Below, piece after piece: positions 1 through 64,000 of a DNA stretch of 64,000 nt. Each line of letters begins with the position of its first letter. Position 1 is the first letter of the stretch. The stretch covers positions 1,270 to 65,269 of the forward strand of contig CAKKRH010000032.1 in NCBI GenBank assembly GCA_919902675.1, written 5' to 3'. Under the pieces are notes generated by a model, which saw nothing but the letters and a program-made list of their open reading frames with translations, made no database searches and was not told where the DNA came from. The translations under genes and the position numbers were made by a program. Source of the DNA: Omnitrophica bacterium GWA2_41_15. Lineage in GTDB: Bacteria > Omnitrophota > Gorgyraeia > Gygaellales > UBA12090.

Positions 1-1215
1 TAAGCCCACCGTCAGGGTAAGGGCAAACCCCCGGATAGGCCCGGTGCCGAATTGAAATAAAAAGAAGGCCGCGATTAAGGTAGTAACGTTGGAATCAAAG
101 ATCGCGCTAAAGGCCTTAGAGTAACCGTTGGTTATTGCCGCGTAGAGAGATTTGCCTATTTTTAACTCTTCTCTGATACGCTCATTAATCAGCACATTGG
201 CGTCAACCGCCATACCCAAAGTAAGCACTATACCGGCAATGCCGGGCAGGGTAAGAGTAGCCCCGAAATAAGCCATACAAGCCACTATTATCAAAAAATT
301 AAACGCCAGGGCAATGCAGGCGATAAAACCGGAAAACAAATAATAAAACAACATAAAAACAAAAACTAATCCCGTCCCGATAAGGCTGGCCCTGACCCCG
401 CTCTGAATAGAATCAGCTCCCAGAAGCGCTCCGATAGTGCGCTCCTCCTCTATCACCATCGGTGCCGGCAGGGCGCCTGAGCGCAGCACTATTCTTAGGT
501 CATTGGCTTCTTCAGGGCCAAATCCGCCGCCCCGGGTTATCTCGGCTTCACCCGAGTCAATCTTGGAACGAATTACCGGAGCCGAGTGGATTTTACCGTC
601 TAAAACTATAGCCAGCCTCTCATTGATATGCTCACCTGTAAGTCTGGCAAAGACGTCAATTCCTTTATCATTAAACTCCAGTTTTACCGAAGGCAGGCCA
701 TACTGATCCATACCCACCAAGGCGTTATTTACCGCGTCTCCGGTCAAGGAAGCGGTTTTGCTTAAAAGTATGGGCTTGTTATCTTCGTCTTTAAGATAAT
801 CAAAACCTTCGGGGATCTTGCCGGAGGCAGCCTCCTCTAAAACCCCGGGATCATCCTTTATTAATTTAAACTCTAAGAGGGCGGTCCGGCCCACCAATTC
901 TTTGGCCCGCTGGCTGTCGGTAACCCCGGGTAATTGGACCACAATCTGGTCAGAGCTCTGGCGCTGAATAAACGGCTCAGCCACTCCAAACTGGTCAACG
1001 CGGCTCCTGATAATCTCAACTGCCCGCTCTACGGCATCATTCTTATCAGCTTCCTTCAACTTGGAGGTATCCACCCTTAAAATAAGATGCATACCGCCGC
1101 TCAAATCCAAGCCTAGCTTTATCTTCTTATTTAAGGGAAAAGAGAGCCAAACCGAAAAACCCAACAATCCCAGGATAAAAAGAATTTTATATTTCAAATT
1201 TTTATTTGATGTCAT
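1..1215 (-). CDS. secD: Protein translocase subunit SecD (C-terminal end runs off window)
   Basis: Absent from the ORF track because it is open at the window edge. Minus-strand translation from ATG (1213-1215) reads MTSNKNLKYKILFILGLLGFSVWLSFPLNKKIKLGLDLSGGMHLILRVD... and continues to ...LTLPGIAGIVLTLGMAVDANVLINERIREE... with 405 codons in frame to position 1. It lies directly downstream of yajC. Confidence 0.85.
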   Translation of the reverse strand, partial: MTSNKNLKYKILFILGLLGFSVWLSFPLNKKIKLGLDLSGGMHLILRVDTSKLKEADKNDAVERAVEIIRSRVDQFGVAEPFIQRQSSDQIVVQLPGVTDSQRAKELVGRTALLEFKLIKDDPGVLEEAASGKIPEGFDYLKDEDNKPILLSKTASLTGDAVNNALVGMDQYGLPSVKLEFNDKGIDVFARLTGEHINERLAIVLDGKIHSAPVIRSKIDSGEAEITRGGGFGPEEANDLRIVLRSGALPAPMVIEEERTIGALLGADSIQSGVRASLIGTGLVFVFMLFYYLFSGFIACIALAFNFLIIVACMAYFGATLTLPGIAGIVLTLGMAVDANVLINERIREELKIGKSLYAAITNGYSKAFSAIFDSNVTTLIAAFFLFQFGTGPIRGFALTLTVGL

Positions 1216-1226
1216 GCAACACTCCT

Positions 1227-1505
1227 TTAAGCAATCTTTTCCACCCGCGTAATCGCGTCCTTATCCACTTCTATCTTAACATTATCGTCAACGCGCAAGG
1301 TAGCCGTTCTCTCTTTAACATTCAAGACTACCGCGTGTATCCCGCCGCTGGTTACCACCTCATCGTTCTTTTTGATATTTTTGAGCATATTCAAACGCTC
1401 TTTTTCTTTCTTCTGCTGAGGCCTGATCAGCATAAAATAAAAAATTATAAACACTAATAGTAACGGAAACATCTGTAACATCGGATTCACTGTCTGGGGC
1501 TGCAT
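1227..1505 (-). CDS. yajC: Preprotein translocase subunit YajC
   Basis: 92 aa with a single N-terminal TM (FPLLLVFIIFYFMLIRPQQKK) and a C-terminal VVTSGGIHAVV..V motif typical of YajC. It sits upstream of secD. Confidence 0.85.
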   Translation of the reverse strand: MQPQTVNPMLQMFPLLLVFIIFYFMLIRPQQKKEKERLNMLKNIKKNDEVVTSGGIHAVVLNVKERTATLRVDDNVKIEVDKDAITRVEKIA

Positions 1506-1526
1506 CTTAATCTCCTTTTCTTAAAG

Positions 1527-1575
1527 CCTTCAGCTATCAGCTATCGGCTGTCAGCTGAAAGCTGATAGCTGAAGG
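1527..1575. repeat. Hairpin with 15-bp perfect stem built from CAGCTAT/AGCTGA words, between rpsP and yajC
   Basis: ccttcagctatcagc (1527-1541) is the exact reverse complement of gctgatagctgaagg (1561-1575). The loop contains cagctg, and no T-run follows on either strand. Confidence 0.85.
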
Positions 1576-1593
1576 CTGATAGCTGTCAGTTGC

Positions 1594-1839
1594 TTATTTT
1601 CCCGCTTTTTTGATTAGGCTTTGTATGGTCTGGGATACCACCGCGCCTTTAGATTTCCAGTAATCAAAGCGCTCTCTTTTAATCTTGAAATTATCCTCTT
1701 TCTTAACCGGGTCATAACTGCCTAACTCCTCAATTATGGCGCCATCACGGCTTTTAGAATCATCTATCGCCGCGATCCTAAAATAAAATCTTTTCTTCCC
1801 GCCTTTACCGACTTTACGCATCCTAATTCCAACTGCCAT
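1594..1839 (-). CDS. rpsP: 30S ribosomal protein S16
   Basis: 81 aa, MAVGIRMRKVGKGGKKRFYFRIAAIDDSKSRDG..ELGSYDP, a typical S16 signature. Confidence 0.92.
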   Translation of the reverse strand: MAVGIRMRKVGKGGKKRFYFRIAAIDDSKSRDGAIIEELGSYDPVKKEDNFKIKRERFDYWKSKGAVVSQTIQSLIKKAGK

Positions 1840-1905
1840 CTCTTCCTCCCTTTGGTCGTCAGAGATTACAGATAACAGAGTACAAATTACAGTAGAAGAT
1901 AATTT

Positions 1906-1961
1906 TTCTCTGTTCTCTGTTTTCTGTTTTCTGTTCTCTGTTCTCTGTTTTCTGTTTTCGC
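1906..1961. repeat. Heptamer tandem array (TTCTCTG/TTTTCTG, about 8 units, 28-bp higher-order period)
   Basis: The sequence reads ttctctg ttctctg ttttctg ttttctg, repeated twice. It is flanked by the inverted pair cagataacagag (1871-1882) and ctctgttatctg (1961-1972). Confidence 0.85.
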
Positions 1962-1990
1962 TCTGTTATCTGTGAACTGTCAACTGTGAA

Positions 1991-3481
1991 CTAACCTATT
2001 GCCTCTAGCTGGGCCTTGGCTTTATTCAAGGTTTCCTGATATTCTCTTTGGGCTTTTGAATCTGCCACGATTCCGGCCCCGGCCTGGATATAAGCCGTAT
2101 CCTTATTAACCAGGATAGTGCGAATGGTAATACAGGTATCCAAATTTCCGGAAAAATCAAAATACCCCACTGCCCCGGCATAAGGGCCGCGGCGGTGATT
2201 CTCCAACTCGTCAATAATCTCCATTGCCCGGATTTTGGGACTGCCGCTGACCGTGCCGGCGGGAAAACAGGCCCTTAAAACATCATAGCTATCCATACTG
2301 TTTTTAAGCCTTCCCCGGACTTCACTGACTATATGCATAACATGGGAATATCTTTCAATACGCGTAAACTCGGTTATCTCAACCGAACCAAATCTACAAA
2401 CCCGGCCCAGGTCATTCCTGCCTAAATCAACCAACATTATATGCTCAGCCTTTTCCTTGGGATTATTCAGCAATTTCTTCTCTATCCGCCGGTCTTCTTC
2501 TTCAGTTTCACCGCGCGGCGAAGTTCCGGCTATAGGCCGGGTAGTAACCACGCCCTCTTCACAGCGCACCAGCATCTCCGGAGAAGAACCGGCCAAATGC
2601 AAGTCTTTAAACCTAAGATAAAACATATATGCCGAAGGATTGAGGCCGCGCAGTTTACGATAAATACCAAACGGACTCTGAACGGTTTTAGCGGATAAGA
2701 CCTGAGAAAGCACAACCTGGATTATATCACCGGAGCGGATATAATCCTTAGCCTTATTTACCATACCGGTAAAATCTTCTTTAGTAATAGCGAATTTTAT
2801 TTCTGCCCTGCGCCTATCCTTAGCCTCAGCCTTAACCTTAGCCTTCTCAATATTCGCGCCTAACTTAACCGCTATGGTTTCTATTTTTTTTAAAGCTTCC
2901 CGGTAAGCCTTAAGCGCGGTATTTTTTGAATTATTTTTAAGAAAGGCGCAGGAAACAATCTTAAGCTTACGGCTAAAATGATCAAACACAATCAGGGTAT
3001 CGCTGAGCATAAACAGGGCATCAGGAAAGCCCTTGTCGTCTAAATTCTTATCCGGGATATCCTCAAAAAAACGGATCATTCCGTAACCGAAATATCCCAC
3101 CAGGCCGCCGCAAAATCTTAAGCTTTTACAAGCGCCGCTCAAGCGGTATTTAGACATAAATTTCTTTAATTCCAAGAGCGGATCACCAAGATGAATAGTT
3201 TGAGTCAGCCCAAAACCGCCCGTGAAGTCAGCCTCGAATATCTCTAAAACCCTTCCTCCGATCTTCAACAGTGCCTGGGGCCGGCATCCGATAAAAGAAT
3301 ACCGGGCAATCTTCTCCTGGCCCTCCACGGATTCCAGAAGATATCCATAATCGCTTTCCCCACACACCTTCAAAAAAGCGGAAACCGGCGTCTCCAAATC
3401 CCCGTCTATCTCCCGATACACCGGTATCAGGTTGCCCTTTTTGGCAAATTTCAGAAAATCTTCTTTTGATGGAAAAAACAT
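1991..3481 (-). CDS. trpE: Anthranilate synthase component I (chorismate-binding enzyme)
   Basis: 496 aa with LVDLGRNDLGRV and GAGIVADS motifs, and an N-terminal IPVYREI..D.ETPVSAF region typical of TrpE. PabB cannot be fully excluded. Confidence 0.8.
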   Translation of the reverse strand: MFFPSKEDFLKFAKKGNLIPVYREIDGDLETPVSAFLKVCGESDYGYLLESVEGQEKIARYSFIGCRPQALLKIGGRVLEIFEADFTGGFGLTQTIHLGDPLLELKKFMSKYRLSGACKSLRFCGGLVGYFGYGMIRFFEDIPDKNLDDKGFPDALFMLSDTLIVFDHFSRKLKIVSCAFLKNNSKNTALKAYREALKKIETIAVKLGANIEKAKVKAEAKDRRRAEIKFAITKEDFTGMVNKAKDYIRSGDIIQVVLSQVLSAKTVQSPFGIYRKLRGLNPSAYMFYLRFKDLHLAGSSPEMLVRCEEGVVTTRPIAGTSPRGETEEEDRRIEKKLLNNPKEKAEHIMLVDLGRNDLGRVCRFGSVEITEFTRIERYSHVMHIVSEVRGRLKNSMDSYDVLRACFPAGTVSGSPKIRAMEIIDELENHRRGPYAGAVGYFDFSGNLDTCITIRTILVNKDTAYIQAGAGIVADSKAQREYQETLNKAKAQLEAIG

Positions 3482-3488
3482 CCGCCTC

Positions 3489-3812
3489 CTACACGCTGCG
3501 GTAAAAACAAGACCTGTTTCCGGTATGACACGCCGCGCCCACCTGCCTCACCTTAATCAAAATGGCGTCAGCGTCACAATCGTAACTTAAGTCTTTAACA
3601 AACTGATAATGCCCCGAGGTTTCGCCTTTTACCCAGTATTCCCGGCGCGAACGCGACCAAAAACAGGTTTTTTTAAGCTTAATCGTCCTCTTTAAAGACT
3701 CCGCGTTCATATATGCCAGCATTAAAACTTCGTTGGTTTTATAATCTTGAATTATTGCCGGAATAAGCCCATTTTTATCATATTTAAAACCGATTGACTT
3801 TAAATTTATCAT
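3489..3812 (-). CDS. hisI: Phosphoribosyl-AMP cyclohydrolase
   Basis: 107 aa containing PAIIQD...[17 protein letters not shown]...[21 protein letters not shown]. It has the cyclohydrolase domain only, with no HisE part. Confidence 0.9.
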
Positions 3813-4609
3813 CGCGCCGAAACTCCTTTTTTCCTTAAATAGCTTTTAACTTCTTTAATCGTCAGATCCTGATAGTGAAACAAAGACGCGGCCAGAGCCG
3901 CGTCCGCCATGCCTTCAGTCAAAACAGCGTAAAAATCTTCTTTTTTTCCGGCTCCTCCTGAAGCAATCACCGGAATACGGACCGCTCCGGTTATGGCTTT
4001 GGTCAAATCCAGGTCATAACCTTTCTTGGTGCCGTCAAAATCCATACTGGTTAACAGAATTTCACCCGCCCCGAGTTTTTCCGCTTTTTTCGCCCATTCA
4101 AACGCGTCTAACCCCGCGGCTGTTCTGCCGCCGTTGATATATACAGTCCACGGTCCACAGTCCACAGTCGACAGTCCTTTTCTGCGGACTATGGACCGTG
4201 GACTGTGGGCTAATTTCGCGTCAATTGCCACCACAATGCACTGGCTTCCGAACTTTAATGAGGCATCCCTAATCAGTTTAGGGTTTTTTACCGCGGCGGT
4301 ATTTATGGAAACCTTATCCGCTCCGGCATTAAGCAAATCCCTTATATCCCTCAAGCTGCTTATGCCGCCTCCCACCGTAAGTGGCATAAAGACATTTTCG
4401 GCAGTGCGCCTGACCACGTCTAAGATGATCTTTCTTTTTTCGGAACTGGCGGTAATATCCAGAAAAACCAGCTCATCCGCCCCTTCTTTCTCATATCTTT
4501 TGGCCGTCTCAACAGGATCACCGGCGTCTTTCAAGTTTAGAAAATTAACCCCTTTGACCACCCTGGCGTCCTTAACATCAAGGCAGGGGATAATTCTTTT
4601 GGTAAGCAT
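3809..4609 (-). CDS. hisF: Imidazole glycerol phosphate synthase cyclase subunit
   Basis: 266 aa: [18 protein letters not shown]...[13 protein letters not shown]...ASGGAG. It overlaps hisI by 4 nt. Confidence 0.92.
4144..4205. repeat. Imperfect inverted repeat of GTCCACA-type words inside the hisF CDS (in frame)
   Basis: cagtccacggtccacagtcc (4144-4163) pairs 19/20 with ggactatggaccgtggactg (4186-4205). It encodes ..[23 protein letters not shown].. in the variable segment after AIDAK. Confidence 0.8.
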
Positions 4610-4612
4610 TCC

Positions 4613-5167
4613 TTATTTTACCTTACGGTGCAGATAGATCCTTAGCTTCTCCCAAGTCGCCTTATCGATCTTGCCGGTAATTTCCAGGCCATTATCCTTC
4701 TGGAAATCACGGATTGCTTTTCTACTGCGGCTGCCCATCAGCCCATCAATGGCTCCGGGGTCATATCCTGCGTTCTGCAGGGCAATCTGAATCTGCTTAA
4801 TTGAGGAATTGGGAGTAGGCTTGTATTTTCCGGTTAAGACATCCAGGCGCTCAGCCAATTTTGCCCTCTCCTTGGCCTCTTTATCCAAAGCCTCCTGCAA
4901 GGAAGAGACCAAGCGCTCTTTTTCCTTAAGTTCAGCCTGGATTTTTTCATCAACTGATTTATCATTGAGTGACCTTTCTAAAGACGCGATCTGTTCATCT
5001 TTTTGCTTGGCCTGGGTAGAAAGTGAACTCATCTGCCGGCGTAAATCCTGAATTTCCTCATCCAGCTCTCTGCGAGAAACCGTAGCACAGCCAGCCAGCA
5101 ACAAAACCGCTTGAATTAATAACATAGTTTTATTTATCCGCATGTTTTTTTTCCTCCTTATTTTCAA
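4613..5167 (-). CDS. Coiled-coil lipoprotein with C-terminal peptidoglycan-binding (PG_binding_1-like) domain
   Basis: Lipobox LLLAGC after a signal peptide, then a charged coiled-coil middle. The C-terminus reads IQIALQNAGYDPGAIDGLMGSRSRKAIRDFQKDNGLEITGKIDKATWEKL. The gene is embedded between hisA and hisF, overlapping hisA by 4 nt. Confidence 0.7.
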   Translation of the reverse strand: MKIRRKKNMRINKTMLLIQAVLLLAGCATVSRRELDEEIQDLRRQMSSLSTQAKQKDEQIASLERSLNDKSVDEKIQAELKEKERLVSSLQEALDKEAKERAKLAERLDVLTGKYKPTPNSSIKQIQIALQNAGYDPGAIDGLMGSRSRKAIRDFQKDNGLEITGKIDKATWEKLRIYLHRKVK

Positions 5168-5886
5168 TTCTTAGTTAAAGCTACTGCCTCTTTCAGAGAA
5201 AATCTTTTTTCATACAAGGCCTTTCCCACAATTACCCCTTTAAGATTCAGACAATCCAGGCTTGCTAATTTTTTTATATCAGCCAGGGAAGAAACCCCGC
5301 CGGAGATAATAAAATCTATTCCTGACGAGCGCAAAACATTTTTTATCGCCGGGAGATTTATTCCGGAAAGGGTCCCGTCGCGGCTGATATCGGTATAGAT
5401 TACGGTCTTTAAATTAAGATTTTCCAGGCTTTTCAAATAATTTTTAAGGCTTATTTTAGCGGTCTTCCTCCAGCCGCGTAAACCCAGCTTCTGGCCAGAG
5501 GCATCCAAGCCTAAGGCGATTTTTTGGCCGAATTCCTCTATTGCCCGGCCTAAAAAATCAATGTCCTCAATCGCCCTGGTGCCCAGGATTACCCTCTTGA
5601 CACCACAATCAATTACTTTCTGAATGGCTGATAAATCCCTTATCCCGCCGCCTGCCTCAGCCGGGATATTGATTTTCTTTATAATCTTTTTGATGACCTT
5701 AAGGTTTTTCTGCCGGCCACAAATAGCTCCGTCTAAATCCACCAGATGCAAAAATTTCGCCCCCTGATCCTGCCAATCCAAGGCCACGCTCACCGGGTCA
5801 GAAGAATAAACCTTCTTATTTAGCCTGCCTTTGGTGTATCTGACCACCCGGCCTTCTTTTAAGTCAATCGCGGGAATGATAATCAT
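5164..5886 (-). CDS. hisA: ProFAR isomerase
   Basis: 240 aa: MIIIPAIDLKEGRVVR...HLVDLDGA...GGGIR...ISGGVSS. Confidence 0.9.
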   Translation of the reverse strand: MIIIPAIDLKEGRVVRYTKGRLNKKVYSSDPVSVALDWQDQGAKFLHLVDLDGAICGRQKNLKVIKKIIKKINIPAEAGGGIRDLSAIQKVIDCGVKRVILGTRAIEDIDFLGRAIEEFGQKIALGLDASGQKLGLRGWRKTAKISLKNYLKSLENLNLKTVIYTDISRDGTLSGINLPAIKNVLRSSGIDFIISGGVSSLADIKKLASLDCLNLKGVIVGKALYEKRFSLKEAVALTKN

Positions 5887-5916
5887 GCCACGTTAGGTTA
5901 GACATATTTTAAGAAA

Positions 5917-5962
5917 CTCTAAACACTAAACCATAAATCCTAAACAAACCCAAAAGCTAAAA
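5917..5962. repeat. CTCTAAACACTAAAC...AAACCCAAAA word element (copy 1)
   Basis: ctctaaacactaaac at 5917-5931 is identical to 8471-8485, and both are followed by ..taaacaaacccaaaa. Confidence 0.75.
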
Positions 5963-6589
5963 TCATTTCAATTCAACAAAGTTCTTTAACAGCCTAAGTC
6001 CTAAGTTCTGGCTTTTTTCCGGATGGAATTGACAGGCAAAGAGGTTATCCTTGCGTATTGCCGAGGCAAACTCCAGGCCGTAATCCGTAACCGCGGCAAT
6101 GATATTTTTATCTTCAGGATCAGCGTAATAAGAATGACAAAAATAAAAAAAAGAGTTGTCTGGGATATTTTTTAATATGCCGCGTTCCTTTGTTTTTCCT
6201 TTCGCGTTTTGCCTTTTGACTTTTATTTGGTTCCAGCCCATATGGGGTACCTTGAGCCTATCCGGAAAACGCCGGACCGTTCCTTTAAACACGCCCAGGC
6301 CGCGGGCACTGCCGCCTTCTTCACTTCGCTCAAAAAGAAGCTGTAGTCCCAAACATATCCCCAAAAACGGTTTTTTAAAAATATTTTCGTGTATAGTTTT
6401 AATCAAGTTTAATCTTTTGAGTTCTCGCATCGCCTCTTTTATCGCCCCTACCCCGGGTAAAACAATCTTATCCGCTCCCCGGATTATTCCGGCATCAGAG
6501 CTCACCCTGACCTCATTAGCGCCGGCTGACTCCAGGGCTTTAGCCACACTCCTTAAATTCCCCATACCGTAATCAATGACCGCGATCAT
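5963..6589 (-). CDS. hisH: Imidazole glycerol phosphate synthase glutaminase subunit
   Basis: 208 aa: MIAVIDYGMGNLRSV...LPGVGA...GICLGLQLL...HMGWN...FHPEKS. Confidence 0.9.
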   Translation of the reverse strand: MIAVIDYGMGNLRSVAKALESAGANEVRVSSDAGIIRGADKIVLPGVGAIKEAMRELKRLNLIKTIHENIFKKPFLGICLGLQLLFERSEEGGSARGLGVFKGTVRRFPDRLKVPHMGWNQIKVKRQNAKGKTKERGILKNIPDNSFFYFCHSYYADPEDKNIIAAVTDYGLEFASAIRKDNLFACQFHPEKSQNLGLRLLKNFVELK

Positions 6590-7185
6590 AAACTTCCCTT
6601 AGTAGATAATATTCCTTTTATCCGCGGGTCAATGCTCACTGCCTCCCTTAAAGCCCTGGCCAGGGCCTTAAAAACCGCCTCAATGATATGGTGTAAATCC
6701 TCACCTGAAATTATCTCAATATGCAAGGTTAGGCCCGCGTTAACCGCCAAAGCCCGCAAAAACTGTTTTAAATAATTTAGGCTGTATTCTTTACTATGGA
6801 CTATGGACTGTGGACTGTGGACTGTAAGCTTTGAGTACGGCCTACCGCTCAAATCCAGGCTTACCTCAACCAGGGCCTCATCAATGGGCACCGAGGCAAA
6901 ACCAAAACGGCGAATACCCTGTTTATCCGCCAAGGCTTTTTTTATGGCTAGACCCAAAACTATTCCCACATCTTCGTTGGTATGATGAATATCCACATCC
7001 AGATCACCCCGGGCTTTAAGCGTTAAATCAAACAAGCCGTGCCTGGCGAAAAGATTAAGCATATGGTTTAAGAAGCCTATCGGGGTGTGGATACTAAAAC
7101 TGCCTCTGCCGTCTAAATTTATCTTGAGGCTAATCCTGGTTTCCGTTGTCTTCCTCTCAATTACGGCTTTTCTTTTATTATTCAT
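6586..7185 (-). CDS. hisB: Imidazoleglycerol-phosphate dehydratase
   Basis: 199 aa: RKTTETRISLKINLDG...GDLDVDIHHTNEDVGIVLG...GEDLHHIIEAVFKALARAL. Confidence 0.9.
   Translation of the reverse strand: MNNKRKAVIERKTTETRISLKINLDGRGSFSIHTPIGFLNHMLNLFARHGLFDLTLKARGDLDVDIHHTNEDVGIVLGLAIKKALADKQGIRRFGFASVPIDEALVEVSLDLSGRPYSKLTVHSPQSIVHSKEYSLNYLKQFLRALAVNAGLTLHIEIISGEDLHHIIEAVFKALARALREAVSIDPRIKGILSTKGSL
6795..6825. repeat. Heptamer array (TATGGAC x2, TGTGGAC x2, TGT) inside the hisB CDS (in frame)
   Basis: Read directly from the sequence. It encodes TVHSPQSIVHS and uses the same word (GTCCACA/TGTGGAC) as the hisF element. Confidence 0.85.
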
Positions 7186-7220
7186 AAGTAAAATTTTTGC
7201 GTCTTTGCGGTTCTGCGGTT

Positions 7221-8441
7221 TTATTCAAACCTCGCCTGGACTGACTCCAGGTGTTTGTCTAATCCCTCGATACCGGCTATTTTTTCTAAAGGAGCTCGCG
7301 CGTTCTCCAGGGCTTTCTTAGAATAGCTGATGATATGGCTGGATTTAATGAAATCCGCCAAAGAGAGTCCGGAAAAAAACCTGGCTGTCCCGCCGGTGGG
7401 CAGGACATGGCTGGGCCCGGCAATATAATCCCCGATAGCTACCGGGCTATACTGGCCCAAGAATACCGCCCCGGCATTTCTTATTTTTTTAACAATCTTA
7501 CGGGGATTTTTAATCAATATCTCTAAGTGTTCAGGGGCTATCCTGTTAGCCACCTCAATAGCCTGCTCAAGATTTTTAACTAAAACCGCGTAGCCTGAAT
7601 TTATCTCCTGCCTGAAATATTTAGCTTGAGCCTTGGAGGTGGTAATCAAGACCGCCAGGCCGCCGCGATGCTCACCCTGGGCTAAAAGGTCAGCTTTAAC
7701 ATAAGAATTGTGGCTGTGGCGGTTGGCAATCACCACCAATTCCGTAGGCCCGGCCAGCATATCAATATCCACATAACCGTAAAGCTGGCGCTTGGCCTCG
7801 GTAACATAGGCATTGCCGGGCCCGACAATTTTATCTACCCGGCTAACCGTCTTTGTTCCAAAGGCCAGGGCGGAAATTGCCTGAGCTCCGCCTATCTTAT
7901 AAATTTCATCCACCTTAAGCAGGTCAGCCGCTGCCAGGATGTGAGGATTGATATTTCCGCTTTTATCCGGAGGCGTGGCCAAGGATATCCTTTTTACCCC
8001 GGCAATCTTAGCCGGCAAAACCGTCATATACACGGTAGAGACTAACGGGGCCTGTCCTCCCGGAACATATACGCCCACGGATTCAATAGGGCTAAACTGC
8101 TCACCCAAAAACACCCCGTCTTTATTTTTGATATTCCAATCCTTTTTTATCTGCCTTTTATAGAAATTAGACACATTCTCAATTATCTGCTTAAGGCTGG
8201 AAACGAAATCCGGACTGATATTCTGATAAGCCCCGCTGATTTCCGCCTGGGAAGAGCGGATCTGCTTTGGTAGGAGCTTAACCTTATCGTATTTTTTGGT
8301 ATAGCGTGTTAAGGCTTCGTCTCCGTATAAACGCACATCTTCAACAATCCTGGCTACCCGGGAAATAACCTTAGGCTTGCGGCAGAATGAGCGGTTATAA
8401 ATCTTATCTAATTCTTTTGAACCGTATTTTATGATCTTCAT
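7221..8441 (-). CDS. hisD: Histidinol dehydrogenase
   Basis: 406 aa: ...GVYVPGG.APL.STVYMTVLPAKIAGV...GPGNAYV..AK...DMLAGPTE...QGEH..., a typical HisD pattern. Confidence 0.9.
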   Translation of the reverse strand: MKIIKYGSKELDKIYNRSFCRKPKVISRVARIVEDVRLYGDEALTRYTKKYDKVKLLPKQIRSSQAEISGAYQNISPDFVSSLKQIIENVSNFYKRQIKKDWNIKNKDGVFLGEQFSPIESVGVYVPGGQAPLVSTVYMTVLPAKIAGVKRISLATPPDKSGNINPHILAAADLLKVDEIYKIGGAQAISALAFGTKTVSRVDKIVGPGNAYVTEAKRQLYGYVDIDMLAGPTELVVIANRHSHNSYVKADLLAQGEHRGGLAVLITTSKAQAKYFRQEINSGYAVLVKNLEQAIEVANRIAPEHLEILIKNPRKIVKKIRNAGAVFLGQYSPVAIGDYIAGPSHVLPTGGTARFFSGLSLADFIKSSHIISYSKKALENARAPLEKIAGIEGLDKHLESVQARFE

Positions 8442-8470
8442 CTAAGTTGGGTTAAATACCTTTTGTGAAG

Positions 8471-8562
8471 CTCTAAACACTAAACAAACCCAAAAACTAA
8501 AACCCAAAACATCTATTTTTGAGTTTTGTATTTATGGTTTTGAGTTTGTTTAGAATTTAGGG
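8471..8562. repeat. Long imperfect hairpin of CTAAAC/CCAAAA words (copy 2 of the 5917 family)
   Basis: Left arm ctctaaacactaaacaaacccaaaaactaaaacccaaaac, right arm gagttttgtatttatggttttgagtttgtttagaatttaggg, partially complementary. Located between alaS and hisD. Confidence 0.7.
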
Positions 8563-8583
8563 TTTCGGATTTAAGGTTTATGA

Positions 8584-11196
8584 TTATATCGCCTGACGGA
8601 TGATTTCCTTGAACTTCTCCAGGGCTTTATCCAGACCCGCGGGATTATCTCCTCCGGCCTGGGCCATGTTCGCCCGGCCTCCTCCGGAACCTTCAATTAA
8701 AAGGGCGGCTTCTTTAATTATTTTTGAAGCGTCCAGGCCCTTGTCTACTAAGTCAGCGGATAAGCTGACTGTCAGCCAGGCCTTTTGAGCTTGCGATGAA
8801 CCCAGGCAAAGGGCATAAGAAGAAACCCTGGATTTGATCAAATCGCTTAACTGGCGCAGTAGGCCTATATCCACATCCTGATACCGCGAGCAAATCAGGC
8901 TTGAACCTTTAATGACCTCAGACTTACCGGCCAATTCTACCGTATCGCGCTTAAACAGCTCCAGCCTTAAGCGGGAAAACTCCTTTTCTAAATTCCCTAA
9001 TTTTCTTAATTTATCCTCCAGTAAGGCTAAAACCTTATCCTCTGAAGATTGGGTTAAATCTATAAGCTTAGTAATAATTTCCTGGGCCTGCCTATAGGCC
9101 TCCCAGGCGGCCTTACCGGTTGAGGCCTCTATTCTACGCACCCCCTTAGCGATAGAACCTTCAGAAATTATCTTGAATAAACCGACCTGGGAGGAATTCT
9201 CCAGGTGGGTCCCTCCGCAAAGCTCTTTAGAAAAATCCTGAATATCCACCAGGCGCACTTTGTCCTCATATTTCTCATTAAACAAGGCAATAGCGCCTGA
9301 TTTCTTTGCCGTCTTCAGGCTCATCGCTCTTTGCGAAATTTCCAAACTTAACAAAATTTTCTCCTGGACTAAATCTTCAATCCGCTTCAGGTTTTGCGCG
9401 GATATTTTATCGGAATGAATAAAGTCGAAACGCAAACGATCAGGCTCAACTAAAGAGCCGGCCTGCTGGATATGAAAACCGAGAACCTGCCGAAGTGATG
9501 CCTGTAAAAGATGGGTCGCGGTATGGGCCCGGGCGATTGCCTTTCGCCTGGAGGAATCAACCTGACAATTAACCAAATCAGCGCTTTTTAGTTTCCCCGC
9601 GCTCAAGGTGCCGCGATGCAGATACACCTTTCCTTCTTTTTGGGTATCCTCTACCTCAAAAACGCTGTTTCCTTTTATGATTCTGCCTTGATCGCCGACC
9701 TGCCCTCCGGACTCCGCGTAAAAAGGGGTTTTATCCAAAACAATCTCGCAGGGTTCTCCCCGGCCAACCGACCGGACCACTTCACCATCCTTAATTATCT
9801 TTAAAATCCCGGCTTCTTTCAGAGAAAGCTTTTGATAGCCTGAAAATTTTGTTTCTTCCAATTTGGAAATCAAGGCGCTTGCGGTAAAAATCCCCCGGCT
9901 GATTTTACTGGATTTTTTGGAACGTTCTTTCTGTTTTTCTAAATCCTGATTAAATTCTGCTTCATTAATTTCAAAGCTATTCTCTTTTGCCCAGGCTTTG
10001 GTAATTTCAAAAGGTATGCCGTAAGTATCATAAAGCTTAAAAGCGGTATGCCCGCTAGACTCAAGGCCGGATGAAGCATCCTTAAATTCATTTTTCAAAA
10101 TCCTCGGGGCATCTTTTAAAACCGAGATAAAATTCTTCTCCTCAGTATTTATAACCTCGGCAATATTTTTTGCTTTAGCCTTTAACTCCGGATAAACCCC
10201 AAAGAAAATATCCGCCACAATCGGAGTTAGTTTATACAGAAACGGCTCTTTTATTCCCAGGGTATGTCCGTGAAACCCGGATTTACGGATAAGTTTACGG
10301 ACCACATATCCTCTTTCTTCATTAGAAGGAATGACCCCGTCGTAAATAGCGAAAACAATCGCTCGAATGTGGTCAGCGATGGCATTGATCAGCGGATAGC
10401 GGATAGCGGATAGCGGATAGCTAAGAATGGCTTTAATTATGGGCTTGAAGATATCAATTTCAAAGTTGCTTTTGACTCCCTGCAGGACTGAGGCCATTCG
10501 CTCTAAACCCATACCGGTATCTATGTTCTTATTGGGAAGCGGCTCTAGGACTCCTTTGGCAAGGCGGTTAAACTGGGTAAAGACCAGATTCCAAATCTCC
10601 ACAAACCGGCCGCAGGAGCAAGCCGGACCACAATCCGGCTTTCTACAGCCGGCATCAAGCCCATAATCGAAAAAAATCTCCGAGCACGGGCCGCACGGCC
10701 CGTTGGGGCCGTCTTCAATGGCATTAGCCGGCCAGAAATTATCTTTGGCTCCTAAGCGAACAATCCTCTCCTTGGGAAAATTGACCTTTTTGCTCCAAAT
10801 AGCGCGGGCCTCGGCATCATCCTGATACACCGAAACCCAGAGCACTTCAGGCTTAAGCTTTAACTCTTCGGTCAGAAATTCCCAGGCCCAGAGAATTGCC
10901 TCTTCTTTAAAGTAGGAGCCAAAAGAAAAATTACCCAGCATTTCAAAGAAAGTATGGTGACATGCGGTTACCCCCACCTTATCCAGGTCATCGGTTCTCA
11001 AACAACGTTGACAGCTGACTGCCCGGTTAAAATCTGAAACCTGCCCCATAAATTCATTCTTGAATTGGGCCATCCCAGCGGAAGTAAAAAGCACCGTAGG
11101 GTCATCCACGGGAACAAGCGAAGCTGAAGGTATAAGCTTATGCGCTCTTTTGGCGAAAAAATCAAGATATCTTTTACGTAATATATCCGTATTCAT
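8584..11196 (-). CDS. alaS: Alanine--tRNA ligase
   Basis: 870 aa with a class II core (FTSAGM, GNFSFGSYFK), an editing domain (HTATHLL...CGGTH) and a C-terminal DHHA1-like region (GGGRANMAQAGG). Confidence 0.95.
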   Translation of the reverse strand: MNTDILRKRYLDFFAKRAHKLIPSASLVPVDDPTVLFTSAGMAQFKNEFMGQVSDFNRAVSCQRCLRTDDLDKVGVTACHHTFFEMLGNFSFGSYFKEEAILWAWEFLTEELKLKPEVLWVSVYQDDAEARAIWSKKVNFPKERIVRLGAKDNFWPANAIEDGPNGPCGPCSEIFFDYGLDAGCRKPDCGPACSCGRFVEIWNLVFTQFNRLAKGVLEPLPNKNIDTGMGLERMASVLQGVKSNFEIDIFKPIIKAILSYPLSAIRYPLINAIADHIRAIVFAIYDGVIPSNEERGYVVRKLIRKSGFHGHTLGIKEPFLYKLTPIVADIFFGVYPELKAKAKNIAEVINTEEKNFISVLKDAPRILKNEFKDASSGLESSGHTAFKLYDTYGIPFEITKAWAKENSFEINEAEFNQDLEKQKERSKKSSKISRGIFTASALISKLEETKFSGYQKLSLKEAGILKIIKDGEVVRSVGRGEPCEIVLDKTPFYAESGGQVGDQGRIIKGNSVFEVEDTQKEGKVYLHRGTLSAGKLKSADLVNCQVDSSRRKAIARAHTATHLLQASLRQVLGFHIQQAGSLVEPDRLRFDFIHSDKISAQNLKRIEDLVQEKILLSLEISQRAMSLKTAKKSGAIALFNEKYEDKVRLVDIQDFSKELCGGTHLENSSQVGLFKIISEGSIAKGVRRIEASTGKAAWEAYRQAQEIITKLIDLTQSSEDKVLALLEDKLRKLGNLEKEFSRLRLELFKRDTVELAGKSEVIKGSSLICSRYQDVDIGLLRQLSDLIKSRVSSYALCLGSSQAQKAWLTVSLSADLVDKGLDASKIIKEAALLIEGSGGGRANMAQAGGDNPAGLDKALEKFKEIIRQAI
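10392..10421. repeat. Heptamer array (GCGGATA x4.3) inside the alaS CDS (in frame)
   Basis: The sequence reads gcggata gcggata gcggata gcggata gc. It encodes LSYPLSAIRYPLI just before the conserved IADHIR motif. Confidence 0.85.
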
Positions 11197-11317
11197 CTGT
11201 AATTAATGACCCCAGACTTTGTAAACGTCAAACAAGGAATTTTGGATCGCTATTCATTTATCTCTCTTAACCTAAACCTGAGCCTTAACCTTTACAATTA
11301 AAATAAGGGGCGTTTGA

Positions 11318-11836
11318 TTAAATCTCCGGCATATCCATCACCTTGGCTATGGTTTCGCGGGAAAAGCCGCGGCGGGTGAGATAGCCGTATAATTTGGGCT
11401 TAATTTTCTCAGCCGGCTCTTTTCTTTCTTTAAGTTTATTAAACTGCCTTTGGGTTAATTCCCGCGCCAGGCAGACCTCATTAACCTCTTTTTTCTTTAA
11501 ACTAATCAGCTCCCGAATAAGCTCGTCAGATACCCCTTTTAATTCAAGCTCCCGCTGAATTGCCTTGAAGCCCAACGGCTTACTCAGGCGGCCTTCTATC
11601 CAGAAATTAGCGAATTCCCGGTCATTAATATAGCCGTTTTCTTTAAAATATCTTACTAACTCATCAATCAGCGCGGCTTCAAAATTTTTAAACTTAAGCT
11701 TACCCCGAAGCTCCAATTCAGAGCGCGGCCTTAGCTTCAGCAGGCGCCAGACATAATTACGCCCGGATGATTTATCCCGCGCTTTCTTACCACAGCCCAC
11801 AGCAAACCGCTCCCTGGCGCAAACAGACCGAGTCAT
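11318..11836 (-). CDS. recX: RecA regulator RecX
   Basis: YVWRLLKLRPRSELELRGKL...ELVRYFKENGYINDREFA, three-helix-repeat style. It lies between htrA and alaS, near the usual recA-recX-alaS neighbourhood. The start codon is uncertain. Confidence 0.75.
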   Translation of the reverse strand: MTRSVCARERFAVGCGKKARDKSSGRNYVWRLLKLRPRSELELRGKLKFKNFEAALIDELVRYFKENGYINDREFANFWIEGRLSKPLGFKAIQRELELKGVSDELIRELISLKKKEVNEVCLARELTQRQFNKLKERKEPAEKIKPKLYGYLTRRGFSRETIAKVMDMPEI

Positions 11837-11964
11837 AATTGCTTTTTCTCTTACGGCTGAGGCGGGGTTTTCCAGCCACGCCTCGTCGAGAGCGAGACAA
11901 GAATGTCCCGCCTATCCGTAAAAAAATGCTCATTTGGCACAGTCTGAGAGTGCGGGATAAATCC

Positions 11965-13449
11965 CTATTCACTCTTAATCACAAAGAAACCCCGGACAGT
12001 GCGCACCAAACAATCGCCTTTGGCGGCCTGAATTACCTTTTTGTAGGTAATAATATTGTCAATATAAATCCGGTTAATTTCCAAAATCACATCTCCGGAG
12101 ACTATTCCTGCCTCTTCAGCCGGACTATCCGGCTGAACATCCACAACCGCTGCCCGGGCGTAATCGCCTAAGCGCGATTTCCCGGCTGAATCCGGAGTAA
12201 TCGCCTCAACCTTAATCCCTCTCCAATAATCTGACGACGTTTCGCGGGCGGCAGGTTTACCCGCCTCGTCAATATTTTCAGGCCGGCTGCCGATAACCGC
12301 GTTTAAAGATAAAGGTTTTTTGTCTCTGAGCATGTCCAGTTTAATTTTGTTTCCCGGCTCGCTGTTTCCCACTATTTTAAGCAGGACATTGGCATTATTT
12401 GTCTCTTTTGCGTCAAGCTTCAAGATGATATCGCCATTCTTTATTCCCGCCTTGGCGGCCGGACTGTCCTCTAAAACCTGAGAGACCAAAACCCCTTTTT
12501 TATCGGCCAAGCCAAAATAAGCGGCTAATTTATCGTCTAAATTCTGGATGCTGATTCCCAGCCACCCGTAAATAACCTTTTTCCCCTCAATAAGCCTCAA
12601 GACAATCCGCTTGGCGGAATTAGAAGGCACGGCAAAACCAACTCCCTGATATCCTCCGCTGGTAGAGAATATAGCCACATTTATTCCGACTATCTCGCCT
12701 TTTAGATTAACCAGCGGACCGCCGGAATTACCCGGATTTATCGCGGCATCGGTCTGGATCAGGTCGCCATAATCCCTGTCTGATGAAATCCTGCCTAAAG
12801 AGCGATGCAAAGCGCTGACCACGCCCGCGGTTACCGTGGGCTCGGGATTATGGATAGCAAAACCAAAAGGATTGCCTATGGCCACCACCCACTGCCCGAT
12901 CCTCAAGTTGTCAGAATCCCCTAATCTTACCGCGGGGAAATTACCGCCTTCAATCTTAATCACCGCTAAATCCGAGCGCTTGTCCACTCCCTTAATCTCA
13001 GCCTTAAATTCCCGGCCGTCAGGTAAAGTAACCGTGATTTTATCCGCTTCAGCCACCACGTGTTCATTGGTCAGGATATAACCTCGCGCGTCAATAATCA
13101 CCCCTGAGCCCAAACCCAGCTGTTTATATTCCCTCTGAGGAAGCTCACCGAAAAAATCTTCAAAAAATCTGCGGAAAAACTCATCTTCTAACTGACCTCC
13201 GTCTTGAGGACCGCCAAATTGATAGCGGCGCGCGGACGAAGCCCCAACCTTTTCCGTATGCTCAATGCTGATGGATACTACGGCCTTACCTACCGTCTCC
13301 GCCACCAGCTCCACCGCCTTCTCAAAGCTATCCGGATATCCCCCTTCTTGGGCATACGCGCTGTAAAACACGGGGCTCAAAATCCCACCCACAATCACAC
13401 CGGCAATCAAACCCGAAACGATAAGTAGATATCGTATTTTATTTCGCAT
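11965..13449 (-). CDS. htrA: HtrA/DegP-family periplasmic serine protease with two PDZ domains
   Basis: 494 aa with an N-terminal TM/signal, catalytic TNEHV..D..GNSGGPL, and two PDZ-like segments. Confidence 0.9.
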   Translation of the reverse strand: MRNKIRYLLIVSGLIAGVIVGGILSPVFYSAYAQEGGYPDSFEKAVELVAETVGKAVVSISIEHTEKVGASSARRYQFGGPQDGGQLEDEFFRRFFEDFFGELPQREYKQLGLGSGVIIDARGYILTNEHVVAEADKITVTLPDGREFKAEIKGVDKRSDLAVIKIEGGNFPAVRLGDSDNLRIGQWVVAIGNPFGFAIHNPEPTVTAGVVSALHRSLGRISSDRDYGDLIQTDAAINPGNSGGPLVNLKGEIVGINVAIFSTSGGYQGVGFAVPSNSAKRIVLRLIEGKKVIYGWLGISIQNLDDKLAAYFGLADKKGVLVSQVLEDSPAAKAGIKNGDIILKLDAKETNNANVLLKIVGNSEPGNKIKLDMLRDKKPLSLNAVIGSRPENIDEAGKPAARETSSDYWRGIKVEAITPDSAGKSRLGDYARAAVVDVQPDSPAEEAGIVSGDVILEINRIYIDNIITYKKVIQAAKGDCLVRTVRGFFVIKSE

Positions 13450-13515
13450 TTTTTGCTTCTGTTTTCAAAACCACCTCTTCACTCATAACTTATCACTTAT
13501 AACTTCTCCCCACAT

Positions 13516-14568
13516 CTATTCTTTAAGCTTAGCCGTAGCCTGCTTACGAACTTTATCTTCTAATTCATTAAGCATCTTAGGGCTGTTTTTGAGAAACTGG
13601 ATTGCCTGGTCTCTTCCCTGGCCTATTTTCTCGTTGTTGTAAGCAAACCAACTTCCGGACTTTTGCAAAATACCCATTTCCGAAGCGGTATCCACGATAC
13701 TTCCCGCCCGGGAAATACCTTCGGCAAAGAGAATTTCAAACTCCGCCTCCCTGAAAGGAGCGGCTACTTTATTTTTTACCACCTTCGCCTTAACCCGGTT
13801 ACCAATAATCGTTTCCCCGGATTTAATCTGTTCTTTCCTTCTTAAATCCAGGCGGACCGAAGAATAAAATTTCAAGGCCCTTCCTCCGGGAGTAGTTTCA
13901 GGATTACCAAACATAACCCCGATCTTTTCGCGCAGCTGATTAATAAAAATAATACAGGTCTTGGATTTACTGATAGCGCCGGTAAGCTTTCTTAAGGCCT
14001 GAGACATCAGCCTGGCCTGCAGGCCCATATGACTGTCTCCCATTTCCCCTTCAATCTCCGCCCGGGGGGTAAGGGCGGCTACTGAATCTATCACCACCAC
14101 ATCCACGGCATTGGAGCGCACCAGGGTCTCCGCGATCTCTAAAGCCTGTTCGCCGGTATCCGGTTGAGAGATAAGCAGCTCATCCAGGTTAACCCCAACC
14201 TTTTTGGCATAGGTAGAATCAAAGGCATGCTCGGCATCAATAAAAGCCGCCACCCCCTTAGTCTTCTGGACCTGGGCAATCACGCTTAAGGTAAGGGTGG
14301 TTTTACCGGATGATTCCGGGCCAAAAATCTCAACCACCCTTCCCCGGGGAAGCCCGCCTATACCCAAAGCCAAATCTAAAGAAAGCGCGCCTGTGGGGAT
14401 TGCCGCGACATCCACCTTTATATCGCTGGAAAGCTTCATAATTGAGCCCTTGCCAAACTGCTTTTCTATATGGGCCACGGCCAATTCTAGGGCCTTTTGA
14501 CGGTTAAGATCATCTTCTTTTTTAACTATTGGTGCTGTCTCCGCGACAGCCTTTTTATCCTGCGCCAT
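13516..14568 (-). CDS. recA: Recombinase RecA
   Basis: 350 aa: [37 protein letters not shown]. Confidence 0.97.
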
Positions 14569-14609
14569 AATAACGCCTCCTATTGTTAAATTTTTAAATG
14601 AAAAAGTTG

Positions 14610-14642
14610 AGGTTTAGGTTGAGACAAACTCAACCTAAACCT
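14610..14642. repeat. 14-bp perfect-stem hairpin (AGGTT words) within the predicted recA 5' UTR
   Basis: aggtttaggttgag (14610-14623) is the reverse complement of ctcaacctaaacct (14629-14642). It lies between the predicted recA promoter and the recA ATG. Confidence 0.8.
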
Positions 14643-14689
14643 TGACCTTAACCTTTATGATTAGTTTCCACTAAAAAAGTGTGGAAATT

Positions 14690-14718
14690 ATTATAACTTA
14701 GCAGACTGCTTAAGTCAA
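14690..14718 (-). promoter_or_regulatory. Predicted sigma70-type recA promoter (TTGACT-17 nt-TATAAT)
   Basis: On the minus strand, TTGACT (14718-14713) is followed by a 17-nt spacer taagcagtctgctaagt and TATAAT (14695-14690). This is about 120 nt upstream of the recA ATG. The spacer contains the palindrome AGCAG-N-CTGCT (14700-14710). Confidence 0.6.
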
Positions 14719-14727
14719 GCTTGACTT
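14712..14727. promoter_or_regulatory. Perfect 16-bp palindrome AAGTCAAGCTTGACTT forming back-to-back -35 boxes
   Basis: The sequence is self-complementary as read. It gives TTGACT on both strands, for recA on the minus strand and the GGDEF gene on the plus strand. Confidence 0.6.
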
Positions 14728-14749
14728 TTCCGGCGCTCTGTGTTAAATT
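14721..14749 (+). promoter_or_regulatory. Candidate promoter for the GAF-GGDEF gene (TTGACT-17 nt-TAAATT)
   Basis: TTGACT at 14721-14726, a 17-nt spacer, and TAAATT at 14744-14749. A hairpin gttgaaaaat/atttttcaac (14756-14778) follows in the 5' UTR. Confidence 0.4.
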
Positions 14750-14883
14750 GAAATTGTTGAAAAATCTTATTTTTCAACAATTTCATCCTGAGGAGGGACC
14801 TAAGTCCCGACGAAGGATCTCATACAGATATCTTTCAAGATAAGAGTTTTTAGGGATCTTATAACGGCCTCAAATTTCCTAAT

Positions 14884-16053
14884 ATGGATACGGACAAACC
14901 CAGGGATACCCAAGAGGAATTACAAAAGGTGCGCGGAGAGCTTTCCTTGCTTTATGAAATCTCCAATGCTATGCGCACTACCCTGAAATTAGATGAAATC
15001 CTCTATATTATCCTTACCGCGGTAACTGCCCATGTGGGCTTGGGCTTTAACCGGGCAATGCTTTTTTTAGTAAACGAAAAAGACGGTGTTTTAGAGGGAA
15101 AAATGGGTATCGGCCCGGATAGCGGCGAAGAGGCTAATCGCATCTGGACCTACCTAGAAAAGGAGAAAACAAATCTTGATAATTTAATCAGCAACTATAA
15201 AGTTTCGGGACATCTCGCTCACAGCCAATTTGACCAGATTGTGAAAGGCATCCGGCTTCCACTCAAAGAAGAAGAGGGCGGCATACTGGCAATGACCCTG
15301 CTTGACGGGATGCCCCTGCATATCACCCAGGAAACCATCCACACCCGTAAGCAAGACACCTTAATTAACATCCTCCGTCCAGAGGAATTCGTAACCGTTC
15401 CCCTCAAAGCCAAAGACAAGATTATCGGGGTCCTTTTCGCGGATAACCCCTATACCCATAAACCAATCACTAAAGACAATATCCGCATCCTGACTATGTT
15501 TGCCAACCAGGCCGGCCTGGCCATTGAAAATTCCAAGCTCTACGAACAAACCCTGATCAAAAGCCATACCGACTCCCTCACCTCGCTCTGGAATCACGGA
15601 TATTTTCAGTCCCGCCTGCAGGAAGAGATAAGCCTGGCTCAGAAAAATAAACAAAATTTAAGTATTATAATGGCTGATTTGGATAATTTTAAGGTCTACA
15701 ACGATACCTTGGGACACCAGGAAGGAGATCAGATACTTATTCAGATAGCCAGAATATTGAATGGCTCAGCGAGAAAACAAGATACGATTTACCGTTACGG
15801 AGGAGAAGAATTCGCGGTACTGCTACTTCAGACCACTAAACAGGAAGCCAGCGTTATTGCCGAGAAAATAAGGATATCTGTAGAGCAAAGCGATTTCCGC
15901 AGGCAAGAAATATTTCCCAACCGAAAACTTACCGTAAGCTTAGGAGTAGCCGCCTGCCCTGGAGACGGCGCGAGCAAAGATTCGCTTCTTGAATACGCCG
16001 ATAAAGCCCTCTACAGCGCTAAACACCAAGGCAAAAACCGCGTCTGCGGTTAA
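14884..16053 (+). CDS. GAF domain-containing diguanylate cyclase
   Basis: 389 aa with an N-terminal GAF-like region and a C-terminal GGDEF domain. It has an RKQD I-site five residues before the RYGGEEF active site. One of only two plus-strand genes. Confidence 0.88.
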   Translation: MDTDKPRDTQEELQKVRGELSLLYEISNAMRTTLKLDEILYIILTAVTAHVGLGFNRAMLFLVNEKDGVLEGKMGIGPDSGEEANRIWTYLEKEKTNLDNLISNYKVSGHLAHSQFDQIVKGIRLPLKEEEGGILAMTLLDGMPLHITQETIHTRKQDTLINILRPEEFVTVPLKAKDKIIGVLFADNPYTHKPITKDNIRILTMFANQAGLAIENSKLYEQTLIKSHTDSLTSLWNHGYFQSRLQEEISLAQKNKQNLSIIMADLDNFKVYNDTLGHQEGDQILIQIARILNGSARKQDTIYRYGGEEFAVLLLQTTKQEASVIAEKIRISVEQSDFRRQEIFPNRKLTVSLGVAACPGDGASKDSLLEYADKALYSAKHQGKNRVCG

Positions 16054-16103
16054 GACACAAAAAGCTCTTTTACCGCGTTATAGATTATTTTCTCGGGGAT
16101 ATT
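16050..16103. repeat. 54-bp direct repeat, left copy (duplicate of the aroB 3' end)
   Basis: ttaagacacaaaaagctcttttaccgcgttatagattattttctcggggatatt is identical to 18254-18307. It contains the GGDEF gene stop codon (16051-16053). Confidence 0.95.
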
Positions 16104-16228
16104 ATCAGCACAACCCAACACCCTTGTATCTGCGTATTATAAGCACTTGCCTTCGTCACCCCTGCGCTTCGCCCTGCCCGCCTACGGTGAGGTCTCGCCT
16201 TCGGCGGACGGGTTAACATAATACGACC

Positions 16229-16513
16229 TTAAACAAATTCAACCTTTAAATGCTTATTCAACGCCCGCGCCAGCTTTATTAATGTCCCTAAAGAATAACT
16301 TCTGTTGTGAATATCCTCTAACCGGGACACTGTTTGTTGGGTAGTGTGTAAGCGCTTAGCTAATTCCCGTTGAGTTAATCCTTCCTTTTGTCTAATCTTA
16401 GCGGTTTGAATAGCTAAAGAAGCGTAAGTCTCTTCTTCATCAAACGCTTTTTTAAATTCTGGGTTTTTCAGATCTTCCCTTAGCTTGTCTCTAAATTTTC
16501 TTAGGCCTCTCAT
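16229..16513 (-). CDS. XRE-family HTH antitoxin (HigA-like)
   Basis: 94 aa with HTH segment GLTQRELAKRLHTTQQTVSRLE. It overlaps the upstream toxin gene by 4 nt. Paralog at 63326-63619. Confidence 0.8.
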   Translation of the reverse strand: MRGLRKFRDKLREDLKNPEFKKAFDEEETYASLAIQTAKIRQKEGLTQRELAKRLHTTQQTVSRLEDIHNRSYSLGTLIKLARALNKHLKVEFV

Positions 16514-16869
16514 AACTCAATTTCACCCCCTTTATATCTTTGAAAAAAATCTCCCATTATTCGTTCTGCCCTTTCAATCTCTCCCGCGGGAACCTTATCG
16601 GTTTTTTTTAAAAAGCCGTGTGTGAGAATAATCTTCTTACCAAAGAAAAAATATAAAAACCGATAATGGTTTGAGCCAAAAACAACTCTAAGCTCCCGGA
16701 TCTTCCCCCTAACAACATCCGCGAATGGCCTGGTCAAATTCGGCCCTTCTTCCTCGAGTTTTTCTATCCACTTCTCTATCTTGGCGCGTATCTTAATGGG
16801 TAAATTATCTAAAAACTCGTCCGCGGGACAATTCCCTCTGCTATCTTCATAAGACAATACTTCATACAT
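16510..16869 (-). CDS. Gp49/HigB-like toxin (RelE/ParE superfamily)
   Basis: 119 aa: ...IRELRVVFGSNHYRFLYFFFGKKIILTHGFLKKTDKVPAGEIERA. The toxin-first gene order is typical of HigBA. Paralog at 63626-63988. Confidence 0.75.
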   Translation of the reverse strand: MYEVLSYEDSRGNCPADEFLDNLPIKIRAKIEKWIEKLEEEGPNLTRPFADVVRGKIRELRVVFGSNHYRFLYFFFGKKIILTHGFLKKTDKVPAGEIERAERIMGDFFQRYKGGEIEL

Positions 16870-16888
16870 ATATTAGTCCCTCATTTAT

Positions 16889-16917
16889 AATTTACACTAT
16901 TTTTAATGTATTGTCAA
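16889..16917 (-). promoter_or_regulatory. Predicted TA promoter (TTGACA-17 nt-TAAATT)
   Basis: On the minus strand, TTGACA (16917-16912) is followed by a 17-nt spacer and TAAATT (16894-16889). A GAGGGA RBS then precedes the toxin ATG at 16869. Confidence 0.6.
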
Positions 16918-17016
16918 GAAAATCTTTGAAATTATCTCGTTTTGTAATAAGCATGAATAGCGGCTTGGAGGAAATTATTTTGCTCTAAAGCATAAAGATT
17001 CTGCGTAATTTGGGCA

Positions 17017-17057
17017 TAAAAAATACTGCGTAGTACGCAATACATACTACGCAGTAT
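17017..17057 (-). terminator. Rho-independent terminator downstream of the lipoprotein pseudogene
   Basis: On the minus strand, a 13-bp stem atactgcgtagta/tactacgcagtat with a 9-nt loop is followed by TTTTTT. Coordinates are good to about +/-2 nt. Confidence 0.7.
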
Positions 17058-17174
17058 AGCACAATTAAATTTAGCTACAATATCCTTTGCTTATTTTACG
17101 CACTCCCGATACACACCCCTGTCGCTGTCAAAAAATAGAATCCTCCCCTTTTTTCTATCGGACTCCGGCAACTA

Positions 17175-17673
17175 TTAATTAATTTTAACTAAATATTTCC
17201 TAAGATGTTCGGGAACTTGACCCAATGTCATAATTTTCAATGTCGGTTGCTCTGTATTCAGGGCTAATTTTTGGGAAAGATTCGCGGTAACATCAGGTTG
17301 TAATTTATACATTTTACCTGATATTGGGTCAACGATTAGCAAACCAATCAGACCACCAAAAAGAATGTTACCAAAATACCAGCCGCTTAAAGTTGCTTTA
17401 ACTGTAGTATATTGTTCAGTATATCCAGGTTTTGAGAAAGTGATACTGTAGGTCTTTTGCGTGAAAATAAGACTGGCCGGCGGCCAACGAGACAGTAGTT
17501 GGCGTTGTTCCTGAAAACATCTTTTTCCCGCTTTCATCTACAATAACAATATTTGCTCCATCCGGATTACTATTAATCGTCAGCGGAAACACATCTTTAC
17601 CTACGATCGTGGCACATCCAGTCAAAAATAACACAGGCAACACTAAAGCTGGGATCATCAATTTTACTCTCAT
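17175..17673 (-). pseudogene. PEGA-like lipoprotein gene split by a frameshift
   Basis: ORF 17416-17673 has a signal peptide with lipobox LTGC and a PEGA-like PLTINSNPDGANIVIVDESGKKMFSGTTPTTVSL. ORF 17175-17537 continues KTYSITFSKPGYTEQYTTVKATLSGWYFGNILFGGLIGLLIVDP in another frame. The junction lies near 17452-17475. Confidence 0.65.
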
Positions 17674-17880
17674 TTTTCATATCCCCCTTTTCCTTTAAAT
17701 TAGAATTTTACTGCTAATATCTTTTTCGTCTCTTCCTCCCCTGGAGTTACAATTTTTGTTCGTCTTTGTTTTTAATTAACTACCCACCGCCTCCTTTCTC
17801 TATTTAAGAGACGTTTAGTTCTTATTAATTCGGTAATTTTTAACCTAAGGCTACAATCATTTGTTAACGCAAACAATGTA

Positions 17881-17900
17881 ACACCGTATATATGCGGTGT
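17881..17900. promoter_or_regulatory. Inverted repeat ACACCG-N8-CGGTGT upstream of the XRE regulator gene
   Basis: acaccgtatatatgcggtgt lies about 30 nt upstream of the 17928 start. It is a candidate operator in the divergent promoter region. Confidence 0.35.
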
Positions 17901-17927
17901 CAAGAGAAATAAAGATATGGGACAATA

Positions 17928-18155
17928 TTGCCTGTTATGAGTAAAAATATTAGGTTTGAACTTGGACTAAAGATAAGACAACTAAGGAAGAAATATAACT
18001 ACACGCAGGAAAAACTATCTGAATTAGCCGAAGTAGATTATAAACATATCCAATTATTAGAAAGCAGAAAACCTCCCGCTATAAAGATTGACACCTTAGA
18101 GAAAATAGCCAAAGCCTTTAATATATCTGCCTCTAAGCTTCTGGACTTCAGTTGA
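17928..18155 (+). CDS. XRE-family HTH transcriptional regulator
   Basis: 75 aa: YTQEKLSELAEVDYKHIQLLE. The start is TTG at 17928 or ATG at 17937. Confidence 0.75.
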   Translation: MPVMSKNIRFELGLKIRQLRKKYNYTQEKLSELAEVDYKHIQLLESRKPPAIKIDTLEKIAKAFNISASKLLDFS

Positions 18156-18253
18156 TTGGCTTAAATACCTTTTTGGTTAACGCATACCATCCAAGATATT
18201 ATTTCTATGCTTGAAATAGAGAACAAATAGAAATGCTGTATCTATCTTTTCAT

Positions 18254-18307
18254 TTAAGACACAAAAAGCTCTTTTACCGCGTTATAGATTATTTTCTCGG
18301 GGATATT
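18254..18307. repeat. 54-bp direct repeat, right copy (authentic aroB 3' end)
   Basis: Identical to 16050-16103. It encodes the last 17 codons plus the stop of aroB. Confidence 0.95.
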
Positions 18308-19345
18308 TTTAGAGATAACCGCCTTGCCTATTCCTTTAAGCAGAACAAAACGGTTTAATCTGCCGATAAACTTTTTATCCAGCCTGTAGGCCCGCAACAC
18401 ATCTTCTTCCCTGATTCCGCTTACCTCAAGGGGAAGCCCCAGACCGGCAACCAAAGCGGATATCCGCTGGCAAACTGACGCTGAAAGCAGGCCTAAATTC
18501 TCGCTCATTTGGGAAGCCGCCAACATGCCTAAGGCAATTGCCTCTCCGTGGTTATATCTGCTATAACCGCCTGCCGCCTCAATGGCGTGTCCGATAGTAT
18601 GTCCGAAATTTAAAATTGTCCTTAAACCCTTTTCTTCCTTTTCATCAAGCTCAACAATTTCAGCCTTGATTTTGGCGCACGCGTAGACTAAATGCTCCAG
18701 AGTCTGCCTGTCCCTGGAAAATACCGAGTGATAATTCTGCTCCAGAAAATTAAATAATCCCTCATCCTTGATTGCCGCGTACTTGATGGCCTCGGATAAA
18801 CCGGCGCGCGTCTGTCTCTTGTCTAAGGTTTCCAACACGCTTAAGTCGCAGAAAACCAGCTTGGGCTGATAAAACGTCCCGACCAGATTTTTGGCAATGC
18901 GCAAATCAATGGCCGTTTTTCCTCCAATGCTTGAGTCTATCTGGGCCAGAAGAGTGGTGGGAACCTGGACCAAGGGCACGCCGCGCTTGTATATGCTGGC
19001 AATAAAACCGGCCAAATCCCCAATCACCCCTCCCCCTAAAGCAAGAACAGTTATCTTTTTCTGTTTCGCGTAAAAAGCCAGGTTTTCGGCAATCCTTGCC
19101 GCGTTATTGATTGATTTGGCCTTTTCGCTGTCTATGGTGAGATAAAATTTGGTCGAAAATCCTCCTTGCTTAAGGCTCTGATTTAATTTTTTGGCATAGT
19201 ATTTTTGAACGCGATTATTGGTTATAATAAATATTTCCCGCGGCAGGTGTAATGACTTAAGATACCGCGGCAGAAACCTAAAAATATCATAACCGATAAC
19301 TATAGAATAGCTTTCTTTCCCCAAATTAACCGTTATCTTTTTCAT
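18254..19345 (-). CDS. aroB: 3-dehydroquinate synthase
   Basis: 363 aa: GGGVIGDLAGF, PTTLLAQIDSSIGGKT, NFGHTIGHAIE. Confidence 0.92.
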   Translation of the reverse strand: MKKITVNLGKESYSIVIGYDIFRFLPRYLKSLHLPREIFIITNNRVQKYYAKKLNQSLKQGGFSTKFYLTIDSEKAKSINNAARIAENLAFYAKQKKITVLALGGGVIGDLAGFIASIYKRGVPLVQVPTTLLAQIDSSIGGKTAIDLRIAKNLVGTFYQPKLVFCDLSVLETLDKRQTRAGLSEAIKYAAIKDEGLFNFLEQNYHSVFSRDRQTLEHLVYACAKIKAEIVELDEKEEKGLRTILNFGHTIGHAIEAAGGYSRYNHGEAIALGMLAASQMSENLGLLSASVCQRISALVAGLGLPLEVSGIREEDVLRAYRLDKKFIGRLNRFVLLKGIGKAVISKNIPEKIIYNAVKELFVS

Positions 19346-19417
19346 AGTAACCGCAGAAGTCTACGCGGAACTTTAGGCTGAACAACGCACAACCTTTATT
19401 GCGTAATTGCGCGCTTT

Positions 19418-20020
19418 TTAAGGAAGATTTATAAAATTAAGAATTATCTTAACTATAGGATAAATCGCGCGATCAAAGAAACCGAGATATAAAAGCACGA
19501 ATAAAATTATAAAACCGTGGCGCTCAATAGAGGCATATTTTCCGGCAACACTTGCCGGAAGCAGGCTGATTACTACGCGTGAACCGTCTAATGGCGGAAT
19601 AGGCGTAAGGTTAAATACTGCCAGGACCAGGTTCACTACTATTGCCTGTTTAAGCAAATATAGTAAAATTATAGGCAGGCTGATACTTTTTATTACCAGG
19701 CTCAGAATAAGAGCTATCGCTATGTTGGATAATGGGCCGGCCAGGCCCACCCAAAGAATATCTCTCTTAGGATTTCTTAGGCCCCAGTAATTTATCGGCA
19801 CCGGCTTGGCCCAGCCAAATACTACTGGCGATTTAGAAATAGTAAGAAGTATAGGCAAAAGCAGTGTCCCGAAAGGGTCTATATGGGCAAGAGGGTTTAA
19901 GGTGAGACGGCCGGCGTATTTAGCGGTTTTATCCCCCAGCCAAAAAGCTACCAGGCCGTGCGCGAACTCATGGATGACTACCGCGGAAAAAAAAACCGCC
20001 ATGGATAAAATAAAGGCCAC
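19418..20020 (-). CDS. Site-2 protease family (M50) membrane metalloprotease
   Basis: 200 aa, polytopic, with HEFAHG zinc motif and NLTPIPPLDG. Confidence 0.8.
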   Translation of the reverse strand: MAFILSMAVFFSAVVIHEFAHGLVAFWLGDKTAKYAGRLTLNPLAHIDPFGTLLLPILLTISKSPVVFGWAKPVPINYWGLRNPKRDILWVGLAGPLSNIAIALILSLVIKSISLPIILLYLLKQAIVVNLVLAVFNLTPIPPLDGSRVVISLLPASVAGKYASIERHGFIILFVLLYLGFFDRAIYPIVKIILNFINLP

Positions 20021-20226
20021 AATTGCTCTCTTTTCTTAGCGCAGCACAAAAACCAAATAACCAATTTCTAATAATCAAATAATAACCAATCACCAATTAT
20101 CAAACGTTCGGTTATTGATAATTCGGCCGCGTTCAAACCCCGCCCTTTAGAGCGGGGAAAAGTTACGCCGCTCTTTTGTTTATTTTGGTTATTGGTTATT
20201 AAATAGCTACCGCTTTTTAGTGGTAG
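20021..20226. repeat. Intergenic long hairpin built from AATAACC/GGTTATT words with inner GC hairpin
   Basis: The left side reads caaataaccaat...aataaccaatcaccaatt and the right side reads ttggttattggttatt. There is an inner ccccgc/gcgggg hairpin. The stem aatagctacc/ggtagctatt overlaps the stop of the next gene. Confidence 0.7.
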
Positions 20227-20514
20227 CTATTTGGTGGTTTTGGCCGCGGGACTTGCTGTCTTGGCGGATTTAGCGGTTTTAGCGGAAGCTGTCCCCGCGG
20301 CTGTACCCGCGGCTGCGGGGGCGGCAGCACCTTCAGCTTTTTCTTTCTTTACCACCTTTATCTTTAGAACCTTTATCTTGGGCAGGCCGAAAACAGAGCT
20401 CTCCTGGTTAAAAGAACCCTTATCCATAAAATACTTCATTCTCTCGACACGCTTTAAGACCGACCTTTGCTTTCTTCCTTTTAAAGATAAAGCTAATGAA
20501 GGGTGTATTGACAT
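20227..20514 (-). CDS. Small basic protein (conserved N-terminus, Ala/Lys-rich tail)
   Basis: 95 aa: MSIHPSLALSLKGRKQRSVLKRVERMKYFMDKG...GLPKIKV. From memory it resembles the 'small basic protein' family of PVC-group bacteria. Not verified. Confidence 0.45.
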   Translation of the reverse strand: MSIHPSLALSLKGRKQRSVLKRVERMKYFMDKGSFNQESSVFGLPKIKVLKIKVVKKEKAEGAAAPAAAGTAAGTASAKTAKSAKTASPAAKTTK

Positions 20515-20515
20515 T

Positions 20516-21178
20516 TTATAATCTCCTTATTTGACAATCGGGATAACTGTTTTTCATTTTAACAAGATTAATCTGGGCGTCTTCCCTGGCGTTAAACCTT
20601 CCCACGCAAATCACGGTATATTTTCCTTTAGTTAAGCTAAAAGCGGTATAACCTTTACTCCTTAATTTTGATAATTCTTTGCTTACATTTTTGCTCTTAG
20701 AAATACTGGCCACCTGGATAGTGAAATTTTTCTGGAGAAGTTCTTTACTATCCGGCTTGGCCTGAAGATTAACTTTTTCTCTGCTTTTGTCCAGCGAAAC
20801 AGACTTTCTTGTGGTGAGCGTAGTCGGACCACCTATCCCTTGAGGAAAGGTTGTATTTTTATTTACCAACAGGATCGGCCCTTGTTTGGAGGGAAACTGG
20901 CCAGCTTCCACGGTAAGAGATGTCGGCTCACCCTTAGGCAAAAAAGCCGGCTCCATCCCCATCGGCGTAATCCCGGCGAGGTGCTTCTTTCCTTTTTCAA
21001 CCCCGAAAGAAAATGAAACCAAAGAAACAAAAATAAATGCCACGAAGGTATATACGAACTTTTGATAACCGCGTATTTTATTAAGATGTAAAGGATTTCT
21101 CCCTGAGACGCCTTGACTTCCGGAGGCCTCCTCATCCGTCTTAAACATTTCCAATTGCTCAGAATTATTTTTCTGCAT
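20516..21178 (-). CDS. SPOR domain membrane protein
   Basis: 220 aa with one TM. The C-terminus FTIQVASISKSKNVSKELSKLRSKGYTAFSL.KGKYTVICVGRF..REDAQ is SPOR-like. Confidence 0.7.
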   Translation of the reverse strand: MQKNNSEQLEMFKTDEEASGSQGVSGRNPLHLNKIRGYQKFVYTFVAFIFVSLVSFSFGVEKGKKHLAGITPMGMEPAFLPKGEPTSLTVEAGQFPSKQGPILLVNKNTTFPQGIGGPTTLTTRKSVSLDKSREKVNLQAKPDSKELLQKNFTIQVASISKSKNVSKELSKLRSKGYTAFSLTKGKYTVICVGRFNAREDAQINLVKMKNSYPDCQIRRL

Positions 21179-21302
21179 ATTCCCCCTCTATATCAATATT
21201 AAAAAAACAAATACCACAAATGAATACCAAAATTAGCAGGCTTATATCCACTCCGCTTGCCGTTTACAGTTACTGGTCTTTTTATTTAATTTCGCGCTTT
21301 AT

Positions 21303-21460
21303 CCCGGAATTTGCAATAGTAATGGCATTCGCCGCCAAATAAGGGCGCATCTTCGTCAGAAAAAAGCGCTTACATACTAAAAGTATGCGCGCACTTTTTT
21401 CTGCCAAATCTGCATCCTTCTTTGGCGTCTCGGTGCCGCATTCCTATTGCAAAATCCGGG
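21303..21460. repeat. 158-bp hairpin element, copy 1
   Basis: About 98% identical to 33687-33844. The arms cccggaatttgcaatag... and ...ctattgcaaaatccggg fold into a long imperfect stem-loop around ttacatactaaaagtatg. Confidence 0.9.
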
Positions 21461-21513
21461 ATTAATCTGTAATTTTAGTTTTTGATATTTAATTTATTAT
21501 TATACCTCCAAAC

Positions 21514-22575
21514 TTATCCACTCCGCAAGTATTTTCTTAAATCAAACTTCTTTATCGCCCTTAAAAAAGCGTCAACCACGTTGGGGTCAAATTGCGTTCC
21601 GGATTTATGTTTTATCTCTTTGAGGGCATCACTTATTCCCACCCTTTCCCGATAAGGCCTGCCGTAGACTATGGCCTCAAAGGCATCAGCCACGGCCATA
21701 ATCCTTGCCCCTAAAGGAATCTGCCCCTTTTTAAGCCTGGAAGGATATCCTGTGCCGTTAAATTTTTCATGATGATGCAGAATTATCGGTATAGCCGGCC
21801 TAATGGCTTCAAGGTGCCTGAGAATTTTTACCCCTCTTACCGGATGGCCTCTGATAATAGAAAGCTCTTTCTCGGTAAGCTGGCTGGATTTGGTGAGAAT
21901 CTCTATAGGTATATCCACTTTTCCGGCGTCGTGAAGCAGGCTGGCGAATTTCAGGCTCTGAATTCCTTTCTCATCCAGATGCATCTCCCTTCCGATAGCG
22001 CACACCAAACGGCTGAAATACGGGCTATGGGTATAGGCGCAGGGCACCCGGGTGTCAAATAAAGTTACCAGGGATTTAATGCTGCCCAGAATTATCTTCT
22101 GTTGCTCTTCATAAAGCTGCAAGTTGCGGATACCGATGACTGCCTGCTCGCCTAAAGTCATTAATATTTCCTGGTCATAGGAATCAAACGGCTTATTATC
22201 TTTTCTATTATCCAAAATAATCATTCCTATTAAATCGTCGGCTATCAAAGGAACGGCTAATTTAAAACCGCTGCGGCAGGCCTGAGACTTACGGATGACC
22301 CGCCTCTCCAGCGAATTAAATACCTTCGAGTTTTTACTGACTACGCATTTGGCGTTGTGGCGGATAGCGCATTTCAGGATAACCTTCTTGTTGGCGGGAT
22401 CAAGAATAACAATCGCGCAATTACGCGCGGATAATGTCTGGCAGGTAAGCCTGGCTAAACGCAAAATCAGATTTTTCAGATCATACGTCGAATTTATCAG
22501 GCGGTATACCGTATGAATCGTGGAAAGTGCCGCTTTATACTTTTTCGTAAGGATCAAATAATTTTTTATACTCAT
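21514..22575 (-). CDS. GAF domain-containing HD-GYP c-di-GMP phosphodiesterase
   Basis: 353 aa: HDAGKV...HHHEKFNGTGYP. Confidence 0.85.
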   Translation of the reverse strand: MSIKNYLILTKKYKAALSTIHTVYRLINSTYDLKNLILRLARLTCQTLSARNCAIVILDPANKKVILKCAIRHNAKCVVSKNSKVFNSLERRVIRKSQACRSGFKLAVPLIADDLIGMIILDNRKDNKPFDSYDQEILMTLGEQAVIGIRNLQLYEEQQKIILGSIKSLVTLFDTRVPCAYTHSPYFSRLVCAIGREMHLDEKGIQSLKFASLLHDAGKVDIPIEILTKSSQLTEKELSIIRGHPVRGVKILRHLEAIRPAIPIILHHHEKFNGTGYPSRLKKGQIPLGARIMAVADAFEAIVYGRPYRERVGISDALKEIKHKSGTQFDPNVVDAFLRAIKKFDLRKYLRSG

Positions 22576-23713
22576 CTAAAGCGTACCTATCGGTCATCCC
22601 GGCGATATAATCACAGATGACCCTTTTTTTATCTTCACCGTATTTTCCTCCGGAGGCGGATCCGCCAGCGTCAGAAATCTTATCGGCCTGCTCCCGCGGC
22701 AGCTGCCGCGGGTTATTCAGATATACCTCAAAAAGTTCCCGGATAAAACGTTTGGCTTTAATAGACATCCGCACCACCCGGTAATGATGATACAAACTAT
22801 CCGTCAAATAATCCTTGAGGGGAAGCCTTACGGATTCCATCTCTTTACTAAAGGAGACCAGCTTATACTCAAGGCCGCGGCAGTCCTCTACGGATTTTAC
22901 CCCGGCCTTCTTTATTCTGCTCTTAGTTTCCTCTATCAGGTCAGTTACCTGCGTATCGATCATCGCGCGGATTATCTGATATTTTCTTATCTGGGATTTT
23001 AACTTTCCATAGCGGTGCCTCACACCGCGCTCAGCCAGTTTCCACAGTTTTTTACTTCTTAACCCGGATTCTTCAAGCAGGCCGGAAGTCAAACCATCGT
23101 CAAGGTCATGGTTATTATACGCTATTTCATCGGCAATGTCTACCACCTGAGTTTCCAGGCTGGGCATCTTATAATCAAAATCTCCCCCTTCAGGGCGCAA
23201 GTCATGAAAAGAGGAATGCTTAACTATGCCCTCTCTCACCTCCCAGCTTAAATTTAACCCGGAGAAGTCGGGATATCTCTCTTCTAAAACATCCACTATT
23301 CTTAAGCCCTGCAGATTATGATTAAACCCTCCCGAATCCGCCATCAGATCATCCAATACTTCCTCCCCGGAATGGCCGAAAGGGGCATGGCCTAAGTCAT
23401 GAGCCAAGGCAATCGCCTCAACCAAATCGGTATTTAAGCGCAATATTGAAGCGATGGTTCTGGCTATCTGGGAAACTTCCAGGGTGTGGGTAAGCCTGGT
23501 GCGGTAATAATCGCCTTCATAGTTTACGAATACCTGGGTCTTGTATTCTAATCTGCGAAAGGCCGCGGAATGTATTATCCTATCCCTATCCCGCTGATAA
23601 CAGCCGCGGTAAGGATGCTCTTTTTCTTTATGCGTCCTCCCCCGGGATAAACAGCTTTTCATGGCATAGCCTGCCAGATACTTATTCTCAAATTCTTTCG
23701 CGCAGATTGTCAT
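22535..23713 (-). CDS. dgt: dGTP triphosphohydrolase-like HD protein
   Basis: 392 aa: RTRLTHTLEVSQIAR...AHDLGHAPFGH...ADEIAYNNHDLDDG. Confidence 0.85.
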   Translation of the reverse strand: MTICAKEFENKYLAGYAMKSCLSRGRTHKEKEHPYRGCYQRDRDRIIHSAAFRRLEYKTQVFVNYEGDYYRTRLTHTLEVSQIARTIASILRLNTDLVEAIALAHDLGHAPFGHSGEEVLDDLMADSGGFNHNLQGLRIVDVLEERYPDFSGLNLSWEVREGIVKHSSFHDLRPEGGDFDYKMPSLETQVVDIADEIAYNNHDLDDGLTSGLLEESGLRSKKLWKLAERGVRHRYGKLKSQIRKYQIIRAMIDTQVTDLIEETKSRIKKAGVKSVEDCRGLEYKLVSFSKEMESVRLPLKDYLTDSLYHHYRVVRMSIKAKRFIRELFEVYLNNPRQLPREQADKISDAGGSASGGKYGEDKKRVICDYIAGMTDRYALDEYKKLFDPYEKV

Positions 23714-24164
23714 ATAGTTCTTCCAGAGATTGAGATATTACCTTGGTAGAAAATAATGCCGGCATAAAATTATTATCTTCCTTCCAGCGGGGAACGATAT
23801 GCAGGTGAAGATGATTGGGTATGCCCGCTCCGGAGACCCTGCCGATATTCATTCCTATATTAAAACCATCCGGCCTAAGCGCGCGTTTGAGCAAAAGCCG
23901 CATTTTGTTCAAGACAGCGAATAAATCCAATATTTCATCGGCATTAAGCTGACCCGGGTCCTTTATGTGCCTATAAGGACAAATCATTAGGTGTCCGTTA
24001 TTATAAGGGAATTTATTTAGGATGGAAAAGACATGCCTGGAGCGATAAATCACCAAATTCTTCTTATCTGTCTTCTTCTGAGAAACCCCGCAAAAAAGAC
24101 ATCCTTTTGTTTTCTTGGAATTGCTGATATAGCCTATGCGCCAGGGAGCCCAGAGTCTGTCCAT
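23688..24164 (-). CDS. HIT family hydrolase
   Basis: The HLHLHIVPRW histidine triad is present. I prefer ATG at 24164 (MDRLWAPWR...) over the TTG at 24182, which lies inside the repeat array. Confidence 0.8.
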   Translation of the reverse strand: MDRLWAPWRIGYISNSKKTKGCLFCGVSQKKTDKKNLVIYRSRHVFSILNKFPYNNGHLMICPYRHIKDPGQLNADEILDLFAVLNKMRLLLKRALRPDGFNIGMNIGRVSGAGIPNHLHLHIVPRWKEDNNFMPALFSTKVISQSLEELYDNLRERI

Positions 24165-24173
24165 ATCATTATT

Positions 24174-24328
24174 AATAACCAATAACCAAACATTTAGTAC
24201 TTGGTTATTGGTTATTATTTGGTTATTGGAAATTGGAAATTGGTGATTGGTTATTGGTTATTGGTTATTGGTTATTGGTTATTGGTTATTGGTTATTATT
24301 TGGTTATTGGAAATTGGTGATTGGTGAT
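24174..24328. repeat. 16-bp hairpin plus about 19-unit heptamer array (TGGTTAT/TGGAAAT/TGGTGAT)
   Basis: aataaccaataaccaa (24174-24189) pairs with ttggttattggttatt (24201-24216). The tandem 7-mers run 24202-24328, with seven perfect TGGTTAT units at 24248-24296. Confidence 0.9.
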
Positions 24329-24339
24329 TGTAATTCATT

Positions 24340-24825
24340 TTATACCTTCACTATCTTCGCCTCAAGGCTATCGCCGATAGTAATTATCCCGTAAGAATTA
24401 GTATCGCTGAAGATTTTATCCGTGGGACTGCCGGGATTAAAAAATAATATGTCGTCTTTGCGCATATTTAAAGGTTTATGGGAATGCCCGAAAACTATAA
24501 TGCTCGGTTTTTCTTTCAAAAATTCATTATGTACTTGTTCAGTAAGGTTGAAAGGGCTCCCCCGGCCATGGGTAAGGCATATCACGTATTTACCAATTTT
24601 GATAACTTCCCTTAAGGGCAACTTGTCCTTTAAAGCGGGTTCATCCATATTTCCCTGGACCGCTTTTATTTTACCGATTTTCTCTAATTTTTTTAAGAAA
24701 TCCAAAGAAATAATATCTCCAGCATGAAGTATGAGATCGGCATCCTTTAAATCATCATAGATCTGCTGCGGTAAATCTTGGGCTCTTTCCGGTATATGGG
24801 TATCAGCTAAAACTATGATTTTCAT
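24340..24825 (-). CDS. YfcE/MJ0936-family metallophosphoesterase
   Basis: 161 aa: MKIIVLADTHIP...HAGDI...LTHG...FGHSH. Confidence 0.8.
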   Translation of the reverse strand: MKIIVLADTHIPERAQDLPQQIYDDLKDADLILHAGDIISLDFLKKLEKIGKIKAVQGNMDEPALKDKLPLREVIKIGKYVICLTHGRGSPFNLTEQVHNEFLKEKPSIIVFGHSHKPLNMRKDDILFFNPGSPTDKIFSDTNSYGIITIGDSLEAKIVKV

Positions 24826-24854
24826 TATAGATTACACACTACCTAAAGCAGCAG

Positions 24855-26477
24855 CTATACAATCCTTGGCTTACCGTAAATATCAAATAAAGAATTAAGC
24901 AGGGCCGTATCCCAAGTAGAAATCTTTTCTTCCTTGGCAATCAGGCTGGCATTAGCGTCTATCTCATTAAGGGCGATAAATATCCTTTTTTGGCTTTGAG
25001 TTTTACCGTATTTAAATCTCTTACAGAAGTCGATGAACTCAATCATATCTTCTTCCCTGGCTCTATCCTCTTTAAAACCGGCTATCCAAACCGCTCCGGG
25101 GCACCTGGCGACTATTCCTTTGCCGGGCTGTTTAGCCGTGCCAAGATCCAACAGCTTTATTTCCTTAAAGAGATTCAGACGCAGGCGTTTTTTATGGACT
25201 TCAATTGATTCATTGTTAAACTTGCCGAATAATTCCACCAGCCGCTGGGAGATTTCCTTGGTCTGGGCATCACGAAAATCCGTAAACATAGACTCTAACT
25301 CATGCTTAAAAAGCTCTCTCTCTTTTTCAGGCTCCGTAGTAAAGACGCCTGTTTTCTTCGCGTACACGCGCCTAAGCCAAAGAGCGAATAAGGCGTCATC
25401 TAAAATATACACATCGGCATTCCTGGATATATAATCCTCCTCGTAAAGCTTATTCAAAATCGAAGAAACATGTTTTTTCGGCTTGGCGCATTTACGGGCG
25501 ATATCGGAAATACTATTTTTTCCAGAGGCAAGGGCGGTTAAGACGCTAAAGACAGCCGCGTCTGTAAACACCGCGTCCACTTGCTGGATCAGGCTTAAAA
25601 AACGCCTGTTCAAGATACCCCACTCGCCGATAAAAATGTCCTCCTGCGACCTGACGAAAAAGTCGAAGGTAAGCTTTGCCTCGCGCGCGCTTTTAAGATA
25701 ATAGCTCATAAGAGCATCACAAACGGCATTAAGATAAAAAGGTTTTCCCTCGCTCAAATTTACGATAAAAGATAGAATCTGCTCTGAAACGTTCAGGGAT
25801 TTAAGTTTGCCGCGGATAAAAGCACTACTTGTCTTATTATCAAACGGCTGCAAATCTATTTTCTCAAAATTCCCAAACAGGAGAGCCAGGTCCTCAGCCA
25901 AAATCTTCCGGGCGAGCTCTTTCTTTGAGCTGAGCAGGACATACATTGTATTTTTATTAAGCATGATATGCTTACGCCAGGAGGCGTAAATATCTTTAGG
26001 CGGCACTGAAGCCAAAAGATGAAATTCATCCAGGATTAAAACGCAGCATTTTCCGCTCTCAGCGTTAAATTGCTCTACCAGCTCAAGCAGTCGAGCGAAT
26101 ACTATATCAGTTCTCCCAACGTATCTCTCAGAAAGGATCTTTCTGGCAAAAGATGTCGTCTTAGGGATGTACTTAGCGCACCTTTCCAAAAGAAAAGCCA
26201 TATCATCCTTCAGTCCGCTATGGCTGTTTTTGAGAAAAGAGAAAAAAAGGTTCCCGATAAATCTCTCCCTGAAAGAATTTGCCTCTTCATGCCTGATCTC
26301 TATATACACCGTAACGACGCGCGTATCGCAGTATTGAGAAAGCCAATGCTTAAGCAGAGAGGTTTTTCCAATCAGCTCCGCGCCGATTATGGCCATATTC
26401 TGCCTATAACCCTTACTTAAGGCTTCAGAGCGCTTATTCAAAAGCTCTAACAAATCTTGGCGTCCGTAGAATTCCAT
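24855..26477 (-). CDS. AAA-type ATPase (Arch_ATPase/DUF234-like) with wHTH and C-terminal nuclease-like domain
   Basis: 540 aa: FYGRQDLLELL, Walker A GAELIGKTS, Walker B VLILDEF, wHTH ISDIARKCAKPKKHVSSILNKL. Confidence 0.65.
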   Translation of the reverse strand: MEFYGRQDLLELLNKRSEALSKGYRQNMAIIGAELIGKTSLLKHWLSQYCDTRVVTVYIEIRHEEANSFRERFIGNLFFSFLKNSHSGLKDDMAFLLERCAKYIPKTTSFARKILSERYVGRTDIVFARLLELVEQFNAESGKCCVLILDEFHLLASVPPKDIYASWRKHIMLNKNTMYVLLSSKKELARKILAEDLALLFGNFEKIDLQPFDNKTSSAFIRGKLKSLNVSEQILSFIVNLSEGKPFYLNAVCDALMSYYLKSAREAKLTFDFFVRSQEDIFIGEWGILNRRFLSLIQQVDAVFTDAAVFSVLTALASGKNSISDIARKCAKPKKHVSSILNKLYEEDYISRNADVYILDDALFALWLRRVYAKKTGVFTTEPEKERELFKHELESMFTDFRDAQTKEISQRLVELFGKFNNESIEVHKKRLRLNLFKEIKLLDLGTAKQPGKGIVARCPGAVWIAGFKEDRAREEDMIEFIDFCKRFKYGKTQSQKRIFIALNEIDANASLIAKEEKISTWDTALLNSLFDIYGKPRIV

Positions 26478-26489
26478 ATAATTGCGTAT

Positions 26490-27176
26490 CTAACGCGATA
26501 AATAATAATAAGGATTTTGCGAGATGCAGCCTTTCCTTATCTGAAAATGCATTAATCCGCCGCATTGAGCGATAGCCATCCCGCGGGTTATATAATCACC
26601 CGGCTTGACTAATATACGCGACAATAAAGCGTAAACACTCATCAGGCCCTCAGGATGAGAAATAATTATGGTCTTTCCATAACCGCTGAATTTATCTTGC
26701 GCGAAAACAACCCTTCCTGAAGCTGAAGCCACAATATCGGATTGCGCGTATAGGCGCAGGGTAAGGCCCTTGCTGGGTGAATTCCCGATTTTATCCCCAA
26801 AGCCATTGACAATTTTACCCTTCGCCGGCCAGATAAAATCTTCCGGCACACCGGTATTCAATGAATCCATGGAAAGCGCTCTATGTTTATCAGGGATAAG
26901 AATTGACTGTCCGCTGGCAATGAGAGTTGAATCAGCGATAGCATTAGCCTTGAGGATTTCCTCGATACTAACCCCGTAAATCCTGGCAATCCTCCACAAG
27001 GTCTGACCCTTTTGGACGCGGTGATACAGCACTTGCGACGGTTGTATTGTTTTTTGAGGCACGGACAACGCGGCCTGCCGGGGGGCTAACTCAACCGTGG
27101 CACAGCCTGATAAAACAGTTAACAAGGAGCAGATGACAGTCGAGAGAAAATATCTTTTAAATCTTTTATTGAGCAT
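26490..27176 (-). CDS. LysM + M23 peptidase lipoprotein
   Basis: Start trimmed to MLNKRFKRYF... (ATG 27176), with lipobox LSGC. LysM segment YHRVQKGQTLWRIARIYGVSIEEILKAN and an M23-like C-terminus. The longer ORF-track start overlaps the tRNA. Confidence 0.8.
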   Translation of the reverse strand: MLNKRFKRYFLSTVICSLLTVLSGCATVELAPRQAALSVPQKTIQPSQVLYHRVQKGQTLWRIARIYGVSIEEILKANAIADSTLIASGQSILIPDKHRALSMDSLNTGVPEDFIWPAKGKIVNGFGDKIGNSPSKGLTLRLYAQSDIVASASGRVVFAQDKFSGYGKTIIISHPEGLMSVYALLSRILVKPGDYITRGMAIAQCGGLMHFQIRKGCISQNPYYYLSR

Positions 27177-27203
27177 CTTGGCTAAATTTACAAACGGTAA
27201 AAG

Positions 27204-27274
27204 AGCGGGTGAGCGGAATCGAACCGCCATAAACAGCTTGGGAAGCTGCCATTCTACCACTGAATTACACCCGC
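27204..27274 (-). tRNA. tRNA-Gly (anticodon CCC)
   Basis: The minus strand reads GCGGGTGTAATTCAGTGGTAGAATGGCAGCTTCCCAAGCTGTTTATGGCGGTTCGATTCCGCTCACCCGCT. It folds as a cloverleaf with 7-bp acceptor, D arm ATTC/GAAT, anticodon loop TTCCCAA and T loop TTCGATT. CCA is not encoded. Confidence 0.9.
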
Positions 27275-28548
27275 ACACATTCCTCAACTAATTTTATCGA
27301 ACAAAACTCACTGCACATAGTGCAGACATCCTCGACTTTCGGTTTAGAGCTATGGCGATATTCCCGGGCTCTTTCCGGGTCAATTGACAAGGATATCTGT
27401 TTATCCCAATCCCTTTTTTTTCTGGCCAAAGACATTTCCCTGTCCCAGCTTAAGGCGCCCTTAACCCCTTTAACAATATCCGCGCTGTGAGCGGCAATCC
27501 TCGAGGCAATCACCCCTTCCCTCACATCATCCACCGAAGGATGCCTTAAATGTTCGGCCGGGCTGACCACGCATAGAAAATCCGCGCCCAGGCTTGCCGC
27601 TAACGCCCCTCCGATAGCCCCCGAGATGTGGTCCCGGGTTGAAGCGATATCAGTTACCAGCGGCCCTAAAACATAAAATGGGGCGTTGTCGCAAAGCTTT
27701 TTTTGGAGGTCTATGTTTTTTTGAATCTGATCCAAAGGCACATGTCCCGGCCCCTCAATCATCACTTGGACATTTCTTTTTCGTGAACGCCGGGCGAGTT
27801 TTCCCAAAAGCCTCAACTCCCCTATCTGGGCGCTATCAGTAGCATCCAATATTGAACCCGGCCTTAGTCCATCGCCCAAACTTAAGGTAACATCATACTC
27901 ATACGCGATATCCAGGATTTCATCGAAACACTCATAAAACGGGTTTTCTTTTTTATTGTTAAACATCCAGTTGGCTAATATCGCCCCTCCCCGGCTGACG
28001 ATATCCAAAACACGCGGACTTTTCTTAACCAACGCGGCTGTTTTTTGAGTAACTCCGGAGTGGATAGTCATAAAATCCACTCCGTCTTCGGCCTGAGAAC
28101 GAATAACCCCCAGGATATCCTCGGCAGTCATCTTAAGCAGAGAACCTTTATTTTTAGCCGCGCTTTGAGCCGCCTCATATATAGGAACGGTACCAAAAGG
28201 AATATCCGAATCCTTAATCAGAGTTTTTCTTATTTTAGGGATATCTCCGCCTACGCTTAAATCCATTACCGTATCCGCGCCGACTGAAACCGATACCTTT
28301 AACTTTTGAAGCTCATCGCCGACATCAATTTCATCGCCGGATGTCCCGATATTCACGTTTATTTTAGTAGACAAGCCTTTACCAATCGCGCATGGTTTCT
28401 TAATCCGACGTTTTTTATTATTAGGAATAACAATTATCCCCGAAGCGATACCCTTCTTCAAAAAAGAAATACTTACCCCTTCCTTTTTAGATACCGCTTC
28501 CATCAGTTCGGAGGATTTATTATTCAATGCTAATTCTAATTGAGTCAT
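27265..28548 (-). CDS. thiC: Phosphomethylpyrimidine synthase
   Basis: 427 aa, ThiC-like throughout, with the C-terminal CTMCSEFCSIK cluster motif. The last 10 nt overlap the tRNA-Gly 5' end. Confidence 0.9.
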   Translation of the reverse strand: MTQLELALNNKSSELMEAVSKKEGVSISFLKKGIASGIIVIPNNKKRRIKKPCAIGKGLSTKINVNIGTSGDEIDVGDELQKLKVSVSVGADTVMDLSVGGDIPKIRKTLIKDSDIPFGTVPIYEAAQSAAKNKGSLLKMTAEDILGVIRSQAEDGVDFMTIHSGVTQKTAALVKKSPRVLDIVSRGGAILANWMFNNKKENPFYECFDEILDIAYEYDVTLSLGDGLRPGSILDATDSAQIGELRLLGKLARRSRKRNVQVMIEGPGHVPLDQIQKNIDLQKKLCDNAPFYVLGPLVTDIASTRDHISGAIGGALAASLGADFLCVVSPAEHLRHPSVDDVREGVIASRIAAHSADIVKGVKGALSWDREMSLARKKRDWDKQISLSIDPERAREYRHSSKPKVEDVCTMCSEFCSIKLVEECVRV

Positions 28549-28553
28549 AGTTT

Positions 28554-28588
28554 TAGAGGTTAGAGGTTAGAGGTTGGGGGTTAGGTTT
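28554..28588. repeat. Heptamer array (TAGAGGT x3, TGGGGGT, TAGGTTT) spanning the thiE stop and the thiE-thiC spacer
   Basis: Read directly from the sequence. It encodes the thiE C-terminus ..LTPNL and the stop. The same word occurs at 62173-62190. Confidence 0.85.
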
Positions 28589-29241
28589 ATATTTATCATC
28601 TCGCTCTTTAAACCATCTATTGCTTTTTCAATATTTCCGGCTTCACAAATTGCCCGCACCACGGCGATATTTTTGGCTCCTGATCCTCTTACTAATCCTA
28701 TGTTATTTTTATCAATTCCCCCGATAGCCGTAACCGCGAGGCTAACCCTGGAAAGAACATTTTTCAATAGTTGTAAACCCACGGCCTGATAATCCGGCTT
28801 TGTGGGAGTTGAGAAAATCGGGCCCACGCTGATATAATCAACCTTTTCATTCTCGGCCGCGACTGCCTGCGCGAGGCTATGGCAGGATTTCCCGATGATT
28901 TTTCCCGGACCAAGCAATCCGCGGACAGCTTCTACCGGTAGATCATCCTGTCCGATATGCAGACCGTCGGCATTAACCAGCTTAGCGATATCCAAGCGGT
29001 CATTAATGATGAATAAAGCCTTTCCTTTTGTAGTCTTCCTGATCAAAATGGCATTCCGATAAAATCCCCGGACATCATCGGTTTTATCCCTAAGTTGAAT
29101 TATTTTAACTCCTGCCCGGACGCAGCTTTCGGCTATATTAATGAGCGATCTTTTTGTGCCGGCGGCGCGGTTTACACTGAGCAAGGTCGAAGTGTCGATT
29201 ACCGCGTATATTCCTAATTCTCTTATCTGAATCTTTTTCAA
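28567..29241 (-). CDS. thiE: Thiamine-phosphate synthase (catalytic domain)
   Basis: 224 aa: LGIYAVID...IIQLRDK...NDRLDIA...GLHIGQDD...ISVGPIFSTPTK. The listed start is TTG and lies inside the upstream ORF. Confidence 0.85.
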   Translation of the reverse strand: MKKIQIRELGIYAVIDTSTLLSVNRAAGTKRSLINIAESCVRAGVKIIQLRDKTDDVRGFYRNAILIRKTTKGKALFIINDRLDIAKLVNADGLHIGQDDLPVEAVRGLLGPGKIIGKSCHSLAQAVAAENEKVDYISVGPIFSTPTKPDYQAVGLQLLKNVLSRVSLAVTAIGGIDKNNIGLVRGSGAKNIAVVRAICEAGNIEKAIDGLKSEMININLTPNL

Positions 29242-29662
29242 TCTGATATAACCGGTAACGGATATCTTTAAAGCCCGCGGATATCTTTTTATCCCGCCCC
29301 TTCCCTACGTTGGATAAGGGGCGAGATTTATTTTCTAGCTTGGAAAATTCCTCTAAAACTCTGGCCGATTCTTTGGCCCTCTGAATATTCGCGAAGAATA
29401 TATCCTGAAAATTACGCCTCTTTAACTCTTCTTTAATTGAAGGTTTGCCTACATCTTTAAGGCTGTCGCGGGAATCTAAGAGCCGGACATCTTTAATCTT
29501 CCATTTCCCGCTCAAGCCCGCCACATTATGGCGCAGATTTTTAAAACGCGAAGTTAAATTCTTATCTAAAACTACAAAGCGGGTTATTTCCTCGCAAACC
29601 CGTAAACCCTCTAAAATCCGGTTCAAGTTGGCATCAATAATCCGTAATATACCCTTATCCAT
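29138..29662 (-). CDS. ThiE-associated N-terminal domain ORF (probably the 5' part of a split thiE)
   Basis: MDKGILRIIDANLNRILEGLRVCEEITRF...FKDIRYRLYQIEK matches, from memory, the N-terminal extension of long ThiE proteins. It overlaps thiE by 104 nt in another frame, with the shift at the T5/A5 run 29234-29238. Confidence 0.55.
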   Translation of the reverse strand: MDKGILRIIDANLNRILEGLRVCEEITRFVVLDKNLTSRFKNLRHNVAGLSGKWKIKDVRLLDSRDSLKDVGKPSIKEELKRRNFQDIFFANIQRAKESARVLEEFSKLENKSRPLSNVGKGRDKKISAGFKDIRYRLYQIEKDSDKRIRNIRGNRHFDLAQCKPRRRHKKIAH

Positions 29663-29716
29663 AGGAGGCGTCTAATTCGCCCCGCCATATCTCTCGCGCG
29701 GTAATACCACCTAATG

Positions 29717-30199
29717 CTAGAAAAGACGGGATGAATGTATTTTATTTATCAGTTTAGTTGTGGAATATCCCTTGATATAAGGTATGGCCAAAACCTTTCC
29801 TCCGCGCGCCTTTACAAAATCCGCCCCCACAATCTTTTCTGTCTGCCAATCTCCTCCCTTAACTAACACATCCGGCTGAATCAACCTTATCAATCCTAAC
29901 GGGGTATCCTCGGAAAAAATAGTCAGATAATCCACGCAGGATAAAGCGCTCAATACCCGGGCCCGGTCAAGCTGTTTGTTTATCGGCCGGGCCGGACCTT
30001 TGATCTTTTTTACCGAAGAATCACTATTTAAACCGAGAACTAACACATCTGCCAGGCCCTTAGCATCCTGAAGGTACTTTATATGTCCGTAATGCAGGAT
30101 ATCAAAACAACCGTTGGTAAAAACAATTCTTTTGCCTTGCTTATTCAGAGAAGAAATTATATCCTTAAGCTCTTTCTTAGTCTTTATCTTGCCTGGCAT
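29717..30199 (-). CDS. hldC: D-glycero-beta-D-manno-heptose 1-phosphate adenylyltransferase (RfaE domain II type)
   Basis: 160 aa: FTNGCFDILHYGHIKYL cytidylyltransferase motif. It is adjacent to gmhA. Confidence 0.85.
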   Translation of the reverse strand: MPGKIKTKKELKDIISSLNKQGKRIVFTNGCFDILHYGHIKYLQDAKGLADVLVLGLNSDSSVKKIKGPARPINKQLDRARVLSALSCVDYLTIFSEDTPLGLIRLIQPDVLVKGGDWQTEKIVGADFVKARGGKVLAIPYIKGYSTTKLINKIHSSRLF

Positions 30200-30243
30200 A
30201 TTCCATAAGTTATAAGCTATTAACCATAAACTATCAATTATTC

Positions 30244-30825
30244 TTATTTGCTGCTTACTCTAAAGAGCTCATCCTCAACTAACTCACAAATAATATGCCC
30301 TATGGTAATATGCGCTTCCTGTATCCTGGCGGTAACCAGAGAAGGAACAATAAAAGAAAGCTCAGCGGCCTTACTTAACTCTCCGCCTGTGGCTCCGGAA
30401 AAACACATCGTCTTAAGCCCCATCTCCCTGGCCTTTTTTATCCCCATAATCACATTCTTGGCCTTTCCGCTGGTAGATATGCCTATAGCCACATCGCCGC
30501 TTTCACCTAAGGCCTCTACCTGCCGGGCAAAAACTATCTCATATCCGTAGTCATTGCTCACCGCGGTAAGGATTGAGGTGTTGGTATTTAAGGCTATCGC
30601 CGCCAGGCCCGGCCTTTCCTTTTGGAATCGTCCCACAAATTCAGCCGCGATATGCTGGGCATCCGCGGCCGAGCCACCATTACCAAAAATCAAAACCTTA
30701 CCCTTGGCCTTGTAACAAGCGATAATCAACTTAGCGGCCTTAATGATATTTTCTATCTGATTATGCAGAATTTCTTCTTTGATGTGAATGGCGTCGTTAA
30801 TAATATCAATAATTTTATCGCGCAT
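30244..30825 (-). CDS. gmhA: Phosphoheptose isomerase (SIS domain)
   Basis: 193 aa: GNGGSAADAQHIAAEF...ISTSGKAKNV. Confidence 0.88.
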   Translation of the reverse strand: MRDKIIDIINDAIHIKEEILHNQIENIIKAAKLIIACYKAKGKVLIFGNGGSAADAQHIAAEFVGRFQKERPGLAAIALNTNTSILTAVSNDYGYEIVFARQVEALGESGDVAIGISTSGKAKNVIMGIKKAREMGLKTMCFSGATGGELSKAAELSFIVPSLVTARIQEAHITIGHIICELVEDELFRVSSK

Positions 30826-30837
30826 TTTTTAGACTCC

Positions 30838-30903
30838 TTAATGAGCACGCAACTTACGAAACGAGCTTTAGCTGAAGTGAACGTAAGTTGCTGTGCGAAT
30901 TAA
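30838..30903. repeat. About 60-nt hairpin element immediately upstream of the gmhA RBS (copy 1)
   Basis: The ends read ttaatgagcacgcaacttacg...cgtaagttgctgtgcgaattaa. The inner 10-bp stem gcaacttacg/cgtaagttgc is perfect. The termini are shared with 56586-56641. Confidence 0.8.
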
Positions 30904-30933
30904 CCAATTCACCCCACCAAGCATGACGGATTT

Positions 30934-31959
30934 TTATCCGAAAAAAACTCTGGCTATCTCGTAATATTCCGGATCAACCGTCTTAAGGGTTCCGGTCGCC
31001 TTTTCTAAAGGCACCGAGATAATCTTATTTCCCGACAAAGAGACCATCTGGCCGAATTTCTTTTCCTTGACCAGCTCAATGGCCTTAACACCGAAACGCG
31101 TTCCCAGGACCCGGTCAAACGCACTAGGAGACCCTCCTCTTTGAATATGGCCTAACACCGAAACCCGGGTCTCATAACCGGTGCGCTTTTCAATTTCCTT
31201 AGCCAGGATTTCCCCAATCCCGCCTAAACGCACATGGCCAAACTCATCTAACTTTTGCTCCTGTAAAACCATTGTCGCTTCTTTAAAACGCGCCCCCTCA
31301 GAGACCACTACAATACTAAAGGTCTTTCCCCGCTGATGCCTTTTTTTAATCAAATCGCAGACCTCCTCGATATCAATAGGAAATTCCGGAATCAACACCA
31401 CATCCGCTCCTCCGGCAATACCTGCCTCCAGAGCGATCCAGCCGGCATGCCTGCCCATCACCTCCGCTACCATAATCCGATGATGGCTTTCGGCAGTGGT
31501 ATGCAAACGGTCAATACATTCGGTGGCAATATTGAGGGCGGTATCAAAACCAAAGGTATAATCGGTGGCTGAAAGGTCGTTATCAATTGTCTTGGGCACC
31601 CCAACCACATTCAAGCCTTCTTTAGCCAGTTTAGTAGCTACCCCTAAAGTATCCTCTCCTCCCACGGCAATCAGGGCGTATAAGCCCAGAGCCTTAAAAT
31701 TAGCTTTTACATTCTCCAGTCCGCCTTCCTTTTTATAAGGATTAGTCCGGCTGGTGCCTAAAATCGTCCCCCCTTTAGGCAAAATTCCTGAGATTGAATC
31801 CAAATTTAAAGCTGTGGTATCATTTTCTATAAGGCCCTTCCAGCCATTTTTAATGCCGATAACCTCAAATCCGTCATTCATTGCTTTACGCACTACCGCC
31901 CGGATTACCGGATTCAATCCCGGACAATCCCCACCTCCGGTCAAAATTCCTATTCTCAT
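30934..31959 (-). CDS. pfkA: 6-phosphofructokinase
   Basis: 341 aa: MRIGILTGGGDCPGLN...GGEDTLG...PKTIDNDL...MGRHAG. Confidence 0.9.
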   Translation of the reverse strand: MRIGILTGGGDCPGLNPVIRAVVRKAMNDGFEVIGIKNGWKGLIENDTTALNLDSISGILPKGGTILGTSRTNPYKKEGGLENVKANFKALGLYALIAVGGEDTLGVATKLAKEGLNVVGVPKTIDNDLSATDYTFGFDTALNIATECIDRLHTTAESHHRIMVAEVMGRHAGWIALEAGIAGGADVVLIPEFPIDIEEVCDLIKKRHQRGKTFSIVVVSEGARFKEATMVLQEQKLDEFGHVRLGGIGEILAKEIEKRTGYETRVSVLGHIQRGGSPSAFDRVLGTRFGVKAIELVKEKKFGQMVSLSGNKIISVPLEKATGTLKTVDPEYYEIARVFFG

Positions 31960-32072
31960 TTTTTAATTACTCCTTTTTAAATTTATTTAGTCTATGAAAT
32001 AGCTTGTGCTGCTCAAACCTAACTCAATAAACTCAATGAACTCTATAAACTCAATAAACTCTATAGACTGAG
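31960..32072. repeat. Intergenic array of ACTCAATAA/ACTCTATAA 9-mers
   Basis: ctcaataaactcaatgaactctataaactcaataaactctatagac. The same word family occurs in 35736-35813. Confidence 0.7.
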
Positions 32073-32672
32073 TTATCTCCCGTAACCGTAAAACGGGATT
32101 GCCGGCTCCTTAGGCTCGGAATCGCTTTTCTTCTTTTCTTCCCCAGAAACAATCTTAGCCACGTGTATCTTTACCACAATCGGCTCGTCAATTCCCCTCA
32201 GGATTTCGCGGATTTTGTTTTTGACCAATTCCTGCAGACGCTCGGTAAGCTCAGGAATGCTGGTTTCCGAACGCAGGTCAAGCCGAAGGTTAACCGTAAA
32301 GCCTTTTTTACCTACCACCACATCCGGCCTTAAACTTTTAACCTCGGGGACCTGTAAAGCTATTCTCTTGATTAAATCTTCAAGGGCGGCCAAAGCAATG
32401 CTCACCTCGCCGCTAGGAGTAGTAAAAGCGATATTTTTTTCTCTCTGCATCTTACCGATGACGCTCTGGGTAAAAGAAACGCTGATTAGAATTATCAAAG
32501 CGCTGATTAAGCTTAAAATCAAAGCCGAATTGGGATTTCTGCTGATTTCAGTAAAGATATTAAAAACCATAAGCGGAGTAACAATATTAAAAGCCAGGCC
32601 AAGCAAGCCTAAGGCAAAGAATATAAAAAAAACCATGTTAAATACAAGTCCAAATAAAGTAAATGTCCTCAT
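32073..32672 (-). CDS. Membrane protein, possibly AmaP-like anchor for Asp23
   Basis: 199 aa with two or three N-terminal TM segments and a soluble C-terminal domain. It lies in the same gene string as an Asp23-family gene. The name is an inference only. Confidence 0.35.
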   Translation of the reverse strand: MRTFTLFGLVFNMVFFIFFALGLLGLAFNIVTPLMVFNIFTEISRNPNSALILSLISALIILISVSFTQSVIGKMQREKNIAFTTPSGEVSIALAALEDLIKRIALQVPEVKSLRPDVVVGKKGFTVNLRLDLRSETSIPELTERLQELVKNKIREILRGIDEPIVVKIHVAKIVSGEEKKKSDSEPKEPAIPFYGYGR

Positions 32673-32862
32673 TGTCGCGCCCTCGTTTTAAAATCACCAA
32701 TAACCAAAGGTTGAGGCTAAGGCTTAGGTTAAGCTTGTCTCAACCTTAACCTCATCCTCAACCTTTATAAATATTGGTTATTAATTAGTTAGTACTGAAA
32801 AAGTATCATTTTTATGATTACAAGTTCCTGATGGGTTTTTCAGCGGGAACTAATTATCATTG
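32673..32862. repeat. Intergenic compound hairpin (AATAACC plus AGGTTGAGG/AGGTTAAGC words)
   Basis: caccaataaccaaaggttgaggctaaggcttaggttaagc ... ctcaaccttaacctcatcctcaaccttt..attggttatt. It is followed by ttagttagtactgaaaaa..tttttatgattaca, which resembles 43601-43628. Confidence 0.75.
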
Positions 32863-33267
32863 TTACGACTTATGGTAGCCCAATTGAATAAGCTTGGTAA
32901 GCAAAATAAGCTCTAAATAAAATAAATCAAACGGCTTGATGATATAATCGTATACGCCTTCCCTGATTGCCTCCTTGGCCTTTTCTTCATCGGGATATCC
33001 GGTAATCATAATCACGCTGATATCCTTGTTTATAGCCTTGATTTTACGTAAAACCTCAACTCCGTTCATTCCCGGAAGCATCACATCAAGCAGGATCAAT
33101 TTTATATTTTCCTTCTCAACAATCTTAATGGCATCCTCGCCGTTTTCGGCTGAGACAACATTAGCAAACCCTTTGGTCTTTAAAAAAAGCTCTAAAAAGC
33201 CTCTTACCGTCTTATCGTCATCCACGACCAATATCTTACTTGAAGCGTTAATATTTACATCAGTCAT
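32863..33267 (-). CDS. Single-domain response regulator (REC)
   Basis: Start trimmed to MTDVNINASSKILVVDDDK, with AAGGAG 8 nt upstream. It has LLDVMLPGMNG and a conserved K. Confidence 0.8.
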   Translation of the reverse strand: MTDVNINASSKILVVDDDKTVRGFLELFLKTKGFANVVSAENGEDAIKIVEKENIKLILLDVMLPGMNGVEVLRKIKAINKDISVIMITGYPDEEKAKEAIREGVYDYIIKPFDLFYLELILLTKLIQLGYHKS

Positions 33268-33319
33268 CTTTATCTCCTTAATAATGAGCCCTGCCGGCGG
33301 CGGGGAGAGGCGAATAAAT

Positions 33320-33673
33320 TCATGCCTTCTCAATCGCCTGAATACTTATCCTGATATCTCTGGGAGTTTTATCAATCATCTTCTCAAGGGCCTGCCTGAT
33401 TTTTACCTCCGTGTTTTCAGCCATCTCGGATATGTTACACCCATACTTAATTGTCAAGGGGACGGTGAGGATTATTTCATCATTTTTACTGAACTCTACC
33501 TTTATCGCGCTTCTGAGGCTCTTTATGCCCAATAGCTCTATAATACTAAAATCTTTTCTCCCGCCGACTCGCTTTACCCCCTCTATTTCCAAGGCTGCTA
33601 TCTCGGCGATAGAAGCGATAACATCTTTATGGATTTTTACCGTGCCCACTTCCAGTTTTGAGTTTTTCTCCAT
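33320..33673 (-). CDS. Asp23/Gls24-family (alkaline shock) protein
   Basis: Start trimmed to MEKNSKLEVGTVKIHKDVIASIAEIAALEIEGV. The longer ORF-track start runs into the 158-bp repeat. Confidence 0.75.
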   Translation of the reverse strand: MEKNSKLEVGTVKIHKDVIASIAEIAALEIEGVKRVGGRKDFSIIELLGIKSLRSAIKVEFSKNDEIILTVPLTIKYGCNISEMAENTEVKIRQALEKMIDKTPRDIRISIQAIEKA

Positions 33674-33686
33674 CGAGAATATTAAA

Positions 33687-33844
33687 CCCGGAATTTGCAA
33701 TAGTAATGGCATTCGCCGCCAAATAAGGGCGCATCTTCGTCAGAAAAAAGCGCTTACATACTAAAAGTATGCGCGCACTTTTTTCTGCCAAATCTACACC
33801 CTTCTTTGGCGTCTCGGTGCCGCATTCCTATTGCAAACTCCGGG
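33687..33844. repeat. 158-bp hairpin element, copy 2
   Basis: It differs from 21303-21460 at about 3 positions and abuts the accC stop codon (33845-33847). Confidence 0.9.
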
Positions 33845-35203
33845 TTAAACCTTCGCGCCCTCAACCTTAAAGGTATCATTTATAAAATTGGTGGAAAACT
33901 CACCTTTAACAAAGAAAGGATTCTTCAAGACCTCCCGGTGAAAATCTATGGTAGTCTTTATCGGCTCAATAATAAATTCATCCAGGGCCCGGCGCATAAT
34001 CTGGATAGCTTCCTTTCTGTCTTTTCCCCGGACAATCAGCTTGGCCACCAGGGAATCATAATACTGGCTTATGGTGTACCCGGAATACACATGGCTGTCT
34101 ACCCTCACGCCCGGACCACCCGGAATGTTCAACATCTCTATCTTTCCCGGTGAAGGCATGAAATTGTTCTGATAATCCTCGGCATTAATGCGGCATTCTA
34201 TGGAAGAACCGTTCAGTCTGATATCATCCTGCTGAAGTTTTAACTTCTCGCCCCTGGCGATTTTGATCTGCTCTTTAACTATGTCTATCCCGGTAACCAT
34301 CTCGGTAACCGGATGCTCAACCTGAATCCTGGTATTCATTTCCATAAAATAGAAATTTTTCTTATCATCAAGCAAGAACTCAATAGTTCCGGCGCTCACA
34401 TATTTTACCTCTTTAGCCGCCCGTATCGCCGTTTCACCGAGGCGTTTACGCAATTTACTGTCCACAGCCGGCGAAGGAGATTCCTCTAAGAGCTTTTGAT
34501 GGCGCCTCTGGATTGAACAATCCCTTTCCCCTAAATGAAGAATCCGGCCGTATTTATCGCTCAGAATCTGGATCTCTATATGCCGCGGCCTCTCAATATA
34601 TTTCTCAATATACACATTGGAATTGCCGAAATTCGCCTCGGCCTCGGCCTGGGCGGTCATTAACCCTGAAGCCAAACTGATGTCGTTATGGCAGACCCGC
34701 ATACCTTTTCCGCCGCCTCCTGAGGCAGCCTTAATGATAACCGGATAGCTTATGCGCTTGGCTACTTTTATCGCTTCATCCTTGTCCTTTATGGCGGATA
34801 GGCTTCCGGGAACTATGGGTATGCCGCATTTACGCATGGTTTCGCGGGCATGCATCTTATCGCCCATAAGGCGGATATTTTCCGGGGTCGGCCCGATAAA
34901 GGTTATCCGGCAAGATTCGCAGATTTCGGCAAAATGGGGATTCTCAGACAAAAAACCGTAACCCGGATGTATGGCATCCACGTCGGTTATCTCGGCGGCT
35001 GAAATGATGGCGGGAATATTAAGATAGCTGTTGGCTGAGACTGCCGGCCCGATGCACACCGCTTCATCAGCCATGCGCACATGCAAAGAATCCCGATCGG
35101 CCTGAGAATACACGGCGACAGTGCGTATACCCAGCTCTTTACAGGCCCGGATAACACGCAAAGCAATCTCTCCGCGGTTGGCTATAAGTATTTTGGAAAA
35201 CAA
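33845..35203 (-). CDS. accC: Biotin carboxylase
   Basis: 452 aa: [20 protein letters not shown]...ATP-grasp...[14 protein letters not shown]. Confidence 0.95.
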
Positions 35204-35273
35204 TATAATGGAGTAACGGTTTACGGTTTATGGTTTAGAGCAAACCATAAACCATGCCTAATAAACGCGTTAA
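35204..35273. repeat. Intergenic hairpin of GGTTTA/AACCAT words
   Basis: ggtttatggttt agag caaaccataaacc lies between accB and accC. Confidence 0.75.
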
Positions 35274-35735
35274 TTAACGGGTTTCTATCAAAAAAAGGGC
35301 CTGGCCGAATTCTACCGGCTCGGTGTTATCCACGAGAATCTCTAAAACCTTGCCTCTAACCTCAGACTTAATTTCGTTCATTAACTTCATCGCTTCAATA
35401 ATACATACTACCTGTCCGGGCTCAATATCCTGATTAACCTGCGCGAACGGCGGAGCTTCGGGGCTGGGGGCGCGGTAAAAAGTCCCTACCATCGGAGACT
35501 TAACCTCTATCCGGTTAGAAGCTATTTTTGAAGAAGCCGCTTCCTGGGCCTTTGACTCAAGGACAGGCGCCAGGGCCCTTTCCCGCTCAATAAATATAGG
35601 CGCTCCTTGAGCCTCCGGAGCTTGAGCGGTATTCTTCTTAAGCTTTATACGCATCCCGTCCTTCTCAACCTCCAGCTCCAGAAGATTGTTCTCATTCATC
35701 AAAACCACCATTTCTTTAATCTCTTTTACATTCAT
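35274..35735 (-). CDS. accB: Biotin carboxyl carrier protein
   Basis: 153 aa with the EAMKLMNEI biotinylation motif. Confidence 0.92.
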   Translation of the reverse strand: MNVKEIKEMVVLMNENNLLELEVEKDGMRIKLKKNTAQAPEAQGAPIFIERERALAPVLESKAQEAASSKIASNRIEVKSPMVGTFYRAPSPEAPPFAQVNQDIEPGQVVCIIEAMKLMNEIKSEVRGKVLEILVDNTEPVEFGQALFLIETR

Positions 35736-35813
35736 CCCGCACCTTGATTAGTTCGTTGAGTCTTTTGAGTTTAAGAACTCAATAAACTCAAGCAACTCAA
35801 CAAACTCTATAAA
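35736..35813. repeat. Intergenic hairpin of ACTCAA words
   Basis: gttgagtcttttgagttt ... aaactcaagcaactcaac. Confidence 0.7.
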
Positions 35814-36377
35814 CTAATTAACCCGCTCCACATAGGCGGCGGTCCTGGTATCCACCTTAATTTTATCCCCGATATTGATAAATAAAGGAACTAAAATCGT
35901 GGCACCGGTTTCAACCTTTGCCGGCTTGTTCCCGCCTTTAGCCGTATCCCCTTTTATTCCGGGCTCGGTTTCCACGATTGCCAGCTCAATAAAATTAGGC
36001 ATTACAATATTTAAAACCTGATTCTTGTAAAAGAATCCTAATACCTCCAGATTATCCTTAAGAAACCTGGAATTCTCTCCCAGGACATCGAATGAGATTG
36101 CCAACTGGTCATAATTCTCCTGGTCCATAAAATGATACATCTCGCCTGAGGCATAAAGATACTGCAGTTTTCTCTGCTCCACAAAAGCTTCTTCTACCGT
36201 ATCCTGGCCCCTGAAGGTGCGCTCCAGCAAGCCTCCGGTGCGCATATTCTTTAGCCGGGTGCGCACAAAAGCCGAGCCCTTGGCCGGCTTGACATGCTCG
36301 GTCTCCGTGATCTGAAAAACCTGGCCGTCCATAAGAATAGTTACCCCAACCTTAAATTGATTTATCGAGAACGCCAC
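35814..36377 (-). CDS. efp: Elongation factor P
   Basis: 187 aa: ...[19 protein letters not shown]... Confidence 0.93.
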
Positions 36378-37410
36378 TTAACACCTCAAAGCCTTTCTTG
36401 GTTACCAATACCATATCCTCTATCCTGATCCCAAACTTACCCGGAAGGTATACTCCCGGCTCAACCGTAAAAACCATTCCCTCTCTGATTATAGCATTAT
36501 TTTTATTGGATATAGAGGGCTCTTCGTGAACCTCTAAACCTATCCCATGGCCTAAACTGTGGCCAAAAAAACTCCCGTATCCGAAGCCGGCAATATGCGC
36601 CCTAGCAATATCATCCACAACACTTATCGCCACCCCAGGGCGAATTGCCTCTATCGCCTTGACTTGGGCCTCCCGGACGATTCTGTAAACCTTACGCTGA
36701 ATAGTTGTTATTTTACCCAAGAAAAAAACCCTTGTCAAGTCAGATTTATAACCGTTTATCTCTGCCCCCATATCTACCAGCACCATATCATTCTTACATA
36801 GCCGTCTTTTGGTGATGCCGGCGTGTGGAAAACAAGAATTTGTGCCGCTGGAAACAATTATCTTAAAAGAGGCGGCCTCTGCCCCTTTCCGGCGGATAAA
36901 ACGTTCCAGCTCACCAACAATCTCCGGCTCGGTCAACCCGGGCCGGAGATAACCTTTAATAAACCTGAAAGCTGAAACCGCGATATTCACTGCCGCGCGG
37001 ATTTTCTTAAGCTCATCCCGGCTTTTAATTTGCCTTAAGGATTCAACTATATTAAAGGTATCTAAGAATTTAGTCTTTTTGCCAAGGCCATCCTTTATCT
37101 TGGCATACTCGGCATAAGTAAGGCCGCGAGCCTCAAACCCCAGACGTTTGATTTTTAATTCCTTGACCAAAGCACAAACATCTTTAAACAGATTCTTGTA
37201 CTGAAAAACCTCTATATTTTTGAGGTTTTTCCTGGCTTCTTCTAAATAGCGAAAATCAGTGATAAAATAAACCTTGGGTTTAGAAACCAAGAGATAAGAA
37301 TCATGAGCGCTAAAGCGGCTCAAATAAGAAACATTGGCCTCTTGAGAAACTAAAAAACCGTCCAAAGAACTGTTTTTCAGCTTTTCCCGGAAGGAATTCA
37401 GGCGGGACAT
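36352..37410 (-). CDS. pepP: M24-family Xaa-Pro aminopeptidase
   Basis: 352 aa: [16 protein letters not shown]...[13 protein letters not shown]...EPG.Y..G..GIRIED. Confidence 0.85.
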
Positions 37411-37854
37411 TTATTTTTGTGGGCCCAGGAGCTTAAGGATAGCCAAAAGCCCCAGAAGATAGCTATTCTCGCCAAAGCCGGAAATTTGGCCTTTAGCCAC
37501 CGGGGCAATCAGGGAGTTATGACGGAATTCCTCACGGCTGTAGATGTTAGAAAGATGGACCTCGACCGCGGGCAAACCGCAGGCTGAGATGGCATCGCGG
37601 ATGGCTACGCTGGTATGGGTATAGGCCGCGGGATTAATCAAGATAGCCTTAAATTTATCTTTACTTTTTCCGATTAAATCCACTATCCGGCCTTCGTGAT
37701 TAGATTGAACAATCTCTAATCCTACCTTTTTTTCCTTGGCCAGCTTAAGCAGTTTAGAATTTATTTCTTTGAGGGTAATCCGGCCGTAAATCCTGGGCTC
37801 ACGCGCGCCCAGAATGTTCAGATTCGGCCCATGGATGACTAAGATTTTAAGCAT
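37411..37854 (-). CDS. aroQ: Type II 3-dehydroquinate dehydratase
   Basis: 147 aa: [18 protein letters not shown]...[16 protein letters not shown]...EVHLSNI..RE.FRH. Confidence 0.93.
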
Positions 37855-37857
37855 TAT

Positions 37858-38034
37858 TTATTCTTTGGGTGTTTCGGCCTCATCAATCAGCATTATCGGG
37901 ATGCCGTCCTTTACCGGATACTTACGTTTACATTTGGTGCAGGCTATTTTTTCCTCACTACCGGCAGTTTCCAGAACTACATCCGCCTTACAGGCCGGGC
38001 AAGCCAGGATATCCAATAATTCCTTATCTATCAT
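37858..38034 (-). CDS. Trm112/YcaR-family small zinc-ribbon protein (58 aa, below the ORF-track cutoff)
   Basis: My translation reads MIDKELLDILACPACKADVVLETAGSEEKIACTKCKRKYPVKDGIPIMLIDEAETPKE, with CPxC...CxxC and the DGIP.ML motif. Confidence 0.8.
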   Translation of the reverse strand: MIDKELLDILACPACKADVVLETAGSEEKIACTKCKRKYPVKDGIPIMLIDEAETPKE

Positions 38035-38036
38035 TC

Positions 38037-38870
38037 TTATCCTCCTGATGTAACAATCATTCCGGCATAACCAACCACGCTTGAGGTATCGCCGGTTGCT
38101 TCAGCGCTGGTCTGATACTTGATTAATTCCGCCTTCTTCGCTCCCAGGTTTTTGGCCGCGCAAAGCATCGCGATCGCCGGGGCATAACCGCACATTGAGA
38201 TATTTAATTCCTTTACCCTGGAGTAAAGTTTACGCTCATCTAATTCCTGGATAGCCTCAATAGCCTGATGATCCTTATGCCGGGCGCTCTTGGCGTCTTC
38301 ATAATGGGTCATATCCGATGAGGCCGCGATCAAGGTTTCTTTTTCTAAGCCGGCTTCTTTTAAACCCGCGGCGATATCCAGGCCTAATTGCTGATAATTT
38401 TTAAAATCACCGCTCCCTACCGCGATAGGGACAAAGGTAAAGTCTTGGGAGAAATACTGAAAGAATGGGAGCTCAACCTCAATGGAATGTTCACATTTAT
38501 GCGCCTGAGTATCAGATTTCAGTAAAGCGGACTTACTTAATAACTTATCGGCTAAGTCCGGATTTATCTCAACTTTCCCCAAAGGCGTCTCCCAAGAGCC
38601 TTGAGCCATAATGCTGAAATTCGCGCCCATTCCGGTATGGTTCGGCCCTAAGATGATCAGGTTCTTTTTTATCTTAAGCTGAGAAACCACACTATAGGCA
38701 ACACTGCCGGAGTAGATATATCCGGCATGGGGAAGCAGGCAGGCAACAGCCTCTTTTTGAATAACCGCGCGTATTCGCGGGCCGGCAAATGATTTTATCT
38801 GTTCCCGCAATTCCCGCGGGCTTAGAGGATAAAACTGTCCGGCCACTGCCGGCGGTCTAATTTCAGCCAT
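38037..38870 (-). CDS. Memo-like protein (AmmeMemoRadiSam system protein B family)
   Basis: 277 aa: PPAVAGQFYP...PHAGYIYSG...GPNH.G. Confidence 0.8.
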   Translation of the reverse strand: MAEIRPPAVAGQFYPLSPRELREQIKSFAGPRIRAVIQKEAVACLLPHAGYIYSGSVAYSVVSQLKIKKNLIILGPNHTGMGANFSIMAQGSWETPLGKVEINPDLADKLLSKSALLKSDTQAHKCEHSIEVELPFFQYFSQDFTFVPIAVGSGDFKNYQQLGLDIAAGLKEAGLEKETLIAASSDMTHYEDAKSARHKDHQAIEAIQELDERKLYSRVKELNISMCGYAPAIAMLCAAKNLGAKKAELIKYQTSAEATGDTSSVVGYAGMIVTSGG

Positions 38871-39780
38871 AGAGGCCCTCTAACAATTCTTTGGCTCTAA
38901 CAATCTCTCGCGGGCTTGCCGGATAATGCGCCTCCAGGATTTTGATAGTATCTTTTTTAATATAAGGCTTAAGAATACTAAAATCAAAATCTCCCGCTCC
39001 GGGAGCCAGATGGTCATGAGTTCCTTTAATATCATGCAGATGCAGGCCCAATAAATACTGCTGATATCTCTCTAAATAATCCTGGTGCCTTAAGAAACCT
39101 AAATTCTCCCAAAGCTGGGCATGCCCGGTATCATGCCAATAAAAGACATTTGCTCCCTGAAAACGTTCTAAAATCTTAGCCGTTTCCTCAAAAGAAGGAA
39201 TTTCCCGGAAATAAAACCTGTTTTCTATTCCCAGTTTAACCTTTAACCCGGCGGAATAACCTGCCAATTCCTCCAGGCTCTTTAAGGCCGCGTCAAGGTG
39301 ACCGGATATCTTTTCTTCTCTTTCCTGGCACATCTCATCCTTAAGGCGCAGGGCCGAAACCGACGATAATCCGCTTTTATTATCGTAAAAAGCGAACAAT
39401 TCCCGGGTGCGATCAGGAATCTCCACCCTTCCGCAATGCAAAACCACAGCCTCTGCCTTCAGTCTGAATGCGGTATCAATACTGATTTTGGTGTACTTGA
39501 CTGCTTCCTGCCTTTGTTCCGGGTCAAGGGAAGACAAGGAATAACAATCCGGCAAAGCCTCCTCCCGGTTCAGCCCTTCAGGCACGGGACAGTAATTATG
39601 CAGAGAGCAAACCTTAATCTGCTCTTCTTCGGTTAAGCGGGTGATATCCCTGACAATTCTCTCGGTAAGATTAAAGCTCAATTCTACCGTCTTAAAACCT
39701 AAATCCTTTATTTCCCGGATAATCGCTTTACCGTCATTATAACGAAAAGCATTCCAGGAGGTAGAAAGAGAAACGCCCAT
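38863..39780 (-). CDS. Sugar phosphate isomerase/epimerase (xylose-isomerase-like TIM barrel)
   Basis: 305 aa: ...GIENRF...WHDTGHA...HLHD..G.. pattern. Confidence 0.7.
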   Translation of the reverse strand: MGVSLSTSWNAFRYNDGKAIIREIKDLGFKTVELSFNLTERIVRDITRLTEEEQIKVCSLHNYCPVPEGLNREEALPDCYSLSSLDPEQRQEAVKYTKISIDTAFRLKAEAVVLHCGRVEIPDRTRELFAFYDNKSGLSSVSALRLKDEMCQEREEKISGHLDAALKSLEELAGYSAGLKVKLGIENRFYFREIPSFEETAKILERFQGANVFYWHDTGHAQLWENLGFLRHQDYLERYQQYLLGLHLHDIKGTHDHLAPGAGDFDFSILKPYIKKDTIKILEAHYPASPREIVRAKELLEGLYG

Positions 39781-39941
39781 TACCTTGTGCTTTTAGATCT
39801 CTTACGCTTGCGTTCGCTGGGCTTTTCGTAATGCTTGCGATCGCGCACTTCTTTCAAGATGCCTTCCTTGTCGATTTTTTTCTTAAATCTGCGCAGGGCC
39901 GCTTCAAACGGCTCATCTTTTCTGATTACCACTTCTGACAT
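39780..39941 (-). CDS. rpsU: 30S ribosomal protein S21 (53 aa, below the ORF-track cutoff)
   Basis: My translation reads [53 protein letters not shown]. An AAGGAG RBS lies upstream. Its stop overlaps the next ATG as TAATG. Confidence 0.9.
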
Positions 39942-40026
39942 TTATCTCATCTCCTTTTGCCTAATCATATCACCTATGATTAGAACTGTCAAACACCTTT
40001 TTTAAACCGCAAAGGCACAAAAATGA

Positions 40027-40135
40027 TTTAAACCGCTAAAACGCAAAATGGTGCTTAATGAACCCAATTAATCAAAAAAACAAAAACTGAAAAACGAAAA
40101 AAGCACTTTTTTTTGCTTTTGAAGTTTTTCAGTTT
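40027..40135. repeat. About 105-bp A-rich repeat element, copy 1
   Basis: tttaaaccgctaaaacgcaaaatggtgcttaatgaac..attaatcaaaaaaacaaaaactgaaaaac...ttttgcttttgaagtttttcagttt is about 75-80% identical by eye to 56124-56226. It contains a hairpin aaaaactgaaaaac/gtttttcagttt. Confidence 0.75.
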
Positions 40136-40148
40136 AAGCGGTTTTGTA

Positions 40149-43100
40149 TCACAAGAGATAATTTACCAAGATCTTAATCTGTTCCGCATCGAATGGCTTA
40201 CCCACTACTGGTATGGCCTTCCTTTTAACATATTCCTTTAGCTTCTCAATTTCTTCCGCATATCCCGACATGATTAATATTGGCATATCTTTTGTCTGCG
40301 CGTTCTCCTTAAGCATACCAATTACTTCATAACCACTCATCGGCATTTTTATATCCAGCATTAACAAATCAGGAATAGCAGTTTTTATTTTTTCTAATGC
40401 TTCCTTTCCATCACCGGCTTCGCTAAAATTAGAATACCCGCTTGCCTGTAAAATTTTCCTTAAAACATTCCTCACTTCTGGCTCATCATCAACAATCATA
40501 ATGGACTTCTTTAATCTTGTTTCTCTTTCGCTAACACAAAAACCGTAGACCCGCTCCAATAAATCCTTACTATTACTTGCATCGCCAGGATAGGTAGCGT
40601 ATCCATATGAAAAACCCGTCCTAAGTTGTTCATCAATTTCAAAAACAGACACTTTTATAATCATCTTCAATCGTGTCATCATGTTGGATGCCTCTTGTTT
40701 GTTAACTTGTATAAAAACAATGATCTCATTTTCACTCCCTTTAATTACAAAATCCCTGCTTCGTATAACTTTTTCTAAAGCCGTCCCTATTGAAAGGAAA
40801 ACTTTTTGTACTCTATCTTTTCCGGACTCTTTCTCAACCTCTAAATAATTATCTAACCTGATAATAAATATTGAAAATTCCTTATTTTCTTTTTTAGCTT
40901 CTCTAATTCTCTCCTCTATCGTTTCGCGCAGGAACTCTTCTTTGTTATACTTCGGCAGGGTAAAGCTAAACTTGCTGCCCTTGCCAAGGCGGCTTTCCAC
41001 CCAAATCTTACCGTGATGCAGCTCAACCAGGGCTTTAGCTATAGAAAGGCCTAAACCCGTGCCTTTTTCGCCGAATCCGGGGACGCGGTCAAACTGCTGA
41101 AACTTGCTAAATACCTTAGGAAGGTCATCCCCTGAGATGCCCACACCAGTATCAGCTACGCCGCACTCTACTTCATTTTCTTTCTCTAAAACCGAAATCT
41201 CTATTGAGCCTTCTTTAGTGAATTTAAGAGCGTTGGCGATAAGGTTGGTCAAGACCTCGATTATCTTCTCCGTGTCAGCATAAATATACAGCTGTTTTTC
41301 AGGAAGGTTGACTTTCAATTCCAGCCCAGCATCTCTTGCGCGTTTAGAAAAAGAGGAGATAAGTCCACTAATTAAACTGTTAAGGTCAGCTGAGCCTCTT
41401 TTTAGCTCCACCTTTCCCGCCTCAATCTTGGAGATATCCAAGAGGCTGTTGATAATATTTGCCAATCTATCTATATTCTTCTTTGCGGTAGTAAGAATTT
41501 TTTCCTGCTTTTCATTTACCTTGCCGGCAAGTCCGTCTAAAACTAGAGCCAGGCCTTCTTTGGTAATAGAAAGCGGGGTCCTGAGTTCATGGGAGACTAT
41601 AGAGACAAATTCGGTCTTCATTCGATTCACTTCTTTCTCTTTGGTGATATCTCTAAGAATAATAACTATACCGATAGTTTCGTTCTTTGCGTTTCTCACC
41701 GGCGCTGTATCACAGTGTAAGGATACAGGCTCTCCCTGCACAGATACCGTTAGATCCTTAAAAACTAAACAGCTAATATCTGCACACTTTTTTAATACCT
41801 CCTCTAAACCAATGGCCTCGGCCTTTTCTTTCCATATTTTAGCCGTAACCTGCTCCTCGAACCTAAAACCCAACAACTGCCTGGCCCGCGGATTTATAAC
41901 CATCACCTCACCGCATTCATCCACCATCACCACGCCCTCAACCATGCTCTCTACCATACTCTCCATCTTTGACTTTTCAGCAGTGATCACTGCCCGCAGT
42001 CTTTCAATAGCATTAGAGGCCTGATTGGCAATGGTGCAGGTAAGCTCAATATCCTCTTCTGAAAAGGCATTCTCTTTACAGCTGGAGACATTAATCATCC
42101 CGACAGTTTTACCATGCGCTGTAAAAGGAACATTAAAGAAACTATGTAATTCCTTAAATTCCCTTTTTTCTTTATGGTTTTGGCTATCGGTAGCCAAACC
42201 ACGGCCTTCTGGCCTGGAGGTTACCTCTGTAGTGCTGGGAATAAGCATGGCGCTCAGGCGTTTCTTACGGATATTCTCTCCAGTTAAGATAGAGGTAGAG
42301 TCAATCAGGCCATCTTTTACCTCATCCGTAAATTTAGCACTTTCGGAATAGACGGGCTTTAGAGTAATGTTGGCGGTATGGGTATCAAATAAAAGCGAGG
42401 CGCAGATATCATAATTGATTGTCTTGAACAATGATTCCATGATAAACTTGAGTAACGTCTGATAATCCAAGGTATAAGAAATAGCATTGGAAATCTCATA
42501 TAAAACAGATAATTCCAAAGTCCTCTCTTTTACCTTCTTCTCGAGGTCTTTAGAATATGATTCAATCTCAGCCTTTGCTTTGGTAAGTTCGGCGGTTCGT
42601 TCTTCAATCATCCCTTCTAAACTTTTAGAATATTTTTCAATTTCTGCTTTTGCCCCTGCCAAATCCTCCATCATATTCAAGGTTGCTTCCTGGGTTTGGG
42701 CTAAATCTTTGGTGCGCTCCTTAGCCTTCTTCTCTAAAGTCTTGGCAAATTCCTCTAATTCTGCCTTAGACTTCTCTAAGTTAGCAATCAGCCCATTTAT
42801 CCGGCGCATATCGTGGGCTACGCCGACAATGCCGATTATTCGTCGTTCTTCAGGAGCTTTCAGCTTTCGGCTTTCAGCTTTCGGCTCTAGATCTTCTGCT
42901 GATAGCTGAGAGCTGATGGCTGATGGCTGACTCTCATACATTACTGAACCAGAGAAACTCATCGGTATCTTCCCGCCATTTTTAGTCACATAAATCAAAT
43001 CAAAATCGCGTACCGAACCTTCCTCAACCAGTTTCCTTAGGCGTGTTCCCTTAAGGAGAAGTTCTTCCTCAAAAATATTTTCCACCGGCTGACCGATCAG

Positions 43101-43589
43101 CTCTTCTTCGGTATATCCTAATAAATCTAAAGTGGCTTTATTTGCTGTCTTAATTACGCCTTCAGGGTCAACCACAATTAAGGTATCAATCATATTGGCG
43201 ATGATAGAGTCCACGTAGCCTTTATCCAGCAATTGCGCCCTCTGTCTTTTTAAATCCTGGAGCATTTGATTAAAGGCTTTAGCTAATTGGCCAATCTCAT
43301 CAAAGCTGGTGATTTTCACCTCTGCATCAAAATTGCCCTGCCGTACGGTAGAAATTGTTGAGAGGATTGATTTTAGCGGCTTATTTAAAAGAAAGTAAAA
43401 TACCACGATAATAAGGATGCTTAAACTTAAAGTATCTATGAACGCTTCCAGAATAGGATATTGCCTAATCGCCTCAAACTTAGCAAAGATAAACATAATT
43501 ATTAACTCAAATAACGCTACCATAGAAATGAGCTTAAAGGCAATACTAAATTTTAGGCGATGTTGTCTTTTCAAGCCGTTATCCTTCAT
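40149..43589 (-). CDS. Hybrid sensor histidine kinase (2TM-HAMP-PAS-coiled coil-GAF-PAS-HisKA-HATPase-degenerate GGDEF-REC)
   Basis: 1146 aa. H-box FVSIVSHELRTPL, G-box GTGLGLSIAK and a C-terminal REC (IMIVDDEP...LMLDIKMP). Between HATPase and REC lies a GGDEF-like fold with RSRD-FVIKG-SENEI in place of RxxD-x5-GGEEF. Confidence 0.85.
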   Translation of the reverse strand: MKDNGLKRQHRLKFSIAFKLISMVALFELIIMFIFAKFEAIRQYPILEAFIDTLSLSILIIVVFYFLLNKPLKSILSTISTVRQGNFDAEVKITSFDEIGQLAKAFNQMLQDLKRQRAQLLDKGYVDSIIANMIDTLIVVDPEGVIKTANKATLDLLGYTEEELIGQPVENIFEEELLLKGTRLRKLVEEGSVRDFDLIYVTKNGGKIPMSFSGSVMYESQPSAISSQLSAEDLEPKAESRKLKAPEERRIIGIVGVAHDMRRINGLIANLEKSKAELEEFAKTLEKKAKERTKDLAQTQEATLNMMEDLAGAKAEIEKYSKSLEGMIEERTAELTKAKAEIESYSKDLEKKVKERTLELSVLYEISNAISYTLDYQTLLKFIMESLFKTINYDICASLLFDTHTANITLKPVYSESAKFTDEVKDGLIDSTSILTGENIRKKRLSAMLIPSTTEVTSRPEGRGLATDSQNHKEKREFKELHSFFNVPFTAHGKTVGMINVSSCKENAFSEEDIELTCTIANQASNAIERLRAVITAEKSKMESMVESMVEGVVMVDECGEVMVINPRARQLLGFRFEEQVTAKIWKEKAEAIGLEEVLKKCADISCLVFKDLTVSVQGEPVSLHCDTAPVRNAKNETIGIVIILRDITKEKEVNRMKTEFVSIVSHELRTPLSITKEGLALVLDGLAGKVNEKQEKILTTAKKNIDRLANIINSLLDISKIEAGKVELKRGSADLNSLISGLISSFSKRARDAGLELKVNLPEKQLYIYADTEKIIEVLTNLIANALKFTKEGSIEISVLEKENEVECGVADTGVGISGDDLPKVFSKFQQFDRVPGFGEKGTGLGLSIAKALVELHHGKIWVESRLGKGSKFSFTLPKYNKEEFLRETIEERIREAKKENKEFSIFIIRLDNYLEVEKESGKDRVQKVFLSIGTALEKVIRSRDFVIKGSENEIIVFIQVNKQEASNMMTRLKMIIKVSVFEIDEQLRTGFSYGYATYPGDASNSKDLLERVYGFCVSERETRLKKSIMIVDDEPEVRNVLRKILQASGYSNFSEAGDGKEALEKIKTAIPDLLMLDIKMPMSGYEVIGMLKENAQTKDMPILIMSGYAEEIEKLKEYVKRKAIPVVGKPFDAEQIKILVNYLL
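42192..42216. repeat. 25-nt element inside the kinase CDS, identical to one in cheW
   Basis: agccaaaccacggccttctggcctg is identical to 50477-50501. On the coding strand it gives RPEGRGLA. A flanking tggYtttggct inverted partner is present in both copies. Confidence 0.9.
42854..42931. repeat. In-frame heptamer inverted array (CAGCTTT/CGGCTTT versus GCTGATA/GCTGATG) inside the kinase CDS
   Basis: Five units lie at 42854-42888 and five complementary-type units at 42898-42931. It encodes QPSAISSQLSAEDLEPKAESRKLKAPEE. The word family is the same as the 1527-1575 intergenic hairpin. Confidence 0.8.
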
Positions 43590-43621
43590 ATTTAGTTAAT
43601 ACTGAAAAATCCTCTTTTTAT

Positions 43622-43706
43622 GATTACACCGATTGAAAATCCGATTACGCAGATTAAAGTCTCGTCGAACAAACTCTGTGTAATCATTCTTATAATCTGT
43701 GTAATC
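43622..43706. repeat. GATTACRCMGAT box array (2 forward, 2 reverse)
   Basis: gattacaccgat at 43622-33, gattacgcagat at 43643-54, ctctgtgtaatc at 43674-85 and atctgtgtaatc at 43695-706. Located between the HAMP gene stop and the kinase start. Confidence 0.85.
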
Positions 43707-43738
43707 AAGTTTCTGTCAGCTTTTTCAGCAGAAACTAT

Positions 43739-44374
43739 TTAACTTTTTTCTTTCAATTTTTGTTCCAGCTGACTAATCACTTCCTTCAGCTCCTTCATTT
43801 TAAGTTCTCTATCAACGGATAATTTATTGAATCGCTCAAGGTCAGCTGCTTTTTTCTCCAGCACTTGTTTGGCCTCGGTTATCTCTCGTGTGCGTTCTTC
43901 CACCTTTTTCTCCAGGCCTTCGTTAAGGACATTTAGCTCCTTATCCGCCTGCCTGAGTTCTTCGTTGGCTGCCTCAAGCTTTTCATTGGATGCGTTAATT
44001 TCCTTGGTTCGCGCCTGAATTTCTTGTTCTAAATCCGTACCCCAATTTTTAAGTTTTTCGGCCATCTTATTGAAATGGACAGCGATGAAACCAAACTCAT
44101 CCTTTCTTTCTTCGTTAGCTTTTACGGAGAAGTCTCTCTTTTCTACCGCGTTCATAACCTTAAGAAATTCATCCAGGGGCTTTTTTAACAACCTAAGGTA
44201 AATGATAGTAATAATCAGAATTAAAATAGAGATATCTATTATCGGCCCCAAAAAGGCGTATTTTTCTATTAAACTCCTTAGTGGGGCAAAATATTCGTAG
44301 ATAAGCATTATAAAAAGCTCTACAAGAGCAACTAAAAAGATAAGTTTCATTAAAATACTGTTACGGATTCTCAT
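43739..44374 (-). CDS. Membrane HAMP + coiled-coil protein without output domain
   Basis: 211 aa. It has 2 TM with a short loop, a HAMP (KKPLDEFLKVMNAVEKRDFS...FNKMAEKL), then coiled coil containing LEKKVEERTREI. The N-terminal module is paralogous to that of the kinase. Confidence 0.7.
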   Translation of the reverse strand: MRIRNSILMKLIFLVALVELFIMLIYEYFAPLRSLIEKYAFLGPIIDISILILIITIIYLRLLKKPLDEFLKVMNAVEKRDFSVKANEERKDEFGFIAVHFNKMAEKLKNWGTDLEQEIQARTKEINASNEKLEAANEELRQADKELNVLNEGLEKKVEERTREITEAKQVLEKKAADLERFNKLSVDRELKMKELKEVISQLEQKLKEKS

Positions 44375-44408
44375 GTTGATTTTCCTCCCGGTTGCGCTCT
44401 ATTGCATT

Positions 44409-44550
44409 CAGACTGTGTCACAATAGCCTTTTGTGTCATTGCGAGGTCGCCAAAGGCGACCGTGGCAATCTTTATTCCGACGATGTCTGAGTTAAAGATT
44501 GCTTCGCTGCGCTCGCAATGACACATGTTTTACCATTATGACACAGCCTG
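44409..44550. repeat. 142-bp compound inverted-repeat element (outer 37-nt arms, two inner hairpins)
   Basis: The arms are cagactgtgtcacaatagccttttgtgtcattgcgag (44409-44445) and ctcgcaatgacacatgttttaccattatgacacagcctg (44512-44550). The inner hairpins are gtcgcc/ggcgac and gcaatcttt/aaagattgc. Confidence 0.8.
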
Positions 44551-44592
44551 ATTGCGATATGTAATCAGCCGTAAATCCATCTTTGTATCGCG

Positions 44593-45396
44593 CTACTTGC
44601 GCTCCTGGTCCCAGCGCTCAATGAGGATATCTGAAGTCAAGATGCGCATCAGATGCATAAAGGCATAGATATAGTCCCTGAAGGCAAAACTGAGCAGCCG
44701 AACTTCTACAGTCTTGGAGGCGCTGTCTACGGCTTCCAGGGAAATATGCCCCTCTGAATATTTTATCTGCTGTAAATAGGGATACTGTTGGCCAAACGTG
44801 TCTTTAAGCCGCGTAATAATGGCTTCCAGCACCGGCCCTCCAACCACCGGCTTGAGATTAGCTAAAAGTAGTTGATTAAGAATAGTTGAAACTAAGAGAA
44901 AAAAATCCTCACGGCTGGCATAGCCGCAAAGCTGGATTAAGTAATTGATGAGATTTAAATTTACCAACCTTTTTTTTACTGAAGCCTGACCAGGCCTGCT
45001 TAAGAGCTCTTTTAAACCCTTAAGAAATTGGTCTTTGTTCGCGCCTTCAGTTAAAACATTATCTACGCCGGCATTGATTGCCGAGGCGATTATCTTAGCC
45101 GCCTTTTGAGAGGTGATTAAAATAGCGGTTGTTTGCCGCGTTGGCGCGGATGTTTTTAGGGTACGCAGCAAGGCTAAAGCACTCTCAATAGCCGGATCTA
45201 CACACAAAGACGAATCTATGCCTTGGTGCAGGCTTAAGAGCAAACAATCAAACTTTTCTTTTAACAAAGCAGCTTCTAATTTTTTTAGCTCGCCTTCTAT
45301 CACAAAATCTAAGTTTAGCTCTTTAAGCCAGTTCTCAAGGGTCTTGGCGGCAGATGGCTCTGGTTCGAAAATAATTAGCTTTTTAATCTCCTCCAT
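44593..45396 (-). CDS. Pseudo-receiver domain protein with uncharacterized C-terminal domain
   Basis: 267 aa with an N-terminal CheY-like fold pattern (KKLIIFEPEP...FDCLLLSLHQ). Ser replaces the phospho-acceptor Asp position. The C-terminal roughly 140 aa has no motif I recognise. Confidence 0.5.
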   Translation of the reverse strand: MEEIKKLIIFEPEPSAAKTLENWLKELNLDFVIEGELKKLEAALLKEKFDCLLLSLHQGIDSSLCVDPAIESALALLRTLKTSAPTRQTTAILITSQKAAKIIASAINAGVDNVLTEGANKDQFLKGLKELLSRPGQASVKKRLVNLNLINYLIQLCGYASREDFFLLVSTILNQLLLANLKPVVGGPVLEAIITRLKDTFGQQYPYLQQIKYSEGHISLEAVDSASKTVEVRLLSFAFRDYIYAFMHLMRILTSDILIERWDQERK

Positions 45397-45466
45397 TACG
45401 CGCCTCCGGTATAATCTTCAGGTATAATCAAAGGATTATACCTGATTACACAGATTAATTTCATAA

Positions 45467-45946
45467 TTAAAAGCTTATTTTCACCGTGACAATACCGGTA
45501 GCTACCGAGAATTCCACAGACCTGCCTACTGAACCGCCAATAGATTCCCCGATTAGTTTTATGCCTTCGTGTTTTAACTTCTTTTTAGCGCTTAAAACAT
45601 TTTCCTTACCGATATCTGAGTTAGAAAGGCCAAACATATTTGCCCCGCCCACCAGCTTGGCCTCTAAATCTTTTCTGTCAGCGCCAAGCGCCTGTATCTT
45701 TTCTAAGGCTGAATCTACGGCGGTGTCCACGTATTTGGCATCTGGCTGCCTGAGGGAAGCCGAAGGGTCGTGCGTTACAGACAAAGGCAACATCGCATGG
45801 ATCATTCCGCCAATTTTAAGTTTAGGCTCATATAGGGTAATCATAAGACAGGAGCCCACTGCACGGGAGTAAAGGTTACCCTCTTCTTTACTTACCACTA
45901 ATTCTCCCATTGGCACTTCAATTTCCATTATTTGCTCACAAGGCAT
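45467..45946 (-). CDS. cheD: Chemoreceptor glutamine deamidase CheD
   Basis: 159 aa: ...LYSRAVGSCLMITLYEPKLKIGGMIHAMLP... Confidence 0.85.
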   Translation of the reverse strand: MPCEQIMEIEVPMGELVVSKEEGNLYSRAVGSCLMITLYEPKLKIGGMIHAMLPLSVTHDPSASLRQPDAKYVDTAVDSALEKIQALGADRKDLEAKLVGGANMFGLSNSDIGKENVLSAKKKLKHEGIKLIGESIGGSVGRSVEFSVATGIVTVKISF

Positions 45947-46514
45947 TCAACAAGACCTTAACCTCTTCGGGCTTAAATATAAGCAGGAGATACCCTTTCA
46001 TACTCATGGCCTTGACCATTAGTTCAATTCTTACCACCAGCGCCTCAGCGCTATCCTTGGCAAAACCTGCGATGACCTCTTCTAATATCGCGCCAAACAT
46101 ACCGGAAGATAATTTAGGCATACCCTCGGTTATCTCTCCTTTAAGGCTGTTGGAGAGGACGGCTAAATAATTGCCTAAGAGGATATTCCCTACTTCTTTA
46201 AGTACCATTTCGTCAAAAGGAATTAATTTTTTGATTGTTCTTGGTTTTTTTTTCATCAGCAGATCACATAAATGAAATGAAGTTTCTTTAGGAAATAAGA
46301 AAAGGCTTGAACCTGTAACTCCTCCGGCAACGGGTAAAAAGACTCCTACTCCCAGCTCCTGAGAACCGATAAGGGGAGAAACCTTTCTGACATTGGTTAT
46401 TACGGGTTGAGAGAATACCACCCCTGTCTCCGCGCCGATGAGCTTAGACAAGGCGGCAGTGCAACGTTGACTGGCTGTTTCGTTAATCTTGTTTAATTTC
46501 TCCTCATTCGCCAT
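45936..46514 (-). CDS. cheC: CheY-P phosphatase CheC
   Basis: 192 aa with the CheC-type motif EVGNILLGNYLAVLSN. It is adjacent to cheD. Confidence 0.8.
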   Translation of the reverse strand: MANEEKLNKINETASQRCTAALSKLIGAETGVVFSQPVITNVRKVSPLIGSQELGVGVFLPVAGGVTGSSLFLFPKETSFHLCDLLMKKKPRTIKKLIPFDEMVLKEVGNILLGNYLAVLSNSLKGEITEGMPKLSSGMFGAILEEVIAGFAKDSAEALVVRIELMVKAMSMKGYLLLIFKPEEVKVLLNAL

Positions 46515-46538
46515 GATTTTATTCCTCCTTTTTAAAAT

Positions 46539-46615
46539 GATTACACAGATTTTTGAATAAGATTACACAGATACACTTTTAATCTGTGTAATCTGCTTTT
46601 ATAATCTGTGTAATC
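46539..46615. repeat. GATTACACAGAT box array (2 forward, 2 reverse), second locus
   Basis: gattacacagat at 46539-50 and 46561-72, atctgtgtaatc at 46582-93 and 46604-15. The last box overlaps the cheA stop. A single box also occurs at 45444-45455. Confidence 0.9.
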
Positions 46616-48242
46616 ATCGTATGTCTTTTTTTAACGCCAATTTCCTCTTAGAAAGTATGAGGTTAGCTGCATCTAAAATAAGCGCGACCTCGCCAGAGCC
46701 AAGAATAGTGCAGCCGGTAAAATATTTGCCCTCCTTGGCTAACCTTAACGGCTTATGCACAATCTCCTGGGTCTGGCCTAACTCGTCTACCGCCAGACCT
46801 AATCGGTCTTCATCCTTTCGGACAATGACGATAGGCTGTGAATTTTGGTCTAAGCGGGGCAGATTAAACAACTCATTTAAACGGGTGATAGGGATATCCT
46901 CGCCTTCAAAGACAATGGCCTCATAATTCAACATCCCCTTTATATCTTCTTTTTTTACATGAATTAACCTCTCCACATTGGCTAAAGAAATGGCGTATGC
47001 TTTAGGGCCTACCTTGACGAATAAGACCTTAAACACTGCCAGGGTTAAAGGTATCTCTAAGATAAATTTTGTGCCTTTTAAGGGAAGCGACTCTACTTTC
47101 ACTGAGCCGCCCAAAGATTCAATCCTTTGCTTGACGATATTCAGGCCAAAGCCTCTGCCTGAAATTTGGGTAACCTCTTTGGTAGTGCTCACTCCGGAAA
47201 AGAGCGCGTTAACCAATTCTTCCTGAGCTGGATGGCTGGAAATTAGCTTGAGCCTTGAGGCATACCTTTTTACTTCTTCCCAATCAATGCCTCTTCCATC
47301 ATCGCTAACCTCTATAACCGCAAATCCACGCGCTCTTTTAGCAGAGAGTTTTAAGGTGGCTTGAGAAGGTTTTTTCAGGCCCTCTCTTTCTTTGGGGATT
47401 TCTATGCCATGGTCAATGGCATTTCTGACTAAATGCACCAGGGGCTCAGCCAAGGCCTCCACAATTGAGCGGTCTAATTCTATGTCGCCGCCAACCATCT
47501 CTAAATTAACCTCTTTTTTCTCTTGCTTAGCTAAGTCTCTTACTAAGCGTGGAAAACGGTTAAAGACGAAATCTAAAGGCACGGTGCGCGACTGCATAAT
47601 ATTAAACTGCAGGTCAGAGACTAATCTGGTTAAGGTATCTACGAAACCGGAAAGCTCGGGGTTTTGCAAAGTTTCCTTAATCCGCTCTAATCCCAGTTTA
47701 TTAATCAACAGCTCTTCGGATAAGCGCATCAATAAATCCAGCCTTTCTACCTTAACCTCGATGCTCTTGATCTTCTCAAGAGAGGCAGGCTCTTCCAGGG
47801 ATCCCTCGGAAGCCGCGGTTTCGTCGTGCCTGCCTGCCGGCAAGGCAGGCGTCGTGCGTATTGCGTCGCACGTAGCCAGAGCCTGTAATTTTTTGACTAA
47901 ACCCGCGGTGTCCAGTTCTTCTTTATCCTTGGAAACTGCTTTTAGGCTTGCTTCTAAGGCATCAAAACATTCAAATAATAAATCGGCGCAAGCGCCAACC
48001 TTTAATTCCTTCTTTTTTGTCCTGACTAAGACATCCTCTATGGCATGGCATAGGGCAGAGGTCTTGAAATAACGCGCGATTCCGGATATGCTCTTGTAGG
48101 TATGGCAGGCGTGCAGCATAGGGCCAAACAGGATCAGATTACCCGGGGTCTTCTCTAATTTAATCAGAGAACTATTCAGGGTATTCAGGTATTGCCTTGC
48201 CTCTCTTAGGTAAGTGTCTTTGTATTTGTCTATAATCTGCAT
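46614..48242 (-). CDS. cheA: Chemotaxis histidine kinase CheA (no recognisable P2 domain)
   Basis: 542 aa. It has Hpt (ACHTYKSISG), dimerisation and HATPase domains (DHGIE...GRGFGLNIV) and a C-terminal CheW-like domain. The P1-P3 linker carries a palindromic low-complexity insert (47822-47872). Confidence 0.9.
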   Translation of the reverse strand: MQIIDKYKDTYLREARQYLNTLNSSLIKLEKTPGNLILFGPMLHACHTYKSISGIARYFKTSALCHAIEDVLVRTKKKELKVGACADLLFECFDALEASLKAVSKDKEELDTAGLVKKLQALATCDAIRTTPALPAGRHDETAASEGSLEEPASLEKIKSIEVKVERLDLLMRLSEELLINKLGLERIKETLQNPELSGFVDTLTRLVSDLQFNIMQSRTVPLDFVFNRFPRLVRDLAKQEKKEVNLEMVGGDIELDRSIVEALAEPLVHLVRNAIDHGIEIPKEREGLKKPSQATLKLSAKRARGFAVIEVSDDGRGIDWEEVKRYASRLKLISSHPAQEELVNALFSGVSTTKEVTQISGRGFGLNIVKQRIESLGGSVKVESLPLKGTKFILEIPLTLAVFKVLFVKVGPKAYAISLANVERLIHVKKEDIKGMLNYEAIVFEGEDIPITRLNELFNLPRLDQNSQPIVIVRKDEDRLGLAVDELGQTQEIVHKPLRLAKEGKYFTGCTILGSGEVALILDAANLILSKRKLALKKDIR

Positions 48243-48261
48243 TCTCTCTGCTCGATAGTCT

Positions 48262-49335
48262 CTACCTGCTCAACAGGCAGGCTTCTTCTAATATCGCCCT
48301 GGCTATCTCTTGCGCAGGAAGCACTTTATCCGCCAATCCCGCGTCAATCACGGCCTTGGGCATACCAAAGATTAACGCGGATTTATCCTGCGCGATGGTC
48401 CTGCCGCCTGCCTCTTTAATAGAACGCATACCTTCTAAGCCATCGTTGCCAATACCGCTTAAGATAATGCCGATAGAATTTTGCTGATAAATACGGCTTG
48501 CGGATTTCATCGCTATATCAATAGAGGGGCTTAAGGTATCGGGTGAAACCTCTTCTAAAGTAGTAAAATTATTCTCTCTGCTTTCTACTCTTTCTTCTCT
48601 GCTCTTTATTTTTAAATTAAAACCGCCGGGAGCAAGATATGCGGCTGGGGAGAAAATAGTTTCTCCGTCGCAAGCTACCCTGGTCTTAAGTGAGCAATTT
48701 TTGTTTAAATGCCCGGATAAACTTTCGCTAAAAAACCTGTTTGGCATATGTTGAGCTATCAAGATCGGAAGAGAAAAATCAGCAGGCAAAGAGGGCAAAA
48801 TCATTTCCAGTGTTTGCGGCCCGCCGGTAGAGGCGCCTATAACAATAATTTTATCTTCTGCTAATAACTTAGGTGAAGGATGAAACGGCTTAAGCCTAAA
48901 AGCTTTAAATCTTTTCAAATTAACCTTAGAGGCGGCTTTTACTTCTTGAGTAAGCCTTTCTTTTATCTTTTCTATATCTAAAGATAGCTCTCCTGATGGC
49001 TTAAGTACAAAACTTACTGCGCCCAGCTCCAGGCATTCTAAAGCAATACCTGCCTCTTCCTGGCTATAGGCAGAAAGTATCACTACCGGAGTGGGAAAAT
49101 CACGCATTATATGTTTTAAGGTAGTTAAGCCATCCCATCCCGGCATTGCCAAATCCAGGATTATGCAATCGGGTTCAACAGAAGGGATTTTTCTTAACGC
49201 CTCTTGGCCGCTGGAGGCTGTCCCTACTACCTTAATCTGGGGGTCTTTATTCAGGAAATCCGAGACTAAGCTGCGGATAAAGAGGGAATCATCTATGATC
49301 AGGACTTTTATGGGGAGAAGACCTGGGGTATTCAT
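48262..49335 (-). CDS. cheB: Chemotaxis methylesterase CheB
   Basis: 357 aa: REC (VLIIDDS...IILDLAMP) plus a methylesterase domain (GASTGGP...). Confidence 0.9.
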   Translation of the reverse strand: MNTPGLLPIKVLIIDDSLFIRSLVSDFLNKDPQIKVVGTASSGQEALRKIPSVEPDCIILDLAMPGWDGLTTLKHIMRDFPTPVVILSAYSQEEAGIALECLELGAVSFVLKPSGELSLDIEKIKERLTQEVKAASKVNLKRFKAFRLKPFHPSPKLLAEDKIIVIGASTGGPQTLEMILPSLPADFSLPILIAQHMPNRFFSESLSGHLNKNCSLKTRVACDGETIFSPAAYLAPGGFNLKIKSREERVESRENNFTTLEEVSPDTLSPSIDIAMKSASRIYQQNSIGIILSGIGNDGLEGMRSIKEAGGRTIAQDKSALIFGMPKAVIDAGLADKVLPAQEIARAILEEACLLSR

Positions 49336-49377
49336 ACATTTTAGCTTAAAAATTAGGAATCAATCATTTCTACTTTT

Positions 49378-49752
49378 TTACTCTCTCTTGATATACTTGT
49401 TTAGCACTTGTTCAATCTGCGCGTCATCGAAGGGTTTAACAATATAGTCCTCGACGCCTAATTCCTTACAGCGATTAATCATCGCATCATGCCCCACAGC
49501 AGTAATCATAATTATCTTGGCCTCGGGCACGGCATCCTTTATCCGCTTAAGGACATCCACTCCCTCATTTTCGCCTTCAGGCATAATGATATCTAAGAGC
49601 ACCAAATCCGGTATTGCCTTCTTAAATTGTTTAAGGGCGGTTGTGCCTGAATCCGCTTCGATTACTTGCGAGTCTGGGATAGTCTTTTCCACAATATTTT
49701 TAAGCACCATGCGAATAAATGGCGAATCGTCCACAATGAGAATCTTTTTCAT
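49378..49752 (-). CDS. cheY: Chemotaxis response regulator CheY
   Basis: 124 aa: MKKILIVDDSPFIR...VLLDIIMP...K. Confidence 0.88.
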   Translation of the reverse strand: MKKILIVDDSPFIRMVLKNIVEKTIPDSQVIEADSGTTALKQFKKAIPDLVLLDIIMPEGENEGVDVLKRIKDAVPEAKIIMITAVGHDAMINRCKELGVEDYIVKPFDDAQIEQVLNKYIKRE

Positions 49753-49804
49753 CCTTCGGCTCCTTTCATTCGCTCAGAATGAACCCTGAGCTTGTCGAAT
49801 GGGT

Positions 49805-50554
49805 TCATTTGCGCCTCCCACTTTCTTTTGCTTTTGCCGGCTTACTTTGCGTTTTTTGGCTTTGGCTATGGATGCGGCTATTTGGTTGCCCACCATCGCC
49901 CTCTGGCTTATGGCTGCGGCTATTGGAAGCCGCACCATCGCCCTCTGGCTTATCGGAGGCAAAACCACCGCCCTCTGGCTTATGAGCTAAGGTTATGCGC
50001 GCTAACTTGCTGAGATCCTCTTCAGAAAGCACCTTCTTTAAGTCCAACAGCATAATCAGGCGCTCATCCAAGGTGAGCACTCCGCTGATATAGGCGCGGT
50101 CAATTTTGGTAATCAGATGGGGCGTGGCCTTTATCCCTGTGCGGGGAATCCTTAAGACCTCAGTAACCTCATCTACCAAAACGCCGTAGAGGTTCCCCTC
50201 CTGTCCGGTAATAACGATATGCTTACTTTCCACTGGCTTTTTTACCGGCAGAAAGAAACGCTCTTTGAGGTCAATGACAATAATGATTTCGCCCCTGATA
50301 TTAGTTACCCCTTTGATGAAATTAGGCGAATCCGGTATGGGTGTAACCGCTCCGACACGGACAATCTCTCGGACTTCATTAATATCTACGCCAAAGGACT
50401 CGTCTTCTAAACTAAAGACGACTAATTGGATGAGCTCTGCCTCCGGGGTGATGGGTTTGTGGCTTTGGCTAAAGGAAGCCAAACCACGGCCTTCTGGCCT
50501 GTGCCTTTCCTGAGCGGCTTGGATATTGCTGGTATCTTTAATTTCAGTCGGCAT
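49805..50554 (-). CDS. cheW: CheW coupling protein with repeat-derived N- and C-terminal extensions
   Basis: 249 aa with core LVVFSLEDESFGVDINEVREI...PNFIKGVTNIRGEII. The N-terminal extension contains HRPEGRGLASFSQSHKP. The C-terminal tail has HKPEGGG/DKPEGDG/HKPEGDG repeats. Confidence 0.85.
   Translation of the reverse strand: MPTEIKDTSNIQAAQERHRPEGRGLASFSQSHKPITPEAELIQLVVFSLEDESFGVDINEVREIVRVGAVTPIPDSPNFIKGVTNIRGEIIIVIDLKERFFLPVKKPVESKHIVITGQEGNLYGVLVDEVTEVLRIPRTGIKATPHLITKIDRAYISGVLTLDERLIMLLDLKKVLSEEDLSKLARITLAHKPEGGGFASDKPEGDGAASNSRSHKPEGDGGQPNSRIHSQSQKTQSKPAKAKESGRRK
50477..50501. repeat. 25-nt element inside cheW, identical to the one in the kinase gene
   Basis: agccaaaccacggccttctggcctg is identical to 42192-42216. 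Confidence 0.9.
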
Positions 50555-50555
50555 T

Positions 50556-53500
50556 TTATTTATCCTCCCCTTCCTCTTCCACTACCTCCTGAGCAGAAAC
50601 CTTAAACCTGCGCAAAGCGGTGCGCAATTGCTCGGCTAAGCCGGACAAGTTTTGCGCGGATGAGGTCATCTGCTGCATCGCTTGAGTCTGCTGTTGAATG
50701 GAAGTAGACATCTCGGATGAGCCTGTAGCTGCCTGCTCAGCAGTCAAAGCGATTTCCTCAATAGTCTTGGCTACCTGTTGCGCGCCTCCTGCCTGCGCGG
50801 TAGTGGCAGCGGAAACTTCCTGGGCTTTAGAAGTAATTTCCTGAGTGCCTACGCCAATCTGGCCTAAGATAGCCAGCGCCTGATTAACGATATCAATACT
50901 CTCGGAAACCTGCTGGGTTCCGGCAGTCATACCCGTAACCACCTCAGCGGTAGAATCAGTTATCGTGCTCACCATACCTTCAATTTGCACCGCGGCTTTT
51001 TTGGTCCCTTCAGCTAATTTTCTGATTTCATCAGCAACTACGGCAAAACCCCGGCCTGCCTCTCCGGCATGGGCGGCTTCAATAGCGGCGTTTAAGGCCA
51101 AAAGATTAGTCTGGTCAGCAATATCTTTGGTCGTACCGACGATTACCGCGATTTCCTTGGCGCGCTTATCTAAGTCTTTAACTGTAGTAGTATTGGCTTT
51201 AACAATATCATCTATGGTCTTCAATCTTCCGGCTGCCTGCTTGCCTGATTCCGTGCCTTTCTCTGCCAGTTTGGCTGCTTCCTGAGTAGCCTCAGCCGCT
51301 GCCTTGGAATTAGCCGCGCCTTGTTGTATAGACTTAGAAAGCTCAGCTACTACTTTGGTAGAGGTCTCTAATTTCTTAGACTGCTCCCTTGAGCCGGCAG
51401 CTATTTCTTGGGTGGTCTTGGCAACTTGGCCTAAGGCAGTATTTACCTGCCGGGAGGCATTAGATAATTGATTGGAAGAGCTAGCAACCTTGGTAGAGCT
51501 TTCCATAGCCAAGCGAATAGTTTTTCCTAAGTCATCAAAGGATTTGTTTAAGGCATCAGTCAAGGTCTTGATATCTCCTCTTGCCTCCAAGGCATATCTT
51601 TGTGAAATGTCTCCTTTGGAGAGGGCAAGGCTAAGCCGGATTACTTCCTGAACCGGTTTGGCGATAGAATCAATCAAGGTGTTCAAGGTGTCCACGATAT
51701 TTTTCCAACTGCCGCCAACGCCTTCCACTTTTGCCCGTTCGCTAAGCTTTCCTTCCACACCAGCTACCTGAGCCACTCGGGAAACTTCATTGGCTAAGCG
51801 GTTTAAATTATCCACCATGCTATTTAGTGTATCTTTTAACTGTAGAATCTCCCCTGCTGCTTCTACAGTTATCTTTTGAGTTAAGTCTCCCATAGCAATA
51901 GCTGTGCCAACCTTAGCAATGTTTCTCACCTGAGCAGTAAGGTTAGCCGCCATAGCATTGACCCTGTCAGTAAGGTCCTTCCATGTCCCGGCTACGCCCG
52001 GCACTGCTGCCTGTCCGCCGAGTTTTCCTTCCGTGCCTACTTCTTTGGCTACGCGGGTAACTTCTGCGGCAAAAGTATTTAATGAATCCACCATAGCATT
52101 GATCGTATTCTTAAGCTCTAAGATTTCACCCATTGCCTCTACGGTAATCTTCTGAGCCAGGTCCCCCTTGGCAACTGCGGTGGTTACTAAAGCAATGTTA
52201 CGCACCTGCGAGGTAAGGTTAGCCGCCATAGCATTAACCCTGTCAGTAAGGTCCTTCCATGTCCCGGCTACGCCCGGCACTGCTGCCTGTCCGCCGAGTT
52301 TTCCTTCCGTGCCTACTTCTTTGGCTACGCGGGTAACTTCTGCGGCAAAAGTATTTAGTGAATCCACCATTTTATTGATGGTATCTTTTAAGGCTAACAT
52401 CTCTCCCTTAACCTCTACAGTGATTTTTTGCGCCAGATCTCCGTTAGCAACTGCGGTAGTAACCTGAGCAATGTTACGCACCTGAGCAGTAAGATTTCCC
52501 GCCATAGCATTGACGTTATCCGTAAGGTCTTTCCATGTCCCGCCAACACCCGGCACTGCTGCCTGTCCGCCGAGTTTTCCTTCCGTGCCTACTTCCTTGG
52601 CCACGCGGGTAACTTCTGCGGCAAAAGTATTTAGTGAATCCACCATTTTATTGATGGTATCTTTTAAGGCTAACATCTCTCCCTTAACCTCTACAGTGAT
52701 TTTTTGCGCCAGATCTCCGTTAGCAACTGCGGTAGTAACCTGAGCAATGTTACGCACCTGAGCAGTAAGATTTCCCGCCATAGCATTGACGTTATCCGTA
52801 AGGTCTTTCCATGTCCCGCCAACACCCGGCACTGCTGCCTGTCCGCCGAGTTTTCCTTCCGTGCCTACTTCCTTGGCCACGCGGGTAACTTCTGCGGCAA
52901 AAGTATTTAGTGAATCCACCATTTTATTGATGGTATCTTTTAACTGTAGCACCTCTCCGGCAGCCTCAATGGTAATCTTTTGCGCCAGGTCTCCTTTGGC
53001 AACTGCGGTGGTTACTAGAGCAATGTTACGCACCTGCGAGGTAAGGTTAGCCGCCATAGCATTGACTCTATCGGTTAAATCTTTCCATAGACCGCCAACA
53101 CCCGGCACTGTTGCCTGGCCGCCTAACTTTCCATCCGTGCCTACTTCTTTGGCTACGCGGGTAACTTCTGCGCCAAAGGTGTTAAGTGAATCTACCATTT
53201 TATTAATCGTATTCTTCAACTCCAAGATTTCACCTTTCGCCTCAACCGTAATCTTCTGCGCCATATCTCCGTTAGCAACTGCGGTAGTAACCTGAGCGAT
53301 GTTACGCACCTGACTGGTTAAGTTTCCCGCCATAGCATTGACGTTATCCGTAAGGTCTTTCCATGTCCCGCCAACACCCGGCACTGCTGCCTGTCCGCCG
53401 AGTTTTCCTTCCGTGCCTACTTCCTTGGCCACGCGGGTAACTTCTGCGGCAAATAGGTTTAAACTATCCACCATCTTATTGATGGTCTCTTTTAACTGTA

Positions 53501-54524
53501 GCACCTCTCCGGCAGCCTCGATGGTAATCTTTTGCGCCAGGTCTCCCTTGGCAACTGCGGTAGTAACTAAAGCAATGTTGCGCACCTGTGCAGTAAGGTT
53601 AGCTGCCATAGCATTAACCCGGTCAGTAAGGTCCTTCCATGTCCCGGCTACGCCCGGCACTGCTGCCTGTCCGCCGAGTTTTCCTTCCGTGCCTACTTCC
53701 TTGGCCACGCGGGTAACCTCTGCGCCAAAAAGAGTAAGATTATCTACCATTTTATTGATTGTATTCTTTAGCTCCAGAATTTCACCTTTCGCCTCAACCG
53801 TAATCTTCTGCGCCAGATCTCCGTTAGCAACTGCGGTAGTAACCTGAGCGATGTTACGTACCTGACTGGTTAAGTTTGCTGCCATAGCATTAACGTTATC
53901 TGTAAGGTCCTTCCAAAGACCGGCTACTCTTTCTACCTTTGCCTGGCCGCCTAATTTTCCTTCTGTGCCTACCTCTTTGGCAATACGGGTAACTTCTGCG
54001 CCAAAAGTATTTAGTGAATCCACCATAGCATTAATGGTATTTTTAAGTTCAAGTATCTCGCCTCTTGCTTCCACGGTAATCTTCTGAGATAAATCTCCTT
54101 TGGCTACTGCAGTAGTAACCTGAGCGATATTACGCACCTGAGCGGTAAGGTTTGAAGCCATGGCATTGACGTTGTCAGTAAGATCCTTCCATGTCCCGGC
54201 CACACCCTGAACTGCTGCCTGGCCGCCGAGTTTACCTTCCGTGCCTACTTCTTTGGCCACGCGGGTAACCTCACCGCTAAAAGCTGTTAAGAGATCAACC
54301 ATACTGTTATAGGAATCCGCTAATTCGCCAAAGATATCTTCTCTTCCTGATTTTAACTTTTTAGTGAGATCGCCTTTTCTCACAGCTTCTAAGGCCTCTA
54401 ATAAATCTCTTAACTGTTTTTCTGACCCCTCGCTAAAGCCCTCTTCTCTTTCCAATGTTGCAACATCAGCCTCTGATTCGCCAAATAAAGCCTTCTTTGC
54501 CGCTTGTCTAATTGGCTTTGCCAT
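50556..54524 (-). CDS. Soluble methyl-accepting chemotaxis protein with poly-HAMP array
   Basis: 1322 aa with no hydrophobic TM segment. It has an N-terminal HAMP, ten tandem 92-aa units and a C-terminal MCP signalling domain ([24 protein letters not shown]). Confidence 0.9.
51525..54284. repeat. Ten tandem 276-bp (92-codon) units encoding paired HAMP domains
   Basis: The unit is [84 protein letters not shown]. Units 1-9 are highly similar and unit 10 is diverged. Confidence 0.9.
52327..52943. repeat. Perfect period-276 tandem duplication (2.2 units, 100% identity)
   Basis: 52327-52667 is identical to 52603-52943 base for base. The identical shadow ORFs 52428-52634 and 52704-52910 in the track confirm the 276-nt offset. 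Confidence 0.95.
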
Positions 54525-54559
54525 TTTTTTCCTCCTCCATTTAGTAGCGTTTAGTTTTT

Positions 54560-55378
54560 CTATCCGCTATTAACTATTTCCTTCGCAATCCTTCTATACG
54601 TCCTTCCTGCATCACTAAAAGGCGCATAATGAGAAATGGGCATTCCCTTCATCTGCGCTCTACAGATTTTTCGCGAAAACGGTATGGTGAAAATTTTAAC
54701 TTGCGGCATATTATTTTCGCTTAAGAATTCCTTTAATAGCTTTTTAATTTCCCATGCCTGGTATTTATCCAAGACTGATATGGAGGTTTCCCTTAAAAGC
54801 ATCATTAACAGATTGATTTCTACCCCCAGTTCTTTATTCAGCTCTATAACTAGGCTCTTCAGGGTCGCCAGCGTCTCATAGGCAAATATCCCTGAATCTA
54901 AGGGAATGATAATATTTTCTGAAGCAACAATTCCATTAATCATAAGCAGTGTTGAGCCCGGAGGAACATCTATCAACACATAATCGAAATGCCCCGTTAT
55001 GCCAGCTAAATTTTGTCTCAATAAAGCTGTATTATTGGCTTGACCAGCCATATGGGTTTCCGCGGCCAGAAGATCTAAAGAGGAAGGCGCAAGATATATC
55101 TTTGAGCTTGTTTCCAATATTGTTTCCTCTATATTCTTTTGCCCAAAGAGGACATCATAAATTGAGAAATCAACGGTTTTTCTATCAATGCCCAAACCAG
55201 AGGTGGCATTACCTTGTGGATCTAAATCTATAACCAATACTTTCTTATTCATCTTGGTAAACCACCCGGCGATGTTTAGACAAGATGTTGTTTTTCCTGT
55301 ACCTCCTTTATGGTGGACAAAGGCGATACTCATTGGTTTTTTCGTATCAGTTGATGTTTTTGTGAACATATTTTTCAC
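54560..55378 (-). CDS. ParA/MinD-family ATPase at the head of the che cluster (PpfA/ParC-like position)
   Basis: 272 aa with deviant Walker [11 protein letters not shown] and DLDPQGN. It lies immediately upstream of the soluble MCP. Confidence 0.8.
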
Positions 55379-55447
55379 TTAATGGATCCTCAAATAAAAA
55401 AACCCAAGCTCTAATTATTTAGAAACTTGGGTTTAACCTTATATTTT

Positions 55448-55546
55448 CCCGTTTTTCCCGTAAAAAACGGGATCCCGACTTTGTCGGGAAAATCCCTCCG
55501 CTTTAATAATAAAGCGGAATGTTTTACTCTCTCTCTCTCTCTCTCT
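55448..55546. repeat. Three consecutive small hairpins followed by a (CT)10 microsatellite
   Basis: cccgttttt/aaaaacggg (55448-55471), tcccgac/gtcggga (55473-55489), tccgcttta/taaagcgga (55497-55518), then ctctctctctctctctctct (55527-55546). Confidence 0.85.
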
Positions 55547-55608
55547 GCTAAAGCCATTAGAATTATGGCATCTTCTTTCACTTATTGTTCCCCATTTTTA
55601 TGTATGGC

Positions 55609-55833
55609 CTATTTACCCGACAACTTACTACGAATCAGACGCAAGGTATAACCTTCAAGCATCATTGCTTCTATCTTCTTTAACGTCTCGGAAACCACCG
55701 CCTCATCGTACAACCTGACACCACCACCCTTTTTAACCACTGTAAGCAACCCAATAGTAGTATAGTAGTTTAACGTATGATAAGCAAGATTAAATTTTTT
55801 AACTATGTTTTTTGCGGAAATAGGTTTTCCCAT
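55609..55833 (-). CDS. Small MerR-type HTH protein
   Basis: 74 aa: ISAKNIVKKFNLAYHTLNYYTTIGLL...GGGVRLYDE. Confidence 0.55.
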   Translation of the reverse strand: MGKPISAKNIVKKFNLAYHTLNYYTTIGLLTVVKKGGGVRLYDEAVVSETLKKIEAMMLEGYTLRLIRSKLSGK

Positions 55834-56123
55834 TCTATAGAGTCTTTTTATCTAACTACCGCGCACTTGACCTTTCGACTGCCTAAAGTTAGAGTAATTA
55901 CTACAATTGTCTAATTTGTATTATTTATATCACATTTTAAATATTTGTCAAGAATATTTTCCTTTGTTGTTTTTTTAAACCGCAAAAACGTAAAATAGCC
56001 GTTAGAAGTAAATGTTCCGCGGAGACGCAGAAAAAAACTTATTGAATTTCCGCGCTTCAGCGGAGAGTATTTATCTTGATTCAACGTTTCGGCGGTTGCA
56101 AAACCGTAGAGGCGTAAAAAGAA

Positions 56124-56226
56124 TTTAAACCGCAAAAACGCAAAATGGAGCTTGATGAACGCGATTAATCAAAAAAATAAAAACCGAAAAACAAGCGTTT
56201 TATTTGCTTTTAGGTTTTTCGGTATT
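56124..56226. repeat. About 105-bp A-rich repeat element, copy 2
   Basis: tttaaaccgcaaaaacgcaaaatggagcttgatgaac..attaatcaaaaaaataaaaaccgaaaaac...tttgcttttaggtttttcggt. It aligns with 40027-40135. An extra half-site aaaccgcaaaaacgtaaaat occurs at about 55978. Confidence 0.75.
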
Positions 56227-56266
56227 TCGGTTTTTAGTTTTTCGATTCTATCTGATACTTCCTTAT

Positions 56267-56584
56267 TTACACTACCGCCCGGAGTTGAATCCTTAAGGAG
56301 TTGATGAAAGATACTAAACACAGCCTGTTTTCAAAGGAAAAATACATACTTCCTTTTATCCGGCAGTAAAATATCTCCATCCGGTTCTTTTTATCCTGCT
56401 TCTTAAAGACATAAAGGTTAGGCTGGGGCAGGGCTTTATTCTCGCCTTTGGCCTCAAAAACCCGGCAGACCAAATGACGGTTAACCGTGGTCCGGATGCC
56501 TTCCTGCTCAGACAATTCCGAGCAGGCTAACACCCTCTGGCCTTTGGCTAGTGAGGTAATATTCCTGAATTGCAGGTCTCGCAT
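56267..56584 (-). CDS. Hypothetical protein (no recognisable motif; weak gene call)
   Basis: 105 aa from ATG 56584 (MRDLQFRNITSLAKGQRV...). There is no SD sequence. The ORF-track GTG start lies inside the hairpin element. Confidence 0.35.
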   Translation of the reverse strand: MRDLQFRNITSLAKGQRVLACSELSEQEGIRTTVNRHLVCRVFEAKGENKALPQPNLYVFKKQDKKNRMEIFYCRIKGSMYFSFENRLCLVSFINSLRIQLRAVV

Positions 56585-56585
56585 T

Positions 56586-56641
56586 TTAATGAGCACGTAA
56601 CTTATAGAACGATAGTGTTCATAAATTACTGTGCGAATTAA
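56586..56641. repeat. About 60-nt hairpin element (copy 2 of the 30838 family)
   Basis: ttaatgagcacgtaacttat...ctgtgcgaattaa. The termini ttaatgagcacg and ctgtgcgaattaa are shared with 30838-30903. Confidence 0.75.
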
Positions 56642-56921
56642 TCCCGCCGAATGAGGCGGGATAAGCTCCTTTAAGGTAAAACAGATGCAAATGTTAACTA
56701 TACTTTTTAAAAGTGCTTAAGAATAGCTCAAAAAAAAGGTTTTTCTGCTTTTGCTTGTCTACTTCTTCTCTCCTGCTACTCAAAGTATACCATTAATATA
56801 TATGGTTTTCAACCCCATATTTGGCTTTTCGAGAAAGCGCTTTCTTTAAAAACACGGATACACACGGATTAAAATGCGCGGATACGCACAGATAAAAAAC
56901 ATAGATGAGCGCGAATAAAAA

Positions 56922-57560
56922 TTAGATTTTCTTTTTTTTGTTAAGGGTTAGGCGAGGTTCTTGATTTTTTAATAATCTGGAGATGTTAGATTTGTGGCGG
57001 GCAATTATAAAAACGGATAAACCCAGGCTCATCAGGATAAGCGGCCAGGGTTGCCTGAGGACGATAAAAAACACGGGAAAAATAACCGCGCTGACCAGGG
57101 AAGCCAGAGAAACTATCCGACTGGATAAAAAAACCATAAGCCAAATCAAGATTTCACTGAGTAGGATAATTTTAAGGACGGAAAACTTCAGGCTGAGGCC
57201 GATCAAAACTCCTAAAGTAGCGGCCATGCCTTTGCCGCCTTTGAAATTCAGGAATACGGTAAAACTGTGGCCTAAAACCGCGATAACTCCGCACAAAACC
57301 CTGATCAACAATTCATTAATTGCCTGCTGTTTAAGAATAAAATCCGCGACCGGGACAACGCCTATCACTCCCTTAAGGGCATCCAAAACCAAAACCGCTG
57401 CCCCCATACCCGGACCCAGAACCCGGAAGGCATTAGTAGCCCCGACATTCCCCGAACCGTGCCTGCGAATATCAATTCCTTTAAATATCCTGCCAAAGAT
57501 ATAGGCGGTGGGAATTGAGCCGATAAGATAACTCAGCAGCAAACCTGAAATCAGGATCAA
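56922..57560 (-). CDS. plsY: Glycerol-3-phosphate acyltransferase PlsY
   Basis: 212 aa: GSIPTAYIFGR...DIRRHGSGNVGATNAFRVLG...FKGGKG. Confidence 0.9.
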   Translation of the reverse strand: MILISGLLLSYLIGSIPTAYIFGRIFKGIDIRRHGSGNVGATNAFRVLGPGMGAAVLVLDALKGVIGVVPVADFILKQQAINELLIRVLCGVIAVLGHSFTVFLNFKGGKGMAATLGVLIGLSLKFSVLKIILLSEILIWLMVFLSSRIVSLASLVSAVIFPVFFIVLRQPWPLILMSLGLSVFIIARHKSNISRLLKNQEPRLTLNKKKKI

Positions 57561-58117
57561 AACAGCACCTTCAATCCTTTTCTTAAATAATCTATTCCGG
57601 AAAGAACAGTAAATGCCGCGGTAAGGGCCGCGATTATTTTTAGGTCCGGGAATTTTAACAGAACCGCGATAATGGTGAGCATCTGAAAGAAGGTAGTGTA
57701 TTTACCCCATTTACTGGGGGTAAGAATAAGCTCGTCTTTGATTACATAAATCACTGCCGAGCCCAATAGTATAATCAGGTCGCGGCTTAAGACGATTATC
57801 ACCAGCCACAAGGGGATATTTATGCCGGGAAGGTTATCTTTAAGGTAGATAAAAATAAAGGAGCAAGAAAGCATAACCTTATCCGCCAGAGGGTCTAATA
57901 TCGCCCCGGCCTTGGTCTTCTGTTGCATAATCCTGGCCAGGAATCCATCCAGGGCATCAGATATCACCCCTAAGAAAAATATCCCCAGGGCCAAAAACCT
58001 TAAATAATCCTTGGCCGGCTGATAGTATAAAATCGTGGTAACAAAAAAAGGGACCGAAACAATCCTGAAAATAGAAACCTTATTGGCAAAGCTCATTCCT
58101 TTGGTTTTTTTATCCAT
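57557..58117 (-). CDS. pgsA: CDP-alcohol phosphatidyltransferase (PgsA-like)
   Basis: DALDGFLARIMQQKTKAGAILDPLADK motif. Start trimmed to MDKKTKGMSFANK (ATG 58117) because the longer ORF reads through the 28-bp palindrome. Confidence 0.8.
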   Translation of the reverse strand: MDKKTKGMSFANKVSIFRIVSVPFFVTTILYYQPAKDYLRFLALGIFFLGVISDALDGFLARIMQQKTKAGAILDPLADKVMLSCSFIFIYLKDNLPGINIPLWLVIIVLSRDLIILLGSAVIYVIKDELILTPSKWGKYTTFFQMLTIIAVLLKFPDLKIIAALTAAFTVLSGIDYLRKGLKVLF

Positions 58118-58125
58118 GGCACTTT

Positions 58126-58153
58126 GTAGGGGCTGTTCGCGAACAGCCCCTAC
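58126..58153. repeat. Perfect 28-bp palindrome GTAGGGGCTGTTCGCGAACAGCCCCTAC between lepB and pgsA
   Basis: The sequence is self-complementary as read and has no flanking T-run. Confidence 0.9.
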
Positions 58154-58167
58154 CCGCGAACCTTCCT

Positions 58168-58848
58168 TCATTTTATTATTTTTATCCTGTTGGGCGGCCA
58201 ATAAACTACCATTGCCTTGCCTAAAACATTCTTTTTAGGCACAAACCCCCAATAACGGCTGTCCCGGGAAGATGAAGAATTGTCCCCCAGAACATAAAAA
58301 GAACTCTCCGGCACCTTAATTATCTGCCCTTCTTTACCGAAGTCGCTCTCCGGGCGGTTATAATAGTAGCGGTTATGAATAAACTGGTCTTTATTCAAGA
58401 TGCCGTTAATATAGATACTGCCGTTACGGATTTCCAGCGTCTCTCCCGGCAAGGCCACCAAGCGCTTGATAAAATCCTTTTTGGGGTCTTCGGGGTATCT
58501 AAAAACAACCACATCCCCTCTCTGAGGCTGTCTGAGCGCCGGGAGCCTGATTCCGACGAAAGGCACTTCAGCTCCGTAGATAAACTTATTCACCAAAATC
58601 CTGTCCCCCTCTATCAAGGTCATGCGCATTGAACCGGTAGGTATTTTAAAAGCCTGGACAATAAACTGGCGGATAACCAAAGCCAGGATTAGGGCGATAA
58701 TGATTGACTCGGTCCACTCCCGGATCTCGGATTTTATTTTATTTTTCCGTGTTCCCTGTCTGTTTATCCCGCTATCGGCGGAGCCGGCAGACAAGTATTC
58801 CTTAACCCTGCGCCTGAGCCGGAAGCGGGGGGGATTTATCGCTTTCAT
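58168..58848 (-). CDS. lepB: Signal peptidase I
   Basis: 226 aa: IPTGSMRMTL...GDRILVNK...GDNSSSSRDSRYWG. Confidence 0.92.
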   Translation of the reverse strand: MKAINPPRFRLRRRVKEYLSAGSADSGINRQGTRKNKIKSEIREWTESIIIALILALVIRQFIVQAFKIPTGSMRMTLIEGDRILVNKFIYGAEVPFVGIRLPALRQPQRGDVVVFRYPEDPKKDFIKRLVALPGETLEIRNGSIYINGILNKDQFIHNRYYYNRPESDFGKEGQIIKVPESSFYVLGDNSSSSRDSRYWGFVPKKNVLGKAMVVYWPPNRIKIIK

Positions 58849-60644
58849 ATCTTAAGCACCTCCAAAAATGCCTCTTGAGGAATCTCCACTTTGCCGAACT
58901 GCTTCATCCTGGCTTTGCCTTTTTTCTGTTTCTCCCATAATTTGCGTTTGCGGGTGATATCCCCGCCGTAACACTTTGCGGTTACATTTTTACCGGCGGC
59001 CCGGATTTTCTCCGAAGCGATGATCTGACTGCCGATAGCCGCCTGAATGCTTACCTCAAACAACTGTTTAGGAATAACATCTTTTAACCGGCTCACCAGG
59101 TTTCTTCCTTTTTCATAAGCCATTTCTTTATGAATAATACAGGAAAAGGCGTCGCAGGCTTCCCCGTTTATAATAATTTCTAATTTTACCAATTTAGCCG
59201 GAAAATAACCGATAAACTCATAATCCAATGAACCGTAACCCCGGGTTGACGATTTTAAGCGGTCATAAAAATCAACTAAGATTTCTGCCAGGGGCATATC
59301 ATACACCACCTTGACCCGGTCAGCACCCAAAAACTCCGTGGCATTATAAATCCCCCTCTTTCCCCGGGATAGCTCATGCACCGCGTCTAAGTTCTCCGTT
59401 GGCACCAGCATAGTTACCGAAACATACGGCTCTTCACACTCGTCAATATCCTGAGACGATGGAAATTTAGCCGGGTTATCCACATCCACGATCTCACCGC
59501 CGCGCTTCTTTATCCTGTAGCCGGCGCTGGGAACGGTCAATATCAAATTCAACCCGTATTCTCTTTCCAGCCGCTCCTGGATTATCTCCATATGCAAAAG
59601 CCCAAGAAACCCGCAGCGAAAGCCAAAACCAAACGAAGGAGAGCTCTCCGGCTCGTGAATAAAAGAGGCATCAGTAAGCCTAAGTTTCTCAATCGAAGCC
59701 CGCAGTTCGTCAAAATCCGACGCGTTCACCGGATACAAACCGCAAAAAACCAAAGGCTTCAGCTTCCTAAATCCGGGCAAGGGCGCGCTTACGGCATCCT
59801 TGGCGTTAACCACAGTATCCCCCACGGCCACATCCGAGGCGCTTCTAATATTAGAAATAAAATATCCTACCTCACCACAGCTTAAAGTTTCCACCTTAGT
59901 CATCTTTAAATTCTTTAAAACCCCCAACTCTTCTATCTTATAGGCCCGGCCCGGGAGCGAGAGCATCTTCAGGGCGTCATTTGCCTTAATCATCCCCTCA
60001 ACTATTTTTAAAAAAACTATCACTCCCCGGTAGACATCAAATACCGAATCAAAGATCAGGGATTTTAAAGGCTGATCCGGGTTACCGGAGGGAGGCGGCA
60101 GGACCTCAATGATCCTCTCCAAAATTTCCTCCACCCCTTTGCCTTCTTTGGCCGAAGCTAATATTAGTTCATTCTCATCAAAGCCGAAAGCGTCAACCAA
60201 CTGCGATTTTACCCTTTCCACATCCGCGCTCTGCAGGTCAATCTTATTGATCACCGGAATGATTTTTAATTTCAGCTCTTTAGCCAGGTTGAAATTGGCT
60301 ACAGTCTGGGCCTCAACGCCCTGGGTAGCGTCTACCACTAAAATCGCGCCTTCGCAGGCGGCCAGGGCCTTAGAGACTTCATAGGTAAAATCCACGTGCC
60401 CAGGGGTATCAATCAAGTTAAGAATATAGGACTTAGAGTCTTTAGCCTTATATTCCACCCTGACTGCCGAGGCCTTAATAGTAATACCCCGCTCGCGCTC
60501 TAACTCCATATCATCGAGCATCTGCGCGTGGAAATCACGTTTGTCAATCGCGCCCACAAACTCCAGCATTCTATCCGCCAGGGTGGATTTACCATGGTCA
60601 ATATGGGCGATGATGCTAAAGTTACGAATCAGGGATTTATCCAT
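58845..60644 (-). CDS. lepA: Elongation factor 4 (LepA)
   Basis: 599 aa: IRNFSIIAHIDHGKSTLADR...DTPGHVDF...NKIDL, plus a LepA C-terminal region. Confidence 0.96.
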   Translation of the reverse strand: MDKSLIRNFSIIAHIDHGKSTLADRMLEFVGAIDKRDFHAQMLDDMELERERGITIKASAVRVEYKAKDSKSYILNLIDTPGHVDFTYEVSKALAACEGAILVVDATQGVEAQTVANFNLAKELKLKIIPVINKIDLQSADVERVKSQLVDAFGFDENELILASAKEGKGVEEILERIIEVLPPPSGNPDQPLKSLIFDSVFDVYRGVIVFLKIVEGMIKANDALKMLSLPGRAYKIEELGVLKNLKMTKVETLSCGEVGYFISNIRSASDVAVGDTVVNAKDAVSAPLPGFRKLKPLVFCGLYPVNASDFDELRASIEKLRLTDASFIHEPESSPSFGFGFRCGFLGLLHMEIIQERLEREYGLNLILTVPSAGYRIKKRGGEIVDVDNPAKFPSSQDIDECEEPYVSVTMLVPTENLDAVHELSRGKRGIYNATEFLGADRVKVVYDMPLAEILVDFYDRLKSSTRGYGSLDYEFIGYFPAKLVKLEIIINGEACDAFSCIIHKEMAYEKGRNLVSRLKDVIPKQLFEVSIQAAIGSQIIASEKIRAAGKNVTAKCYGGDITRKRKLWEKQKKGKARMKQFGKVEIPQEAFLEVLKI

Positions 60645-61342
60645 TTATATAAAATGTCAACGGTTCCTTCAATAGTCATCTTGGTGGTGTCTATGTAAAT
60701 CGCGTCTTTTGCCTGTTTCAGGGGGGCGCATTTGCGGCTGGAATCAATGGTGTCCCGGTTTTGCAGGTCTTTTCGCACATCCTCCCAGGAAATATCCTGG
60801 CCGTTTTCTTTTAACTCTTTATGCCGCCGGCGCACGCGCTCTTTGAAATCAGCATCTAAAAAAAATTTCTTATCCGCGTTAGGAAATACCGCGGTTCCGA
60901 TATCCCTTCCGTCTAAAACGCAAGAAGCCTTGGAACCCAGTTCCCGCTGGCGGATAAGCATCTCTTTTCTCACCCCCGGCACTTTGGCGGTATCTGAAAC
61001 AAAACTGCTGATATTCGGTTTTCTAATGTCCAAGGAAACATCCTCTCCGTCTAACAAAACCCGAATCGCGCCGTCAGATTTATTTTCTAAATCAATCCTG
61101 GTCTTTTTAGCCAGCCCGGTCAATTGCCGGCCTTGAGCAAAATCTAATCCCTGCCTGATTGCCTTTAGGGTTAAGGCCCGATACATTGCCCCGGTATCAA
61201 TATAAAGAAACCTCATCCGCTTGGCTAAAAGCTTAGCCACAGTTGACTTTCCCGCTCCAGCCGGTCCGTCAATAGCTATAATTATTTTCTTAGCCTTAAC
61301 TTTAATCTTAGAGGCCATTTCTTTTATCCCTGGATTTTTCAA
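60629..61342 (-). CDS. cmk: Cytidylate kinase
   Basis: IIAIDGPAGAGKST...YIDTGAMYRA. An alternative start is MASKIK at 61318. Confidence 0.9.
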   Translation of the reverse strand: MKNPGIKEMASKIKVKAKKIIIAIDGPAGAGKSTVAKLLAKRMRFLYIDTGAMYRALTLKAIRQGLDFAQGRQLTGLAKKTRIDLENKSDGAIRVLLDGEDVSLDIRKPNISSFVSDTAKVPGVRKEMLIRQRELGSKASCVLDGRDIGTAVFPNADKKFFLDADFKERVRRRHKELKENGQDISWEDVRKDLQNRDTIDSSRKCAPLKQAKDAIYIDTTKMTIEGTVDILYKWINP

Positions 61343-62138
61343 GATAGGCCTTTAAGGCGCCGTCATCGTTGTTTTTAATCAAAAGCTTCAACCCGCGGAG
61401 CGATTTTTCAAAGGTATTTATTGCCGCCAGCAGCTCCTTGCGGTTAGTCAGAAAGATATCCTTCCACAATAAGGGGTCGGATAAACCTATACGGGTGGTA
61501 TCTTTCAGCCCGCCGGCGCCGAATTTAAGATACTCGCTTTTTAAACAATCAATCAGGCTAAAAACAACAGCGTGGGGAAGATGGCTGGTAAAGGCCAAAA
61601 TACGGTCGTGGAGCGCGGAATTTAAAATCAGCGTCCTGGCGCCTAAAGCCTCCCAAAGCTTTCTCGCCCGGCTTAAATCCTGGGAATTATATTTCTTAGG
61701 CGGCACTAAAAGGCAAAGGGAATTCATAAAAAGGTCTGCCCGGGCATTCTCAGGGCCCTTCTTCTCCATTCCGGCTAAAGGATGACAGCCGATAAACCTG
61801 AGTTTGTGTTTCTCGGCGATTTTAATAATCGCGGACTTGGTTGAACCGGCATCAATTATTAAGCAATCTTCACCGGTGAGATTCTTTAGCTTGGGCAGGA
61901 TGTTGATTATCTCTTTAACCGGAGCGGATAAAACCACCAAATCCGCTTCCTTGAGATGGTCTAACCCTAAATATCCCTGATCAATAGCACCGGCTTTTAA
62001 AGCCTGGTTAATTGATTTTTGGCGATGGCCGATGCCGATTATTTCTTTGGCCAGGGACTTTTTCTTTAAAGCCAGCCCGAAAGAACCGCCGATTAAACCC
62101 ACGCCAATAATCGCGACTTTATTAAATAAACGCATCAC
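61308..62138 (-). CDS. tyrA: Prephenate dehydrogenase
   Basis: 276 aa: VAIIGVGLIGGSFGLALKK...D.GS.K...GCHPLAG. Confidence 0.85.
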   Translation of the reverse strand: MMRLFNKVAIIGVGLIGGSFGLALKKKSLAKEIIGIGHRQKSINQALKAGAIDQGYLGLDHLKEADLVVLSAPVKEIINILPKLKNLTGEDCLIIDAGSTKSAIIKIAEKHKLRFIGCHPLAGMEKKGPENARADLFMNSLCLLVPPKKYNSQDLSRARKLWEALGARTLILNSALHDRILAFTSHLPHAVVFSLIDCLKSEYLKFGAGGLKDTTRIGLSDPLLWKDIFLTNRKELLAAINTFEKSLRGLKLLIKNNDDGALKAYLEKSRDKRNGL

Positions 62139-62172
62139 TTATATCCGAATTTGGACAGCAACAACCAATTAC

Positions 62173-62190
62173 TAACCTCTAACCTCTAAC
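62173..62190. repeat. TAACCTC x2.5 word array between aroF and tyrA
   Basis: taacctc taacctc taac is the reverse complement of the GAGGTTA word in the 28554-28588 array. Confidence 0.75.
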
Positions 62191-63206
62191 TACAGCCTTC
62201 TTTCCACCGCCTGGGCCACTGCCCTCAAAGAAGGAACCATCTTTCCAAAGCCTTCAGGAGTCAAAGACTGGGCCCCGTCAGAAAGGGCATCTTCGGGATG
62301 GATATGCACCTCAATTATCAAGCCGTCCGAGCCGACGGCAAGGGCGGCCTTAGCCAGAGGTTCAACCAAATCCCTGCGGCCTGAGGCATGCGAAGGGTCA
62401 ATTATTATCGGTAAGTGGCTTAGGGCCTTGACCACCGGCACAGCGCTGATATCTAAGGTATTGCGGGTAGAATCCTCAAAGGTGCGGATACCCCGCTCGC
62501 ACAAAATCACATTCATATTCCCTCCGGCCAGGATATATTCCGCGGACATCAGCCACTCTTTGACCGTTGCCGAAAGCCCGCGCTTTAAAATTACCGGTTT
62601 TTTGGTTAAGCCCACTTCTTTTAGGAGGTTAAAATTTTGCATATTGCGCGCGCCTATCTGCAGGACATCGGCATAGCGAACCACCAGCTCCACATCCCGG
62701 GTATCCATTACCTCAGTTACCGTAGGCAGACCGAATTTATCTCCCGCCTCTTTCAGGTATTTTAACCCTTCTTCGCCTAAGCCTTGAAAATTATAGGGTG
62801 AGGTCCGGGGCTTAAAGGCCCCGCCTCTTAAGGCCTTGGCCCCGTGGGATTTGACTATTTTCGCGGTTTCATAAAGGCTGTTGTAGTTTTCCACAGCGCA
62901 AGGCCCGGCAATAATCACCAGCTCCGTGCCTCCGATTTTGACCCCTTTGCCTAAATCAATAACCGAATTTTCTTTTTTGAATTCCCGGGAAACTAACTTA
63001 TAGGGGGCCAAGACCGGAATTACTTTTTCTACTCCCGGAAAGGCCTCCAGCGGGGTTGAACGCAGGATATCCTCCGGCCCGATTACCCCGATGATAGTGC
63101 GCTCGGTCCCCTTAGACACATGCGGCTTAAGCCCCAGCTTAGTTACCCGCTCAACTATATGCTCAATCTCTTTTTCCGTGGTTTCTGGACGCAGAACTAT
63201 AATCAT
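62190..63206 (-). CDS. aroF: DAHP synthase (type I-beta, with N-terminal ferredoxin-like regulatory domain)
   Basis: 338 aa: ...IIAGPCAVE...LRGGAFKPRTSPY.FQGLG...IIDPSHA.G.R. Confidence 0.88.
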   Translation of the reverse strand: MIIVLRPETTEKEIEHIVERVTKLGLKPHVSKGTERTIIGVIGPEDILRSTPLEAFPGVEKVIPVLAPYKLVSREFKKENSVIDLGKGVKIGGTELVIIAGPCAVENYNSLYETAKIVKSHGAKALRGGAFKPRTSPYNFQGLGEEGLKYLKEAGDKFGLPTVTEVMDTRDVELVVRYADVLQIGARNMQNFNLLKEVGLTKKPVILKRGLSATVKEWLMSAEYILAGGNMNVILCERGIRTFEDSTRNTLDISAVPVVKALSHLPIIIDPSHASGRRDLVEPLAKAALAVGSDGLIIEVHIHPEDALSDGAQSLTPEGFGKMVPSLRAVAQAVERRL

Positions 63207-63325
63207 TTTCCCCTCGCTATATTTTGATCAAATACTAAGTGGTCAAAAACATAAAAATAGAAATAAATCTACTTTCTTCAATCCTTCAACTTCGCTCAGG
63301 ATTAATGGTGAGCGCGGTCGAACCA

Positions 63326-63619
63326 TCAACGAAACTGAACCTCTAAATGGGTCCCAGTAGCTAAAGCTACCTTCTCTAATGTCCGAAGGCTATAGCCCAG
63401 GTAATTGCCTCCCTCTAACCTGGCAACGGTGGCTTGACTGGTGTGAATCTCTTTAGCCAGCTCTTTTTGAGTCAATCCTCGTTTCTGTCTAATCTTGGCA
63501 ATCTTATACCCCAAAGCTAATCTTCGGCCTTCTTCCTCGTATAATTTCTTGAACTCTTTGTCTTTGAGTTCTTTTTTTAAGACATCTTGAAAATCTAAAA
63601 GCTTCTTAGCCATTTTCAA
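63326..63619 (-). CDS. XRE-family HTH antitoxin (HigA-like), second copy
   Basis: 97 aa: GLTQKELAKEIHTSQATVARLE. Its architecture is similar to 16229-16513. Confidence 0.8.
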   Translation of the reverse strand: MKMAKKLLDFQDVLKKELKDKEFKKLYEEEGRRLALGYKIAKIRQKRGLTQKELAKEIHTSQATVARLEGGNYLGYSLRTLEKVALATGTHLEVQFR

Positions 63620-63625
63620 CGCCTC

Positions 63626-63988
63626 CTACATTTCAAATTCACCTTGATGATATCGTAGAATAAAATCCTCCATATTTTTCTTTGCCTGCTCAATTTCCTT
63701 TTCAGGTAATTCTTGCGTCTTCTTCTTAAAAGCATGGAGCAATATAATATTGCCTTGCAGAAAAAAGAAATAAAAAATACGCGCGTTACCCGCTTGGAGA
63801 CTTACCCTTAACTCTCTGATTTTATCTTTTACGGAATCAGCATAAGGCCGCAATAAGTTTGGGCCGTGTTCTTCTAAAAGCGCGACATAGCGCCAAACTT
63901 TTGCCCGGGATTTTTTATCCATCCGTTGAATGAAATCTTTTACCGGATAATCTCCCCTATGCGTGGGATAAAATTTAATTTTATACAT
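63626..63988 (-). CDS. Gp49/HigB-like toxin, second copy
   Basis: 120 aa: EEHGPNLLRPYADSVKDKIRELRV....IFYFFF..NIILLHAFKKKT. About 40-45% identical by eye to 16510-16869. Confidence 0.75.
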   Translation of the reverse strand: MYKIKFYPTHRGDYPVKDFIQRMDKKSRAKVWRYVALLEEHGPNLLRPYADSVKDKIRELRVSLQAGNARIFYFFFLQGNIILLHAFKKKTQELPEKEIEQAKKNMEDFILRYHQGEFEM

Positions 63989-64000
63989 TTATTACTTTCA

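Follow-up and report, generated by a model that had tools for sequence, protein, structure and literature searches.

A lineage-specific islet with a predicted HigBA-like toxin-antitoxin pair, flanked by exact copies of the aroB 3' end in an Omnitrophota genome

The DNA separating a GAF-GGDEF diguanylate cyclase gene from aroB (3-dehydroquinate synthase) in an Omnitrophota genome is an islet of a fairly ordinary kind, which is real, accessory and specific to its lineage. It lies between two direct copies of the last 54 bp of aroB and is compositionally foreign, mosaic and non-autonomous. As to how it came there, we tentatively favor, at something short of an even chance, an integration of the Campbell type, in which a recombinase provided in trans would have used an att-like site within the aroB tail and left a remnant resembling CIMEs. 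The latter are decayed remnants of Streptococcus ICEs and IMEs in which attL and attR persist but the genes for the integrase and for transfer are gone (Guedon et al. 2017, PMC5704250). Unless another locus is named, positions refer to the window, that is, the whole stretch of 64,000 nucleotides analysed (Table 1).

Table 1. Features of the islet and of its flanking host genes.
Feature	Position	Strand	Basis or remark
GAF-GGDEF diguanylate cyclase gene (host)	14884..16053	+	domain profile searches
Hairpin AACCGCAGACGCGGTT followed by TTTTGCC	16036..16051	-	within the GGDEF 3' end
Left direct repeat (attL-like)	16050..16103		non-functional copy of the aroB tail; 54/54 vs right copy
Non-coding spacer, 57% GC	16104..16228		bounded by an 8-bp inverted repeat
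XRE/HTH_3 antitoxin gene, HigA-like, 94 aa	16229..16513	-	Pfam PF01381 at 4e-11
Gp49/HigB-like toxin gene, RelE/ParE superfamily, 119 aa	16510..16869	-	Pfam PF05973 at 6e-23
Promoter-like site of the toxin-antitoxin pair, TTGACA-17-TAAATT	16889..16917	-	sequence motif
Intrinsic-terminator-like hairpin, 16-bp stem and T run	17023..17057	-	downstream of the lipoprotein gene
PEGA-domain lipoprotein pseudogene, lipobox LTGC	17175..17673	-	frameshifted ORF
XRE2 module, regulator gene and conserved upstream region	17838..18157	+	Pfam, motif, context
Unique non-coding right arm	18156..18253		between XRE2 and the right repeat
Right direct repeat (attR-like)	18254..18307	-	functional last 17 codons and stop of aroB
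aroB, 3-dehydroquinate synthase (host)	18254..19345	-	TIGR01357, 357 bits vs cut-off 305

Structure of the Islet and Its Assembly Support

The two copies of the repeat are identical at every position and enclose 2,150 bp. The right copy corresponds to aroB codons 347-363 and the stop codon, encoding NIPEKIIYNAVKELFVS, and the aroB assignment itself exceeds the cut-off of an equivalog-level model. The left copy begins with TTAA, and the stop codon of the GGDEF gene (TAA, 16051-16053) falls within it, so that a single extra copy of the aroB tail leaves both host genes intact. Identity ends abruptly at either end of the repeat: extended without gaps to 59 nt, the match takes in two mismatches, and stop codons in the aroB frame are found upstream of the left repeat. 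No third copy of the 54-mer occurs in the window at up to three mismatches (shuffled sequences expect 0), nor does the repeat match any tRNA or Rfam family. A preliminary description of this DNA had reported the perfect duplication of the aroB 3' end, the GGDEF stop codon inside the left repeat and the higher AT content of the island; all three hold, the GC content of the island being 37.5% vs 44-48% in the flanking genes.

The hairpin located in the GGDEF 3' end is 100% conserved in sequence in the two closest relatives lacking the islet (L088 and L089, see below), which suggests that it was the ancestral aroB terminator. The insertion would have cut aroB off from this hairpin, which would now end the toxin-antitoxin transcript. 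The recA gene is located 1.5 kb away.

The possibility of an assembly artefact, with a collapsed or chimeric repeat, deserves practically no credence. One Logan contig (L007) does end exactly at the repeat end, as expected from a repeat longer than k. However, the same structure is present in seven assemblies from Hainich groundwater, six of them built from short reads of distinct samples and size fractions and the seventh from long reads, with a contig of 2,155,397 bp that is collinear across both repeats. A strain variant of 98.8% identity also carries it. This agreement between short reads, long reads and a strain variant refutes the duplication artefact.

A Mosaic Cargo

The toxin-antitoxin unit, the lipoprotein pseudogene and the phage-type XRE regulator each have separate relatives elsewhere. 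In the first module, the toxin gene precedes the antitoxin gene, which overlaps it by 4 nt. Homologues of the toxin are labelled "type II TA system RelE/ParE family toxin" by their sources and its PHROG family is "toxin", while the antitoxin has NCBIfam matches to antitoxin-type HTH models with scores below cut-off. The pair is predicted to be a type II system of the HigBA-like kind from its arrangement, in which a RelE/ParE-superfamily toxin gene comes first and an HTH-XRE antitoxin gene overlaps its end. Between the hexamers of its promoter-like site lies a conserved, operator-like palindrome, TACAyn-AAAAATAGTGTA, and both promoter and palindrome are kept across 14 genomic contexts. A portable unit has its upstream edge here too, at 16917/16920: this subfamily behaves as a discrete block of ~690 bp from promoter to stop codon, and Omnitrophota have it in great abundance (447 relatives at E<=1e-10).

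Both reading frames are intact. Compared with a sister pair in another lineage (L202), 28 of the 37 DNA differences fall at third codon positions; in the antitoxin, DNA differences are likewise mostly at third positions and six amino acids differ. The HigBA-like pair thus appears to be maintained intact under purifying selection. Judging from gene content, it probably penalizes, as an addiction module, the loss of the islet by deletion from repeat to repeat.

The lipoprotein gene has one A too many in an A run near 17458, by which an ORF of 165 aa, the length of its intact homologues, is split. The split gene calls are identical in all Hainich assemblies, and the gene would have been freshly inactivated by this +1 frameshift. 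The XRE2 gene itself (17928-18155) encodes a 75-aa protein with HTH_3/HTH_19 matches and diverges from the lipoprotein gene. Upstream of it, a palindrome, ACACCGCATATATACGGTGT (17879-17902), overlaps the -35 element (17903-17898) of the divergent lipoprotein promoter; as the gene content suggests, it is through this palindrome that XRE2 probably represses both itself and the surface-lipoprotein gene. XRE2 has its closest relatives either in phage-like surroundings (terminase, tail fibres) or within an islet of ~4 kb that has a large serine recombinase at its end, which gives the cargo a mobile-element pedigree. The description given earlier of these modules, namely a HigB/Gp49-like and XRE pair with its own promoter, a frameshifted PEGA-like lipoprotein gene with its own terminator and a divergent XRE regulator, is thus borne out.

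The spacer next to the left repeat contains an 8-bp inverted repeat, CGTATTAT (16133-16140) and ATAATACG (16218-16225), and its predicted fold is no better than that of shuffled sequences (z of -0.2 and -0.6). It has no homologue in any collection searched and no Rfam match; neither arm of the island, in fact, has relatives in these collections.

Empty Sites and Other Lineages

Relatives with an empty site, whose existence the preliminary description had left to be checked, were found. In L088 (aroB protein 93% identical), aroB and the GGDEF gene overlap by 4 nt (CTAA), and taking one repeat and the 2,150 bp out of the window gives an exactly collinear junction, as predicted for a tail-to-tail arrangement after removal of the island. 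In L089 (aroB 85% identical), the islet is also absent and the two genes are 12 nt apart. Each relative has a single counterpart of the 54-mer, to which either copy of the window matches at 50/54 positions in L088 and 45/54 in L089. Both copies carry the synonymous states of their own lineage, the four positions out of 54 that differ in L088 leaving the protein unchanged. Compared with its closest relatives, the lineage of the window has thus gained the 2,150 bp by insertion between two convergent genes that originally overlapped.

A fourth lineage, L202, complicates this picture. It carries the sister toxin-antitoxin pair, with 94.4% DNA identity, at the same GGDEF gene end, and no copy of the aroB tail is present on the GGDEF side, where attL should be. 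The history of the locus is therefore more complex than one clean att integration. At third codon positions, the pairs of the window and of L202 diverge by 13% (28/215), vs 20% for aroB (74/364) and 22% for the GGDEF tail (9/41). This lower divergence hints that the site may have been occupied repeatedly, in a targeted manner, after the lineages split. In L202, a MITE-end motif adjoins the toxin-antitoxin pair, and MITE-like elements are present in the genome of the window.

The reverse polarity, in which the islet would be no gain of one lineage but an inheritance from the ancestor shared by the window, L088 and L202, lost by precise deletion in L088 and, in a separate event, in L089, is decidedly unlikely. 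It would account for the sister pair at the same GGDEF end, it agrees with the window, L088 and L202 being roughly equidistant, and deletion between 54-bp repeats leaves no scar. However, it needs two independent precise losses, one of them in an outgroup whose junction is different (the 12-nt spacer of L089), and it is at odds with the perfect repeat and with a toxin-antitoxin divergence below that of the host genes (z about 2.2).

Possible Routes of Insertion

In the integration that we tentatively favor, the incoming DNA would have been a circle that bore a copy of the aroB tail and recombined reciprocally with the chromosomal aroB tail, and the 54-mer would remain as attL and attR. The recombinase would have come in trans from a helper phage or an integrative element, or have been lost later; either case would make the islet a CIME-like remnant. 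The layout is the classical one of integrase-driven elements: the repeat coincides exactly with the end of a housekeeping coding sequence and restores aroB. This route is further supported by the existence of the CIME class, in which attL and attR are kept without the integrase (PMC5704250), by the sister pair at the same junction in L202, by the phage-like and serine-recombinase contexts of XRE2 relatives and by the tyrosine recombinases and integrases found in variable regions of Omnitrophota (preprint 10.64898/2026.06.07.730766). As in CIMEs, the direct repeats (54/54) match a single attB in empty genomes (L088 and L089), and Pfam searches of the island and of the other ORFs of the window found no integrase, excisionase or transfer genes.

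Several observations count against it. The same searches gave no resolvase, transposase or recombinase fragment in the island or elsewhere in the 64-kb window, in agreement with the earlier statement that integrase and transposase are lacking. The reconstructed attP has neither core-type inverted repeats nor repeated arm motifs, and no other element with the 54-mer was found in viral or JGI metagenome contig collections. More broadly, neither an autonomous element nor an integrase using the same site was detected among these contigs, at 33 more distant aroB loci, none of which has a duplicated tail, or through relatives of the arms. In L202, the missing aroB-tail copy at the attL position is also unfavorable, as is the lack of any empty-site or circle-junction contig in the Hainich population assemblies. 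In addition, since both copies bear the synonymous states of the lineage, an incoming attP would have needed to match its aroB tail exactly, and 54 bp exceeds the 30-bp limit set by Furuta et al. for the repeats of typical site-specific recombination (PMC2853133). The earlier proposal of an att-type insertion whose recombinase is missing or acts in trans stands as regards the insertion; the role of the 54-mer as an att site lacks the expected recombinase, core and arm repeats and other carriers.

The main alternative, possible if somewhat doubtful, is insertion with long target duplication, in which 54 bp of the target itself were duplicated; the repeat would then not be an att site and the element would have carried no aroB homology. 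Such insertions are known for restriction-modification (R-M) genes (Nobusato et al. 2000, Gene 259:99; Furuta et al. 2010, PMC2853133) and are recognized by a repeat above 30 bp, outside tRNA genes and present once in the empty genome, around an insert below 20 kb without mobility genes (PMC2853133). Here, the repeat of 54 bp is single-copy in L088 (50/54 with each copy) and is not a tRNA, and the insert of 2,150 bp has no mobility genes according to Pfam. The Haemophilus influenzae cases likewise overlap gene 3' ends (PMC2853133), and the cargo is an addiction module as in R-M cases. A target-derived duplication also explains directly why both copies show lineage-specific synonymous states. 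A second case is provided by the same toxin-antitoxin family in L197/L198, whose unit (4934-5660 in that locus) is flanked by a different repeat of 34 nt (33/34, with an imperfect extension to ~49 nt). No recombinase is present among the annotated genes within ~5 kb on either side, and the same pair (94.5% DNA identity) occurs in other contexts without the 34-nt repeat. Long and variable repeats are the hallmark of this class.

Against long target duplication, the cargo consists of a toxin-antitoxin pair, a lipoprotein pseudogene and an XRE regulator in place of R and M genes. The mechanism, unexplained even for R-M genes, has been suggested to require that the restriction enzyme break DNA (PMC2853133), something that a toxin of the mRNA-interferase type would not do. 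Most toxin-antitoxin loci examined have no flanking repeats. The left edge of the duplication sits at the only extreme position which keeps aroB intact, a chance of ~1 in 50 if edges were random. Random insertion also fails to explain the sister pair at the same L202 junction unless the pair was inherited vertically, in which case the perfect repeat looks too young (~4 differences expected, P(0) estimated at roughly 0.01). That this recombinase-independent process, documented for R-M genes, also moves type II toxin-antitoxin units is an unlikely proposition. The 54 bp at aroB and the 34 nt in L197 would support it as two independent Omnitrophota examples. If it were true, host repair would offer addiction modules a general route of entry for which no DNA cleavage by the cargo is needed. 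Within the literature searched, the term for long target duplication and toxin-antitoxin systems co-occurred only in reference lists.

A quite unlikely alternative is RecA-mediated Campbell recombination with concerted evolution, according to which the islet is older, has no dedicated recombinase and has its repeats kept identical by occasional gene conversion. Crossovers would delete it scarlessly, as in L088, with counter-selection by the toxin-antitoxin pair, and the resulting circles could re-enter conspecific empty sites. The proximity of recA, the lack of another recombinase in the window and the scarless empty sites are consistent with this reading, which also reconciles a rather old pair (13% third-position divergence from L202) with a perfect repeat. 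Moreover, intergenic DNA is mostly unalignable between the window and L088, and with such fast turnover in the clade, an old, unprotected repeat copy should have decayed. However, judging from minimal homology lengths in E. coli, 54 bp comes close to the shortest length at which RecA recombination is efficient, and the origin of the first duplication is left unexplained. As the outgroup L089 is also empty, simple parsimony favors a gain.

Other types of mobile elements, namely a DDE transposon or MITE, an integron cassette (CALIN) or an element exploiting Xer/dif (IMEX), are very improbable, in spite of the MITE-like sequences mentioned above and of the fact that toxin-antitoxin cassettes are common in chromosomal integrons. 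Terminal inverted repeats are lacking at 16104 and 18253, and the target duplications left by DDE transposons, insertion sequences or MITEs measure 2-15 bp, far short of 54 bp. R''/R' attC-like core pairs occur only inside the antitoxin coding sequence and in none of the non-coding arms. The best match to the E. coli dif consensus is 16/28, equalled by 8% of shuffles. These readings are largely refuted by the tests.

Comparison With Known Systems

The closest parallel is with CIMEs, in which repeats at the 3' end of a housekeeping gene similarly flank a small cargo without recombination genes and restore the target gene, and whose mobilization, as would be expected for the islet, occurs only with a helper. 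In contrast, no matching integrase and no autonomous relative that uses the aroB tail are known for the islet, which also shows no tandem accretion, has a long (54 bp) and perfect repeat and resides in an uncultivated Omnitrophota host with no conjugative element in view. The islet shares with R-M long target duplications a repeat above 30 bp which is single-copy in an empty relative and overlaps a gene 3' end, an insert below 20 kb without mobility genes and a cargo that is a post-segregational-killing module. It differs in carrying a type II toxin-antitoxin pair together with two other modules, to which a dependence on restriction cleavage cannot apply.

Prophage e14 and phage 21 integrate within icd of E. 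coli and bring a substitute 3' end; they encode their own integrase, and the tail that they supply is not identical to the host copy at every position. Similarly, the site at aroB lies in the coding tail of a metabolic gene which the duplicated tail keeps functional, whereas the islet has no integrase and its two tail copies are identical. Finally, like HigBA operons, the pair of the islet, as read from its sequence, puts the toxin gene first, has its two genes overlap by 4 nt, encodes an antitoxin of the HTH-XRE type and has a palindrome in its promoter; unlike other operons of this type, it belongs to a subfamily which abounds in Omnitrophota and behaves as a discrete block of ~690 bp.

Structure of the Occupied Site

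The islet, 2,150 bp lying between the GAF-GGDEF gene and aroB, has a perfect direct repeat of 54 bp at its two ends (54/54 identities), the right copy of which encodes the last 17 residues of AroB (NIPEKIIYNAVKELFVS) followed by its stop codon. The aroB gene exceeds the equivalog cut-off of TIGR01357. In the left copy, the stop codon of the convergent GAF-GGDEF gene is held by the four initial bases, TTAA, and it is only because the 54 bp have been duplicated that both genes, which are convergent and share their stop codons, are intact. Identity stops sharply at both borders of the repeat. The DNA upstream of the left copy fails to align to aroB and, when read in the frame of that gene, contains stops. 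Neither homology continuing past the 54 bp nor a longer diverged piece of aroB within the GC-rich spacer was found, stop codons being present. Allowing up to three mismatches, the window contains no third copy of the 54-mer, and shuffled sequence would not be expected to yield one. The GC content of the islet is 37.5% vs 44-48% in the flanking genes. The exact duplication of the aroB tail, the GGDEF stop codon inside the left repeat and the AT-richness were all reported in the preliminary description, every factual statement of which holds.

Features of the islet, compared loci and other repeats (coordinates refer to the window unless another locus is named)
Feature	Locus	Coordinates	Length	Description
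Left repeat copy, attL-like	window	16050-16103	54 bp	
Right repeat copy, attR-like	window	18254-18307	54 bp	
Predicted attB junction (empty site)				...GTCTGCGG + 54-mer + TTTAGAGATAAC...
Predicted attP junction (circle)				...CTTTTCAT + 54-mer + ATCAGCACAAC...
GC-rich spacer	window	16104-16228	125 bp	
TA unit	window	16223/16229 to 16917/16920		from -35 hexamer to antitoxin stop
Lipoprotein gene	window	17175-17673		lipobox and PEGA domain
XRE2 unit	window	17838-18157		75-aa regulator, conserved upstream palindrome
Non-coding arm	window	18156-18253	98 bp	
Hairpin and T run	window	16051-16036		minus strand, inside GGDEF 3' end
GGDEF protein, last 40 residues	window	15931-16053		
Strain-difference patch	window	13891-13954		recA
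Strain-difference patch	window	18785-19168		aroB
Strain-difference patch	window	19685-19748		M50
MITE-like element, two copies	window	21303-21468 and 33687-33852	165 bp	95% identical; terminal inverted repeats CCCGGAATTTGCAATAG, CTATTGCAAAATCCGGG
Intergenic repeat	window	40004-40095 and 56101-56192	~95 bp	86% identical
Shorter motif TTTAAACCGCAAAAACGCAAAA	window	39998, 40024, 55971, 56121		
Intergenic tandem arrays	window	20049-20206, 24194-24337, 32012-32087, 35758-35824, 1906-1959		7-nt (TTGGTTA-type) and 9-nt (AACTCAATA-type)
Nine tandem units	window	51699-54210	276 nt each	68-77% identical
MITE-end-like motif	L202	856-879		between TA and GGDEF gene
FGGY fragment	L190	1097-1426	109 aa	
Islet with XRE2 relative	L111	237-4311	~4 kb	
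Exact repeat AAAACAAAATATTATTTT	L177	137-154 and 1671-1688	18 nt	
Direct repeat	L197/L198	1099-1533 and 2491-2973	117-125 nt	around Bro-N gene
Direct repeat	L197/L198	4534-4635 and 5838-5939	56-102 nt	around Gp49-XRE TA unit
Direct repeat	L197/L198	4872-4905 and 5649-5682	34 nt	around Gp49-XRE TA unit

Empty Sites in Relatives

The DNA comes from a member of the Omnitrophota living in the Hainich aquifer (well H52). The islet structure is identical in seven Hainich assemblies, six from short reads (different samples and size fractions) and one from long reads, and it is also carried by a strain variant 98.8% identical. The long-read contig, of 2,155,397 bp (ENA ERZ1286166, contig_28), is collinear across both repeat copies, so that an artefactual duplication during assembly, which had been named as a possible refutation of the insertion, is not borne out.

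A collection of 15 billion proteins contains only three close relatives of AroB. Two of them yielded contigs, L088 (AroB 93% identical) and L089 (85%), and both have the predicted empty site, aroB and the GGDEF gene overlapping by 4 nt (CTAA) in L088 and being separated by 12 nt in L089. Once the 2,150 bp and one of the repeats are taken out of the window, it aligns collinearly with them. These empty sites support the insertion which had been read from the repeats; the other part of that reading, an att-type site whose recombinase is missing or acts in trans, is one of two live explanations. In farther Omnitrophota, the SPOR-p95-M50-aroB order is kept without a GGDEF gene downstream and without duplication of the aroB tail, and none of 33 other aroB loci contains such a duplication. 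Within the population, neither an empty site nor a circular junction was found among contigs encoding the exact AroB, GGDEF or XRE2 proteins.

SNP density was considered as a clock and proved uninformative, strain differences being patchy and the adjacent GGDEF gene being likewise free of differences. The Hainich strain differences bunch in short patches of recA, aroB and M50, which suggests recombination tracts or a mixed consensus. Within its final 40 residues, the GGDEF protein has six changes unique to the window lineage (e.g., V/I, A/T, G/D, Y/H), at which L088, L089 and the fourth lineage, L202, agree with one another.

A Mosaic of Three Units

Three units make up the islet, a mosaic in which every unit has separate relatives elsewhere and unique non-coding DNA lies in between. 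The first unit comprises the toxin–antitoxin (TA) pair of the preliminary description, and both of its overlapping genes, for a Gp49/HigB-like toxin and an XRE antitoxin, were recovered together with a promoter-like site, TTGACA-17-TAAATT. A palindromic TACAyn-AAAAATAGTGTA motif located between the promoter hexamers is kept in 14 contexts. This TA subfamily is abundant in Omnitrophota, its usual setting is a solitary cassette between housekeeping genes, and the toxin has no close viral relatives. The HigBA-like pair appears to be intact and under purifying selection; 28 of the 37 differences between the window and L202 TA units fall at third codon positions. It probably stabilizes the islet against repeat-mediated deletion, since recombination between the 54-bp repeats would delete the antitoxin gene along with the islet. 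Downstream of another Gp49-XRE unit, in L190 (also in L189, L191 and L194), is a fragment similar to just the C-terminal domain of an FGGY sugar kinase; its identity to the C-terminus of the complete FGGY gene located next is 36%. The fragment is possibly left over from a gene which the TA insertion truncated.

The second unit is the PEGA-like lipoprotein gene, already described as frameshifted. Intact homologues encode 165 aa (identity up to 89%), and the window copy has one extra A near 17458, a single frameshift common to all assemblies by which the gene is presumably inactivated. One homologue, in L105, is located at the edge of a restriction-modification (R-M) island. The third unit encodes XRE2, the divergent XRE regulator previously noticed. 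Its palindrome overlaps the -35 of the divergent lipoprotein promoter. XRE2 probably represses both itself and the divergent surface-lipoprotein gene. XRE2 has no close viral relatives; its relatives adjoin genes for a phage terminase or tail fibres, some form divergent pairs with genes for outer-membrane proteins or lipoproteins, and one belongs to a ~4-kb islet with a large serine recombinase at its end. Adjoining housekeeping genes, the L111 islet contains genes for a beta-barrel OMP, an XRE2 relative (76%), an ORF6N-domain protein and a 526-aa large serine recombinase, and might represent an autonomous relative of the XRE2 module.

Two whole contigs, L147 and L152, carry an XRE2-like and a tail-fibre-like gene with a 1,539-bp period and a 121-nt terminal overlap, corresponding to either a tandem repeat or a circle, and L158 contains two tandem units of this type. 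That such 1,539-bp "circular" contigs are plasmids was ruled out, as they are tail-fibre/XRE repeat units. In L177 (also in L169), an exact 18-nt repeat brackets a PEGA-XRE2 pair like that of the islet, the right copy falling within the 5' coding portion of a PIN-domain gene and the left copy reading as a truncated start (MKKNNILFC, then a stop).

Neither the GC-rich spacer nor the non-coding arm has relatives or significant structure (for structured RNA in the spacer, z-scores were -0.2 and -0.6), and neither Rfam families nor a tRNA were found at the repeat or in the islet. The hairpin inside the GGDEF gene, now downstream of the TA operon, would occupy the position of the aroB terminator in the empty arrangement.

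Elsewhere in the window, a ~95-bp intergenic repeat brackets a 16-kb chemotaxis and signalling cluster (HK-GGDEF, CheD, CheA, CheB, CheW, a 1322-aa MCP and a ParA-like gene), one shorter motif recurs, and the gene for the 1322-aa methyl-accepting chemotaxis protein contains tandem units which correspond to repeated HAMP domains. In the unrelated locus L197, intergenic regions are filled with heptad arrays of TTGTAGC type, similar to those of the window. Strand bias is extreme, the minus strand holding 65 of ~71 candidate genes, with the GGDEF gene and XRE2 among the few on the plus strand.

Relative Ages of the TA Association and of the Repeat

The nearest relative of the toxin (97% protein identity) is on L202, a 1,011-bp groundwater contig (read set SRR2177954), the TA unit of which is 94.4% identical to that of the window at the DNA level and lies 104 bp from the 3' end of the GGDEF orthologue, the two being convergent as in the window. 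No copy of the aroB tail is present between the two; this interval contains a MITE-end-like motif found twice in the window. The remaining TA flanks are unrelated between L202 and the window, which is no proof of independent insertion, since in a calibration against L088 and L089 ordinary intergenic DNA of the window was mostly unalignable too.

Third-codon-position divergence is 13% (28/215) for the TA pair between the window and L202, 20% (74/364) for aroB between the window and L088, and 22% (9/41) for the GGDEF tail when the window, L088 and L202 are compared; any of these vs L089 gives 37-40%. By these divergences, the association of the TA with the GGDEF gene end is not recent, although it possibly arose after the host lineages had separated (z about 2.2). 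The repeat, at 54/54 identities, seems considerably younger than this association. Non-functional DNA decays fast in this clade, and the left copy is DNA of that kind; we estimate that about four differences would be expected between the copies if they were as old as the TA divergence; none is observed. Both copies carry the synonymous states of the window lineage at four positions differing in L088, the protein tail being unchanged. RecA alone might also build and resolve the structure, with gene conversion keeping the repeats identical and the TA counter-selecting deletions, a scenario which we consider improbable.

Routes of Insertion

Two documented routes produce this anatomy: integration of the kind that leaves CIMEs (cis-mobilizable elements), and insertion with long target duplication. 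CIMEs are remnants of site-specific integration, the integrase having been lost or acting in trans (PMC5704250). By this route, an element would have integrated at the aroB tail in a Campbell-type reaction catalyzed by a site-specific recombinase; its integrase would afterwards have been lost, or be supplied in trans, and a CIME-like remnant would stay. We hold this reading tentatively, at somewhat short of an even chance. It is supported by the classical layout, in which the coding tail of a housekeeping gene forms the repeat and the gene is restored, by the occupation of the same junction in two lineages, with a hint of movement after their split, and by a cargo with phage and mobile-element pedigree.

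As previously stated for the islet, no integrase or transposase is present; Pfam scans retrieved no integrase, resolvase or transposase among its ORFs or the other ORFs of the window, which encode housekeeping, chemotaxis and signalling functions and recA, a few having no match. The reconstructed attP has neither core-type inverted repeats nor arm-type repeats, the dif-likeness of the repeat is not significant, and the islet has no terminal inverted repeats. Exact 54-mer cores and the spacer gave zero matches in viral and JGI metagenome collections, and the islet DNA nothing meaningful in GenBank phages and PLSDB plasmids. An integron cassette was rejected, attC core matches occurring inside coding sequence only and none in the non-coding parts.

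Insertion with long target duplication is known for R-M genes in several phyla; its repeats exceed 30 bp, mobility genes are absent, and two of the known cases have a repeat overlapping the 3' end of a gene (PMC2853133). The islet displays all the structural traits of this class, and a target-derived duplication accounts for the synonymous states common to both copies. A second example involves the same TA family, the L197/L198 unit being within an unrelated 34-nt repeat; the annotated genes for about 5 kb to each side of this TA include no recombinase, and the TA occurs elsewhere without the 34-nt repeat. For the islet, this route is possible and rather unlikely. The variable region of L197/L198 contains nested long direct repeats, each bracketing single genes.

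Comparison With Known Systems

Omnitrophota chromosomes have already been reported to contain variable regions in which recombinases, R-M, TA and cell-surface genes abound (preprint 10.64898/2026.06.07.730766, with 176 complete genomes). The islet is a small, non-autonomous, repeat-flanked accessory islet of either the CIME-like or the long-target-duplication type, and it reveals no new kind of system. It provides a clean, base-resolved case, with empty sites, of accessory genes entering the compact chromosome of an uncultivated phylum where there is zero intergenic space, and suggests a way for a TA pair to lock in DNA otherwise lost by repeat-mediated deletion. It is also a concrete test case for telling trans-mobilized att-flanked remnants from long-target-duplication insertion, routes which are poorly distinguished. 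In the literature searched, the long-target-duplication class is described for R-M genes, and "long target duplication" appears beside TA systems only in reference lists. The TA cargo of the islet would therefore be a modest extension of this class.

Follow-up and report, generated by a model that had tools for sequence, protein, structure and literature searches.

The occurrence of two near-identical copies of a hairpin-forming element within one stretch of an Omnitrophota genome raises the question of whether such a repeat is a mobile element or a structured RNA. The first-pass annotation of the window (the whole stretch of 64,000 nucleotides analysed here) had described the element as MITE-like or a structured RNA. 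The first half of this description stood, given the terminal inverted repeats (TIRs) of IS1380 type, the 5-bp target-site duplications (TSDs) and the empty insertion sites; the second half was not supported, as no Rfam family was matched and insertions occur in both orientations. With very high confidence, the element is a MITE, namely a non-coding and non-autonomous derivative bearing the 17-bp ends of an IS1380-family IS. It thus represents an ordinary element type in a little-studied phylum.

The two copies and their surroundings

The two copies (A and B) and the features around them are as follows; strand is given where it applies.

20516-21178, minus strand: SPOR-domain gene, downstream of copy A (PF05036 in the orthologs of L124-L127)
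21298-21302: left flank pentamer of copy A, TTTAT (fits WTNAW; unlike the right flank)
21303-21460: MITE copy A, 158 bp (imperfect palindrome over its entire length; profile match E=9e-36)
21303-21319, plus strand: left TIR of copy A, CCCGGAATTTGCAATAG (16 of 17 bases identical to the IS ends of L171 and L172)
21444-21460, minus strand: right TIR of copy A, CCCGGATTTTGCAATAG (same sequence as the TIRs that bound the complete IS of L171, L172 and L173)
21461-21465: right flank pentamer of copy A, ATTAA (2 of 5 positions differ from the left pentamer)
21514-22575, minus strand: GAF/HD-GYP-type phosphohydrolase gene, upstream of copy A (Pfam HD_5, HD and GAF in L124)
33320-33674, minus strand: Asp23-family gene on the downstream side of copy B (the L111 and L112 gene calls are 117 aa long and carry PF03780)
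33682-33686: left TSD of copy B (plus strand TTAAA, gene strand TTTAA; relatives with the empty site have this pentamer once)
33687-33844: MITE copy B, 158 bp (the same site is empty in L114-L123)
33687-33703, plus strand: left TIR of copy B (terminal-arm search)
33828-33844, minus strand: right TIR of copy B (CCCGGAGTTTGCAATAG on the minus strand)
33845-33849: right TSD of copy B (minus-strand accC stop codon TAA at 33845-33847)
33845-35203, minus strand: accC (biotin carboxylase), upstream of copy B (from its translation; homologs are named acetyl-CoA carboxylase biotin carboxylase subunit)

Gap-free alignment of 21303-21460 with 33687-33844 yielded three mismatches over 158 bp, comprising a G/A and a T/C difference within the right arm and an A/C difference within the right terminal repeat. 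The TIRs of both copies are 17 bp long (CCCGGAWTTTGCAATAG), the left arm being CCCGGAATTTGCAATAG and the right arm its reverse complement with one mismatch. Approximately three differences and these same arms had been read from the sequence in the first-pass annotation, which had also placed each copy past the stop of a minus-strand gene (HD-GYP, accC) and before a gene of the same orientation; all of this was borne out. Copy A lies 53 nt past the HD-GYP stop codon and 124 nt ahead of the SPOR-domain gene, and copy B lies 0 nt from the accC stop codon, with the ATG of the Asp23-family gene (33674) 12 nt downstream. The four flanking genes are all on the minus strand, and the accC assignment is also backed by the Pfam families found in L111. 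The terminal arm, with up to three mismatches allowed, occurs four times in the window (chance expectation 0.35), and no third copy is present there, as an nhmmer family profile finds copies A and B only. The 158-bp element has no coding capacity and overlaps a single ORF, which is the Asp23-family gene extended mechanically; the start of this ORF at 33712, inside copy B, is an artefact.

One explanation that involves no mobile element is that the copies are intrinsic transcription terminators, or the product of chance or segmental duplication; this is extremely unlikely. A stable hairpin located 3' of genes would suit a terminator, and the sense strand of copy B is followed by UUUAAUAUU. Copy A, however, is followed by AUAAAGCG, which has no U tract, and terminator scans, with a scanner that cannot score a 70-bp imperfect stem, gave small internal matches at the level of shuffled sequences. 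The terminator reading was rejected, as a GC-rich hairpin directly followed by a U tract is not found; given the limits of the scanner, a weak effect at copy B is conceivable. With respect to duplication, the identity between copies A and B drops to background directly outside CCCGG...CCGGG, and these sharp borders indicate that the copies are not parts of a larger segmental duplication, an outcome that the first-pass annotation had named as fatal to its reading. In addition, more than 60 unrelated loci carry the element, which likewise contradicts duplication, whether segmental or by chance.

Distribution of the family and its target-site duplications

The terminal repeat (CCCGGANTTTGCAATAG) was used as a query against one genome per species (596 Gb), and at least 110 loci were found, although a dataset of this size should contain a few hundred random occurrences of a 16-base pattern, so that some of the single matches are due to chance. 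Approximately 30 loci among the matches listed have two inverted terminal repeats 91-389 bp apart, and such paired-repeat loci are listed in Omnitrophota, Elusimicrobia, Campylobacterota, Bacteroidota, Fibrobacterota and Clostridia bins. A scan of metagenomes for both arms at a distance of 108-138 bp yielded 43 further elements of 156-161 bp, a length that is tightly conserved across phyla. The closest relatives among the matches listed are 94-100% identical (L067, L090, L128, L145, L148, L152 and L167) and come from Omnitrophota bins and groundwater metagenomes; L148 and L167 carry, at other loci, copies with 100% identity to copy A. Dozens of copies therefore exist outside the window, where the first-pass annotation had suggested that copy number be checked. 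One apparent pair of repeats, spanning 334 bp in L010, was discarded because its second arm is a chance match with three mismatches inside a gene. L010 carries a solo end of another subfamily.

Short direct repeats border almost all members of the family. Among 59 independent copies (orthologous loci collapsed), perfect 5-bp direct repeats were found at 40 and repeats with one mismatch at a further 13. The 40 perfect duplications comprise TTTAA/TTAAA (24), TTCAA/TTGAA (6), ATAAT/ATTAT (6), ATAAA/TTTAT (3) and TAAAA (1). By position, the pentamers have T33/A7, T39/A1, any base, A40 and A32/T8, giving a symmetric target consensus of TTNAA or, more loosely, WTNAW. Copy B has TTAAA on both flanks and hence an intact duplication. 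Copy A has no intact duplication (TTTAT versus ATTAA), each pentamer alone fitting the consensus, and the insertion of copy A cannot be reconstructed from these unmatched flanks. Duplications also flank deletion derivatives (26-39 bp) and variants with lengths of 91-389 bp. Family copies often lie 0-15 nt from gene ends, within operons and beside stop codons. Across the alignment of 47 relatives, essentially no variation occurs in the 16 pairs of the terminal-repeat helix and the interior varies freely, a pattern of sequence conservation that fits recognition of the ends by a transposase.

The palindromic structure and the intergenic location might recall REP/BIME-like or IS200/IS605-type palindromes moved by a tyrosine (Y1/RAYT) transposase, and the ends of some relatives fold on themselves (CCCGGATTTTGC-AATA-GCAAAATCCG). 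Such elements, however, make no target duplication and sit beside a fixed tetra- or pentanucleotide. The variable 5-bp duplications at 40 of the 59 copies, together with the DDE transposase of the IS1380 family encoded by the full-length match described below, contradict this reading and make it next to impossible.

A full-length relative of the IS1380 family

By clustering the ORFs located within repeats across all loci, one recurrent protein was identified, on the short contigs L005 and L072. The L005 protein scores 262 bits (E=6e-78; cut-off 180) against the NCBIfam model NF033539 'IS1380 family transposase' and 158 bits (E=2.7e-46; cut-off 34.7) against Pfam DDE_Tnp_1_4 (PF13701), and P0246, the 436-aa transposase, is named 'IS1380 family transposase' by NCBI. 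There are 1519 homologs of the L005 transposase at E<=1e-100, mostly on contigs of approximately 1.45-2 kb, as expected for collapsed IS copies. A complete IS is present in L171 (Omnitrophica MAG GCA_018894435.1, positions 2394-3831). It is 1438 bp long, encodes a 436-aa transposase, and has perfect CCCGGATTTTGCAATAG / CTATTGCAAAATCCGGG ends with TTTAA as its left flank. The same complete IS occurs in L172 and L173, and L005 and L072 provide further examples with ends matching those of the MITE. The full-length elements combine a score above the NF033539 cut-off with CCCGG... ends and 5-bp duplications.

A similar arrangement is found outside Omnitrophota. An annotated IS1380-family element on plasmid pACIB of Aliarcobacter cibarius encodes a 46%-identical transposase and has the same CTATTGCAAAATCCGGG end; it splits a DMT transporter gene and is flanked by duplicated ATAAA. 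The transposase of ISEcp1 is only 28% identical to the Omnitrophota protein. No transposase homolog was found within the 64-kb window. Internally, the MITE does not resemble the subterminal regions of the full-length ISs recovered; these are tied to it by their ends, and none of them is claimed as the exact parent. L023 was rejected as a parent IS, since nothing more than a 23-bp solo end, adjacent to an ordinary gene, is present there.

Empty sites and recent mobility

The accC locus offers a direct comparison of occupied and empty states. The accC and HD-GYP proteins of the window are 100% identical (rounded) to proteins of NCBI 'Candidatus Omnitrophota' MAGs and of Hainich groundwater contigs. 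Two of the Hainich contigs, L111 and L112, whose accC is 100% identical (rounded) to that of the window, share the occupied site, ...AAGGTTTAA|MITE|TTTAA|TATTCTCGATGGAG (upstream ...GCGAAGGTTTAA). In L114-L123, where accC is 98% identical, the element is absent and the site reads ...AAGATTTAATACCGCCAATGGAG (...GCAAAGATTTAATACCGCCAATGGAG), the accC stop codon being followed by 8 nt and then by the Asp23 ATG. TTTAA, including the accC stop codon, occurs once in the empty site and twice around copy B, which is the signature of transposition. As the duplication contains the stop codon, accC was left intact by the insertion.

A second such case was found at a site between the stop codon of a Memo-family gene and a Trm112p-family gene. 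L178 and L177 have an identical accC protein, and the MITE is present in L178 (...TATATAG|ATTAT|MITE|ATTAT|ACAGGAGGG) and absent in L177 (...TATATAG|ATTAT|ACAGGAGGG). Moreover, L148, which is 90% identical to positions 28644-29675 of the window, holds a copy identical to copy A, and its insertion site is suggestive of an unoccupied counterpart near 29680 in the window (TTAGA versus TTAAA), based on only 13 nt of upstream flank. Relatives whose HD-GYP proteins are 93-95% identical to that of the window likewise lack the element in the HD-GYP/SPOR spacer, which is too diverged for a base-exact empty site of copy A. L010 (UBA12090) is approximately 92% identical to, and syntenic with, positions 12722-16920 of the window.

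In total, at least four distinct insertion sites lie in one syntenic stretch of approximately 20 kb in closely related strains. Since several sites are occupied in some close strains and empty in others, the sequence comparison shows recent activity of the element in a groundwater Omnitrophota lineage. The near-identity of the two copies had been interpreted in the first-pass annotation as recent mobility or strong selection, and insertion polymorphism in related genomes had been proposed as a check; the exact empty sites in close relatives strongly support mobility. Taken together, the element shows in its sequence the small size, TIRs, direct repeats (at copy B and in the family), lack of a transposase and IS-matching ends of a MITE, and its mobility is evident from dispersed copies and from presence/absence polymorphism with exact empty sites.

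Hairpin fold, strand asymmetry and covariation

For each copy, the fold is one long imperfect hairpin, as had been noted in the first-pass annotation, with a stability far beyond that of shuffled controls; a fold no better than shuffles had been listed there as grounds for dismissal. As RNA, the minimum free energies (MFE) are -71.7 kcal/mol (z -9.9) for the plus strand of copy A, -83.1 kcal/mol (z -10.3) for its minus strand and -91.3 kcal/mol (z -14.5) for the minus strand of copy B. As DNA, copy A gave -39.8 kcal/mol (z -7.6) for the plus strand and -51.6 kcal/mol (z -9.4) for the minus strand. In the window copies, there are 4-6 G:U pairs on the minus strand versus 1-2 on the plus strand, and pairing on the minus strand is preserved or improved by each of the three A/B differences. 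This asymmetry extends through the family: when 47 members of 156-161 bp were oriented by sequence alignment, the strand matching the window minus strand was the better folder in all 47, by 2-22 kcal/mol.

A covariance analysis across copies, which had been proposed at the outset, revealed compensatory double changes at 23 of 39 consensus pairs, with covariation in every interior helix. Paired cells amounted to 96.9%, versus 82.7% in column shuffles (none of 500 reached the observed value) and at most 54% with slid partners. Double changes at paired positions separate even close relatives such as L045 and L129. G:U clearly outnumbers A:C in the subfamily of the window, and several Elusimicrobia subfamilies show no such excess.

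Such features might indicate a structured RNA, either a cis-regulatory element or a small RNA gene, with selection on the hairpin acting on the RNA and with function as the cause of its repetition. The very stable fold, the constancy of the better strand, the strong covariation and the effect of the A/B differences on pairing would all agree with this possibility, as would the fact that in both window copies the better-folding strand is the sense strand of the operon. Several lines of evidence stand against it and render it very unlikely. When the whole window was searched at the Rfam gathering score, the sole match was a tRNA at 27204-27274; a search of the element at E values up to 10 gave only two miRNA models (E 0.09-0.17), far below thresholds. 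The comparison with Rfam that the first-pass annotation had called for thus assigned the element to no family. No promoter-like site was detected in or beside the copies, with a scan that is itself uninformative. Among 25 independent insertions between co-directional genes (gene strands were assigned with a codon log-odds caller validated on the window), 15 had the better-folding strand as sense and 10 had it as antisense (p=0.42). The G:U counts favour the better strand in some subfamilies only, and the target duplications, empty sites and transposase-bearing relative show that the repetition stems from transposition. Finally, template-switch correction between the arms of a palindrome (quasipalindrome mutagenesis) is known from Escherichia coli, and this process could produce covariation in a palindrome in the absence of selection.

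The better-folding strand is not associated with local GC skew either (17:11, p=0.34). On the basis of the 15:10 orientation, the lack of a link to GC skew and the restriction of the G:U excess to subfamilies, the strand asymmetry is an inherited property of the element and no response to host transcription. The asymmetric mismatches noticed in the first-pass annotation are therefore real, but their interpretation as the mark of a transcribed RNA is unsupported.

Another possibility, compatible with the MITE identity, is that the whole-length hairpin has a function for the element or its host. On the element side, extrusion of a cruciform or hairpin may join the ends of a very short element, below the DNA persistence length, for a transposase of the IS1380/piggyBac type. 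On the host side, the hairpin may act as a portable RNA processing or stability module in operons, as an RNase III site or an exonuclease-blocking site, roles that have been reported for other bacterial MITEs. The interior helices are kept by compensatory change, even between L045 and L129, as the primary sequence drifts, and the maintenance of a hairpin over its whole length exceeds the needs of transposase binding alone. The uniform length across phyla, the strand asymmetry throughout the family and the frequent operon sites beside stop codons point in the same direction. By contrast, the lack of an orientation bias with respect to genes or GC skew argues against a role in host transcripts, and the duplications around the 26-39-bp derivatives and 91-389-bp variants indicate that the full hairpin is not obligatory for insertion. 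On balance, a MITE with such a functional hairpin is a minority reading, improbable though much less so than a structured RNA. The same modest probability applies to the hairpin being a selected, strand-specific structure and no by-product, a view based on the compensatory changes in every subfamily, the constant better strand and the fixed length of 156-161 bp.

Proposed mechanism and implications

For the MITE, the following course of events may be proposed. The 436-aa DDE transposase of a full-length relative, present elsewhere in the genome or the community, would bind the 17-bp repeats and mobilise the MITE in trans. Insertion would occur into AT-rich TTNAA (WTNAW) pentamers, which would be duplicated in the process. 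As such targets contain TAA and resemble AT-rich gene spacers, the element would frequently land on or beside stop codons inside operons; the placement near gene ends, including that of the window copies, can be attributed to TTNAA containing TAA and being common at AT-rich gene junctions. The insertion of copy B would have been tolerated because the duplication regenerates the accC stop codon.

The insertion would have lengthened the accC-asp23 spacer from 8 to 171 nt and put a hairpin of approximately 70 bp into the operon transcript, 12 nt ahead of the downstream ATG. Between co-directional genes, the element would have to be co-transcribed as such a hairpin of approximately 70 bp, and an effect on mRNA processing, mRNA stability or the coupling of the downstream gene would be expected. 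At accC-asp23, by analogy with other systems, the hairpin could provide an RNase III site or alter translational coupling.

Omnitrophota are an uncultivated phylum with barely described mobile elements, and these findings attach a named mechanism to a conspicuous repeat in it. In the literature searched, which is an incomplete sample, IS1380 and MITEs are treated separately, and neither a described IS1380-derived MITE nor a report of a MITE in Omnitrophota was found; the element thus appears to represent an IS1380-linked MITE family that had not been described. The occupied and empty sites amount to natural before-and-after pairs, suggesting that an IS1380-type transposase is active in groundwater populations, and the element marks strain-level variation in Omnitrophota genomes. 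Practical consequences also arise, in that such elements break assemblies, create false ORF starts (e.g., 33712) and may pass for structured RNAs in covariation screens, which calls for caution in covariation-based RNA discovery. If the hairpin is functional, the element may offer a compact model of how very short elements are mobilised or how operon expression is rewired. The insertion polymorphisms, the occurrence of one terminal sequence across phyla and the well-kept, strand-asymmetric hairpin should be noteworthy for researchers of mobile elements.

Comparison with known systems

The IS1380 family includes ISEcp1, ISPme1 and IS1247, and is described in ISfinder as having ends that start with CC and direct repeats of 4-5 bp. 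The MITE resembles this family in its ends and its 5-bp duplication, and its full-length relative passes the NF033539 model. Unlike these ISs, the window element is a geneless passenger of 158 bp whose interior is unrelated to the recovered ISs.

A further resemblance concerns piggyBac, which inserts at TTAA and has CCC...GGG ends. The TT-N-AA target and the CCCGG...CCGGG ends of the MITE are similar, whereas the duplication here is 5 bp with a free central base in place of the 4-bp TTAA. IS1380 transposases have been placed as a prokaryotic outgroup of piggyBac (PMC10813416). This resemblance serves as a lead only.

REP elements, with lengths of 20-40 bp, are associated with Y1 transposases and insert without duplicating the target. 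REP/BIME elements with RAYT share with the MITE the form of short intergenic palindromes in many copies, but size, target duplication and type of transposase all differ.

The Correia/NEMIS elements of Neisseria and the ERIC/IRU elements of enterobacteria are 100-160 bp long, have long inverted repeats and occur in operons, where they are co-transcribed as hairpins that are reported to be cut by RNase III or to alter mRNA stability; Correia elements duplicate TA. They have no sequence relation to the window element, and the TA duplication of Correia elements differs from the pentamers observed here. By analogy, a transcript consequence of the Correia/ERIC type would be likely for accC-asp23.

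The element also corresponds to bacterial MITEs as a class, for which criteria have been applied to MITEPye1 (PMC11578231, citing Delihas 2011). Like those elements, the present one is small and intergenic, has TIRs, direct repeats and IS-like ends, lacks a transposase and can form a long stem-loop at the RNA level. It differs in the IS family, being tied to IS1380 in place of IS1182, IS630, IS5 and others, and is further set apart by a palindrome that spans its whole length, unusually strong covariation and a spread over several phyla.

Variants and minimal derivatives of the MITE

In addition to close relatives of the window copies, several variants of the MITE ends were identified in contigs of other genomes and metagenomes (loci with L numbers). 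Members of another subfamily (L010 3148-3240, L003, L075, L087, L098, L055 and L094) have only the terminal sequence in common with the MITE, and their end folds on itself (CCCGGATTTTGC-AATA-GCAAAATCCG...). In the syntenic UBA12090 contig, the member at L010 3148-3240 fills the spacer equivalent to window 16054-16222, where the window sequence is unrelated. Moreover, minimal derivatives of 26-39 bp, comprising hardly more than the two terminal repeats, were found at four loci, and they look like products of internal deletion in the palindrome; duplicated TTTAA flanks the one in L008.

Minimal derivatives of the MITE (26-39 bp)
L008 ~6167-6192, minus strand
L046 5901-5928
L002 6687-6725
L095 from 4451

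Incomplete copies of the full-length family were also observed: the IS1380-family element lacks its left end at L174 73-1338 and L175 18-1283, and a DDE_5/DDE_Tnp_1 transposase gene of a different family lies directly upstream in both, which suggests insertion of one IS into another or truncation.

Copy B and gene annotation

The mechanically called ORF at 33320-33712 begins at an ATG within MITE copy B (33687-33844), which extends the Asp23 gene by 13 in-frame codons (window 33675-33712), and gene callers place the start at 33674 on identical contigs. The extended start is potentially an annotation artefact due to copy B. The insertion of copy B is also present in L112 (ENA ERZ1286166 contig_28, 2.155 Mb), a Hainich groundwater contig of near genome length whose accC protein is identical to that of the window. 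Compared with L111, another Hainich contig that carries the insertion, many genes of L112 are split, suggesting frameshift errors of a long-read assembly.

Other repeats of the window

A repeat search of the window revealed several further families.

Repeats in the window
42171-42216, 49865-49982, 50456-50501: 46-nt hairpin repeat (TTTGTGGCTTTGGCTAAAGGAAGCCAAACCACGGCCTTCTGGCCTG; family D9), five copies
51700-54210: 276-nt unit, nine tandem copies, 68-77% identity (D1-D5)
16050-16108 and 18254-18312: 59-nt repeat, 97% identical (D15)
40004-40095 and 56101-56192: 92-nt direct repeat, 86% identity (D11, D13, D14)
24194-24330; 32012-32087; 35758-35824; 2819, 11266, 14629, 32739; 1547-1585, 10392, 42898: spacer tandem arrays

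The MITE copy of L090, a close relative of the window copies, is extended to 203 bp by a 43-nt copy of the small 46-nt hairpin repeat (93% identity) lying inside it at 4100-4142. This repeat, too, may be a mobile element. The 276-nt tandem array is presumably the gene for a repeat-domain protein. Both copies of the 59-nt repeat appear to lie at the 3' ends of genes, one starting at the stop of a GGDEF-type gene and the other forming the end of the ORF at 18254-19345. The 92-nt direct repeat is rich in AAACCGCAAAA motifs, and more partial copies occur at 39998, 55971 and 59719.

Short tandem arrays were also detected within many intergenic spacers of the window. Some arrays consist of 7-mers (TTGGTTA/TTGGAAA, for example) and others of 9-mers (AACTCAATA, for example); CTTAACCT-type and GCTGATAGCTGA units also occur. 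Related arrays are found in the spacers of relatives, and such arrays appear to be a recurrent trait at the gene junctions of the source genome.

Follow-up and report, generated by a model that had tools for sequence, protein, structure and literature searches.

Results

Position of the repeat in a hybrid kinase gene

The window, by which we mean the whole 64-kb stretch of a Candidatus Omnitrophota genome that was analysed, carries housekeeping and chemotaxis genes only. Downstream of its chemotaxis cluster lies the gene of a hybrid sensor kinase, whose domains are arranged according to Pfam in the order TM-HAMP-PAS1-coiled coil-GAF-PAS2-HisKA-HATPase-GGDEF-REC. The features at this locus are as follows.

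40149-43589, minus strand: hybrid sensor (histidine) kinase, 1146 aa (ORF, Pfam)
42804-43217, minus strand: PAS1 domain, split by the insert, about residues 125-262 (Pfam PAS_9, alignment, AlphaFold2 model)
42840-42938, minus strand: entire PAS1 H-beta/I-beta loop, 99 nt, residues 218-250, YESQPS...PEERR (loop lengths, codon table, AlphaFold2 model)
42855-42886, plus strand: arm 1, 4.6 units AGCTTTC/GGCTTTC, or 2.2 copies of a 14-nt dimer (Tandem Repeats Finder, sequence)
42887-42897, no strand assigned: spacer or loop TCTAGATCTTC, 11 nt (sequence, fold)
42898-42930, plus strand: arm 2, 4.7 units GCTGATA/GCTGAGA/GCTGATG, inverted relative to arm 1 (Tandem Repeats Finder, inverted repeats)

The repeat is a quasi-palindrome of two inverted TCAGCTN/TCGGCTN heptamer arrays. 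Tandem Repeats Finder describes arm 1 with period 7, consensus AGCTTTC and 88% matches (42855-42886), or with period 14, 2.2 copies and 100% matches (42856-42886), so that its true unit is the dimer CAGCTTT+CGGCTTT. For arm 2 the consensus is GCTGATA, again with period 7 and 88% matches (42898-42930). Direct reading gives the series GAGCTTT CAGCTTT CGGCTTT CAGCTTT CGGCTCT opposite GCTGATA GCTGAGA GCTGATG GCTGATG GCTGACT, with five units on each side, the count given in the earlier note on this sequence. An inverted-repeat search returns arms of 31-40 nt with Watson-Crick complementarity of 73-74%, and the spacer TCTAGATCTTC contains the overlapping palindromes TCTAGA and AGATCT. Arm 1 is antisense to the kinase gene; on the sense strand it reads CCGAAAG CTGAAAG CCGAAAG CTGAAAG and encodes PKAESRKLKA, while arm 2 reads CAGCCAT CAGCCAT CAGCTCT CAGCTAT and encodes QPSAISSQLSA. 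We dismissed a plus-strand ORF that overlaps the hairpin (42487-42909), since it runs antisense to the well-supported kinase gene and is taken to be spurious.

The peptide QPSAISSQLSAEDLEPKAESRKLKAPEE reported earlier agrees with the codon table, being residues 221-248 of the minus-strand ORF 40149-43589. It had been described as linking the PAS region to the coiled-coil region; three lines of evidence place it instead inside PAS1. The Pfam PAS_9 match covers residues 137-220 (profile positions 4-87 of 103) and ends exactly where the insert starts; in the alignment, homologues pick up again after the insert with IIGIVGVA(R/H)DMR; and in the AlphaFold2 model the insert follows strand E94-105 and precedes E138-147, these being the last two strands of PAS1, with residues 106-137 of the modelled segment as coil of low pLDDT. 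Given a canonical PAS1 loop of 15-18 nt, the net insertion is 81 nt or 27 residues; it keeps the frame, contains no stop codon and leaves the 1146-aa ORF intact. The PAS fold of the model is otherwise normal, and the 27 encoded residues are predicted to leave it as an unstructured excursion. The kinase copy has a unit variant that avoids an in-frame TGA: with G at 42869 (sense C) codon 241 is CGA, and the A of the sister unit (sense T, CTGAAAG) would give TGA. An exact look-up of the kinase protein found no record, and a homologue search with its N-terminal part found no close orthologue, the best match having 57% identity. The history of this copy was therefore inferred from other loci, and the PAS family together with neighbouring genes took the place of a comparison of kinase orthologues.

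Period-7 arrays and the TCAGCTN family

The genome and its relatives have a specific excess of period 7. A strict scan of the window found seven period-7 arrays against 0-1 for periods 3-12, and a looser scan of the same 64 kb found 14 against 0-5 for other periods. Among the loci of PAS homologues, period-7 arrays occur at 1.1-1.3 per 10 kb where the PAS loop has an insert and at 0.24 per 10 kb where it is short, with other periods at 0.1 or fewer per 10 kb. Coding DNA makes up 85% of the window and holds 6 of 21 arrays (p = 1e-8), whereas the other 15 lie wholly or partly in the 15% that is non-coding; the array in the kinase gene is thus a coding exception. The intergenic arrays are mostly hairpins. 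GC-rich hairpins were also seen nested in the centres of heptamer hairpins, in the relative L089, in L093 and at 20040-20400 of the window.

These arrays form word families that recur at unlinked intergenic and coding loci. Within the window, ACAGTCC is found in both hisF and hisB, and AACCTCT and TTGGTTA twice each; AGCGGAT, AATAACC and AGAGAAC recur in metagenome-assembled genomes (MAGs) labelled as different phyla. The family of the kinase repeat has a second member in the window.

1525-1589, no strand assigned: intergenic TCAGCTN/TCGGCTN hairpin, between rpsP stop codon and yajC ribosome-binding site (sequence, Tandem Repeats Finder, ORFs)

This hairpin, flanked by rpsP (1594-1839) and yajC (1227-1505), consists of the units TCAGCTA TCAGCTA TCGGCTG TCAGCTG and GCTGAAA GCTGATA GCTGAAG GCTGATA, and it folds well with DNA parameters (-26.3 and -24.0, z -7.4 and -6.6). 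Both it and the kinase hairpin alternate TCAGCTN with TCGGCTN, which bears out the proposal that they belong to one heptamer family. The longest string found in both is the 12-mer GCTGATAGCTGA, in kinase arm 2 and at 1561-1572. The two members have the heptamer words alone in common and differ in their ends, length and centre; the kinase spacer at 42887-42897 does not resemble the centre of the rpsP-yajC hairpin.

The signal of the family sits in arrays, without a word-frequency signal. The window has four arrays of at least three YRGCYNN (TCRGCTN) units, where first-order shuffles give about 0.05. As single words, CAGCTTT occurs 10 times (8.2 expected) and CGGCTTT 10 times (10.3 expected). 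Only GCTGATA is in excess (18 against 2.9 expected), but it is strand-biased (18 against 6) and its extra copies lie in unrelated coding contexts, and we therefore ascribe its excess to a codon effect. According to the earlier note, words no more frequent than expected from base composition would speak against a family; most of the words are indeed at expectation, and the array family is real all the same. We therefore rejected the single-word census as a test of the family.

Beyond the window, the family turns up at rpsP-yajC and HisB sites of relatives and at a PAS site, and the idea of one population of intergenic and intragenic repeats is supported. TCRGCTN arms occupy the rpsP-yajC spacer of L089 and are lacking from this spacer in L088 and L102-L105; TCRGCTN arrays lie in HisB of L088, L089 and L102-L105; and an array of the family lies in the PAS loop of the distant homologue L002. 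Kinase positions 42855-42888 are identical over 34 of 34 nt to positions 13897-13930 of L089, inside HisB, while the HisB arrays of L102 and L088 differ from the kinase arm at 2 and 10 of the 34 positions, respectively.

Arrays in frame in hisF, hisB and alaS

Three further coding arrays of the window lie in frame in conserved enzymes.

4143-4200, minus strand: CCACAGT/ACTGTGG heptamer hairpin in frame in hisF (Tandem Repeats Finder, fold, alignment to PDB HisF 4evz)
6793-6825, minus strand: ACAGTCC direct array in frame in hisB, TVHSPQSIVHS (Tandem Repeats Finder, PDB alignment, DNA comparison)
10391-10421, minus strand: perfect AGCGGAT array of 4.4 units in frame in alaS, LSYPLSAIRYPLI (Tandem Repeats Finder, protein alignment, DNA comparison)

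By alignment to 4evz, the hisF hairpin is an insertion of 16 residues in a beta-hairpin loop, and HisF of L088 has at the same site a hairpin built of other words. The HisB and AlaS arrays are direct repeats without a stem. The alaS arrays of relatives have equal length and other words. At the HisB site, which was also compared in 120 homologues, DNA comparison shows that the window's hisB has an AAGCTT remnant at the 5' edge of its array, followed by the hisF word, and that five relatives have TCRGCTN between near-identical flanks. Judged from these sequences, the array of the window appears to have been overwritten, which we count in favour of the explanation preferred below.

Identity of the kinase arm with a HisB array of another genome, when orthologous HisB arrays differ by up to 10 of 34 positions, might point to a mobile palindromic element of the RPE, MITE or REPIN kind, that is a discrete unit inserted by an enzyme of the element or of the host, which landed by chance in frame in a tolerant loop. 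This idea gains from spacers that are filled in one genome and empty in close relatives, as between alaS and hisD, where the window has 150 nt and L088 and L102 have 13-15 nt, and from the patchy occurrence of the rpsP-yajC TCRGCTN hairpin, which is at odds with relatedness. Small dispersed repeats are embedded in cyanobacterial heptamer arrays, and the GC-rich hairpins nested in the heptamer hairpins recall that case. However, a discrete unit does not agree with window copies that match in their words alone, nor does insertion agree with several coding sites that were overwritten at constant length. The filled and empty alaS-hisD spacers show no clear target-site duplication and no terminal inverted repeats apart from the arrays themselves, and the ORFs of the 64-kb window include no transposase, RAYT or reverse-transcriptase gene and no Y1-transposase domain. 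We consider a mobile element unlikely.

Inserts in the PAS loop of homologues

Loop lengths were compared in 46 loci and 33 proteins. The loop is short, 15-18 nt (5-6 residues), in 33 homologous loci. Heptamer arrays built of unrelated words occupy it in about 20 homologues of the 'VMYE' PAS subfamily, whose MAGs are assigned by their labels to several phyla. Among 16 unique PAS inserts tested, which range from 33 to 180 nt, period 7 is significant in 13 and a hairpin in seven, again of unrelated words; direct arrays that form no hairpin make up about half of the homologous inserts. In a neighbour-joining tree of the PAS domain most insert-bearers cluster and six are interspersed, but its 110 residues are too short to settle whether the inserts had one origin or several.

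Fourteen of the 16 unique inserts are in frame. Three 'VMYE' homologues (L095, L006 and L005) have inserts that are out of frame, with the downstream coding sequence intact in all of them. The insert of L095 is 71 nt and that of L009/L092 78 nt, one 7-nt unit apart at a flank identity of 91.6%, and the ORF downstream of the L095 insert continues intact in frame +2. Such cases recall a contingency switch, in which gain or loss of one 7-nt unit, not being divisible by 3, would shift the frame, turn the kinase off or on and be selected as a reversible phase variation. Yet the units in the window are degenerate (88% matches), which lowers slippage, and arrays of the same class lie in the essential housekeeping genes hisB, hisF and alaS, whose loss of expression would do harm. 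The out-of-frame inserts belong to lineages that have diverged by 6-9%, not to one population, and they may be assembly errors or pseudogenes. Nor do other arrays vary in length within a strain: we found no array differences among four same-strain assemblies of this genome (L098-L101, 99.6-99.98% identity), and across four sister-lineage assemblies (L102-L105) the arrays are identical, with no sign of ongoing length instability. Two apparent strain polymorphisms were dismissed, an indel in L098 that is a run of N and a SNP cluster that is located in hisH at a contig end. A contingency switch thus seems very unlikely to us.

The insert persists through the whole 'VMYE' subfamily, and this persistence, together with the predominance of in-frame copies, could also be read as selection on the protein, the 27-residue loop rich in Ser, Ala, Glu and Lys serving for example as a flexible docking or regulatory segment of PAS1 and the repeat being its origin only. 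Tandem repeats are known to create disordered protein regions (PMC9879509). But the peptides at this same loop are unrelated in sequence and charge and vary in length from 11 to 60 residues, and since either strand may be read, one DNA family gives unrelated peptides in different genes, such as KLSAFGFQLSAL in HisB of L089 and PKAESRKLKA in the kinase. The AlphaFold2 model, moreover, assigns the loop no structure. Of the readings weighed here, a selected protein feature appears to us the most improbable.

The inserts have consequences for annotation. Three PAS homologues are called as two ORFs, domain matches are truncated, and the added disordered loops could pass for linkers.

Folding of the hairpin

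Folding of both strands as RNA, which the earlier note had suggested as a check, supports a strong stem on the plus strand (-45.8 kcal/mol, z -5.35, none of 200 shuffles as good). The mRNA-sense strand folds weakly (-28.2 kcal/mol, z -1.6, 12 of 200 shuffles as good); the periodic mismatches of the hairpin are G-U on the plus strand and C-A on the sense strand. DNA parameters give -19.4 (z -3.9) and -12.7 (z -1.1) for the plus and sense strands, respectively. No intrinsic terminator is predicted at 42855-42930 on either strand and no T run follows the stem; a scan for promoters and terminators around the hairpin found no site; and an Rfam scan of the whole 64-kb window matched a tRNA-Gly only, with no family at the kinase hairpin. 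The strand asymmetry of folding was set aside as a functional clue, as it is inconsistent both among the hairpins of the window and among the PAS inserts.

A functional nucleic-acid hairpin would be a stem-loop kept for its action, with the heptamer periodicity just a way of building the stem. In the mRNA it might pause translation between PAS strands or be an RNase site; in an antisense transcript or single-stranded DNA it might act as a cruciform or as a replication or recombination signal. The strong plus-strand fold is consistent with such roles, and so are the dominance of hairpins in intergenic arrays, the seven PAS inserts in which unrelated words all give significant hairpins, and the HisF hairpins, whose words differ between the window and L088 so that both arms must have changed together. 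Against this, the good fold is antisense, with no promoter or terminator found beside it, the window's hairpins show no consistent strand preference, and about half of the PAS inserts as well as the HisB and AlaS arrays are direct repeats without a stem. Quasi-palindrome correction, an established mutational mechanism, is also expected to give matched arms without selection. With a weak sense fold, no terminator, no Rfam match and half of the inserts free of hairpins, there is no sign of an RNA or regulatory function, and we regard a functional hairpin as improbable.

Discussion

The kinase hairpin is probably a heptanucleotide repeat like the STRRs of cyanobacteria, one that arose through slippage, template switching and copying between arrays and that the protein tolerates as a disordered loop. 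Replication slippage would lengthen and shorten the arrays, intrastrand template switching would create the inverted arms and keep them matched, and ectopic conversion may occasionally overwrite an array with a copy from elsewhere in the genome. Selection would then merely filter, keeping copies that are in frame and free of stop codons in permissive surface loops, and the hairpin would have no dedicated function in the kinase mRNA.

Several findings fit this explanation less easily. One is the lack of length changes among the same-strain and the sister-lineage assemblies. Many relatives have arrays in the same loops of PAS1, HisF, HisB and AlaS, though the words and sometimes the lengths differ, and this occupancy extends down to about 60% identity for HisB and AlaS and about 45% for PAS. 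Simple repeats normally decay over such divergence, and a renewing process or selection must therefore be added. Words change in both arms of a hairpin together, not only in HisF but also in several PAS loops, which counts against our explanation because selection for pairing would also give it. The recurrence of the same words across phyla counts against it as well, since random slippage seeds do not predict it.

We may speculate that these repeats are actively written or copied by a process specific for heptamers in Omnitrophota and in some further uncultured lineages, although we think this doubtful. Candidate writers would be a polymerase or a repair pathway working in a 7-nt register, or a process templated by RNA or oligonucleotides. 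If so, this process would keep given protein loops and intergenic spacers permanently filled with arrays, arrays would be swapped between loci, and a vocabulary of words (AGCGGAT, TTGGTTA, TCAGCTN and others) would extend across phyla. In that case the copies in frame would constantly supply sensors and enzymes with fast-changing surface loops rather than being passive debris.

The placement of the repeat resembles that of the Rickettsia palindromic elements (RPEs), which Ogata et al. in 2000 reportedly described as selfish palindromic repeats in frame in protein-coding genes. As with RPEs, hairpin repeats lie here in frame in ORFs, housekeeping genes included, the family is intergenic too, and placement in a surface loop, between PAS strands or in the HisF beta-hairpin, leaves the ORF and the host protein intact. 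RPEs are 100-150 bp long with a consensus conserved along their whole length, whereas the repeats described here have only a 7- or 14-nt word in common (the longest common string is 12 nt) and vary in length and centre; we know of no heptamer periodicity described for RPEs. REP and REPIN sequences are imperfect palindromes of 20-40 bp that have a conserved head and go with a RAYT gene in the genome; the arms described here are arrays of 32-33 nt without a fixed head.

The TAACTGA heptamer of marine Beggiatoaceae, some Cyanobacteria and Bacteroidetes is likewise one word, present as runs of 2-6 copies at many loci; it occurs in distant phyla although no means of transfer is evident, and stop codons in some frames limit its place within ORFs (PMC4679880). 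In contrast to our case, with its many words, many hairpins and coding copies in loops, TAACTGA arrays have a single word, are nearly all direct and just upstream of start codons, and only 10 of them lie inside ORFs (PMC4679880). Phase-variable contingency loci, such as the heptanucleotide repeats of Haemophilus influenzae hmw1A (PMC8262952), also have a unit not divisible by 3, one copy of which shifts the frame, as between L009 and L095. They differ in that the units here are imperfect, housekeeping genes are also hit and no length variation was seen within a population. The tandem repeats of Borg elements (PMC9879509) are fast-evolving nucleotide repeats that create low-complexity, intrinsically disordered protein segments, as ours appear to do. 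The arrays here, however, are often inverted, chromosomal and recurring at orthologous sites, and a 7-nt unit gives a peptide period of 7 residues, read in all three frames.

The closest likeness is to the STRRs. Heptanucleotide repeats of this type have been known since about 1990 and used for strain typing, and the words of STRR1-3 are CCCCAGT, TTGGTCA and CAACAGT. The word here is TCAGCTN and the host is not a cyanobacterium; some other words, TTGGTTA and CCACAGT in the window and ATGGTCA in L001, are loosely STRR-like. STRRs occur in heterocystous cyanobacteria, and heptanucleotides are in excess among bacterial long simple-sequence repeats (Mrazek et al. 2007, as summarised in PMC4679880 and PMC4692102). 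Like STRRs, our arrays consist of head-to-tail 7-nt units, a few word families recur at many unlinked loci of one genome (here TCAGCTN), period 7 exceeds its neighbours over the 64 kb read, most arrays are intergenic, their length and sequence vary extensively between related genomes, and slippage has been proposed as the source. Unlike STRRs, they are found in Candidatus Omnitrophota as well as in MAGs labelled Planctomycetota, Desulfobacterales and others, and usually take the form of two inverted arrays; inverted array pairs have been noted in Xanthomonas (PMC4692102). Some copies are, moreover, translated as part of conserved enzymes and of a PAS domain, in frame, and the same protein loops stay occupied across the phylum while the words change. 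Our literature search found neither heptamer arrays reported from Omnitrophota nor heptamer hairpins reported in frame. The present case is an instance of heptanucleotide repeats outside cyanobacteria, from an uncultured phylum, and because dozens of genomes have arrays in the same loops of HisB, HisF, AlaS and a PAS sensor, orthologous sites can serve to measure each of several processes: slippage, concerted change of words, copying between arrays, and selection that keeps the frame open.

Results

An earlier note had described an in-frame hairpin of heptamer units at 42854-42931 in the hybrid histidine kinase, and direct reading of the units, Tandem Repeats Finder arrays, their inverted orientation and folding all confirm it. 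On the + strand the first arm reads GAGCTTT CAGCTTT CGGCTTT CAGCTTT CGGCTCT and, after an 11-nt spacer, the second reads GCTGATA GCTGAGA GCTGATG GCTGATG GCTGACT.

40149-43589, minus strand: hybrid kinase ORF, 1146 aa; Pfam HAMP, PAS, GAF, PAS, HisKA, HATPase, GGDEF, REC
42855-42886: kinase arm 1 array, period 7, 4.6 copies (Tandem Repeats Finder)
42856-42886: kinase arm 1 as a perfect 14-nt dimer array, 2.2 copies (Tandem Repeats Finder)
42898-42930: kinase arm 2 array, period 7, 4.7 copies (Tandem Repeats Finder), inverted relative to 42855-42886 by repeat search

Folded as RNA, the + strand reaches -45.8 kcal/mol (z -5.35) and the mRNA-sense strand folds more weakly (-28.2, z -1.6), with periodic C-A mismatches instead of G-U; DNA folding parameters also rank the + strand better. 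We regard a functional hairpin as an unlikely explanation. The insert had also been proposed to form a linker between the PAS and coiled-coil regions, which our results do not bear out. Because the Pfam PAS_9 match (residues 137-220) ends at profile position 87 of 103, with the insert beginning at residue 220 by the codon table, because the alignment shows the kinase picking up again downstream at IIGIVGVAHDMRR, which forms the final PAS strand in every homologue, and because the AlphaFold2 model of the insert-bearing segment is a normal PAS fold with a low-confidence coil between strands 94-105 and 138-147, the 27 extra residues lie within the final beta-hairpin loop of PAS1, the first PAS domain. 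At codon 241 the kinase copy has CGA, and the sister unit in its place would read TGA, so that this unit variant avoids a stop codon.

This PAS loop measures 15-18 nt in 33 homologous loci. Every member found of a subfamily that has VMYE/VMYA ahead of the loop and IIG behind it shows a 33-180 nt insert, the bearers being MAGs labelled Omnitrophota, Planctomycetia and 'Proteobacteria' together with contigs of several metagenomes. Among 16 unique inserts tested, 13 have a significant period of 7, 7 a significant hairpin and 14 are in frame. Their words are mutually unrelated (GGACCAR/TGGTCAM, GCGGATA/TATCCGC, GGACGTA, NCAGAGG, CGACRAG and AATCGTC among others), and the CAGCCCT/CTGARRG insert of locus L002 belongs to the family of the window kinase. 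Arrays differ in length by single units, as between the in-frame 78-nt insert of L009/L092 and the 71-nt insert of L095, and in L095 the remainder of the gene is intact in frame +2 after the insert. Loci L005 and L006 likewise have out-of-frame inserts. In the identical loci L007 and L020 (1538-1640) a TAGCGTN array of the PAS1 loop runs straight into PAS2 at its start, a deletion having removed the coiled coil and GAF, and the array looks like a recombination breakpoint.

A poly-Glu run of 0 to ~14 residues (IFAEEEEEE...FKG; window residues ~173-176) is a second variable spot in two alignments of PAS1 homologues, presumably a GAA/GAG trinucleotide repeat. The homologues P0004 and P0006 share a conserved 20-residue Cys-rich insert, CPxxxxxxDCPxxxxxGxHC, in the H-beta/I-beta loop; this insert does not seem to derive from heptamers, and it may serve as a metal or redox site. 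In the relative L089, PAS and REC fragments matching the C-terminal part of the window kinase lie at 265-1790, ~8 kb upstream of alaS, in a genomic arrangement that differs from the window; the L089 locus compared takes in this part of the kinase and not PAS1.

Judged by AlaS and HisB sequences, the source of the window is a member of Candidatus Omnitrophota; its HisB matches that of an NCBI Omnitrophota MAG at 100% identity and its AlaS shares 91-94% identity with relatives. A strict scan of the window finds 7 period-7 arrays vs 0-1 for periods 3-12, and a looser scan 14 vs 0-5 for the others, an excess that is lineage-specific. The arrays are predominantly intergenic (p = 1e-8), most being followed by their own inverted copy to give long hairpins between genes, while four (kinase, HisF, HisB, AlaS) are genic and in frame. 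No transposase, RAYT or reverse transcriptase gene is encoded within the 64-kb window, and we consider a discrete mobile element unlikely.

The window also has the 9-nt unit AACTCAATA in tandem in two separate intergenic spacers (32021-32069, 5.4 copies; 35776-35815, 4.4 copies), and a 276-nt unit x8.6 at 82% identity (51909-54269) encoding a methyl-accepting chemotaxis protein of poly-HAMP type, in which HAMP is matched 10 times (ORF 50556-54524, minus strand). The mechanical ORFs 26490-27287 and 27265-28548 overlap tRNA-Gly(CCC) (27203-27274, minus strand), so their true starts are probably further downstream.

The earlier note had further joined the kinase repeat and an intergenic hairpin into one element family, with word frequency as the test. 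In our census single TCAGCTN-family words are not over-represented in the window, except GCTGATA, whose excess is a strand-biased coding effect; at the level of arrays the claim stands, with 4 runs of at least 3 YRGCYNN units vs ~0.05 in shuffles. We compared the syntenic relatives L088, L089 and L102-L105, the last four being assemblies of a sister lineage, at these loci:

1525-1589: rpsP-yajC hairpin of alternating TCAGCTN/TCGGCTN units as in the kinase hairpin (sequence, ORFs)
4143-4200: in-frame CCACAGT/ACTGTGG hairpin in HisF (hisF ORF 3809-4609, minus strand)
6793-6825: in-frame ACAGTCC array in HisB
8441-8584: alaS-hisD spacer hairpin, AAACCCT-type heptamer arms, 150 nt, filling the spacer
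10391-10421: in-frame perfect AGCGGAT x4.4 array in AlaS, encoding LSYPLSAIRYPLI

TCRGCTN arms also occur in the rpsP-yajC spacer of L089, and HisB of all six relatives has in-frame TCRGCTN arrays where that of the window has ACAGTCC. The single family is therefore supported by the array excess together with the units common to rpsP-yajC, the L089 spacer and the relatives' HisB. The kinase arm 42855-42888 matches the HisB array at 34/34 positions in L089, 32/34 in L102 and 24/34 in L088, and window HisB keeps an AAGCTT remnant followed by the word of the window's own HisF hairpin; this pattern across kinase, HisB and HisF suggests that arrays have been copied between loci. A 2.7-unit run, AAACCTG AAAGCTG AAACC, with a CAGCTTT word, lies at 36961-36979 in an M24 peptidase ORF (36352-37410) and may have arisen by decay of a family member or by chance.

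Arrays are replaced at fixed sites. Compared with solved HisF structures, the HisF hairpin lengthens a beta-hairpin loop by 16 residues, and L088 has there a hairpin of different words, TCTATAG/CTATCGA. In ~120 Omnitrophota HisB proteins the SGRPY-EYSLNYLKQFL segment is almost always 7-residue periodic, with few word families, and its length equals the ordinary hairpin of non-Omnitrophota enzymes, so the arrays appear to overwrite the loop, not to lengthen it. AlaS orthologues down to ~60% identity (P0096-P0124) have same-length, 7-residue-period peptides from other words, such as DYRLLTIDYRLI and NYQLSTINYQLI, with extra insertions at the site in a few (P0106, P0109, P0110, P0115); the window has ATCCGCT x4 vs ATCAACT x4 at equal length in L089. 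For the kinase insert, selection for the protein loop itself is the least probable of the readings considered. In L088 and L102-L105 the alaS-hisD spacer measures just 13-15 nt, and in L089 it is occupied by another hairpin.

Arrays are identical across four assemblies of the window strain, and likewise across four of the sister lineage, and we think a phase-variation switch very unlikely. Between lineages at 85-92% AlaS identity the arrays are wholly different and the flanks nearly identical. Arrays of the words AGCGGAT, AATAACC/TTGGTTA and AGAGAAC occur in MAGs that bear the labels Omnitrophota, Planctomycetia and Desulfobacteraceae, a recurrence commoner than random word choice predicts, at these sites:

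Window: 10391-10421
Loci L007/L020: 7009-7041
Locus L059: 13810-13840 and 14556-14608
Locus L067: 8760-8777

Short GC-rich hairpins are nested at the centre of heptamer hairpins in the window (20040-20400), in L089 (19800-19900; GCCGCCGATGGCGGC...GGCGGTGGC) and in the PAS loop of locus L093 (CCTGCCCGC...GCAGGCGGG). They look like a second small element type, targeting or trapped in hairpin loops.

Discussion

Word families are common to coding and non-coding loci, and there is a strong bias towards copies that are in frame, stop-free and in surface loops. The explanation we favour, with some reserve, is a joint one in which slippage would create and resize arrays, intrastrand template switching would make and match the inverted arm, ectopic conversion would spread words, and selection would act only as a filter. 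Four observations sit uneasily with this explanation: arrays persist for long at the same loops, hairpin arms co-vary, strain-level variation is absent, and AGCGGAT, AATAACC and AGAGAAC recur in MAGs of different phyla.

Our literature search turned up no account of such arrays in Omnitrophota, nor of heptamer hairpins kept in frame at orthologous protein loops, and the value of the kinase repeat lies in the comparative pattern around it. For its in-frame hairpin-in-loop aspect a close kind is the Rickettsia palindromic elements, with which it shares the in-frame location and the loop position but not a full-length consensus. The closest kinds are the cyanobacterial STRRs and a general heptanucleotide repeat excess (PMC4679880, PMC4692102), and another is the TAACTGA repeats of Beggiatoaceae (PMC4679880). 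The kinase repeat agrees with STRRs in structure but differs from them in host and in words.
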